Below are positions 1-33,075 of a stretch of DNA of 33,075 bases, one piece after another. The position numbers and the translations under genes are program-made. The notes beneath the pieces were generated by a model. That model was not told the origin of the DNA. It searched no databases and saw only the letters and a program-made list of their open reading frames with translations. This DNA is from Patescibacteria group bacterium. Lineage in GTDB: Bacteria > Patescibacteriota > Patescibacteriia > JAHJFT01. The stretch's first letter is position 1. The number at the start of each line of letters is the position of its first letter. Location of the stretch: assembly GCA_028710985.1 (NCBI GenBank), contig JAQTTB010000003.1, positions 1 to 33,075 of the forward strand. Reading direction: 5' to 3'.

Positions 1-93
1 TTCCTGCATCGCATAAGATGATGCCGAGGCGGTATGCAGTTCGACGCCCTTTTCCATTTGTTCGGTTTGCACCAAAGAATTTTCGTTCGTCAT
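1..93 (-). CDS. hypothetical protein, N-terminal 31 codons only (runs off the left edge)
   Basis: ATG at 93..91 with AAAGGAAAG 4-5 nt upstream. The frame stays open to base 1 (MTNENSLVQTEQMEKGVELH...). Same strand and packing as its neighbours. Confidence 0.4.
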   Translation of the reverse strand, partial: MTNENSLVQTEQMEKGVELHTASASSYAMQE

Positions 94-108
94 CAGACTT
101 TCCTTTGT

Positions 109-510
109 TTAAGGTTTTAGGGTTTCAATTAATTTAAAATTGATAACTTCTCGGTTAAGAATCCACGATTCAATAAATTCTTCTCTGAACCACCAATTCT
201 CCTCTGTTGATAATCCCGCAATATATTGATTCTTGAAATCAACATAGTACCCATCGGCCAGATTCCCCAATTCCTTAATCGGCATCAGGCCGTCCGGGTT
301 ATCGGCATAGGCCAGATAGTCGATCATTATCGCCCGCGCCAAGTCCGTCGCGCCCGGCGTATGCTGGCCCCAATCAAATTCGTCCCGCGTAAACTTATGG
401 AAATTCGGCAAGGGATACGACCGGATGATGGTGCCGTCGTCATCTTGATGTTCGACCACGACGATACTGTGGCCGTTCACTCGTCGGCCATGATAGATTT
501 TATTGGGCAT
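109..510 (-). CDS. hypothetical phage protein, DUF6166-like (function unknown)
   Basis: Lies in ORF-track frame 109..570. I prefer the ATG at 510, which has GGAGATAAAT upstream and sits 2 nt after the stop of the preceding gene at 513. IYHGRR...FDWGQHTPGATDLARAIMIDYL resembles DUF6166 as I remember it; not verified. Confidence 0.6.
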   Translation of the reverse strand: MPNKIYHGRRVNGHSIVVVEHQDDDGTIIRSYPLPNFHKFTRDEFDWGQHTPGATDLARAIMIDYLAYADNPDGLMPIKELGNLADGYYVDFKNQYIAGLSTEENWWFREEFIESWILNREVINFKLIETLKP

Positions 511-512
511 AT

Positions 513-1355
513 TTATCTCCCACTCCAGAACGGGCATGACCGACTGTACCCGCAATACCGGGCAGAACAACTGAATGGATGTTCCGGGTCAGCCGGGGCA
601 AAGACGGCCTTGCCTTCTTTAACGGTTTCGATAATGATGATAGCCCGTTCAATGCGGGCGAGAATCCGGTTGAGCCAGATTTTTTCGGGGACGGCCTCGA
701 AGGGCACGGCCTTCGGAACTTTCGTTTTTATCAAAGCATAAATTTTAACTAACTCCGGCAATGTCCCGGATAAAGCCTTATCCAATGACCCGGAGTACCA
801 GCCCAGCGTGTACATATCCATTTGCGGCGATATGGCCGGATTGCCCGCCGGTGTCGCCGCTTTGGTTTTCACGTCGCCAAGCCTTTTGCTTTCCCGCAGG
901 TCAATCGTCCCCGCCAGATCAAAGGGATAGCCTTCCAATGTTACGACAAACTTTTCCTCCACCTGCACCGGATTGATTTCCGGCGCGAAGTTGTCGTAAT
1001 GACATAACGCAAGACTGATTGACTGGTCTATCATGTCGCCCTGTGTTCGGGTAACATTGACAGCCTCGGCGTCCGTCAGGATGACCCCTTCATGCCAAAG
1101 GGCGAGGGCCTCATCCCGCGCATGGTCGGCAACGGCTTCACGCGGCAGAAGCGCGCCGGTTTCGATTTTCGTCCGCAGATTCTTTTCGACTGACCGATGC
1201 ACGGTCGAGCCGGTGGCCAGCGCAATCGACGGCGGCACGATTTCTTCCTGATGCCAGACACCGAAGCGGGCACCATATCGCCGTTGGAAAGCGATACCGC
1301 ACCGGGAGAGCATGTCGAGCATTGAGACATGCAGTTGGGGTTTAGGTTCGGTCAC
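513..1355 (-). CDS. Cas4/RecB-like PD-(D/E)XK exonuclease with Fe-S cysteine ligands
   Basis: Nuclease motifs GTIDL (Asp), DVKTK (D/E-x-K) and QMDMY (QxxxY). One N-terminal Cys (LSRCG) and three C-terminal Cys (CSARYCGYSRSC). GTG start overlaps the upstream stop (GTGA), with GGAGGGG SD 5-6 nt upstream. Confidence 0.8.
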   Translation of the reverse strand: MTEPKPQLHVSMLDMLSRCGIAFQRRYGARFGVWHQEEIVPPSIALATGSTVHRSVEKNLRTKIETGALLPREAVADHARDEALALWHEGVILTDAEAVNVTRTQGDMIDQSISLALCHYDNFAPEINPVQVEEKFVVTLEGYPFDLAGTIDLRESKRLGDVKTKAATPAGNPAISPQMDMYTLGWYSGSLDKALSGTLPELVKIYALIKTKVPKAVPFEAVPEKIWLNRILARIERAIIIIETVKEGKAVFAPADPEHPFSCSARYCGYSRSCPFWSGR

Positions 1356-1654
1356 TTTGTCCCCTCCGCTTTGGCAAGGGCGGCGATTGCGGCTTTTATC
1401 GCCAAGGCCAACATAAAGTCTTTAGAATTGTCCGTTCTGCCGTATGCGGCAATAATTACCTCTATCGCTTCCACCAATTCCGGGAGTGCCGTTTCCCGGT
1501 CGATAATAGAGGCGTATTTTATTACATTGTCATAATCTATGATATTCATTTCTTCGAGGCGTGGTAAAGTATCATATTGATCAGTTGTAATATCTCGATT
1601 ATAATAAATATCTATCGCCGCTCTTATCGCGGCGGGAGTGGGTTGGTTACTCAT
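1352..1654 (-). CDS. hypothetical protein
   Basis: Lies in ORF-track frame 1352..1705. The ATG at 1654 has GGAGG 6 nt upstream and overlaps the previous gene by 8 nt, so it is the preferred start. Confidence 0.6.
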   Translation of the reverse strand: MSNQPTPAAIRAAIDIYYNRDITTDQYDTLPRLEEMNIIDYDNVIKYASIIDRETALPELVEAIEVIIAAYGRTDNSKDFMLALAIKAAIAALAKAEGTK

Positions 1655-1997
1655 GGTTTGCCTCCGGTCTATCAATATTAAAATGAGCATATCGCGCCAT
1701 TCCATCTCTCACCACTTTCTCGATGGCTTGTTTCAAATCATCTTTAATCATACTGCAAAATAACGTCAATTCCTTATCACTCAATTGACGCGCAAAAACA
1801 CTTTCGGCCTCGGTTTGAATATTCCTTATTACGGGAATTCCCGATTGAAATAATTCAATAAAACCAAGCGCGTCCTTTTGGTTTATCATCCATTTCCAAA
1901 TAGTATCACATAAAATTATCATTTGTTCTTCTATTGCCCTTTGGTATGGAGTCAAACCATCATCGGTATTACATCCCGGCGGAAAATTAGAGGCCAT
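1647..1997 (-). CDS. hypothetical protein
   Basis: Lies in ORF-track frame 1647..2048. The ATG at 1997 has GAGGGAA 6 nt upstream and overlaps the previous gene by 11 nt, so it is the preferred start. Confidence 0.6.
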   Translation of the reverse strand: MASNFPPGCNTDDGLTPYQRAIEEQMIILCDTIWKWMINQKDALGFIELFQSGIPVIRNIQTEAESVFARQLSDKELTLFCSMIKDDLKQAIEKVVRDGMARYAHFNIDRPEANHE

Positions 1998-2322
1998 TTG
2001 TTCCCTCGATTCTGGCGATAAGAGCCTTACATTTTTCAATCCAAGCAATAAAAACCGGGTCTTTTGACCGTGCCCAAATTTTGAGCAGTTCCAGCATTTC
2101 CGGCGCGGCGACGATTAGCCGGGCGTTGGCAAGTTTTACCGGAATGGAATCGGGTCTACGTAGTCGCCAATTAGGACTGTCAATTTCGGCGATTATAATA
2201 CCACGATAATCACCTGAACCAGCATTGGACTCAAAATCTTTTGTCCGAATTGATAAATCCGTAATTTCAATTACCCAAGGCCCCGGCGTGTGTTTTTGTT
2301 CTGCCGGGTTTGATTCGTTCAT
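1987..2322 (-). CDS. hypothetical phage protein with HTPGPW ... ANARLIVAAPEMLELL motifs
   Basis: ATG at 2322 with GAAAGGAA SD. The TPGPW and AAAPEMLE motif pair recurs in small phage early proteins of unknown function. Confidence 0.65.
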   Translation of the reverse strand: MNESNPAEQKHTPGPWVIEITDLSIRTKDFESNAGSGDYRGIIIAEIDSPNWRLRRPDSIPVKLANARLIVAAPEMLELLKIWARSKDPVFIAWIEKCKALIARIEGTNGL

Positions 2323-2337
2323 AGGACGTTCCTTTCG

Positions 2338-2505
2338 TTAAGGTTTAGTTTTCTTCAGGGTTATAACCGATCTTTCTTGGTCGATTGATATTTCCAGCCG
2401 GTCGCCAAAGCCCCATTTGAGCAAGCGCAGTATCCCCGGCGCGAGATTGATCGCCCCGTCTTTTCTGATTTGATAAGGCTTATGCCATTTGATAATTGAG
2501 TTCAA
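2338..2505 (-). CDS. AbrB/SpoVT (MazE-like) looped-hinge-helix DNA-binding protein, 55 aa
   Basis: Not on the ORF track because it is under 60 aa. TTG start at 2505 with AAAGGAG 5 nt upstream and TAA stop at 2340..2338. Translation: LNSIIKWHKPYQIRKDGAINLAPGILRLLKWGFGDRLEISIDQERSVITLKKTKP. It is the first gene after the promoter-like site. Confidence 0.6.
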   Translation of the reverse strand: MNSIIKWHKPYQIRKDGAINLAPGILRLLKWGFGDRLEISIDQERSVITLKKTKP

Positions 2506-2535
2506 TTGGACTCCTTTCTTGATTATCTATCGGCA

Positions 2536-2564
2536 AAGATATAAATACCTTGACAAAATGTCAA
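2536..2564 (-). promoter_or_regulatory. sigma70-like promoter for the leftward AbrB operon
   Basis: The minus strand reads TTGACA (2564..2559), a 17-nt spacer, then TATCTT (2541..2536), about 30 nt upstream of the AbrB-like start. The -35 lies inside the 2548..2566 palindrome. Confidence 0.45.
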
Positions 2565-2566
2565 GG
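2548..2566. promoter_or_regulatory. perfect inverted repeat CCTTGACA-AAA-TGTCAAGG (candidate operator)
   Basis: 8-bp arms with a 3-bp spacer, read directly. It overlaps the -35 hexamer of the putative promoter. Confidence 0.5.
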
Positions 2567-2593
2567 AAAATCTTTTTGTTTTGCAAAGATTTT
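2567..2593. promoter_or_regulatory. inverted repeat AAAATCTTT-N9-AAAGATTTT directly upstream of the promoter
   Basis: 9-bp perfect AT-rich arms, abutting the operator palindrome. Could be a second operator, an UP-like element or a weak hairpin. Confidence 0.3.
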
Positions 2594-2768
2594 TCTTTTA
2601 AAAGGGCAAAATAAGGCCGAATCGCTGAAAAGGCCCCTGCCGTCGCGTCTGGGCGATTTTGGTCGGTTAAAGCCTCTCCATACCCACGAAGGGTATAAAA
2701 CCTTAATTTACCCAGTTTCCGGCGGCCCAAAATTTTTATAGAGGCCCTTCGTTATGGCAAAACCCCGG

Positions 2769-2786
2769 ATGTTTCACGTGAAACAT
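2769..2786. promoter_or_regulatory. perfect 18-bp palindrome ATGTTTCACGTGAAACAT
   Basis: Read directly. Non-coding, located between the late-operon terminator and the AbrB promoter. Confidence 0.35.
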
Positions 2787-2794
2787 TGATATTT

Positions 2795-2829
2795 AAAGAA
2801 AAACCCCCTGTCCCGTCCGAAACAGGGGG
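2795..2829 (-). terminator. rho-independent terminator ending the late (structural and lysis) operon
   Basis: Minus-strand RNA forms CCCCCTGT, a 10-nt loop and ACAGGGGG (8-bp GC-rich stem), followed by TTTTTCTTT. It lies 120 nt downstream of the last lysis-cassette gene. Confidence 0.65.
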
Positions 2830-2865
2830 ATATGTCAGGAGATTCCCCGGCAGGTTTTACCCTAC

Positions 2866-2922
2866 CTATTTTTTAGGTTTCTTTCCACCGGGTTTTCCGC
2901 CCGGCCTTTTTCCGCATCCCAA
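2866..2922 (-). CDS. candidate 18-aa cationic micro-ORF (MGCGKRPGGKPGGKKPKK)
   Basis: A 14-nt perfect anti-16S SD, AAAGGAGGTGATCC (complement of 2924..2937), sits 15 nt after the preceding stop. TTG at 2922 follows the GGAGGT core by 6 nt, and the stop is TAG at 2868..2866. An alternative ATG at 2917 gives the 14-aa peptide MRKKAGRKTRWKET. Confidence 0.2.
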   Translation of the reverse strand: MGCGKRPGGKPGGKKPKK

Positions 2923-2951
2923 AGGATCACCTCCTTTCGGTTAAAAAGGAT

Positions 2952-3467
2952 TTACATATTTAGAACCAGCCCGACCACCACGACCCCAAGAGTCTGGGGG
3001 GCGTCCTTACCTCGAAATATAAGATCGCCGGATATGAACATATCTACCGCCGGAATCTCAAAACCGCCAAAGACAGGCAAGTCTTTTAATAGGGTCGGTT
3101 TATATAATTCGATCCCGACCGTCCAGTTAATGTCCTTGTTCTCATAGTCCGCAACTTCGTAGTCGATGTCGCCGTGGATACCAAGCCGCAGTTCCCATAA
3201 TTGGGTCTGGGTATATCCGATGGCTCCGATGGATAAGTTATCCAGATTCTTGGCCCCGAAATTCAATTTACTGAATAAGGCCCGGCCCTCGACTTCAAAA
3301 TGTTTCGGCGAGATGGTAATCAGGTCGCCCTGGAATCCGGTCATTAAATGGATACCCGGCTCCCCGGAGTAATCGCTGAACGATCCCCCGACACCAAGAA
3401 CCGTCGCGGCCTGTGGCGCGGAACATAGGGCCAGTAGGGTTAGAAGCAAAAAGATTTTACGAAACAT
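2952..3467 (-). CDS. exported beta-strand-rich protein, outer-membrane beta-barrel-like
   Basis: Preferred ATG at 3467 with GGAGG 5 nt upstream. Signal-peptide-like MFRKIFLLLTLLALCSAPQAA is followed by about 8 alternating hydrophobic/polar segments. It is the last long gene of the lysis cassette. Confidence 0.6.
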   Translation of the reverse strand: MFRKIFLLLTLLALCSAPQAATVLGVGGSFSDYSGEPGIHLMTGFQGDLITISPKHFEVEGRALFSKLNFGAKNLDNLSIGAIGYTQTQLWELRLGIHGDIDYEVADYENKDINWTVGIELYKPTLLKDLPVFGGFEIPAVDMFISGDLIFRGKDAPQTLGVVVVGLVLNM

Positions 3468-3777
3468 TAGAACCTCCATTCCCAGCATTTATTTGTTTCA
3501 CCGTCTTAACTACCGCATGAGTGAATTCCGGCAATTTAGCGGCCACGAATCCCAGTACAAAACTCCAGAATACCTGCCCCTCCATCGGTGCCCCGGTTAA
3601 TTTTATAGCCCCGTAAGCCGTTGCCCCGATAGTAACCGTCGCCACGATTGCATAGAACCACGGTGCGTCGGCCAGACTGGTTTTTTGCAACAAATTCTTG
3701 AGCCACGCTATCATCGGCACCACGATTATCCCGGCCAGGGATATCGTTATTTGTTGCCACGTTTGGATATCTTCCAA
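3457..3777 (-). CDS. holin-like membrane protein (about 3 hydrophobic helices)
   Basis: TTG start at 3777 with AAAGGAG 6 nt upstream. Hydrophobic segments are ITISLAGIIVVPMIAWL, WFYAIVATVTIGATAYGAI and VFWSFVLGFVAA. It lies immediately downstream of the endolysin. Confidence 0.55.
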   Translation of the reverse strand: MEDIQTWQQITISLAGIIVVPMIAWLKNLLQKTSLADAPWFYAIVATVTIGATAYGAIKLTGAPMEGQVFWSFVLGFVAAKLPEFTHAVVKTVKQINAGNGGSNVS

Positions 3778-3793
3778 AACATACTCCTTTCTT

Positions 3794-4234
3794 TCAGACC
3801 ATTATCGTCTGAAATTCCATGTAATATTTCCACACATTGGCGGCATAATCGGAACCCAACGGCAGGCCCTTCTGGACATTACCTACCCCGGCGTTATAAG
3901 CCTGTGCCACTTTCCGCCAATCGGTCGTTTCCAGAAAATCGGCGCACCAGCGCAGATACCACGTTCCGACCATGATATTAACCATGTAATCAAAATAAAC
4001 ATCGGCCATATTCAAAGAACTATTCGTTCCCTTATTGTACTGATCGAGGGCCGGTTGGGTTATCTGCATCAAGCCGAAATCGGGCGTCGTGCCGATAGCC
4101 GAAACGTCGCCGCGCGTTTCCTGTTTAATTACGGCAAGAATAAGGGCCGGGGGAATTTTGAAGGTCTCCCCAAAACTTTTGGCCATCGGGCCATAGAGGG
4201 CCAGGATTTCTTTATCGCGTAACGCGCGCATCAT
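3794..4234 (-). CDS. endolysin, SLT-domain lytic transglycosylase
   Basis: SLT motifs KQETRGD (catalytic Glu), GLMQIT and AQAYNAGVGN. There is no N-terminal hydrophobic segment. AAGGAGG SD is followed by tandem ATGs, so the start is 4234 or 4231. Confidence 0.85.
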   Translation of the reverse strand: MMRALRDKEILALYGPMAKSFGETFKIPPALILAVIKQETRGDVSAIGTTPDFGLMQITQPALDQYNKGTNSSLNMADVYFDYMVNIMVGTWYLRWCADFLETTDWRKVAQAYNAGVGNVQKGLPLGSDYAANVWKYYMEFQTIMV

Positions 4235-4529
4235 GCCTCCTTATTTTATTCAGCAACCAATACGGAAACCAATGCCAAAAACTTACCGTCCGGTAATAGC
4301 CGGATTGTTTTATTTCATCTTTTTGAATAATGTGCTGGGCAAGGTCGTCGAGAGTATTCCATACGCCGATTATAAACAGGGTCAGCACAATCCACAAGGG
4401 CCAATGGGTCGCCATGAGAATCAAGAACGACAGGCCCATAATAATAAACCCGTGCCAGAAGTGATGGACTTCCCAGAATGAGAATTGCCCTTTATTGTGC
4501 GGCCCGGTGTCGCGGAAATACCAGCCCAT
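4212..4529 (-). CDS. holin-like membrane protein (2 helices, highly charged C-terminus)
   Basis: ATG at 4529 with GGAG 6 nt upstream, 2 nt after the stop of the upstream gene. Helices are FWHGFIIMGLSFLILMA and WPLWIVLTLFIIGVW. The C-terminus is KIRRHDARVTR. Confidence 0.55.
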   Translation of the reverse strand: MGWYFRDTGPHNKGQFSFWEVHHFWHGFIIMGLSFLILMATHWPLWIVLTLFIIGVWNTLDDLAQHIIQKDEIKQSGYYRTVSFWHWFPYWLLNKIRRHDARVTR

Positions 4530-4531
4530 TA

Positions 4532-6076
4532 TTATCTCCACCGCCGCAGGTCGGCGAATTGAATCGATGTTGTGGTATCCGTCACTTCACAGTACCACGG
4601 TCTCTCGATAATCGAGCCGTAACGGTCACGGAACACCGCTTTGTAATAAGAGGCCGTATCGGAAAGGTCGCCGTTGGCATAGAGGGGCAGGCTGAAATAT
4701 CCCGACGCATTGGCCGTATCCGTGACGACCCGTTGCGCGATCAGACTATCCTGAAAAGTTATAAGGCTTCCGGTTAGGGTATCCGAATAAGAAGTTTTCA
4801 ATTCAAAAGTAACCACGGCATAAGGATAAGGTTGGCCTGCCGGATTAAAGAGCGTGCCATAAACGGTCGTCTTGTTGGCCGCCGAAGTATATGTCCAGAG
4901 GGTATCGGTGCCGGTGCCGGTTATGGTGATGGTATCCATTATTTGCTGGTACCCGGGCGCAACGGAAAAGATGACCCAGGTTCCGGCATTTAATTGGAGC
5001 CAGGCCTTGCCGGTATTATCGGTTAGGTCATAATAAGCCGTGCCCGTCTGCGCCGAATTATTGGCATAGACAGCCGCCAGATTTAAGGCCGTAGTATCGC
5101 CCGCACTGGAATCAAGCAGGACGATATATCGGGCATAGGCCCCGTCGCCGTAGGCACACGAGCCAGACCCGGCGGAGGCGGCGGCAACCAAAAGGGAATC
5201 CCAGTAATAGGTATTCGCGCCCATAAGGTCGGCCACAGCCATACGGATAAGGCGGTATTTGACGGTATCGGCCATCTTACCGATATCGGCTTCGGAAATA
5301 GAGGCCACGTTTCCGGCCGTACTGACTGCCGCGTCGAGTAAATCCATTAAGGTATCCCCGAAAGTGCCGTCGGTCGATACCCAATACTGCACGCCCGCCG
5401 CCCAAATTTTAGCCCGCATCGCGGAATCGGCAAGTGCCGCAATCAAGTCATCACGTTGCGTGGTTGACCAGGTCTCGCTCGTCAAAGTCCGCGTCGCATA
5501 AGCCCAGACCTGGGCCTCATTGGTGTAATCCTGCGTCGCGGGATTCCAACCATCGAGATTGGCCACTTCGCTTTGAAGGGCCAGAGCCGAAACATTGGCC
5601 TTGAAAACATCCTCGTTCGCGCCGTTCGTAAAATAATTATAAACATCGGCGGCACTGTGGGTGCTGAATCCGGTCGCTTTGAAGTTTCCCTTATTGGCAT
5701 CGGCGATGGCATTTTCCAGCGAATCATCGGCCATGAAACCGGTCAATTCGACGGTGCCGCAAACACTGTCTTTCAAGGCGCCGCTATGGAAATAGGCCAC
5801 GACATCAAGACCCAGATTATCATACGCGCTTAAATCCTGATCAATCGTATCTTTGATAAAGGCCGATACCAATCCGCCCAGAGGTGGCCGGGTAGCGTTG
5901 GCCGTTATCGTGCGGATGTTATACGCCAGATATTTGATATGATATTTCAGGGAATCGGGGATGGCATATTCCCCGGTATAGGGGGAATAGCAAACGATCC
6001 TGATAGGATAGTATGGCTGGGCCGTCCCCATCAAGACCAACAAAAGCATCCCCAGTACGATGATTATTTTTTTCAT
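4532..6076 (-). CDS. signal-peptide-bearing fibre/receptor-binding-like protein with C-terminal beta-sandwich (carboxypeptidase-regulatory-like) modules
   Basis: N-terminus is MKKIIIVLGMLLLVLMGTAQP. The ATG at 6076 overlaps the upstream stop (ATGA). C-terminal segments such as DNTGKAWLQLNAGTWVIFSVAPGY and VYGTLFNPAGQPYPYAVVTFEL look like prealbumin-fold modules. Confidence 0.6.
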   Translation of the reverse strand: MKKIIIVLGMLLLVLMGTAQPYYPIRIVCYSPYTGEYAIPDSLKYHIKYLAYNIRTITANATRPPLGGLVSAFIKDTIDQDLSAYDNLGLDVVAYFHSGALKDSVCGTVELTGFMADDSLENAIADANKGNFKATGFSTHSAADVYNYFTNGANEDVFKANVSALALQSEVANLDGWNPATQDYTNEAQVWAYATRTLTSETWSTTQRDDLIAALADSAMRAKIWAAGVQYWVSTDGTFGDTLMDLLDAAVSTAGNVASISEADIGKMADTVKYRLIRMAVADLMGANTYYWDSLLVAAASAGSGSCAYGDGAYARYIVLLDSSAGDTTALNLAAVYANNSAQTGTAYYDLTDNTGKAWLQLNAGTWVIFSVAPGYQQIMDTITITGTGTDTLWTYTSAANKTTVYGTLFNPAGQPYPYAVVTFELKTSYSDTLTGSLITFQDSLIAQRVVTDTANASGYFSLPLYANGDLSDTASYYKAVFRDRYGSIIERPWYCEVTDTTTSIQFADLRRWR

Positions 6077-8127
6077 TTTCTAATTCTCCCTATATTGGCA
6101 CGCCCAAATTTTATCACGGTCGTTCCCTGCTGGCCTTCGCCCCAGACAAGGGTATCTGCATAAACATTCCAATCGACATTCATGGTCAGTGTCGTATCGG
6201 CCACGCCATTGGCGTCGGTATCGAAATATAAAGTAAAGGGCTTGAATCCCGTAGAGTCTCCCTCGGCGTCATAAGCATCGACCAGATAATAATACGATAC
6301 CACCCCGGAAGCAATGCCATCCGACCCGGTCGTATCGACCAAAACGGTATCGTTGTAATTATTCATCACGGTCAGGATAACGCCAGACAAATCAGCCCCA
6401 GTGCCCGAATGCACGAGCAAGTCCAGCGTTCGCTGGATAGTCAGGTCGCAGGTATCGCAAGCGGTCGTTTTTAAATCGCCGCGATAATAATAAGTTACCG
6501 CCGTAGGGGAGGCATCGTTATAAGTCCCGGTATCATTATAGTAAATATCCCGCGCCCATTGCATATCGGCGACGGAGCCGGGAAACCCGCCTTCACTCGT
6601 GCCGCCTTCCGCGCCCCAGTTGAAGGTGCCTTTTTGCGCCGTGGATATCCAGTCGTTATATAAATAAAGCGTGTCCTCCCGGATTATCATGCCGCCCGAT
6701 CCGCCGTCGTACTGGCCGAAATCGTAAGCCCATGTGCCTTGAATAAAAAAGACGTTTCCGATATGCAGGTGGGAACTATCATTAAGATAATCATCCCACT
6801 TCCAACCGGCAATCTCCCAATCCTCGGTCGCCGTCGGCGTGATGACTTGAGTCGAGCAGGTATTGTGCCGGGTGTGCAAAGAATCCCCGGTGATAAAATA
6901 ACTATGGTATTGCATACAACCGCATTCGCCTTTTTCACTATAACCCGTGCCATAATTGCCTGCCGCCACGACATCAAATTTCATGGTGATAATATTGTCA
7001 TGGAAATAAACGCCCCGACAATGCTCCCGCCATTTTGCCGCCGTGACATATCCGGTCGTATTTAAAGGATAGACCAATCCCTCATGGCAAATAATTCGAT
7101 TGTTGGATACTTCCATCGGGTCGGAGAAGGAAGCATTTATATGCTCAAAAAGTAAAGCCCTGCCGCCGTTATAGGTTTCGCCGGAATTGATATAGCATTC
7201 CTTGATATAAGAATCCGATCCCCACGAGCGCGCGATAATTCCGTAGGCATTAACCGTCCCGGCATACTGGCACTTATCAATATTGTCAAAGATAGCCATA
7301 CAACTATCGGCGAACTCGTTCCGGGTATCCATTATAATTGTATCCCGATAATGCTGAACGGAAAGCGATTCCGTAGCGGAACTACCGTAAGAACAAGTCG
7401 TCCGGCAGGCGGTATGACAATGAGATTCATAATGATTATATTCACTGTAAATATGATATTCGCCCGCCGAGAGGTTGGCCGTAATCAAACCCTGCGACAT
7501 CAAGCAACCAACAAGGAAATCCTGCCTATCCTCAAGGGCGTAAGCATCATTTATGAAAGTGCAATGGCGAACCGTAACCATCTTGGCCCCGCCGATACTG
7601 AAACACATGGATTGAAAATATCCGCCGGTCACGCGGATGGTCATGGAATCGAGAGTAACGTTGTAGATATTTACTGACGAACCTATCCCGTAAGTGCGAT
7701 TGGTATCAGCCCGTGAAAATTCGGTTTCCTCCCCGGTGATATTATCGGGTAAGTGCCATAATATCCCGCCGATGAATTTGATATCATGGGCGGTCTGCAT
7801 TATGCGAACCCCGGCGAAACAGGCAGGTGTTCCATACGCGCCGTAGGCTACGGAATTGAAAGCATCGGTGGCGAAATATATCGTATCATCATCGGCATTC
7901 TTGGCAATGCCGTCGGCCCCGCGTAAATCCAAGACCCAATGATGTGTCCCGGTGAGGAACGTCAAACCCGTGCCCTGACAGGTGATGTTCCCGGTAACGG
8001 TGATAGTATCCCATAGATCGGCGCTGTGCAGGGATTGCGACACGGCATAATTACAGGTTGACCATGTTAATTGGCCCGCCACGGCACTACCCGCACAAAG
8101 AAGTAATATGAGTAGTCGCTTAATCAA
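6073..8127 (-). CDS. signal-peptide-bearing, Cys-rich right-handed beta-helix-like protein (candidate depolymerase/tailspike)
   Basis: N-terminus is MIKRLLILLLCAGSAVAGQ. TTG start overlaps the upstream stop (TTGA). Periodic short hydrophobic, Gly/Asn/Thr-rich repeats are typical of pectate-lyase folds. The C-terminal segment VILTVMNNYNDTVLVDTTGSDGIASG looks like a beta-sandwich. Confidence 0.6.
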   Translation of the reverse strand: MIKRLLILLLCAGSAVAGQLTWSTCNYAVSQSLHSADLWDTITVTGNITCQGTGLTFLTGTHHWVLDLRGADGIAKNADDDTIYFATDAFNSVAYGAYGTPACFAGVRIMQTAHDIKFIGGILWHLPDNITGEETEFSRADTNRTYGIGSSVNIYNVTLDSMTIRVTGGYFQSMCFSIGGAKMVTVRHCTFINDAYALEDRQDFLVGCLMSQGLITANLSAGEYHIYSEYNHYESHCHTACRTTCSYGSSATESLSVQHYRDTIIMDTRNEFADSCMAIFDNIDKCQYAGTVNAYGIIARSWGSDSYIKECYINSGETYNGGRALLFEHINASFSDPMEVSNNRIICHEGLVYPLNTTGYVTAAKWREHCRGVYFHDNIITMKFDVVAAGNYGTGYSEKGECGCMQYHSYFITGDSLHTRHNTCSTQVITPTATEDWEIAGWKWDDYLNDSSHLHIGNVFFIQGTWAYDFGQYDGGSGGMIIREDTLYLYNDWISTAQKGTFNWGAEGGTSEGGFPGSVADMQWARDIYYNDTGTYNDASPTAVTYYYRGDLKTTACDTCDLTIQRTLDLLVHSGTGADLSGVILTVMNNYNDTVLVDTTGSDGIASGVVSYYYLVDAYDAEGDSTGFKPFTLYFDTDANGVADTTLTMNVDWNVYADTLVWGEGQQGTTVIKFGRANIGRIRK

Positions 8128-8897
8128 TGGATTCGCCCTCCGTGCAGACGACCGGCGTGTAATCTATTCCTGCCTTGCGGCCAATAATGGGCATAGACAA
8201 CAAAGACGGGTCTATTCCCTGCCGTCGCATTATCCTCCGAGGCACAATTAAGACTATAAGCCGTGCAGTTGATTAATACCCCGGCATCAATCAAAAGTCC
8301 CTGATTGGAATCGGCAGGGTATCGCGTCCATCTTTGAACTACTGAAGTATCAAGCCAGAACTTTTTGGTGGTATAGGCCGCCGAAACTCCCGTAATGGCA
8401 TAACCCGTAGGATGATGGGTATCATCAATACCATCAACCCTATCGGCAATATTAATGGCTCCCGCCTGTGTCCAACTAACTCCGGTTTTCGATTCGTCCC
8501 AATCTATCTCGGCCGCAACGGTGCTTTTCAAAACCCGATTGACCGCAAAGTTACAACTATCATCCGAACCCGCCGTTCCGTTCGTCCGCCATGTTAATTG
8601 CAAATAAGCCGAATCGAAAATATAGTTCGTCCAAATACCATTGGAAATCATGCCGGAATCGAGTAATGTATCAATTCCCAAACATCTAACCCAAAGAGTG
8701 CGGTCATTGGCTTCCTCGGAAGAAATCATAGTATCGAGGGTATTGGAATGAGCCGCAGAATCCGCCCCCTGCTTTATAAATCCGTCCTCTAACAAGGTCG
8801 TGGTCGTAATCGTCCATGATGTATCTCTGGGTGTTACGGCAAAAGCGATTGCCGCCATCGTGACCAAACCGATGATTATATTCCTGATTATAATCAT
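8124..8897 (-). CDS. N-terminally anchored protein, possibly a DNRLRE/carbohydrate-binding-like domain
   Basis: ATG at 8897 overlaps the stop of the giant gene (ATGA at 8894..8897). N-terminus is MIIIRNIIIGLVTMAAIAFAV. The IDWDESKTGVSWTQAG motif resembles the W-x-E-x(n)-TW signature of DNRLRE domains; this is tentative. Confidence 0.55.
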   Translation of the reverse strand: MIIIRNIIIGLVTMAAIAFAVTPRDTSWTITTTTLLEDGFIKQGADSAAHSNTLDTMISSEEANDRTLWVRCLGIDTLLDSGMISNGIWTNYIFDSAYLQLTWRTNGTAGSDDSCNFAVNRVLKSTVAAEIDWDESKTGVSWTQAGAINIADRVDGIDDTHHPTGYAITGVSAAYTTKKFWLDTSVVQRWTRYPADSNQGLLIDAGVLINCTAYSLNCASEDNATAGNRPVFVVYAHYWPQGRNRLHAGRLHGGRIH

Positions 8898-11800
8898 TCG
8901 AGTTTCCTCACGAAAACCATCACCTCGGCTATCTTGACATATAAGGTCTGACATACTTTTGTCATTAGAGTCGCCACTATTTGATGGGATGCATCATACT
9001 TCGGTTCGGGAACATTGGTTCCCGCCGAGGGAGCAATTTCAGTTTCGGATGTATCCGAATACCGTGCCTTCCTTGTCCAGACCGACGTATCCGAACTAAC
9101 GTATATAGTATCGTCAAAAGCCACTGATGGCGTATCCGCTATCCCCGCATTGCCCGCAAACTTTTCCACCATTAGTTGTCGGCGGGTGATACCACAATAA
9201 GTTGTGCTGGTGGCATTCCCCCCACCACCCGTCTTGAATATCACTATCAGGGATTCGACGATGCAATTATAAGGGGCCAACGTTGAGAAGGATAAAGTAT
9301 CATATCTTAAGCCGGTGCCGGTCGAAGAATCATTAACAGCGAAATATCCGCCCTTACCTAACCAAGTTATACCGCCGCGTTTCTGCCCCGGTAAAGTAGC
9401 GTCAATAGAATCTTTACCGTCAACGTAACCATGCACCCTATCAAGTCGGAGATATTCATATTCCGAAACGGTATCGGCGTATTCTTTTTCCTCAAAATAT
9501 AAGTTATGATTATAGATATGGTAAACGCCATTGGAAGATAGACCGCTTGTCATCATCTTATAATGGAATCCGTTAGCATCAAAGGCAGGAATACCTGATG
9601 TCCGATATATGGTCGTTAAATGTCCGGTGCCCGGATATAAATAAGGCAGGGAATCACACTCAAAATGCACGCCGTCATAAGACTTACAGAAGTAATTCCC
9701 CTGATGTCCCACGGTATCACTGCCTACAATCGAATCCGATAAGGCCCCGCCGGGTTTACCCGCCGTTATGAATAAATGTATCTCGTCGAAAACTCTCTGG
9801 GCATTAATATGCCAGGGTGCCATCGTCGAGGGGAAACCATTCAGAACGCAGGTATCCCATGTTCCGAAATAAGCGGGCGTCCCTCTGGGCACGTAGAATA
9901 TCCCGTCGGTCGTATCCGACCATGACCCGAATAGACTATCATTCACGAGTCTTTGAATACAATAGGACGACCCAGTATCAAGGACGGTGTATATCCAGTA
10001 TTTATTATTCGGTGCAGAGATAATCGACGGCGATATGGGAGACGCCGCCGAACCCACTCTAAAATAAGTAAAGAGCCGATAGAAATCTTCATTCTTGTCG
10101 GCCACGCCGTCGTCATAAAACAAAAGACCCTTATTCGCTCTGACGGCCACAAAGGTTGCGGCATCGGTATCATTCACCGCCAAGGGCCGCTTTAAGTCAT
10201 TCTGCGATTCAATAGTAATTACCACCAAACGTCCGTCGGTATCGAAGAACAAATCGGGGTCGGCATCACCCTCGCAATTAGAAGTCGTATCCCATAATGA
10301 ATCTTTGAATCCTACGGAATCGGATGTAAATAATGGGAAATTCCAGAATATAGTATCGCCGTTCTGGTCGATAAACCACGGCAATTCCCAGTTGGCCGTA
10401 TCGTGCGAAACAAGTAAGGTCGTCCATTCCTGACTGAATCCCTGCACGGAATCGGTATAACTATAAGCCATAAGATAATTCCACGAGGGGGATGAAGTGA
10501 TGATATGCTTGCGTTTGTTGGCCGTGAACTGCCATTTTTCCGCCCCGCTATGACCCGTTACCGCGCCGAAATATACCTGCACACCTTTGTTTATAGTAAG
10601 AGCCGAAGCCTCCAAAACGCAGTTAAGAGTATCCGCCCAACTGCCCGATTCCCAACTGGTATCGTTTGCCCGCCACCTGAAGGTTTCGGGATTGGCGGCT
10701 TCATCGACTATTTCGACGTAATAAGTATCGGCATGGTTGAAACTTTCGGAATAGGTTCCTTTGGTGTGTAAATCGTTTTGATCCGTGCCCTGCGTATAGG
10801 CTTCGCGGTATATGGGGTTGCCTATGAAATCGGCCATTGCACTATCGCCGACGGGATAATCAATACCCCACGGGACAAAGTGCCAATCAGGATGTATCCC
10901 GCCGCGTTCCATCGAATCAGCCAAAGCGGAATCACTTCCGTCCATAGACAGAAATCGCAGGGGTTCGATATTGCCTAATTGTAACATATCGTTAGCACCG
11001 GGTGTGATGGCCGTAGCCGCATTGGATTGAAAGTCGGTAAGTAAATCGACTTGCGCCATGCGTCCCGTAATCCTGAAATCACCCTGCAAGAGAACGTTCC
11101 GGGTCAGGGCTACGTCATTAGAATCGACATAAGCGGTCGTGGCCAATGCGGAATCTGATTTAGTCGAATCCGATTTATAGGGACTGGTGATAACGGCTTT
11201 GTCTGCCAATAAGGTTGCCGCCCGCGCGCTCTTGACCGCCCGCAGGGAATCAGTCAATCGAATATATGACCCGGTATCGGGTCGGGTCGAACGCAGTTGA
11301 TTGGCGGTATCACTCTTGAGTAGATAGGCGTCTAATGAATCCTCCAGTTCGCCCTCGGATGCCTTCGCGGTATCAATCATTAGGGTATCATAAGCCAATT
11401 TAAAATGGGTTGTATCATCCGTTACTTTTCCAAGCCGGGTAAGGCTGGCAAGGAAAGCCGCTGTATCAGCCATCAGGGAATCATGTATTCTGATTTTGGC
11501 AAAATATTCAGTAGCATAAGCGGAATCGGCACTCGCCGAAGTCCCCCGATAGGCATCGTCAAAGACGACATTACTGGCGGTAGAGTCGATATCATTTTTA
11601 TCAATCGTCTGATCCTGAATTTCGCCGGCGGCCCCACCGTCAACCGCACCGGCGGCAATCTGGGCGTCGGCAACCGTCCCACCGAGTTCGGAAAAATTAT
11701 CATGGGCGGCATCGGTTTCGGTTACGTTCAATACCCCGGAAGTGACGGATAATCCCGTGCCGGTAAAATCAGCGATAGAATCGGTATTGATTTTTACAAA

Positions 11801-13228
11801 GCCGAGATTGCCTCCGCCGGTCGTGGTAATATTCTGGTTATAAAGATAAAGACTGTCCGTTAGATAAAACCGGGATTCGCTCTGCCGATAACGAAGATAA
11901 GCGCCATTGGCAATACTTTTGAAAAAATATAGATACCCATCGTCATCAACATTATCTACGTTTAGATTAATTCCCTGCTTTACTTTCAGGGTCGTGGCCG
12001 TGTCCTCAAGGTCAAGACGGTTATTCAAGGCCGCCAGGATTTTTGTGCCGGTCGTGTCAAGATTGGCACCGACGGCCATTGCCACGGGATCGGTCTCGGT
12101 GATTTCGTTGGCCGCCCAAGGATTGGCCGTATTGACCAAATTTTCGGCGATAGTTCCGTCAGCGATATCCGTCAAGGTGGCTTCCAGCGGTTGATAGGCA
12201 CTGCTATGATTATGGTTGCCCGCCGCAACTTGTGCCGCGCCTGTCCCGATATCCCCGTCTGAACTCAAGTCATCGTAAGCGTCGAGGATATATCCGGTAT
12301 GGGTATGGCCCAAAAGAGAATATGTCCCGTCGTGATTATGATTACCGGCGGCTACTTGGTCGGCCCCGGTGCCTATTTTAGATTCGGCCGTCAAGTCGGC
12401 AAAGGATGAATAACGGTCGGTCGAAATCGTCCCACTACTGATATCCGCGCCCGCGTGCGCGTGCGAAATCGTGGCATAGACTAAATCATGGTTATGGGTT
12501 GTCGCGGAAAAATAGGTGGCGATTGTATGCCCCGCACCATCGGCGGTAGCGGCATCGGCCAGTTTAACATATAATTTATCATCGGGATCGACGGCCAATG
12601 TCGTGGTATCGAAATATCCTGCCGCCGCATAAGCCATGAAAGTGGACAAACTGAACGACCCGGCACCGGCGGCATACCGGCCCGTCAGGTCTATCATGGA
12701 ATCCATTCGCACCCAATTAACAAAAACCGTTTCGGCAGAATCGGGCGATACGAATTTCATTTTGCCCAGAGCCAGTAAGGAATCGAACTCCGCTAAACCG
12801 GGCGCACCGAATTCCAGTTGACCGAGGTTGTTCACGCAGGCGACGATATGGGTATCAAGGTAAATGCAGGAATCAATAAACTTCACACGAAAGGCCGAAC
12901 CCGCAATATTGAATTGGAAATCACCGGCAGTCGGATTATAATAATAGCCATAGGCCGTCAGGGAATCTTGTGAAAATATCCCCGTCCCGCCTTCGCCGGT
13001 CAAATCCGGTGCCCAATAGAAGGTATCCGATGCGGCCTCATATTTGATAGTATAGCCATCGGAAGGCGCGCCGATAGGTATCCTTCGCCCGCGCAGGGAA
13101 ACAGCCGTGCCCGGCTTGAAAAGCACTTCGCCGAAGGTTTCATGCCAGAGGACAAAAAATAAGATGAATAATAAAAATATCCCCACGCCATTGGCGGCTA
13201 TTCGATTCCAATCTTTTCGTTTCGGCAT
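8894..13228 (-). CDS. giant tail-fibre-like protein (about 1444 aa) with an N-terminal membrane-anchor-like helix and HxH fibre repeats
   Basis: ORF-track frame is 8894..13240. The ATG at 13228 has GAGGA 5 nt upstream. N-terminus is MPKRKDWNRIAANGVGIFLLFILFFVLW. HxH motifs include TTHNHD, SHAHAG, AAGNHNHDGTYSLLGHTHTGY and AAGNHNHSSAY. Confidence 0.75.
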   Translation of the reverse strand: MPKRKDWNRIAANGVGIFLLFILFFVLWHETFGEVLFKPGTAVSLRGRRIPIGAPSDGYTIKYEAASDTFYWAPDLTGEGGTGIFSQDSLTAYGYYYNPTAGDFQFNIAGSAFRVKFIDSCIYLDTHIVACVNNLGQLEFGAPGLAEFDSLLALGKMKFVSPDSAETVFVNWVRMDSMIDLTGRYAAGAGSFSLSTFMAYAAAGYFDTTTLAVDPDDKLYVKLADAATADGAGHTIATYFSATTHNHDLVYATISHAHAGADISSGTISTDRYSSFADLTAESKIGTGADQVAAGNHNHDGTYSLLGHTHTGYILDAYDDLSSDGDIGTGAAQVAAGNHNHSSAYQPLEATLTDIADGTIAENLVNTANPWAANEITETDPVAMAVGANLDTTGTKILAALNNRLDLEDTATTLKVKQGINLNVDNVDDDGYLYFFKSIANGAYLRYRQSESRFYLTDSLYLYNQNITTTGGGNLGFVKINTDSIADFTGTGLSVTSGVLNVTETDAAHDNFSELGGTVADAQIAAGAVDGGAAGEIQDQTIDKNDIDSTASNVVFDDAYRGTSASADSAYATEYFAKIRIHDSLMADTAAFLASLTRLGKVTDDTTHFKLAYDTLMIDTAKASEGELEDSLDAYLLKSDTANQLRSTRPDTGSYIRLTDSLRAVKSARAATLLADKAVITSPYKSDSTKSDSALATTAYVDSNDVALTRNVLLQGDFRITGRMAQVDLLTDFQSNAATAITPGANDMLQLGNIEPLRFLSMDGSDSALADSMERGGIHPDWHFVPWGIDYPVGDSAMADFIGNPIYREAYTQGTDQNDLHTKGTYSESFNHADTYYVEIVDEAANPETFRWRANDTSWESGSWADTLNCVLEASALTINKGVQVYFGAVTGHSGAEKWQFTANKRKHIITSSPSWNYLMAYSYTDSVQGFSQEWTTLLVSHDTANWELPWFIDQNGDTIFWNFPLFTSDSVGFKDSLWDTTSNCEGDADPDLFFDTDGRLVVITIESQNDLKRPLAVNDTDAATFVAVRANKGLLFYDDGVADKNEDFYRLFTYFRVGSAASPISPSIISAPNNKYWIYTVLDTGSSYCIQRLVNDSLFGSWSDTTDGIFYVPRGTPAYFGTWDTCVLNGFPSTMAPWHINAQRVFDEIHLFITAGKPGGALSDSIVGSDTVGHQGNYFCKSYDGVHFECDSLPYLYPGTGHLTTIYRTSGIPAFDANGFHYKMMTSGLSSNGVYHIYNHNLYFEEKEYADTVSEYEYLRLDRVHGYVDGKDSIDATLPGQKRGGITWLGKGGYFAVNDSSTGTGLRYDTLSFSTLAPYNCIVESLIVIFKTGGGGNATSTTYCGITRRQLMVEKFAGNAGIADTPSVAFDDTIYVSSDTSVWTRKARYSDTSETEIAPSAGTNVPEPKYDASHQIVATLMTKVCQTLYVKIAEVMVFVRKLE

Positions 13229-13240
13229 ATTATTCCTCAT

Positions 13241-13492
13241 CTATTTTTCACCATCATGGCTATAAGGACACTTGGTGTTTTTTATTTGACTTCTGATTTC
13301 ATCCAATTTTTTATTTATATCATCCATCTGGGTCAAAGCCCGCTTCTCCACCCGGTCGATATTTTCCTTCAAGGATTTAATCTCGAAATCGTGAACGGAG
13401 GATTTAACCTTGACAACGGCCCATTGCACTATAACAAAAGCGGCAAAGGCTCCGACAATGGCAATCGTTTGTGTCCAAGTTCCCGCTTCCAT
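13241..13492 (-). CDS. small bitopic protein: N-terminal TM helix, coiled coil, C-terminal Cys
   Basis: ATG at 13492 preceded by GAGGTGAT. TM helix is TQTIAIVGAFAAFVIVQWAVV, followed by heptad-like KSLKENIDRVEKRALTQMDDINKKLDEIRSQIKN and then KCPYSHDGEK. Confidence 0.6.
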   Translation of the reverse strand: MEAGTWTQTIAIVGAFAAFVIVQWAVVKVKSSVHDFEIKSLKENIDRVEKRALTQMDDINKKLDEIRSQIKNTKCPYSHDGEK

Positions 13493-13499
13493 AATCACC

Positions 13500-13751
13500 T
13501 CATACCACGTATTTGGTGATAATGGGAATTATAATGGCAATTATTGCGATGCCGCCTAACATATAAGCCCGCCACTGTTCCAAGTGATGAATCCTTCCGT
13601 TTTGTTCGTCTAAATGCTTCACTATCTCATCGGTATTCTTCTTGATCGTATCGACGGTTTCGAATAAACGTCCCATGTCGATTGGATTCAAACCTAATGC
13701 GCACTTGGTTTCTTCGGGCATAATATTTCCCTTTGGGGTTTCATCGTTCAT
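13500..13751 (-). CDS. small tail-anchored coiled-coil membrane protein
   Basis: Lies in ORF-track frame 13500..13775. The start is uncertain: ATG at 13751, or ATG at 13721 which has the better AAAGGGAA SD. The C-terminal helix is MLGGIAIIAIIIPIITKYVV. Confidence 0.55.
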   Translation of the reverse strand: MNDETPKGNIMPEETKCALGLNPIDMGRLFETVDTIKKNTDEIVKHLDEQNGRIHHLEQWRAYMLGGIAIIAIIIPIITKYVV

Positions 13752-13797
13752 GATATATACTCGTTTCCTTACCAAGTGCTCGTTTGGTAATTTATTT

Positions 13798-15972
13798 TCA
13801 CAACAATTCTACCGCCGTAAATTCGGTCTTTTCAATCCCGACCCGAACATTCGTGATAAGCAATTTTATCGTTGCCCAGGATTCGCCGCCCGGTGCCAAT
13901 ATATGCGGATCGACCGTCGTGGCGTCTAATTGAATCCAATCGCCCGGTTGCAGGTGCGCGTAGGCGAACCCGACCGTGGCGAATTGAACCTGATTATGCT
14001 CGTTAGCCCAGATACCGTCGCCGTCCGCCGCCGTCCCGTCGGCCTTGCGGATATAATGATTAGCCACATGCGCCGCCGATGTGCCGCAGATATTCGGCCA
14101 TCTTAAATCAATATTGATTGTCCCGAATTTGCCCGCCGTCTTGGTGGTATTCTCAATGGTCGTCAGGTCACGATAGACATTGCCGTATTCCTGCTGATAT
14201 CGTGATTCAATCGTGGCTTTGTTGGCGATGAATTTTGTCTTGATGACTCTGATTTCCGGCAGACCTTTATCGTCGCCGCATATCAGACTGGCCGGAATAG
14301 TTTCGACGATAGTGGGCACGATGAAATCGTTCAGGGGAATAAGATAAGCCTTGCCTGCCGCACTCCAGAAGAAGGCGAAAGTCGATTGTTCGGCCAACTG
14401 CTTGATGATGTCGAACAGGAGCATCTGATTTCCAGAATGAAGATTGATCCGCCCTTTGACGTTGGTATTTTCGGCGGCGGTAAAAGAAGTCATGTCAATA
14501 TCGGCGTCAACCAGTCCGGCCTCATCACGCAAGAGCGATTCGATAATCCCCGACATATCCTCAATCATAAAATCATCGGCATAACTGGCCCCGCGCCCGG
14601 TAATCCATGAACCGTAAGTGCGACCCTTGCAGGCGGCAAAGGTCTTTTGAAAATCCTTTAGAACACAGAAGAATTTCACGCGGATTTCATAAATATAAAT
14701 TACGGTTTGATTATCGGCCACGCCATCAGCCGAGGCCCAGGCATCCTTCTTAACGTATAGGCGCAGGAAGTTCGGCTTTTGAGTTTGAAGATTAGGAACA
14801 ACACCAGAAGAAGCCCAACTGCCGGTGATGCCAATATCGTCTTCCTCTACGATAGTACCCGGGGTTTCATTTATTTCAGTCTGAATCCTAATTTTCGCTT
14901 CATCGGGCGTTCCCATCTGGGAAGTCGCCTTAACTTGAAACATCATGGCGCCAAGATCGTCGATATGACTGATAAGCCATGAGGCATCTTTTAATTTCCA
15001 ATAACTGGCATGAGCGGTATATCCCGCGTCACCCGTATCGTAAGAGTCTTTGCCTTCGACATAAGTTGTATCGTCTAAATCGCGTCCGTTTTCATTGGCG
15101 AGATTTTGAGCAACACCGGCCTCGTCGATATATGCTCCTGCTTCCGGCATTGCCCATAAATCAAAAATTCCGGCACCCCATTCGGCGGTATAAAGAACGG
15201 CGGTTATATATCCACCGTCATCAAAATCGAGCGTTGCCAAAGAATGAATCGCCGGATGGGTTAAACCGGAAAAGGCCGACCATAGTTGTGTAATTTCCTC
15301 GCCGACATGATTAGCGATAACGAATTTTTGGCCCGGATTAATATCGACCGGGATAGCCAGAGCCAGACCCAACCCGGTATAATCAAAGTCATCGTCATCG
15401 TCCCCGGCCAGACTGTATTGGCCATAGGCGATAGGGATTTTCTGATTCAGCGATTCCGTCGGGGCATCGGCCCAGACGGACGATATGAGATTCTTCGGCA
15501 ATTTGATATTCAAGAATTTCGACTTGTCGATGATGGTTAATTTGATGGTGTCCGCATCATATTCAAGACCCGGCTCGACATTGCCCACGAACCGCGCCAG
15601 ACAATCATTCGGAAAGGTCGCAATCGTTTCGCCCGCGACTAAATAAACTATCGCCTCATAAGCCGTCACGCCGCCGAGGTCGTCCGACGGCCGTACCATG
15701 ACACCGCTGGAGTTCATCCGATAAGGTGCATTAACCAGTTCGATATCGACATTGGCCACTTCCCAGGATTTCGTCGCCCAATCGAAACCTTCCTGAATCC
15801 CCGAAAAGGATTTTATCAGGGCATAGACAAAGGGCGTGGTCGGATAATTAAGGCGCATATTGACATCGGAGAAATAGTAATAGTTCGTACCGTCGTATAA
15901 CTTGACGATGATATGGGATTGTATCCCGAATTTCTTGGCCTTGATTTCAAAGGCGGCATGATCCAACGGCAT
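13798..15972 (-). CDS. tail tip / baseplate-hub (host-specificity, Tal/J-like) protein
   Basis: 724 aa, second gene after the tape measure. The call rests mainly on position and on the N-terminal pattern HIIVKLYDGTNYYYFSDVNMRLNY...VDIELVN seen in tail-tip proteins. Confidence 0.55.
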   Translation of the reverse strand: MPLDHAAFEIKAKKFGIQSHIIVKLYDGTNYYYFSDVNMRLNYPTTPFVYALIKSFSGIQEGFDWATKSWEVANVDIELVNAPYRMNSSGVMVRPSDDLGGVTAYEAIVYLVAGETIATFPNDCLARFVGNVEPGLEYDADTIKLTIIDKSKFLNIKLPKNLISSVWADAPTESLNQKIPIAYGQYSLAGDDDDDFDYTGLGLALAIPVDINPGQKFVIANHVGEEITQLWSAFSGLTHPAIHSLATLDFDDGGYITAVLYTAEWGAGIFDLWAMPEAGAYIDEAGVAQNLANENGRDLDDTTYVEGKDSYDTGDAGYTAHASYWKLKDASWLISHIDDLGAMMFQVKATSQMGTPDEAKIRIQTEINETPGTIVEEDDIGITGSWASSGVVPNLQTQKPNFLRLYVKKDAWASADGVADNQTVIYIYEIRVKFFCVLKDFQKTFAACKGRTYGSWITGRGASYADDFMIEDMSGIIESLLRDEAGLVDADIDMTSFTAAENTNVKGRINLHSGNQMLLFDIIKQLAEQSTFAFFWSAAGKAYLIPLNDFIVPTIVETIPASLICGDDKGLPEIRVIKTKFIANKATIESRYQQEYGNVYRDLTTIENTTKTAGKFGTINIDLRWPNICGTSAAHVANHYIRKADGTAADGDGIWANEHNQVQFATVGFAYAHLQPGDWIQLDATTVDPHILAPGGESWATIKLLITNVRVGIEKTEFTAVELL

Positions 15973-15973
15973 A

Positions 15974-16798
15974 TCAGTACGTCTCCCCGTCCGGGATATA
16001 AGGCAATTCCTCGAACGTCACCGTCGGCATATAAATTCCAGAGGCGTTTTTAGCGTATCCAAAGGTTTCTTCGGCGAAATAACAAAGTTTGGCCGATACC
16101 GCCACATCATCCTCGATAAGGATAAGGGGCAACCTATTGCCCCGGCAATCCCTGTAAGCATCTCTTAAATATCCGAAATTGGTATCATCCGTAAAGCGGA
16201 ACGTCCGGGGTTTGCGCGAAAGACCCTGTGACCGATAGGCCGTCCGATAGGGCCTGCCGCCCATAGATTGCGTCTGCCGATTGCCAAATAATTCCTCGTC
16301 GTTTTCCGGCCACTCGTTAGCGATTAAAGTCCAGGCGCGGCAGAACCAGACGCCGCCCAGACGCAAGGTCGTCGAATAAGATGGCCCGGTGGTATCTTCC
16401 GGCTCAATGCGAAAGCGCCAGTAGCGTTTGGTATCTTCGGTAAATGTGCCGTACAATATCGGGATAGTTAATTGATTGGTCATGGATACCGGCCCATAGG
16501 GGGTAACTTCGTAGCCGGAATCATTCGTGTCGTTTTGAATGCGAAAATCCCAACCGTCGCCGTCGGATTTATGGTCGGTTTTATAATTGTTTATAAATAT
16601 AGCCACGGCGGAAACCGCTTTGGCTTCACCCAGATCAATATCGAGTTCATCTACGGCCGGGATAGCGGGCGACTGCCAGTATTTGTCGGGATTGTTATCG
16701 AGCAGGTCGTAATTATTATATCCCGCCGAAGTGAATCCGCGCAGGTGCAAAGCCTTTATCATCGGCCCGGTCGTAAGCAGTTTAATTGAATTGGACAT
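15974..16798 (-). CDS. distal tail protein candidate (called by position)
   Basis: 274 aa. It follows the tape measure directly with a 17-nt overlap and ends 1 nt before the tip gene. Confidence 0.5.
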   Translation of the reverse strand: MSNSIKLLTTGPMIKALHLRGFTSAGYNNYDLLDNNPDKYWQSPAIPAVDELDIDLGEAKAVSAVAIFINNYKTDHKSDGDGWDFRIQNDTNDSGYEVTPYGPVSMTNQLTIPILYGTFTEDTKRYWRFRIEPEDTTGPSYSTTLRLGGVWFCRAWTLIANEWPENDEELFGNRQTQSMGGRPYRTAYRSQGLSRKPRTFRFTDDTNFGYLRDAYRDCRGNRLPLILIEDDVAVSAKLCYFAEETFGYAKNASGIYMPTVTFEELPYIPDGETY

Positions 16799-18302
16799 TG
16801 CGTTTACCCGTCATGAGTTCACCGCTTATAGTCGATCCGATTTTCCCGCCGAGATTAACGCGGCTTAATTCGCCGGTTACGCCAGCCGCGAAGTGCTTGG
16901 CGAAGTCCTTGCCTTGCCCGGCCGCCATCCGGTCGTTAATGGGGTTATCAAAAAGGTTGCCGAGGATGGACAGGAACTTCGGCACGAATCCCTTTATCAT
17001 ATCTTCGATGCAAGCCTTAATGAAATATCGCATGAAGTCTTTGTGCATTTTCTGGAAGTTGACGGAGGAACCCATCATCATATCAGCCATAGACGACGAA
17101 AATTCCGACTGAAAATACCCCATAGCGGCGATTTTATGTTGATTGGCTTCCTGCCATGCTATATCATCTTCTCTGATGCGTTGCCGTTCGTAATCGTGAT
17201 ATATATTCTGTGCGGCATCAATTTCCCTGCCCCCGTCGATAACTTCCAATTTATAATTATCAAAATAATTCGAGGCTTCTCGAGTTAAGGACTTGGTGTC
17301 ATCCCGAACTTGCACTGTTATTTCACTGACAGTATGGCCGACACCGCGCGAGGCGATAATCATTGCGTCATTGCGGGCTTTAAGAGCGGCCATAAGCCTA
17401 TCAATGGCCAGTTCATATTGATATTCGGCATCCGTAGCCTCCTTGAATCTTTTAGAAAAATCAGCATCAGCCTGCTCATGGGCGATTCTTAATTGCTCCC
17501 CCAATTTCCATGCGGCATTGGACATTTCGATTAAACGTCTGTCAAGGTCGGTGCCTTGAGTGATAACTCCTATGGCTTTAATGAAATTCCAAATTCCTCC
17601 CCCGGTTCTATCTATTGTATCCATAACCAGATTGAATTGTTTAACCAAGAGAAGTAATTCGGGAATTAATTGTTCGCCGATGCTTTCCTTTAAGTCATCC
17701 CAGTTTTGTTCGAGTATTTTTACCTGACCGGCATAGGTATTCATTTCGGCCTGCGCCGCACCGCCGAATTTTCGATTAATCTGCTCTAACGCCATCTGAA
17801 ATCGCTGACTCTTGGGAATAGATTCATCAAGGACAATACCATACCGAGATAACGTCGAAGTGAATCCCTCGGACGCCTTTGTCAAAAGTTCGACCGCCGA
17901 GTAATAATCCATATTGGTGCCTGCCGCAAGGTCGGCGGCAACACGCGAGATATTGAACGATTGCGTTAGACTATTCCCGGCGTCGATAAGGCGTTGGATA
18001 CCTTCGCCGACCAGTTCGTCGGAAATCCCCCGGGTACGTTGCATTTCCGTGGCGAAATTCTTGATGGCGTCAATATTGCCCTTGACGGCGTAGTTGTGCC
18101 GTTTAAGTGAGGCTTCTACCCGATTCCAGGCGGCCTCGGATTCGGCGGCGGCATTGACGACGGACTTGACGGCAGAGGAAACCGCCGACCATGACAGATA
18201 AGCCAGACCGATATTCTTGATCGACTTCATAATGCCTTCCAGCGTCGGCGTGGCATTATCCTTTGCCCCGATAATCATATTGAATTGTTCTGATAATGTC
18301 AT
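16782..18302 (-). CDS. tail tape measure protein
   Basis: 506 aa, helical, rich in Ala/Glu/Gln/Ile. The ATG overlaps the stop of the chaperone T-frame (ATGA). It occupies the canonical position after the G/GT chaperones. Confidence 0.8.
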   Translation of the reverse strand: MTLSEQFNMIIGAKDNATPTLEGIMKSIKNIGLAYLSWSAVSSAVKSVVNAAAESEAAWNRVEASLKRHNYAVKGNIDAIKNFATEMQRTRGISDELVGEGIQRLIDAGNSLTQSFNISRVAADLAAGTNMDYYSAVELLTKASEGFTSTLSRYGIVLDESIPKSQRFQMALEQINRKFGGAAQAEMNTYAGQVKILEQNWDDLKESIGEQLIPELLLLVKQFNLVMDTIDRTGGGIWNFIKAIGVITQGTDLDRRLIEMSNAAWKLGEQLRIAHEQADADFSKRFKEATDAEYQYELAIDRLMAALKARNDAMIIASRGVGHTVSEITVQVRDDTKSLTREASNYFDNYKLEVIDGGREIDAAQNIYHDYERQRIREDDIAWQEANQHKIAAMGYFQSEFSSSMADMMMGSSVNFQKMHKDFMRYFIKACIEDMIKGFVPKFLSILGNLFDNPINDRMAAGQGKDFAKHFAAGVTGELSRVNLGGKIGSTISGELMTGKRNVQFN

Positions 18303-18727
18303 GGGGCAACCTCATCGGCTATCGCCTGCGCCCGATATGATTCGTCCTGAATTATCGTCGCCGCCTGAATCCAGATAGCGGGCAGGGCATAATAATCTTC
18401 GGGGTCGCTTATCCCGGACGGCCCGCCCGTAGCATTGAATAAACGCACTGCCTGAATACTGAAATCGTTTATCAGGGGGATGGGACAAATATCCAGAGTG
18501 CGGAGTATTTCAAGGTCGGGCGTAAAGGCATTGACCAGACCGCGCCATTCGGCCATCAGTCGGGGAACATCGGACTTGCCTATATCCCGACGGCCCAGGA
18601 TACGATGCTTGACCGTTATCTTATCGGCCACCATCAGGCATTGATGTTTTTTACCCCGACAGCCCGCGCAGTCATAGTCGGCGGCCTTGTAATTCTTATC
18701 GGACTTGAACTGCACGAGCAACCTCAA
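18299..18727 (-). CDS. tail assembly chaperone, T segment (expressed as a G-T fusion by -1 frameshift)
   Basis: This frame is -1 relative to 18724..19032 and is open from the slippery site. It has no SD of its own. Its stop overlaps the tape-measure ATG. Confidence 0.65.
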   Translation of the reverse strand: MRLLVQFKSDKNYKAADYDCAGCRGKKHQCLMVADKITVKHRILGRRDIGKSDVPRLMAEWRGLVNAFTPDLEILRTLDICPIPLINDFSIQAVRLFNATGGPSGISDPEDYYALPAIWIQAATIIQDESYRAQAIADEVAP

Positions 18728-19032
18728 TTTTTTATTTCTTCCTCGCCGAGAAACGACAACTCCATAATCCGGGTAAGTATAATCATGCGCTGGGCCAGGA
18801 CGATACGGGGAATGAGTTCCGGGGTCACTTCTTTGCCGTCAACCTTGACCAGATATCTTTCGATCAAGGCGTTCAATTCCTTAACGGCTTCTTCGTCGCC
18901 GGTTTCGCCGATGCGTTTATTGGCCATCCGGGAACGGATGATATCACCTTCGGACATCATGCGGTATTCTATCGGCATCCCCGCGAAATCGAGAGAATAT
19001 ATTTTATTGCGGTCGATTAATCGTAACGGCAT
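18724..19032 (-). CDS. tail assembly chaperone, G segment
   Basis: ATG at 19032 overlaps the stop of the major tail gene (TGATG). About 102 aa and acidic. Located between the major tail protein and the tape measure. Confidence 0.65.
   Translation of the reverse strand: MPLRLIDRNKIYSLDFAGMPIEYRMMSEGDIIRSRMANKRIGETGDEEAVKELNALIERYLVKVDGKEVTPELIPRIVLAQRMIILTRIMELSFLGEEEIKN
18727..18733 (-). other. -1 programmed ribosomal frameshift slippery heptamer A_AAA_AAT
   Basis: The minus strand reads GAA ATA AAA AAT TGA in the G frame. Slipping back 1 nt gives AAA AAA TTG AGG, which enters the 18299..18727 frame directly, two codons before the G stop. Confidence 0.6.
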
Positions 19033-20069
19033 CAGTACCCCCAATCAAGAGCATCGGCCAGAGCCACGGTGTACATCGCCTGTGAACTGGCCACGTTTCC
19101 GACAATAACGGCTTCGATATCCTCGGCGAAGATGCCGCCTTCACCGCGAACGCGGTTACACTTTTTGAGTTTGACGTAAAAGGTAAAAGCCAGATAACCG
19201 TCCACGCCGGTTGACCCCCATACCATAGTCACGGTACAAAGCGTTCCGTTCCGCAGATTGGCCTCGGCTGATTTAGCATTGGCATCATAATTGATCCGCG
19301 TCTTGAACGTGCCCTTGCGAACACCCAGATGAAAAGAGGCAAAATCCCCGGTGGCCTGCCCCGCCGGGGTCGTTTCGATAGTGGTCTCCCAGTCAATATC
19401 GCCTAAAACGGTGATGGTCTGGGCACCGGCCCCGAAGTTTATTTGCATCGTCATATCGTTGGCATGGAACCGACTGATGGCCGACCGCGCCCACGTGCCC
19501 GAAGGATTGGCGTTAGAAACGACGGCCCCGCGCCCGCGCCATGATTGCACTGCTTCGAGATAGCCGTTCACCGGCAATTTGAAGGCCAGTTTTTCGGTGC
19601 CGATGCAATCCTTGACTTTAAGAGAGTTCGAGGCATCGGGTGCTTTGAAAACGAAACTGGCGAATGACCCCGCATTGGCCGTAAAGTCCGGCTGGGTCGC
19701 ATGAAAGGTAAAAGTCTTTTGATATGGAGTAGTCGCGCCTTCAGTTACGTTTTGGGTATGGGCATAAAGTATTGGTGCCAGTTCCGCTTTGACCACGCCG
19801 TTAGGAGTGCTTACCTCGAAACTGGGTAAGGAACCTTTGGTATCGGCCTGATGATTCATGGCGTCGTCGCTACGGGTTCCGGTTAGTGCCGCATCGCCTT
19901 CGCGTTGCTGAACATCTTCGTTCAATTCAAAAACCTTGACATTCAATTCGAGGGCATTGCCGGCATCAGCCGTAGCCGTGCCCCAGACGGCTTGTTCGGG
20001 AACCTCCGGGGTGCCGGATTTTAATATACCGACCTTACAATCGGATATATCATATGTAACCAGGGTCAT
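19032..20069 (-). CDS. major tail (tube) protein candidate
   Basis: 345 aa and beta-rich. It lies directly upstream of the chaperone pair and downstream of the head-tail joining genes. No sheath gene is present. Confidence 0.6.
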   Translation of the reverse strand: MTLVTYDISDCKVGILKSGTPEVPEQAVWGTATADAGNALELNVKVFELNEDVQQREGDAALTGTRSDDAMNHQADTKGSLPSFEVSTPNGVVKAELAPILYAHTQNVTEGATTPYQKTFTFHATQPDFTANAGSFASFVFKAPDASNSLKVKDCIGTEKLAFKLPVNGYLEAVQSWRGRGAVVSNANPSGTWARSAISRFHANDMTMQINFGAGAQTITVLGDIDWETTIETTPAGQATGDFASFHLGVRKGTFKTRINYDANAKSAEANLRNGTLCTVTMVWGSTGVDGYLAFTFYVKLKKCNRVRGEGGIFAEDIEAVIVGNVASSQAMYTVALADALDWGY

Positions 20070-20269
20070 TATTTGACCTCCTTCTTATTCGACTCATCTT
20101 TGCTATCCGGTACAATATCGACGATACCGTAAATCAACAATACTGCAATAGTATCATCGTCAACATCAACTATCCGTCCGGCTTGCAAGGCCCGGTAATC
20201 CGTCCGCGTTAAAGGATGTAGGACGCTCAAGCGATAGTCCTTGAATCTTGGCTTGGCTTTTATCTTCAT
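20069..20269 (-). CDS. hypothetical small structural-module protein
   Basis: ATG at 20269 with AGGAG 9 nt upstream. Its stop overlaps the ATG of the major tail gene (TAATG). Confidence 0.55.
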   Translation of the reverse strand: MKIKAKPRFKDYRLSVLHPLTRTDYRALQAGRIVDVDDDTIAVLLIYGIVDIVPDSKDESNKKEVK

Positions 20270-20281
20270 ATCCGCAAACTC

Positions 20282-20752
20282 CTATATTTGGGCATGGTCA
20301 ATAGTAATCTTAACGGTGACCTTCATCTGGCCGCCCAATGTTCCCGATTCGGGAAACTCCAGACCGGTCTGATGGTCGGTAATACTGAATATCCGATAAC
20401 CATCGGCCAGATTCAGCCGGGCCGACAGATAATTATCGAGTGAATTAAGCAGTCGCGCATTCTTGGTGGGATCATGCCAACGGTCGATATAGTTGGTGTG
20501 AACGCGAATGCTGAAATCCAGATAATAGTTGAAAATGACTCCGGGCATCTGGCCCAGACTATCGCGGGTGACACCGATCAATTCTATCGAAACGCCGTTA
20601 AGGAGAATCGGGATGGTGTGATGACTATCGTAGGCATAGGACAATTTCGGATCATAGCCGGTCGCCATTGCCGTAATCATGGCGTCAAGGTGGGCTTTTA
20701 GTTTATCCCGCGCCGTCTCGAAGGCAGTATAAGTGCCGTAAATTTCGGACAT
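20282..20752 (-). CDS. hypothetical tail/neck protein
   Basis: 156 aa, tightly packed between the neck genes and the major tail gene. Confidence 0.55.
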   Translation of the reverse strand: MSEIYGTYTAFETARDKLKAHLDAMITAMATGYDPKLSYAYDSHHTIPILLNGVSIELIGVTRDSLGQMPGVIFNYYLDFSIRVHTNYIDRWHDPTKNARLLNSLDNYLSARLNLADGYRIFSITDHQTGLEFPESGTLGGQMKVTVKITIDHAQI

Positions 20753-20753
20753 A

Positions 20754-21191
20754 TCAGGCCCCGCTCTTTGGCGAATAATAAATAATTTCTATCGGCATCT
20801 GTGCGGCGGCGGTATTCTCATGCTGGGACAGATAAACATTTTCGATTGACAGGGGCATGATCGAAAGACAGTTGGCTCCCAGCGCAGGCGAACTGTCAAC
20901 ATAGTTTTCGATATCATCCGTAAATTCATCGAGGCCCTGGGCCAAAAGGCTCTGTAAGCGGATGGTGGGAATAAGGGTCAGACTTAATTGCCAGAGTTTG
21001 TCGTCCGCATCCTCGGCCAGCAAAGTCTTGCCTATTTCGACGACGGCGATAAAGGGCACATCTTTAGCGTCGGTATCATAGGGAATCTCATAGCGTTCCA
21101 CCAGTTTAACGTCAGTAGCATAACCCCGCGCCTTCAAGATTGTTTTCAGACCGGTCACGAGATTATTTATTATGGTTCCCTTGACGCTCAT
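20754..21191 (-). CDS. head-tail joining / tail completion protein candidate
   Basis: 145 aa. Its start overlaps the stop of the gp10-like gene. The call is by position only. Confidence 0.55.
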   Translation of the reverse strand: MSVKGTIINNLVTGLKTILKARGYATDVKLVERYEIPYDTDAKDVPFIAVVEIGKTLLAEDADDKLWQLSLTLIPTIRLQSLLAQGLDEFTDDIENYVDSSPALGANCLSIMPLSIENVYLSQHENTAAAQMPIEIIYYSPKSGA

Positions 21192-21634
21192 TTTAACGGT
21201 TCCACCAGTTTCTTGATAATGGCATCGGTGATATTTTTCTTCTCATCTTTAAAGGTCGGCATCAGGTACGGCCGGGCCGGTATTCTTGTGGCATAGTTGC
21301 GTCCGGTCATGCCGCCGAATTCATGTATCCGGGCATAGACGATATTGGGGCCGACGCGAACCTGATAGCCGTTCGAGACCTTTTTGGCCCCGCTCTGCGG
21401 ATTAACGGCAATCGACCGGCGAAGCGTGCCCGTGCGCGAACGCAGATCAGGATAGGGCGAACGTCCTTTGATATGCAAGGTGCCCCCGCGCTGGAGCCGC
21501 TTCTTTAAAGCGCGTTCCATGATGCGCCCGGCGGTCTGCAAACCGCTTGACAGATTCTTTTGCATATCGCGGGTCATCTTACGGAGTTTAATCGACTCCG
21601 TTTTGTTATCGCCTATGGATATCGTGATTTCCAT
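21188..21634 (-). CDS. HK97 gp10-family head-tail joining protein
   Basis: RIHEFGGMTGRNYATRIPARPYLMP matches the E-F-G...pARPfl signature of the HK97 gp10 family. Confidence 0.7.
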   Translation of the reverse strand: MEITISIGDNKTESIKLRKMTRDMQKNLSSGLQTAGRIMERALKKRLQRGGTLHIKGRSPYPDLRSRTGTLRRSIAVNPQSGAKKVSNGYQVRVGPNIVYARIHEFGGMTGRNYATRIPARPYLMPTFKDEKKNITDAIIKKLVEPLK

Positions 21635-21635
21635 G

Positions 21636-22226
21636 TCAGCGCAGTCTCCGATATTTGCGGACGATTTCGTTTACGAATTCCGGTATCTTGTCAGTCGAAA
21701 ACGTAACCGTCTGATCGCCGAAGGTCTTGCTGGATTCGCCATGTAAATTCTCGGTGAACTTTTTCCGTTTCACCGCCACCAATTCCATAACGGCCAATTT
21801 AAGGTCAGAGGGCACGACGGCAACGGCATATCCGTATTTGTAGGATATCTTATAACTCCGATGCGTCCGCAGGGAAAAGATACCGCCGTCCGTGAAGAAT
21901 AGTTTACCGCTATCGTTATCCTGGGCAAAGGTCGTACCCGTAAGATTCTGCCACGTCATTCCATCCCAATAATAAATATTCGCAATGGTCGTGGTCAGGG
22001 GCGCATACTTGGTGTAATGCGATTCAGTGCCGTCGCCCTCGAAGTATTCGTCATAAGCCGTCGTCGGGGTTATGAATTTCCGGCGGCAATGGTCGGCGAT
22101 AAACTGCGAGGCGGCATTGATTAGATATTCCAGCATGACATCATGCGAAACATCATCTTCTGGAATCTCCAGATATCGCCGGGCTTCGTCCAGCGTAACC
22201 AATGCCAGGGTAGTATCGAGGCTCAT
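21636..22226 (-). CDS. head-tail connector/adaptor (gp6-like)
   Basis: The N-terminus LVTLDEARRYLEIPEDDVSHDVMLEYLINAASQFIADHCRRKF is typical of gp6-type connector proteins. Confidence 0.65.
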   Translation of the reverse strand: MSLDTTLALVTLDEARRYLEIPEDDVSHDVMLEYLINAASQFIADHCRRKFITPTTAYDEYFEGDGTESHYTKYAPLTTTIANIYYWDGMTWQNLTGTTFAQDNDSGKLFFTDGGIFSLRTHRSYKISYKYGYAVAVVPSDLKLAVMELVAVKRKKFTENLHGESSKTFGDQTVTFSTDKIPEFVNEIVRKYRRLR

Positions 22227-22539
22227 TATCTTTTCCGCTTCTTGCCGGTATCGCTTTCGCCGAATCCTTTATTTTCGGCATCGGTTTCATTCATGGCCTT
22301 TTCATCGGAGAAATCGTCGGACGATTCCGGCTCGAAATTATCCGGCAGGTCGGCCAATAACTGCTTTCCCTTTTCATCGGAGAAATCGTCGGACGATTCC
22401 GGCTCGAAATTATCCGGCAGGTCGGCCAATAACTGCTTTCCCTTTTCATCGGAGAAATCCACGATATCGCCCGGCAGGAGGCGATAGCCATCCCCGGAAT
22501 ACATGGTCAGGGTCTTGGTCTTTTTGAATTTCAGTTTCA
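22226..22539 (-). CDS. acidic repeat protein of unknown function
   Basis: ATG at 22539 (MKLKFKKTKTL...) or 22548, both downstream of AAGGAG. It contains DFSDEKGKQLLADLPDNFEPESSD twice plus a partial third copy. Confidence 0.6.
22297..22459. repeat. perfect 72-bp tandem repeat, 2.26 copies, in frame
   Basis: Copies start at 22297, 22369 and 22441. The third copy is 19 nt long. I saw no mismatches. Confidence 0.95.
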
Positions 22540-22609
22540 TAATCCTCATATCTCCTTTTTTCAAAGGGCGAACCCTGTTAAAGGCCCGCCCTTCCGTACA
22601 GACGCCCAA

Positions 22610-24661
22610 CTATGACGTGGCGACGTCATATCCGATACTGACGATATCTTCCGCAGAGGCCGTAAAGACGGGTTGGAAATCAAGGCGGTGATAGGCGATG
22701 ATATCGTAGACATCGTTAATCGCATCGCGGATGATTTCCATTGTCAGGTCTTTCCAGATACCGTACATGAAGGCCGAACGGTTGACGCAAAGCACGATAC
22801 TCTTGGTCATAGTAGTGCCGTCGTAGATACCTGCGGCATTGTAGGTATCGAGGACGAATTCGCTTTGCAGGATAGAGGCCCCCATATATTTGGCCAGTTC
22901 ACCCGTTACAACCACAGCCGACGGGCCGTACTTATCAATGGTCATAACGTTTTTCATTTGCGTCGGGTCGAGGAAGCGCAGAAGGTAGGTCGTCAGGCTG
23001 GTCAGCCAGAACCAATCCTGCGGGGCGGCGGCATATTTGCCGCACTTGGCCCGGAGCGCATTCAGGTTGGTAGGGCTGAACGTGGACAGGTCAACCTTGT
23101 TTGCCGCCTGGCATAATTGACGATATCCATTCCAACAATACCGGGCATCGGTCGCACCGGGAATATCGCCGGTGTCATAACTCGTCCCGGCGGCATCGTC
23201 CCCGGAAATAGTTGCTTTATCCACGGCGCGGGCAATCGAACGGGAGACCTTCATCGAGATATAATCGAACATCGAAACGATAAGGTCTTCATCAGCCTCA
23301 CCCGAAAACTGCGTCCGGCCCCGCAATTTCTCGGCAGTGAAGGTCACGTTGGCCGAACCGGGGGTTTGCTCCGTGCTATTGAACGCACTGATAACCGCCG
23401 TAGTCTGGGCCGCACGAGTGGCCAGAGTATCGGCCCCTTCGACCGGCAGAACCTGGCTGGCTTCGGTCATCGGGAACGACGGGTGCATAGCCGCCACAAC
23501 AAGATTCTGGCGCACCATGTTAATCAGACGCGAGGAATACCCAACGGGCAGATATTGCGAGCCTTCGTTGGAGGTCGCGGTATCCATTGCCTTCGCCATG
23601 ACCTCGAATTCCTTGAAGGACTGGAGGGTTTGTAGACGTTTCTCGCGGGGCAGGCTGGCATAAGAGGCGTCGCCCGACTTGATTTTCATGGCATCGACAA
23701 GCAGGAGCATATCGTTCATCCGACGAAGTTCATCGACGTTCTGGAACTTCTCCTGCGTGAAGACGCGCTTCAACCGGGTATCGTCCATGACCATCAACTG
23801 CTTGATGTCATAGGGCGACTGATTCAGGTTGCCGTAGAGGATTTTGGACGATTGGTTGGCCTTGATAGCCTCGTTCAACTGCTGAACGGCGTTGGTAAAA
23901 TCCTTGAAGATTTTATCGACGAATTCCTTTTTCTCGGACTCGGTTCGATCCAGCCGGTCGGTCAGTTGCTTTTGAAGCCCGGCGACTGTCGCCACTTCAT
24001 TTTTGACTTCTTTGACCGTCACCTCGATGGGAGTAAGGGCGGCATTAATTTCTTTTTTGATGGCATCAGGTTCCATCTCATGGTCTCCTTTTGGATATGC
24101 CGCCCCGCCCGGCGACGGATTATTTTTGAATGATTTCAATTCCAGATTTTTGGCTTTTGCGATTTGGAATATCGCTTCCTCGTTCATGCCCAGATTGACG
24201 ACGGAAACCTCGATGAGCATTTTCAATTTAGTGACAAGGCGCCCGCCGTTATCCAACGGTTGCGTCGTTTCGGGAATGAAGGCGAAGGAAAACGAATTCA
24301 ATACCGCATTCTTTACCAGCGTGATGATATCCTGGCCACGGTCTTTCGTCGGAAGAATTTGCACCTTACCCCAGAGGCCCTTATCGGGAATGATATCCAG
24401 TGCGAGCGTTTTCCCGATGGGCAGGTCGCTGATATTGTGCATAAACAGCAATATCGGCTTCTGGAGATACTTTTGTATAACGGGAGCGAAGGCATCGGGT
24501 TCGATTACGTCGCCGATATAGTCGGGACTCTTGGTCGATACCCAACCCTCGATTATGAGGGAACCGTCGGGCTGATCGGCCAGTTTGAATTCCGAGCCGG
24601 CCACGGGCCAGGACTTAATGCACGCCTGCCACTCCGCCTTTATGTCTTTCGGAATATCCAA
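22610..24661 (-). CDS. prohead serine protease fused to HK97-fold major capsid protein
   Basis: The N-terminal 170 aa or so carry HK97-protease-like motifs: LLFMHNISDLPIGK (His) and NSFSFAFIP (Ser). A coiled-coil, scaffold-like linker follows, then a capsid-like C-terminal half (GSQYLPVGYSSRLINMVRQNLVVAAMH...). TTG start with GAGGAAG 8 nt upstream. Confidence 0.75.
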   Translation of the reverse strand: MDIPKDIKAEWQACIKSWPVAGSEFKLADQPDGSLIIEGWVSTKSPDYIGDVIEPDAFAPVIQKYLQKPILLFMHNISDLPIGKTLALDIIPDKGLWGKVQILPTKDRGQDIITLVKNAVLNSFSFAFIPETTQPLDNGGRLVTKLKMLIEVSVVNLGMNEEAIFQIAKAKNLELKSFKNNPSPGGAAYPKGDHEMEPDAIKKEINAALTPIEVTVKEVKNEVATVAGLQKQLTDRLDRTESEKKEFVDKIFKDFTNAVQQLNEAIKANQSSKILYGNLNQSPYDIKQLMVMDDTRLKRVFTQEKFQNVDELRRMNDMLLLVDAMKIKSGDASYASLPREKRLQTLQSFKEFEVMAKAMDTATSNEGSQYLPVGYSSRLINMVRQNLVVAAMHPSFPMTEASQVLPVEGADTLATRAAQTTAVISAFNSTEQTPGSANVTFTAEKLRGRTQFSGEADEDLIVSMFDYISMKVSRSIARAVDKATISGDDAAGTSYDTGDIPGATDARYCWNGYRQLCQAANKVDLSTFSPTNLNALRAKCGKYAAAPQDWFWLTSLTTYLLRFLDPTQMKNVMTIDKYGPSAVVVTGELAKYMGASILQSEFVLDTYNAAGIYDGTTMTKSIVLCVNRSAFMYGIWKDLTMEIIRDAINDVYDIIAYHRLDFQPVFTASAEDIVSIGYDVATS

Positions 24662-24693
24662 TTCTAATTCTTCCTCGCCCCGGAATAATCGCT

Positions 24694-25263
24694 TTACCTC
24701 GCGTTCAAAACCACGGCGTTGGTGTAATATATTTTCCCGGCATTACGCGCCACGGTATAATCCGAATCGTTCATGATCATCAAGAGCCGCCCATAAATGA
24801 CATCACCCAACACGCTGTCATCGGGGAAGTCGAAATATCGCGTCTGAATCTTGGCGACGCCCACGCCCGGATTGGCGAAGGTCAAAGTGCATATCAGTTT
24901 TTCATAATTGCGATAGGGATTATTCCAGGCCGTATAAATATACCAGACCACCGAATCTTTCGAGGTGTCGGCGTAATCATTGGCCGCCGACCCGGTATCG
25001 AGTTTGCTGATATAGCAACTGAATATTCCCTCGACATCGGTAGCCCCGAATAAGTCGTTAAAGTAAAATAACGGTGCTAATCCGGTGCCGACCAGTGAAT
25101 CGGTCTGGGTCGTTCGGGCCGCCGTGGTATCGACGGCTTTGCTCGACACGTAACTATTGGAATAGCGCGAGCCGTCACCCGTGATTCCCTTATCACTGGC
25201 CGTCAGGGATACCAAGAGGGCGATGAAGGCCACCAGCGCAATTACGGACAATCGTTTCAACAT
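24694..25263 (-). CDS. N-terminally membrane-anchored or secreted protein of unknown function
   Basis: ATG at 25263 with GAAGGAG 9 nt upstream. N-terminus is MLKRLSVIALVAFIALLVSLTASD, followed by a beta-rich domain. Confidence 0.6.
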   Translation of the reverse strand: MLKRLSVIALVAFIALLVSLTASDKGITGDGSRYSNSYVSSKAVDTTAARTTQTDSLVGTGLAPLFYFNDLFGATDVEGIFSCYISKLDTGSAANDYADTSKDSVVWYIYTAWNNPYRNYEKLICTLTFANPGVGVAKIQTRYFDFPDDSVLGDVIYGRLLMIMNDSDYTVARNAGKIYYTNAVVLNAR

Positions 25264-25290
25264 TACAAAATACTCCTTCGCCCCGGATGG

Positions 25291-27447
25291 TTATTTTATC
25301 ACCGGCATAACAGTGCATCTGCAATTTATGGTTTCTTCGGGCGGCCCGGCAGGATCACCGGGATAACGCAGGGCCACACCGCCGATATCGAAATTATTAT
25401 TTATCCCGACCTTCTGGCCATCAGCCGCCATGTGGCTTTCGCGCGTATCCCCGTCGATAGTCGCCAGCCATTCTTTTTCTTCAATGCCCGCCTGACCGTA
25501 ACCCATAACGGTGCCGCCATTGACCGCCGAGGCCATTTCCGTCCGGGCAATAGTCATGGCGCGCGCCTGCGTGACGGTATCGCCCTTTATCCATCGGGCA
25601 TAGGTGTCCCGGATATTCTTTTCCAATTCCTTCGCCGACCAGCCTTGTTCATACGCTTCCTGCAATAATTGTTTTATTTTTTCGTAAGATTTATCGTTAA
25701 TCGTTTCGATGCGATTCATCAGTAATTCGATACTCTGCCGTACGTTGGGATTGTTAATATTGAAATTGAGGCCAAACCCCAATTCGTCCATTGCCGCCTG
25801 CCCCGACTCATAAACCGTTTTGCGAACGTACTGTCCGCCGTCGGTGCGTAAGATTTGGTTCTCGGTGCCCCGATTGAATATTTTCGACGATTCGTTTTCG
25901 GCATCATCCTGCTTGCCCGCCTTGAATTCGCAGTCTATTTGAAACAGCCAGGAATTCAGAAATATTCCGTTTTGCGTAATGCTGTTCAGGGCGGTGATTA
26001 CGCGATCACGCTGTTTCGTGAAATAGGCGGCCATGACTTTGGCGAAGGCGCGCTCTTCACGCCGCACGCGCTTATCGAACCGTTGCCATTTTTTATAGCG
26101 GGGGGACGTGCGGTTTCTTTCCGCCTTATTTTGACCTTCCGGGGCGGGAAAGGTCTTTTCATCATCCCCCCTCGGTTCGTTGTCCAAATCCTCGTCATCG
26201 GTATTATCACTGAAACCGGACGGTGCAATCGACCGCAATTCATCGGCGGCGGGATTGTTATCCGCCGGGGCCAGGCCGACTTCCTTACGCGCTTCATTAG
26301 GTGTCATCACCCCGGCAGTTACCAGCGTGCCCAGATAAGTCGCCAGTTGCACCCGGTCATCCTGCAGGGCCTTGACGCCGGTATAATTAAACTTGAGGGA
26401 GTGTTCTTCGTCGAAGTGGCGCCATATCAGTTGCGTGTTATAGGCTTCTTCGATAATCCCGCAAATGGGAATCAGAGTATTTTCCCACCACGACCGCTTT
26501 TGAATCATGGCGTTGGCGTAAGATGCGAATTCGAGAACCCCGGCCTCGGACGGCGGGACGCCGAAGTATCCCAAGATTTGCTCACGATTAAGTTTCAGGC
26601 CCTCGATATACATCATGTCGCGGAAGGACTGCACTATCGGCACCGGCTCCACGCCCGGCGGTAGAACGCCTGCCCGATGTTGCCGCTTCGACCCCCTATG
26701 TCTTTCTTCGAGGGATTTCAGAAATCGCTTTTCGTCTTCTTCGGTCGGGAAGGTATTGGAATTCTTGAAGAATATTTCCGGCACGGCATGATTCTCGAAC
26801 CATTGTTTATTATAATCAATCGCATACTGGTCGGTGCGGATTATCTCCTGCGCGGGCCGTAAAGGATTAACCCCCTTGAAGGGGTCGCTCATGTGATAAT
26901 TGCGGGCATGGACTATAGCCTCGAAGGGATAGAATATTTTCCGTTGCATCGGATCGAACACATACCCCGTCGCCTTGCCGCTCACTTTGTCGCGCAGAAC
27001 ATCCATCATCCAGGGTAATTGCGGCCAGAGTTCGAAGGCATTGCCATCCGTCGAGAATTTATCGAGAATCAGATAAGCGTTGCCGGTCAGGAGTAACGAT
27101 TGCACCATGTGGACGATAATTTCTCTTTGCGAATGAAAGGTATTCGGCTTATTGATTATGGCGTTGGCCGGATGCCCTTCGTCGTCCTCGAATACCTCTT
27201 TGCCTTCGGCAACAGTCTTAACCTTAACCGACAATGGCAGGCCGCCGATGCAGTTCAGGATAAGGCGCATGGCGATAGCGACGTTGATATCAATGCGGTC
27301 GGCCTGATTGATATCGAATACCTCGCCCGTGAATATGACGGGACGACCGCCGACATAGACGATGGTTTGATGCACCTCGCCATCGTTTGCCTTGTGCCCC
27401 GCCAACCGTTGCATTATGCGATTAATGATATTCATATTCACGCCCAT
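25291..27447 (-). CDS. portal protein fused to a Mu-F / SPP1 gp7-like head-morphogenesis domain
   Basis: The N-terminal 400 aa or so are portal-like. The C-terminal segment ARTEMASAVNGG...DGDTRESHMAADGQ...PGDPAGPPEETINCRCTVMPV matches the Phage_Mu_F signature. The start is 27447 or 27435. Confidence 0.75.
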   Translation of the reverse strand: MGVNMNIINRIMQRLAGHKANDGEVHQTIVYVGGRPVIFTGEVFDINQADRIDINVAIAMRLILNCIGGLPLSVKVKTVAEGKEVFEDDEGHPANAIINKPNTFHSQREIIVHMVQSLLLTGNAYLILDKFSTDGNAFELWPQLPWMMDVLRDKVSGKATGYVFDPMQRKIFYPFEAIVHARNYHMSDPFKGVNPLRPAQEIIRTDQYAIDYNKQWFENHAVPEIFFKNSNTFPTEEDEKRFLKSLEERHRGSKRQHRAGVLPPGVEPVPIVQSFRDMMYIEGLKLNREQILGYFGVPPSEAGVLEFASYANAMIQKRSWWENTLIPICGIIEEAYNTQLIWRHFDEEHSLKFNYTGVKALQDDRVQLATYLGTLVTAGVMTPNEARKEVGLAPADNNPAADELRSIAPSGFSDNTDDEDLDNEPRGDDEKTFPAPEGQNKAERNRTSPRYKKWQRFDKRVRREERAFAKVMAAYFTKQRDRVITALNSITQNGIFLNSWLFQIDCEFKAGKQDDAENESSKIFNRGTENQILRTDGGQYVRKTVYESGQAAMDELGFGLNFNINNPNVRQSIELLMNRIETINDKSYEKIKQLLQEAYEQGWSAKELEKNIRDTYARWIKGDTVTQARAMTIARTEMASAVNGGTVMGYGQAGIEEKEWLATIDGDTRESHMAADGQKVGINNNFDIGGVALRYPGDPAGPPEETINCRCTVMPVIK

Positions 27448-29096
27448 TTTACTTCGTAAGCAGACCGGCCCCAGCCCGCTATCTTGGCCGCCATGTGAAC
27501 ATAGTTTTCCGCGTGGAAGAAGTGGTCGGGCTGTCCGCCCTCTGTCCAGACGAACACCGGCACCGGCTTACGCTTCATATCCAGTACCCGGGTGGAGGCC
27601 ATCATGTGCCGGGCGAAATCACCGTTACCAAGCGAGCGGACATTCTTCGGATACATGACCCGCTGGGACAGGATGCCCGCCACCATATCATCAAGCGATT
27701 CGGTGCGATTGGCTTTCAGAATATGGTCGTCCCGGTTGATGATATCGCCGCCCGTCCTGCCTTCTTTGGTATATTCGCAGACAAAGAAGCGTCCGTGCTT
27801 CTTGGCGTATTCCCGCGCCTTGTGAATTTCAGGCAGAGCATCAATGACCCCGACGCAAGAATTGAACCGCTGTCTCACTCGTTCAAGTTCTTCCCAATCG
27901 GGCACGATGCCCCGGAATAACGCCCGTCTGCGATTCTCGACAAAATCATCAATGGCTACGTGCAAGACGGCCCCCACGTCCACGCCCATAACCGACCATG
28001 AGGCTGTCGGCCCCATGAGATAATCGCCTTTGCACTTATCCAAGTCGGTAAAGGTCAGTTGATCGCCCTCGCCGGTGTAGGGCAGACCCAACTCGGAATT
28101 GTAAAAGAGTTGCTTCTTGGTCTGATTGATCAAGGCTTCCTGAAACCGCCGCCAGAGTTCGTCGGTCGTAATCTGATTCGTGAACAGTTTGCTGATATGA
28201 TAGCCCGATGTTTGACAGCCGGATTGTTCGGCCACCCATTGCCCGACGCTATGGCGGTCGAGAGGCTTATTACACCGGCGGCAATGGGGAGGGAATCCAT
28301 CACCGCCGGGCACCGCAAACAGCACAGACTCAAGGGAAGACAGAGAAGAAAAGCCTACCGGAAGGTAGGAGTTATCGTCGGTCTTATGCACGAAATTGAC
28401 GAACCAGTCGAGTGGTTGCCATTCGTTGCAGGCCGGGCACTTGATATGCCATTCTTTTTTATCGGACTTTTCGTATTCGGCATGGATACCACAACCGGAT
28501 ACGGTCGGATTAGCAATCTTGAGGATAGTCGGATTCTTGGCCGAGGCCAGACGGTCATAGGCCATTGCCAGATTATCCTGATCGCATTCGTCGAATTCAT
28601 CGACGATCAAATCATCGGCGGGAAATTCCTTGAAACCCATCCGCACGTTGGAACCGACGAACTTGACCACGCCGTTGAAAATGAATTTCAGCCCGGTATT
28701 GTCGGTGCCGATGCACCCTGCCTTGTAAAAGGGCACGTCGGACAAGAGCCGGTCGATACGGTTATTGACGACATCGTTGCGGACTTCGAGGGTCGGCAGG
28801 ACGTATAAGACCGAGCGGCCCATACGTAGTTTCTGCATTAGTTTGACGATGGCATATTCCGTAACGCCGCACTGCACCGACTTGATAATGACCATAAGGG
28901 GGGAGTGGTCGCGGTAGATATCGAGCAACCACGGCTTGTCGCCGAGGGTCATATCCTCGCCGCGCGTCGAACGATGCTGAAACAGGGCAATCGCCAGTTC
29001 CGGTTCGAGGCGTTCAATTATCCCGGCTGATTCGACCAAATATCCGAGCAAGGTCGCCCGTTCGGGATTTGAGTTGTTCGTCTGTACGGTCGGCAA
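27438..29096 (-). CDS. terL: terminase large subunit (lambda GpA-like)
   Basis: Walker A-like KSVQCGVTE, Walker B LIVDEFDE, Zn-ribbon Cys pairs CPACN...CRRCN, and nuclease GVDVG. TTG at 29096 has GGAG 10 nt upstream, so the start is uncertain. Confidence 0.8.
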   Translation of the reverse strand: MPTVQTNNSNPERATLLGYLVESAGIIERLEPELAIALFQHRSTRGEDMTLGDKPWLLDIYRDHSPLMVIIKSVQCGVTEYAIVKLMQKLRMGRSVLYVLPTLEVRNDVVNNRIDRLLSDVPFYKAGCIGTDNTGLKFIFNGVVKFVGSNVRMGFKEFPADDLIVDEFDECDQDNLAMAYDRLASAKNPTILKIANPTVSGCGIHAEYEKSDKKEWHIKCPACNEWQPLDWFVNFVHKTDDNSYLPVGFSSLSSLESVLFAVPGGDGFPPHCRRCNKPLDRHSVGQWVAEQSGCQTSGYHISKLFTNQITTDELWRRFQEALINQTKKQLFYNSELGLPYTGEGDQLTFTDLDKCKGDYLMGPTASWSVMGVDVGAVLHVAIDDFVENRRRALFRGIVPDWEELERVRQRFNSCVGVIDALPEIHKAREYAKKHGRFFVCEYTKEGRTGGDIINRDDHILKANRTESLDDMVAGILSQRVMYPKNVRSLGNGDFARHMMASTRVLDMKRKPVPVFVWTEGGQPDHFFHAENYVHMAAKIAGWGRSAYEVKWA

Positions 29097-29511
29097 AATT
29101 ATTTATCTCCACTGACGTGATATAAGTATTTCCGGTCTTACTCAGGGCCGCGACGAGGCGGTCGCCGATGCTATTTGTCTCGGACTGCGCCGCCCGGAGT
29201 AACTGCGCCCGGATATATGCTTTTTTATTTTTGCGATAGAGATTCTGGATTTCGTTAATCCGCCAGCCCTTCTGGGCTATTGGGGTATTTTCGAGAATAT
29301 CGGAATTAATTTTGACTACTTCGTCGAGGATGGCTTTGCGGTATTCGCGTTTGTAATATGCGATGTTTGGAATTTCGATTGAGAACCCGAATTTTTGATT
29401 GAACTCGCGGGCGATAGCCTTTAACTCTATCGGCTCGAAGACGGCTTCAGCAAGACGCCGAACGATCCACTGCTTGTGCAGTTCGTCTAATTTATTTTTT
29501 ATTGCGCCCAG
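29014..29511 (-). CDS. small-terminase-like ORF with no canonical start codon
   Basis: Not on the ORF track. A 165-codon stop-free frame runs from TAA at 29514..29512 to TGA at 29016..29014. Translation begins (L)GAIKNKLDELHKQWIVRRLAEAVFEPIELKAIAREFNQKFGFSIEIPNIAYYKREY...TPIAQKGWRINEIQNLY...TDEQL. The position, the HTH-like N-terminus and the IAQKGWRI segment resemble small terminases. The first ATG/GTG/TTG in this frame is codon 134. Confidence 0.55.
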   Translation of the reverse strand: MGAIKNKLDELHKQWIVRRLAEAVFEPIELKAIAREFNQKFGFSIEIPNIAYYKREYRKAILDEVVKINSDILENTPIAQKGWRINEIQNLYRKNKKAYIRAQLLRAAQSETNSIGDRLVAALSKTGNTYITSVEINNFADRTDEQLKSRTGDLARIFGRISRDN

Positions 29512-29602
29512 TTAAATGTCAATAAGCCTAACGCGGCTATCTCCTTTCGCGGGTTAAGGGGTAATAAAGTTTTATGCAAAAAGCAAGAAGATTTTTTATT
29601 AC

Positions 29603-30091
29603 CTATCCCAAATTGCGCCCAATCAGGCTTATAACGACGATAGTGGCACCCCCGGCAATAGCCTTAAGTGTTTTTCTGATATTGGCTTGGAACAATGCCT
29701 TATCCCGATGGATATCTCGCGCCATATCCTGAATGACGGTAAGTTCGCAGTTGATTTTTTCTATCGCCTCCGCGCAAATATTCGCCTCGTGAAGCAAACT
29801 CCAGGGTATTACCGCCGGATTATCATCGGCGTGATTATCGAGGAATTTTTGATAGTTCATCAGAAACATTTTTTCGTAATGGGAATCGACTGACACCATC
29901 TGTCGCTGAATTTCTTCAGGCAGTATACACAGTGCATTGAGCAGGGATCGCGCTTTCATGAGGTCGTTGTATTCCCTGGTAGTGCGATACGCTTTACGGT
30001 CGTCAGTGGATAATAATTTATCCGTTTTCCATATTGCACTATCAATAGCGCAGAGCATCGGGTCGGCCACCTCTCTAATTTCCTTTATCAT
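29603..30091 (-). CDS. hypothetical protein with a C-terminal hydrophobic helix
   Basis: ATG at 30091 with AAAGGAG 7 nt upstream. The C-terminus is AIAGGATIVVISLIG. Confidence 0.6.
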   Translation of the reverse strand: MIKEIREVADPMLCAIDSAIWKTDKLLSTDDRKAYRTTREYNDLMKARSLLNALCILPEEIQRQMVSVDSHYEKMFLMNYQKFLDNHADDNPAVIPWSLLHEANICAEAIEKINCELTVIQDMARDIHRDKALFQANIRKTLKAIAGGATIVVISLIGRNLG

Positions 30092-30872
30092 TTTTCAACT
30101 CCTTTTCACATTCGTCGATAATCGGTTGCATGATACCGGCGGGATATCCGCATTCGATAAGCAGGGCTTCGATGGCTTTGGCCCAGGGTAATTTTTTCTC
30201 AAAATCGACTTTATAGCCGGGGCCGGTTTTATTAAAAATAATCTGGTGGGGATATCGGTCGGATATGATTTCGGCTTTTTTGAGGAGTTCGTCCGAGGGT
30301 TCGATTATTTGCACTTTTTTATTCCGGTCGATGAAAACGGATGGGATTCCAAACCGGGGTTTGGATTTCCCGTCCTGATCCGGTTCCTGATTCCTGATTC
30401 CTGAAGAAGCGTTAGCTAAATTCCCCCTTGGGGGGGTAGGGGGGGATATTCTCTTCTCTTCTCTTCTATACTCTGCTCTGTGTGACATTTTACTGACATA
30501 TTGGCGACCATTTTGGTATGTTATATCCTCCCTTATCCATTCAATTTCTGGATATCTATCCGTTATACCGCATACGATTATACGGCCATCATCGCTTATT
30601 TCTAACAAGCAATTTTGTCGCAATTTTGCCACGCTGTTTTGGCCAGACCTTGTATCTTGGCCGCTACGACGGGACAAATTTGCAACATTTTTGTGGTTGG
30701 GGAGCACTTCCCGCTTACATGCCAGGGCCGCTTGACAAGCATAAAAATAGAAGGATTTCACCGCCGCCTTTTCGTTACAAATCCGATCATCATTCCACCA
30801 AAAGTCTATTGTTTCAATCGTGAATTGCCCGGCCATTTTTCGCCGCCGCCGATATGAATTAGAGTCCGCCAT
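30075..30872 (-). CDS. replisome-organizer-like protein (tentative)
   Basis: The N-terminal segment FTIETIDFWWNDDRICNEKAAVKSFYFYACQAAL resembles phage replisome-organizer N-domains. The central linker is low-complexity. The start is 30872 or 30836, and both have weak SD sites. Confidence 0.5.
   Translation of the reverse strand: MADSNSYRRRRKMAGQFTIETIDFWWNDDRICNEKAAVKSFYFYACQAALACKREVLPNHKNVANLSRRSGQDTRSGQNSVAKLRQNCLLEISDDGRIIVCGITDRYPEIEWIREDITYQNGRQYVSKMSHRAEYRREEKRISPPTPPRGNLANASSGIRNQEPDQDGKSKPRFGIPSVFIDRNKKVQIIEPSDELLKKAEIISDRYPHQIIFNKTGPGYKVDFEKKLPWAKAIEALLIECGYPAGIMQPIIDECEKELKNDKGN
30384..30465. repeat. cluster of simple-sequence repeats inside the coding linker
   Basis: (TTCCTGA)x3 at 30384..30404, C5 at 30423..30427, G7-TA-G7 at 30430..30445, and (CTCTT)x3 at 30451..30465. 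Confidence 0.9.
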
Positions 30873-30988
30873 AAAGACCTATTAAACGGCCCCAGGCCGC
30901 CGGCGGCGTGTGCAAAACCCGGAGGTTCGCCGCCTTTGGCCCAGGTGCCGCACTATCTGTTTATGGTAAATTGGTTTTGCACAATACC

Positions 30989-31017
30989 ACGATATTATAT
31001 TCAATAATCAATGTCAA
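30989..31017 (-). promoter_or_regulatory. sigma70-like promoter upstream of the replication-gene block
   Basis: The minus strand reads TTGACA (31017..31012), a 17-nt spacer, then TATCGT (30994..30989). A TATAAT at 30999..30994 overlaps it. The architecture matches the 2536..2564 site. Confidence 0.45.
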
Positions 31018-31071
31018 CAAATATTTTAAGATCATAGAAGTATCTCCTGTGCGAGTCTTTGTTTGGCAATC

Positions 31072-31572
31072 TCACAATACTTTTCCCCTATACGGATGAC
31101 CATTATCCGGTTCTGCCTCTGTTACTTGATAAGAACAACTATGAATTGATTTGCCGACATCGTATGGTTTTCCATAATATAATATTGGCTGAAAATCTCC
31201 CCTACCCCATAAATGAACACCTACCGATGCGGGCATATAAAAACATCCCATCGCATCCGATGGTGGATAATTATTTACATTAATGAAACCAGGCGTCAGA
31301 ATCACACGCTGTCCCATTTTAATACACAATCTAATGGCGGGCACGCAATTATTTATAACATAATCTTGTGTATCCTTAAATCGCGTATATCTATTTTTAT
31401 GTAGGCGACTATTACTTATCGAACCTTTTCGTATTTCACCTATCCCATATGGCGGGTCGGTCAGCACCAAGTCCACTTTTTCGGTTATCAGGGGCAGGAT
31501 TTCGAGGCAGTCACCACAATAGATGACCCCTGCCGGCTCCTTGTAGTAGATGTATTTATCGAGTGGATTCAT
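31072..31572 (-). CDS. N4/N6 DNA methyltransferase, N-terminal part only (motif IV DPPY present, AdoMet motif I absent)
   Basis: VIYCGDCLEILP...VDLVLTDPPYGIG is a classic beta-class MTase N-terminus. The ORF stops at GHPYRGKVL after 166 aa without an FxGxG motif. A YCEIAKQRLAQEILL remnant lies downstream in another frame. Confidence 0.6.
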   Translation of the reverse strand: MNPLDKYIYYKEPAGVIYCGDCLEILPLITEKVDLVLTDPPYGIGEIRKGSISNSRLHKNRYTRFKDTQDYVINNCVPAIRLCIKMGQRVILTPGFINVNNYPPSDAMGCFYMPASVGVHLWGRGDFQPILYYGKPYDVGKSIHSCSYQVTEAEPDNGHPYRGKVL

Positions 31573-31631
31573 CGTTCTTTCCTATTACCTTAAGCTTTCC
31601 CTCGGAATCCGTTCCGTTCAGATGGATCATA

Positions 31632-31835
31632 TTATTCCCCTTCGCTCTTTGCCGAATCCACGGCCTTCTTCACCCCGGCGCACAATTCATATTGCTCCTG
31701 ATAATACTCCATCCGACTCCCGTAATAATTAGCCTTCCATATCAGGGTCATAATCCATCCAGCCTCCAACAGGCATAGTGCAATCAGCCCCCACATGACG
31801 ACCCGGTTTACTTTATAGGTGATGGATTGCCACAT
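31632..31835 (-). CDS. small membrane protein
   Basis: ATG at 31835 with GGGAGGAA 6 nt upstream. It has one hydrophobic helix, VVMWGLIALCLLEAGWIMTLIW. Confidence 0.55.
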   Translation of the reverse strand: MWQSITYKVNRVVMWGLIALCLLEAGWIMTLIWKANYYGSRMEYYQEQYELCAGVKKAVDSAKSEGE

Positions 31836-32242
31836 AAATCGTTCCTCCCTGCCAATCTTAAATCCTCCACCATCCGCCGAATCCTCGTGTCGTCGAATCC
31901 GGTCAGATTATCATAATTGTAAGCGAATATCGTTTTGCCGTTCACGATCAAGGTATATCGCTTCTTCTGATTATTGCTGACTATAGGCCAGCCGGGATAA
32001 ATGCGGGCGATGGCCTGTCGCAGGCGATAAACGTAACGATGCTGATTGTACCCGGGTTCAATGTCGAGAATATGGATTCCCTCGGCACCGAATTTATGCC
32101 AGCCCCAGACCAGGCGCAAAAAGTAATAAAACATTCTGCCCTGTAACCAGATCGGCCGCCCGTCGATTCTGATGAGATACAGCGAAAACGAATGCGACAG
32201 CCTCGCCTCGCCGTCAATGGTAATCGTCTGCGGTATTCTCAT
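31808..32242 (-). CDS. hypothetical protein, possibly winged-helix DNA-binding
   Basis: ATG at 32242 overlaps the upstream stop (ATGA), with GGAGGAAGG SD. The segment FYYFLRLVW...YVYRLRQAIARIYPGWPIV...RYTL resembles OmpR/PhoB-type effector domains; tentative. Confidence 0.5.
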   Translation of the reverse strand: MRIPQTITIDGEARLSHSFSLYLIRIDGRPIWLQGRMFYYFLRLVWGWHKFGAEGIHILDIEPGYNQHRYVYRLRQAIARIYPGWPIVSNNQKKRYTLIVNGKTIFAYNYDNLTGFDDTRIRRMVEDLRLAGRNDLCGNPSPIK

Positions 32243-33075
32243 GCCTTCCTCCACGCCAGTTCGTTATATTCGTGGTCATCAAATATGCGGTCAGTAGCAC
32301 GGTTATAAATCACCGTCCACGTAGGCGGCTGGCCATCTTCGATTCTCCATATCTTCCCCTCGTTCATCAAGAGATGAGGCTTATCAAGCGCCCTTTCCTT
32401 TATCTCATCATCGACGCCATAAAAACTGCACGTAAGTTCCCATGTGCCCCAGGACTTAAAATAGAAGGGCACTCCGAACTGTCTGCATTTATCTCGGACG
32501 GGCATCACCCACCAAGGCCATAAAGGTCTGGCCTGTTTCCCCGTCTCCCCGCCGACGATGACCTGATTCAATTTCGACAACCATTCGTCTTCCAGAATAA
32601 CCGGCCCCAAGCATGGTTCAATCGACAACCATGTTTTCCAGCCCTTATCGGCAAACTTCATCAAATGGGGAATCCGTGCATCCGCCGTCGCCTGGTCGGA
32701 GACGGAGGTGCCAAGGTAGAAATTAGGAAAGGGTCTAATATCCTCAATGCTGTCCCTTAAATATTCCGGCCATTTAGTCAGTACAAGAAATATATGCGGA
32801 TACTCCCTATATGGTACGCCCAAGAAAGATATTGCTTCTTGAACATCTGATGGATTTACGCTCGGATGGGCAATATCAGCCAGCCAATTAAGGGCATATA
32901 CTTTTGGTTTGCCTCGGAGAGGTATATTGACATCCTTGATAATCACCTCCCCCGGCTTCAAATAAGGGTGGAACCGCTTTAGTATGTTCTTTGCCCAACA
33001 ATCCCTGACCTCGCACGTGCAGTTAAGATGCACGATGGGGTTGATCGCCGCGTCCCAGTATTTGCCTGATTTCAT
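32239..33075 (-). CDS. DUF5131 (phage Gp37/Gp68 family) protein
   Basis: Three N-terminal Cys (LNCTCEVRDCWAKN) and SIEPCLGPV...VIVGGETGKQARPLWPWWVMPVRDKCRQFGVPFYFKSWG match the family signature. The ATG lies exactly at the right window edge, so the true start is unverified. Confidence 0.75.
   Translation of the reverse strand: MKSGKYWDAAINPIVHLNCTCEVRDCWAKNILKRFHPYLKPGEVIIKDVNIPLRGKPKVYALNWLADIAHPSVNPSDVQEAISFLGVPYREYPHIFLVLTKWPEYLRDSIEDIRPFPNFYLGTSVSDQATADARIPHLMKFADKGWKTWLSIEPCLGPVILEDEWLSKLNQVIVGGETGKQARPLWPWWVMPVRDKCRQFGVPFYFKSWGTWELTCSFYGVDDEIKERALDKPHLLMNEGKIWRIEDGQPPTWTVIYNRATDRIFDDHEYNELAWRKA

Follow-up and report, generated by a model that had tools for sequence, protein, structure and literature searches.

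In the stretch of DNA analysed here (the window, 33,075 nucleotides), the four large proteins encoded after the tail-tip gene seem, with a probability that we put at about 0.7, to form a late, co-translated module of exported and probably heavily glycosylated fibre- or tailspike-like proteins. The known fibres of tailed phages lack Sec signals and are folded and assembled in the cytoplasm, and periplasmic maturation of fibre-like proteins is, as far as the literature searched shows, new for tailed phages. Neither a cultured phage with the arrangement nor a description of it was found in that literature on tailed phages, and no sequence relative of the block proteins was detected in 50,697 phage records or the PDB.

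Gene order between tail tip and lysis genes

A sequence-only reading of the window had drawn attention to six consecutive proteins beyond the tail tip, each with a hydrophobic segment, and hydropathy (Kyte-Doolittle, 19-residue windows) and gene order bear this out. The minus strand encodes all six, in a block of ~9 kb that runs from the tip gene (15972-13798) to the lysis cassette in the order p91, p85, p1444, p257, p684, p514. The features are as follows, an arrow marking a predicted cleavage site.

13798..15972, minus strand: tail-tip protein, 724 aa, coming after the tape-measure gene; upstream limit of the block
13500..13751, minus strand: p91, 83 aa from the ATG at 13751, or 91 aa if the TTG at 13775 is the start
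13241..13492, minus strand: p85, 83 aa from the ATG at 13492
8894..13228, minus strand: p1444, fibre-like, 1444 aa, with a 19-residue hydrophobic segment behind a basic N-terminus
13145..13201, minus strand: hydrophobic segment of p1444, IAANGVGIFLLFILFFVLW, residues 10-28, hydropathy 2.46, after MPKRKDWNR
12206..12496, minus strand: HxH fibre repeats of p1444, with five HxH motifs across residues 245-341
8124..8897, minus strand: p257, predicted exported, 257 aa; signal peptide MIIIRNIIIGLVTMAAIAFA↓VT (8838-8897)
6073..8127, minus strand: p684, tailspike-like, 684 aa, TTG start; signal peptide (M)IKRLLILLLCAGSAVA↓GQ (8077-8127)
4532..6076, minus strand: p514, predicted exported, 514 aa; signal peptide MKKIIIVLGMLLLVLMGTA↓QP (6020-6076)
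2952..4529, minus strand: lysis cassette adjoining the block (the next four genes)
4212-4529, minus strand: p109, membrane protein, beginning 3 nt past the p514 stop
3794-4234, minus strand: SLT endolysin, next after p109 (Pfam SLT match, E = 1.9e-16)
3457-3777, minus strand: p106, holin-like
2952-3488, minus strand: p178, signal-bearing and beta-rich
24694..25263, minus strand: p189, predicted exported and glycosylation-site-rich, between the portal-MuF and protease-capsid genes; signal peptide MLKRLSVIALVAFIALLVSLTA↓SD

The three stop/start overlaps of 4 nt already described for the block are exact (ATGA at 8897-8894, TTGA at 8127-8124 and ATGA at 6076-6073) and do lead into the lysis genes, and a Shine-Dalgarno motif precedes every start that takes in a hydrophobic segment. 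All four large post-tip proteins have a signal-like N-terminus, versus one product of the 16 genes that run from the portal to the tip (head, neck and tail), namely that of the 189-aa ORF (25263-24694). In the tail-tip protein no hydrophobic segment was found and glycosylation sites are not enriched (2 versus 3.1 expected); its ends are conserved and its middle is variable, with identities of 57% and 38% to the tips of the related contigs L002 and L004.

Could the block consist of lysogenic-conversion morons, i.e., host-surface proteins resembling lambda Lom/Bor that were inserted by chance after the tail genes? Signal-bearing morons do adjoin tail-fibre genes in lambdoid phages. However, the overlaps couple the genes to one another and to the lysis genes, a search of the block for promoter- or terminator-like sites revealed no excess, its GC content is near that of the remaining window, its products are large mosaic proteins of fibre-like character, and the arrangement is conserved group-wide, all of which makes such an origin very improbable.

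Two classes of protein in the block

The six proteins had been treated as one class, and in this the sequence-only reading was mistaken: p91 and p85 are a class apart from the large proteins, being bitopic coiled-coil membrane proteins and not signal-peptide proteins. p91 is a coiled coil with its TM segment at the extreme C-terminus (LGGIAIIAIIIPIITKYVV, 13503-13559, hydropathy 2.29) and so is tail-anchored, and p85 has an N-terminal TM segment (TIAIVGAFAAFVIVQWAVV, 13412-13468, hydropathy also 2.29) followed by a coiled coil. No significant family was found for p91 in Pfam, PHROG or NCBIfam; p85 weakly matches PHROG 1009 (2.4e-4) and an Rz-like spanin family (0.024). A p91 homologue comes next after the tip gene both in L002, where it has 81 aa, and in L008, where it has 97 aa. 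L010 encodes a 296-aa fusion in which a p91-like coil, cytoplasmic, is joined by a TM segment to a periplasmic domain with glycosylation sites. Sites of the same kind lie within the coil of two p85 analogues, L004_116 and L009_90, which suggests that this coil is periplasmic; window p85 has none. The pair may serve as a tether between tail tip and membrane, or may be inner-membrane-spanin-like.

For the large proteins, signal peptides were called from hydropathy, from conservation and by the -3/-1 rule. The signal segments show the full layout of basic n-region, h-region and small residues at -3 and -1; those of p257, p684 and p514 are probably cleavable and of SPase-I type, and the four large proteins, together with p189, are predicted Sec substrates. 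With its long h-region, short conserved basic N-terminus and no clean A-x-A site, p1444 could have either a signal anchor or a long signal peptide. Its segment is conserved in the orthologue P0002, to which identity is 77-87% over the first 400 aa and 14-46% thereafter, and P0003 and L004_968 have an analogous segment with the cleavage sites AHA↓G and AQA↓Q, respectively, behind it. The HxH repeats ascribed to p1444 are indeed there, and it weakly matches the tail-fibre family PHROG 19961. Signal peptides start 29 of its 31 distant matches, most of which span just 2-8% of the protein at 34-92% identity and are taken to be to the HxH region.

A family search with p257 gave no match. p684 had been described as having a Cys-rich beta-helix-like body; the cysteines, 20 of them, are real and the beta-helix is hinted at by its best Foldseek matches, beta-helix tailspikes and polysaccharide lyases (best E 4.7e-3, AF2 pLDDT 45). 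In its homologues P0048-P0050 both the signal peptide and its A-x-A↓GQ site are retained. p514, the most conserved of the exported proteins and always the final gene ahead of the lysis cassette, has a C-terminal beta-sandwich resembling domains of phage fibre-like proteins (also from Foldseek, both AF2 models being of low confidence, pLDDT 45 and 41). At E < 1e-3 its family numbers 789 representatives, clustered at 50% identity; 151 were examined, of which at least 111 carry a signal peptide. A signal-less relative is located among podophage tail genes. The public gene calls for p684 (P0047) and p514 (P0034) begin downstream and lose the signal peptide. The HxH repeats, the probable beta-helix, the beta-sandwich and the combination of conserved N-terminus and variable distal part are the grounds for considering the proteins fibre- or tailspike-like, a domain content, glycan-binding or glycan-cutting, that is shown in part.

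Glycosylation sites accompany the signals

The three-residue site D-[S/T]-[AILVMT] is that of Bacteroidota periplasmic O-glycosylation. In 31 signal-bearing proteins (20.9 kaa) it occurs 472 times versus 129 expected (O/E 3.66, z = 32.5), and none of the control motifs is enriched there, be it the reversed motif (O/E 0.99), the E-variant (0.67), the N-variant (0.61), D[ST] plus another residue (0.98) or D[AG][AILVMT] (1.05). The density, about 2.3-2.6 per 100 aa, seems high. Within the window p1444 has 40 sites versus 9 expected (z = 11), p514 16 versus 3.4, p684 11 versus 3.5 and p257 4 versus 1.6; p189 has 4 in its 189 aa, and there are none in any of the four lysis-cassette proteins. Across the p514 family the 115 signal-bearing members have an O/E of 3.49 (z = 68.6; 95% of them above 2), the figure being about 1 for the 11 full-length members truly without a signal peptide, and in the signal-less virion proteins of the group the site is depleted (O/E 0.60, z = -3.7).

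Enrichment at the first residue is confined to D (3.5), with E depleted (0.60); at the third the order is L (6.2), V (4.5), I (3.5), then M, C and T (about 2.7) and A (1.9), followed by G (0.95) and by P and charged residues (< 0.7); and Ser outnumbers Thr, 2016 to 1215. Judged by residue statistics, these preferences agree with the published site, which is periplasmic, confined to non-cytoplasmic proteins and intolerant of E (PMC12871550, PMC8550257). As such a site is selectable only outside the cytoplasm, confinement of its enrichment to signal-bearing proteins argues that the signals work. A late exported module was one of two readings offered earlier, and its export component is strongly supported by the conserved signal peptides and the 3.5-3.7-fold enrichment in signal-bearing proteins only.

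Might the hydrophobic N-termini nevertheless not be export signals, the proteins being cytoplasmic with segments that are buried in the baseplate or penetrate a membrane during infection? Cytoplasmic tail fibres are the textbook expectation, and hydrophobic helices are known in ejection and tape-measure proteins. Yet the complete signal-peptide layout, and a 3.5-fold site enrichment that is tightly coupled to the segments and absent in signal-less relatives and cytoplasmic virion proteins, leave this idea with very little to recommend it. The general statement that tailed-phage fibres lack Sec signals holds for three cultured phages of Bacteroidota, crAss001, B40-8 and Flavobacterium phage 11b, whose fibres have neither signal peptide nor site enrichment.

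Blocks in related phages

A search for homologous blocks in other phages had been advised, and five further phages have the gene order and the hydrophobic N-termini; in six contigs of the group the block is exactly at the usual fibre-gene position. The signal-bearing proteins are of 406, 428, 836 and 506 aa in L002, of 968, 353, 329, 667 and 690 aa in L004 and of 403, 646 and 768 aa in L005, with others in L009 and L010, and no signal peptides were found in the upstream head/tail proteins of these five. The predicted signal peptides are conserved in all the homologues found, those of p684 and p514 among them, while the mature domains are swapped. The lysis set is found again in L002, L004, L009 and L010 with differing endolysin types (no signal was found in the SLT endolysin of the window), and in L005 the endolysin is followed by other small genes.

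Signal-bearing blocks also occupy other places in the late operon: L006 and L016 have theirs in the head-proximal part, behind the portal gene, and those of L008 and L015 are between head and connector genes, that of L015 being head-proximal. In L008 a 1730-aa fibre without a signal peptide follows the tip gene. The blocks of L015 and L016 are not enriched in the glycosylation site, so glycosylation is not the general reason for export. Neither the glycosylation signature nor these other positions were foreseen from the sequence-only reading.

A possible route from periplasm to tail tip

With the module exported as preferred above, the overlaps and Shine-Dalgarno sites point to late synthesis from one translationally coupled message with the tail genes. 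N-terminal signal peptides would take p1444, p257, p684, p514 and p189 across the inner membrane, p1444 by a long signal peptide or a type-II signal anchor, and a host general O-glycosylation system of Bacteroidota type would, going by the site statistics, modify them in the periplasm. Export signals plus periplasmic sites imply maturation there and not where tails are built. The proteins, presumably for host-surface recognition or depolymerization, would be outside only once holin and endolysin merge the compartments. Periplasmic fibres and cytoplasmic tails are a topological problem for assembly and a counterpoint to this explanation. Our slight lean, a little short of even odds, is towards exported fibres binding the tail tip at lysis as opposed to staying free; p91 and p85, anchored in the inner membrane, may hold the tip at the membrane facing the periplasmic fibres.

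If the proteins do stay free, a sizeable minority prospect, the block would encode exported accessory proteins outside the virion, glycan-binding or depolymerizing, the tip protein alone binding the receptor, perhaps through its variable centre. Their roles, equally tentative, could be envelope remodelling from the periplasm or, after release at lysis, stripping capsule or receptors off debris and neighbours. The topological problem then vanishes, and the differing block positions in L006, L008, L015 and L016 suit accessory proteins better than baseplate fibres, as do the separate signal-less fibre of L008 and the presence of p189, small, exported and site-rich, in the head module. However, the block is at the exact fibre-gene position in six contigs and takes ~9 kb of a 33-kb window, signal-less p514-family relatives are among tail genes, p1444 has the conserved first 400 aa and divergent remainder typical of receptor-binding proteins attached to virions, and site depletion in signal-less virion proteins would be puzzling if virions never came into contact with the periplasm.

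The second reading offered earlier, a membrane-tethered docking device, is compatible with three of the six proteins (p1444, p91 and p85). It would have p1444 as a type-II anchor spanning the inner membrane, with its N-terminus and p91/p85 engaging the tip from the cytoplasm, and the fibre attached already when the membrane is destroyed. Consistent with it are the p1444 segment of 19 residues lacking an A-x-A site, the conserved cytoplasmic motif (MPKRKDWNR in the window, MGKRTDWNK in P0002), the constant place of p91-like genes next after the tip gene, the L010 fusion and the site-bearing p85-like coils of L004 and L009. It is unlikely, though, given the clean cleavage sites in the p1444 relatives P0003 and L004_968, the window p85 that lacks a site and has flanking charges suggesting the opposite orientation, the alternative spanin-like identity of p85, and the retention of a p91-like gene in L008 despite its signal-less fibre.

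Comparison with known systems

Genes for T4 gp37-type HxH fibres and the beta-helix tailspikes of P22, Sf6, HK620 and CBA120 provide close parallels: the block genes are likewise directly after the tail-tip gene, p1444 shares HxH repeats, conserved N-terminus and variable distal part with tail fibres, p684 weakly matches the tailspike fold and the p514 beta-sandwich is common to phage fibre-like proteins. Unlike these, the block proteins are densely supplied with periplasmic glycosylation sites and start with signal peptides that are conserved. Exported phage proteins are known, namely spanins (Rz/Rz1), signal-peptide or SAR endolysins, T5 Llp and lambda Lom/Bor, and with these the block has in common phage encoding and the host Sec pathway; however, these are small proteins of lysis or exclusion, whereas the block proteins are of 257-1444 aa, fibre- or tailspike-like and encoded in ~9 kb. 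In crAss001 and B40-8 the clearest site-enriched protein is a membrane-anchored one of the lysis cassette, with glycosylation sites as in the block. Mycobacteriophage virions are glycosylated by phage-encoded, cytoplasmic glycosyltransferases. Glycans on phage structural proteins would be a shared feature, though in the block they are putative and would be added by the host, in the periplasm, with export a requirement. Bacteroidota general O-glycosylation substrates include the S-layer proteins of Tannerella forsythia (PMC12871550, PMC8550257). The block proteins resemble these substrates in the three-residue site, its positional preferences and its confinement to proteins with export signals, but the known substrates are cellular, and no mention of phage substrates was found in the literature searched.

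Host

Relatives are binned in a Zixibacteria MAG and a Dehalococcoidia MAG, assignments that conflict. Shine-Dalgarno sites precede 24 of the 38 window genes versus 8% of random positions, and their use is 43-100% in relatives versus 25% in crAss001. Such heavy use is atypical of the class Bacteroidia, and the host must then belong to a Shine-Dalgarno-using lineage that possesses this glycosylation system.

Signal-bearing genes between the tail tip and the lysis cassette

The window is the late region of a siphovirus-like, uncultivated phage with every gene on the minus strand. Its order is large terminase, portal-MuF fusion, 189-aa ORF, protease-capsid fusion, adaptor and neck genes, and tube, followed by tape measure, 274-aa distal tail protein, 724-aa tip protein, the six block proteins p91, p85, p1444, p257, p684 and p514 (the last four named for their lengths in amino acids) and the lysis cassette. 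The two fusions are recognized from PHROG matches to their separate parts.

Genes of the late region
25291-27447 (-): 718-aa fusion of portal and MuF-like head-morphogenesis domain
24694-25263 (-): p189, the 189-aa ORF
22610-24661 (-): prohead protease fused to major capsid protein, 683 aa
8894-13228 (-): p1444
8124-8897 (-): p257
6073-8127 (-): p684
4532-6076 (-): p514

The sequence-only reading had given each of the six block proteins a hydrophobic end, and hydropathy finds one strong segment per protein, at just those ends. They do not form a single class: p91 (coiled coil and C-terminal transmembrane segment) and p85 (N-terminal transmembrane segment and coiled coil) are small bitopic membrane proteins, and p257, p684 and p514 have classical signal peptides. 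These three have the full Sec and signal peptidase I layout, with a basic n-region of net charge +1 to +2, a short uncharged h-region of 7–15 residues, small residues at -3 and -1, and the sites AFA/VT, AVA/GQ and GTA/QP respectively, where the slash is the predicted cut. The N-terminus of p1444 is atypical, being basic with an h-region of 15–19 residues, no clean A-x-A and TFG/E as sole candidate site; either a long signal peptide or a type-II anchor would fit. Of the 16 genes for head, neck and tail that run from portal to tip, the 189-aa ORF alone encodes a signal-type N-terminus.

The 4-nt overlaps that had been reported between the genes from p1444 to p514 (ATGA, TTGA, ATGA) are exact, and the block does run on into lysis genes, first for a small membrane protein, then for an SLT-domain endolysin (Pfam E = 1.9e-16), then for a holin-like protein and last for a beta-rich protein with a signal. 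Is the block then a lambda-type moron, Lom- or Bor-like? It is not, as the overlaps amount to translational coupling and promoter- or terminator-like sites are not in excess. Non-structural genes flank the late genes at 513-1355 (-), 109-570 (-) and 32239-33075 (-); they include a PD-(D/E)XK nuclease and a DUF6166 protein, and a DUF5131 protein among them extends past the end of the window. No integrase-type family match was obtained among the scanned proteins.

Are the chosen starts the right ones? A GGAG/GAGG-type Shine-Dalgarno sequence lies upstream of every start codon that takes in a hydrophobic segment. The downstream alternatives in the public calls of p684 (P0047, from an internal GTG, 669 aa) and p514 (P0034, from Met10, 505 aa) lack a Shine-Dalgarno sequence or merely shorten the signal. 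Since these starts remove or truncate the signal peptide, the database versions of both proteins hide the feature, and its trimming by gene callers means that it is under-reported in annotation.

Several other marks of export or membrane function were considered and set aside. Basic tails at the C-termini (GRIRK, GGRIH and similar) fall where the overlapping gene that follows has its GGAG Shine-Dalgarno, and so are not taken for sorting signals. Type IX secretion cargo was discounted, the C-terminal sorting domains Por_Secre_tail, TIGR04183 and TIGR04131 not being found with Pfam and NCBIfam. For an autotransporter-like beta-signal, a final W is frequent in the p514 family, yet many members carry residues beyond it; also against that idea, the confident C-terminal part of the p514 model is rich in beta-strands and matched small phage-protein domains. 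The Cys-richness previously noted for p684 is real (20 Cys), but as proof of oxidative folding it fails: p684 alone is Cys-rich, only four Cys are invariant in its homologues, and the cytoplasmic terminase holds 12. A two-component spanin was entertained for p85/p91, as p85 has the layout of an inner-membrane spanin, but its PHROG match is at only E = 0.024, no lipobox ORF that could be the outer-membrane lipoprotein partner occurs in the window, and the two genes sit 9 kb upstream of the lysis cassette. An XhlA-like identity of p91 was dropped, there being no Pfam match even at E <= 10.

Signals kept while mature domains are exchanged

The closest relative of p1444, P0002 (44% identity), is encoded on a 32.7-kb contig, L002, with identical gene order. 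There the tip gene is followed by an 81-aa p91-like protein, a 1363-aa protein with a p1444-type N-terminus, proteins of 406, 428, 836 and 506 aa, all with signal peptides, and a lysis cassette of the same layout. As only some of these proteins have homology to those of the window, the signal has been kept while mature domains were swapped. The arrangement recurs in four further uncultivated phage contigs, L004 (of which L014 is an IMG/VR copy), L005, L009 and L010. In L010 the tip gene is followed by a 296-aa protein (9114-10004) with a p91-like N-terminal coiled coil, a transmembrane segment at residues 76–94 and, at the C-terminus, a domain of ~200 aa in which residues 158 and 183 are glycosylation sites; it is predicted to be bitopic and to span the inner membrane.

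Are the hydrophobic N-termini themselves conserved, as the sequence-only reading had asked? The p684 homologues all keep the signal and the A-x-A/GQ junction, and every close p514 homologue retains its signal. A profile search of 1.84 billion cluster representatives (50% identity) gave 789 p514-family representatives at E < 1e-3; a signal-like N-terminus is present in at least 111 of the 151 examined, and many of the remainder are fragments or members of a distinct signal-less subgroup. Distant matches to p1444, mostly spanning 2–8% of it, start with a signal peptide in 29 of 31 cases. Megablast of the block against 50,697 GenBank phage records gave nothing at the nucleotide level; p514, P0114 (a further member of the p514 family), p684, the tip protein and the database protein P0006 have no tblastn match there, and terminase alone is matched, at 22–29% identity. 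A PDB sequence search of the block proteins gave no match, and IMG/VR yielded, besides the L004 copy, just one small HxH match.

Likeness to fibres and tailspikes

The block follows the tip gene in the tail module, and p1444 combines a conserved N-terminus with a variable distal part, as fibres and tailspikes do: its first 400 aa are 77–87% identical to the L002 protein, the rest 14–46%. In the tip protein the ends are conserved and the middle is variable. The HxH motifs attributed to p1444 number five, within residues 245–341. A match to PHROG 19961 is weak (E = 0.011). Foldseek matches of p684 are to beta-helix tailspikes and lyases, weak but consistent (E >= 4.7e-3), and the C-terminal beta-sandwich of p514 matches domains from fibre-like phage proteins (BFVD E = 1e-7), the matched proteins being mostly unnamed. 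Both AlphaFold models are of low confidence (pLDDT 45 and 41) and the fold assignments are therefore tentative. In one podophage contig a signal-less relative of the p514 family adjoins SU10-type adaptor genes and the gene of a Pel9A-like beta-helix. From the repeats, the mosaic identity, the fold matches and this relative, the block proteins appear fibre- or tailspike-like. Sialidase-like Asp-boxes in the C-terminus of p1444 were not accepted, as there is a single loose match.

A statistical fingerprint of probable periplasmic O-glycosylation

If the signals work, do the mature proteins bear traces of life outside the cytoplasm? The general O-glycosylation system of Bacteroidota modifies D-(S/T)-(A/I/L/V/M/T) in the periplasm, solely on non-cytoplasmic proteins (PMC12871550; PMC8550257). 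In B. fragilis E is no substitute for D in the site, the third residue is preferably L, I, V, T, A, S or M, and serine is slightly favoured (2025 review, PMC12871550). This site is greatly enriched in the signal-bearing proteins and scarce in the signal-less virion proteins of the same phages.

Occurrence of D-[S/T]-[A/I/L/V/M/T] (observed; expected; observed/expected, O/E; z)
31 signal-bearing proteins, window and relatives (20,944 aa): 472; 129; 3.66; 32.5
27 signal-less virion proteins, same phages: 23; 53; 0.43; -4.4
115 signal-bearing p514-family representatives: 2336; 670; 3.49; 68.6
Eleven full-length signal-less p514-family members: O/E about 1

None of the control motifs is enriched in these 31 signal-bearing proteins of window and relatives: reversed 0.99, E-variant 0.67, N-variant 0.61, D[ST] with another residue 0.98, D[AG][AILVMT] 1.05, G[ST][AILVMT] 0.97 and N-x-S/T 1.07. 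Of the signal-bearing p514-family members, 95% have O/E > 2, the reversed motif being at 1.00. Enrichment by third residue falls from L at 6.2 through V (4.5), I (3.5), M (2.8), C and T (both 2.7), A (1.9) and F and S (both 1.8) to G at 0.95, with P and charged residues below 0.7; at the first position D alone is enriched (3.5) and E is depleted (0.60), and serine exceeds threonine, 2016 to 1215. The need for D, the hydrophobic third residue and the preference for S over T closely match the published Bacteroidota site. Within the window p1444 has 40 sites, p514 16, p684 11 and p257 4, with none in the endolysin, p109, p106, p178 and p85. The gene of the head-module protein p189 lies between those of the portal-MuF and protease-capsid fusions. 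The protein combines a signal peptide, MLKRLSVIALVAFIALLVSLTA, followed after the predicted cut by SD, with four sites, which together mark it as a putative exported protein within the head module; it has no family match.

As the modification is extracytoplasmic only, such a density of sites would be selectable only in proteins that leave the cytoplasm, and the tight link between site and signal peptide within the p514 family is strong indirect evidence that the signals work. We conclude from these sequence statistics that the block is a predicted exported module, and it is probably heavily O-glycosylated.

A larger set of 56 signal-less virion proteins, from the window and the contigs L002, L004, L007, L008 and L010, is also depleted in the site (46 versus 76 expected, O/E 0.60, z = -3.7). 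The depletion is specific, as control motifs are at ~1 and crAss001 structural proteins, at 1.07, are not depleted. Modest as it is, it might reflect contact of the virions with the compartment in which glycosylation takes place.

Comparison with other phages

The premise, put forward with the original observation, that fibres lack Sec signals holds in three cultured Bacteroidota phages. Signal peptides and site enrichment are both absent from the crAss001 fibres and tailspikes (gp22-26), from the B40-8 tail fibres and from the large tail proteins of Flavobacterium phage 11b, unlike in the window block. The protein that stands out most clearly for the site in crAss001, as in B40-8, is instead an N-terminally anchored lysis-cassette protein: crAss001 gp27 (25093-25695 of L013) has 4 sites against 0.3 expected and B40-8 ORF11 (15801-16406 of L017) has 5 against 0.9. 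At the level of site counts, this suggests that in cultured Bacteroides phages the periplasmic lysis proteins undergo an overlooked glycosylation by the host.

Two unrelated uncultivated phages, L015 and L016, have six- or seven-protein signal-bearing runs within the structural module, with proteins of 1171 and 2067 aa among them and with no site enrichment (17 versus 17.3 expected and 42 versus 45.5). Signal peptides alone thus do not give enrichment, and export of fibre-like proteins is not confined to glycosylating hosts; glycosylation as the general reason for export is accordingly rejected. Head-proximal runs of 3–7 signal-bearing fibre-like proteins in the late operons of other uncultivated phage groups were located as follows, those of L006 and L008 being counted for sites only within the pooled enriched set.

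L015, 7457-15882
L016, 9130-23253
L006, 6551-14862
L008, 619-4897

Where would the exported proteins end up?

Textbook tailed-phage assembly is wholly cytoplasmic. The most far-reaching reading, at a probability of roughly 0.4, is that these virions are completed outside the cytoplasm. Fibres and tailspikes would be exported by Sec, fold in the periplasm and be O-glycosylated there by the host; they would attach to the cytoplasmically built tail tip only once holin lesions or lysis merge the compartments, and the p91/p85 membrane tether would perhaps position them beforehand. The signal-bearing blocks of L006, L015 and L016, from other uncultivated groups, suggest that such a route would be widespread. 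Attachment to the virion at lysis, taken by itself, is a proposition that we rate a little short of even. The block occupies the fibre position, the p1444 N-terminus is conserved, and from terminase to lysis genes there is no further fibre candidate; so dense a set of glycosylation sites suggests that the proteins persist for long outside the cell, and the site is depleted in the signal-less virion proteins. Membrane-spanning coiled-coil proteins are, besides, encoded between tip and fibres, and the L010 protein fuses cytoplasmic coil, transmembrane segment and site-bearing periplasmic domain. However, having fibres and tails in two compartments is a topological problem, and in other phages the signal-bearing block is at other positions: L008 has a signal-less 1730-aa fibre after its tip gene and its signal-bearing block elsewhere. 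That the block proteins are instead free exported proteins is a reading we take seriously, at rather below even odds.

What is at stake? A receptor-binding-type block is, by prediction, routed through Sec with the statistical fingerprint of heavy, periplasm-only host glycosylation. In the searchable literature and collections no description of tail-fibre-like proteins with Sec signals was found, nor in that literature any phage substrate of the Bacteroidota O-glycosylation system, though papers elsewhere are possible in both cases. Were completion outside the cytoplasm true, it would give tailed phages their first case of an extracytoplasmic assembly step, and also their first of virion proteins that owe their glycans to a periplasmic pathway of the host. 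As virion parts, the proteins would imply a late assembly step so far unknown and a new kind of glycan-coated adsorption apparatus, with consequences for host range, for resistance to proteases and immunity, and for phage engineering. As free proteins, they would mean that phages secrete mixtures of glycosylated depolymerases or adhesins ahead of lysis. Either way, the joint signature of site and signal allows cheap recognition of such modules and points otherwise unassignable phages to hosts with Bacteroidota-type O-glycosylation.

The host and the end of the lysis cassette

For the present phage the site signature points to a diderm host with Bacteroidota-type O-glycosylation. A core Shine-Dalgarno motif precedes 24 of the 38 window genes, against 8% at random positions, and in relatives its use is 43–100% versus 25% in crAss001. 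Due to this heavy use, the host is probably not typical of the class Bacteroidia; it could belong to another class of Bacteroidota or to a neighbouring FCB-group lineage. Assignment from MAG bins was abandoned, as one relative is in a Zixibacteria MAG and another in a Dehalococcoidia MAG, and the bins conflict.

The last gene of the lysis cassette, after the holin-like gene, always encodes a signal-bearing beta-rich protein of 150–180 aa, at these positions.

Window, 2952-3488 (-)
L002, 22028-22486
L004, 12964-13440
L009, 14993-15484
L010, 20078-20578

It has no glycosylation sites and no family match, and may represent an outer-membrane disruptor of a new kind.
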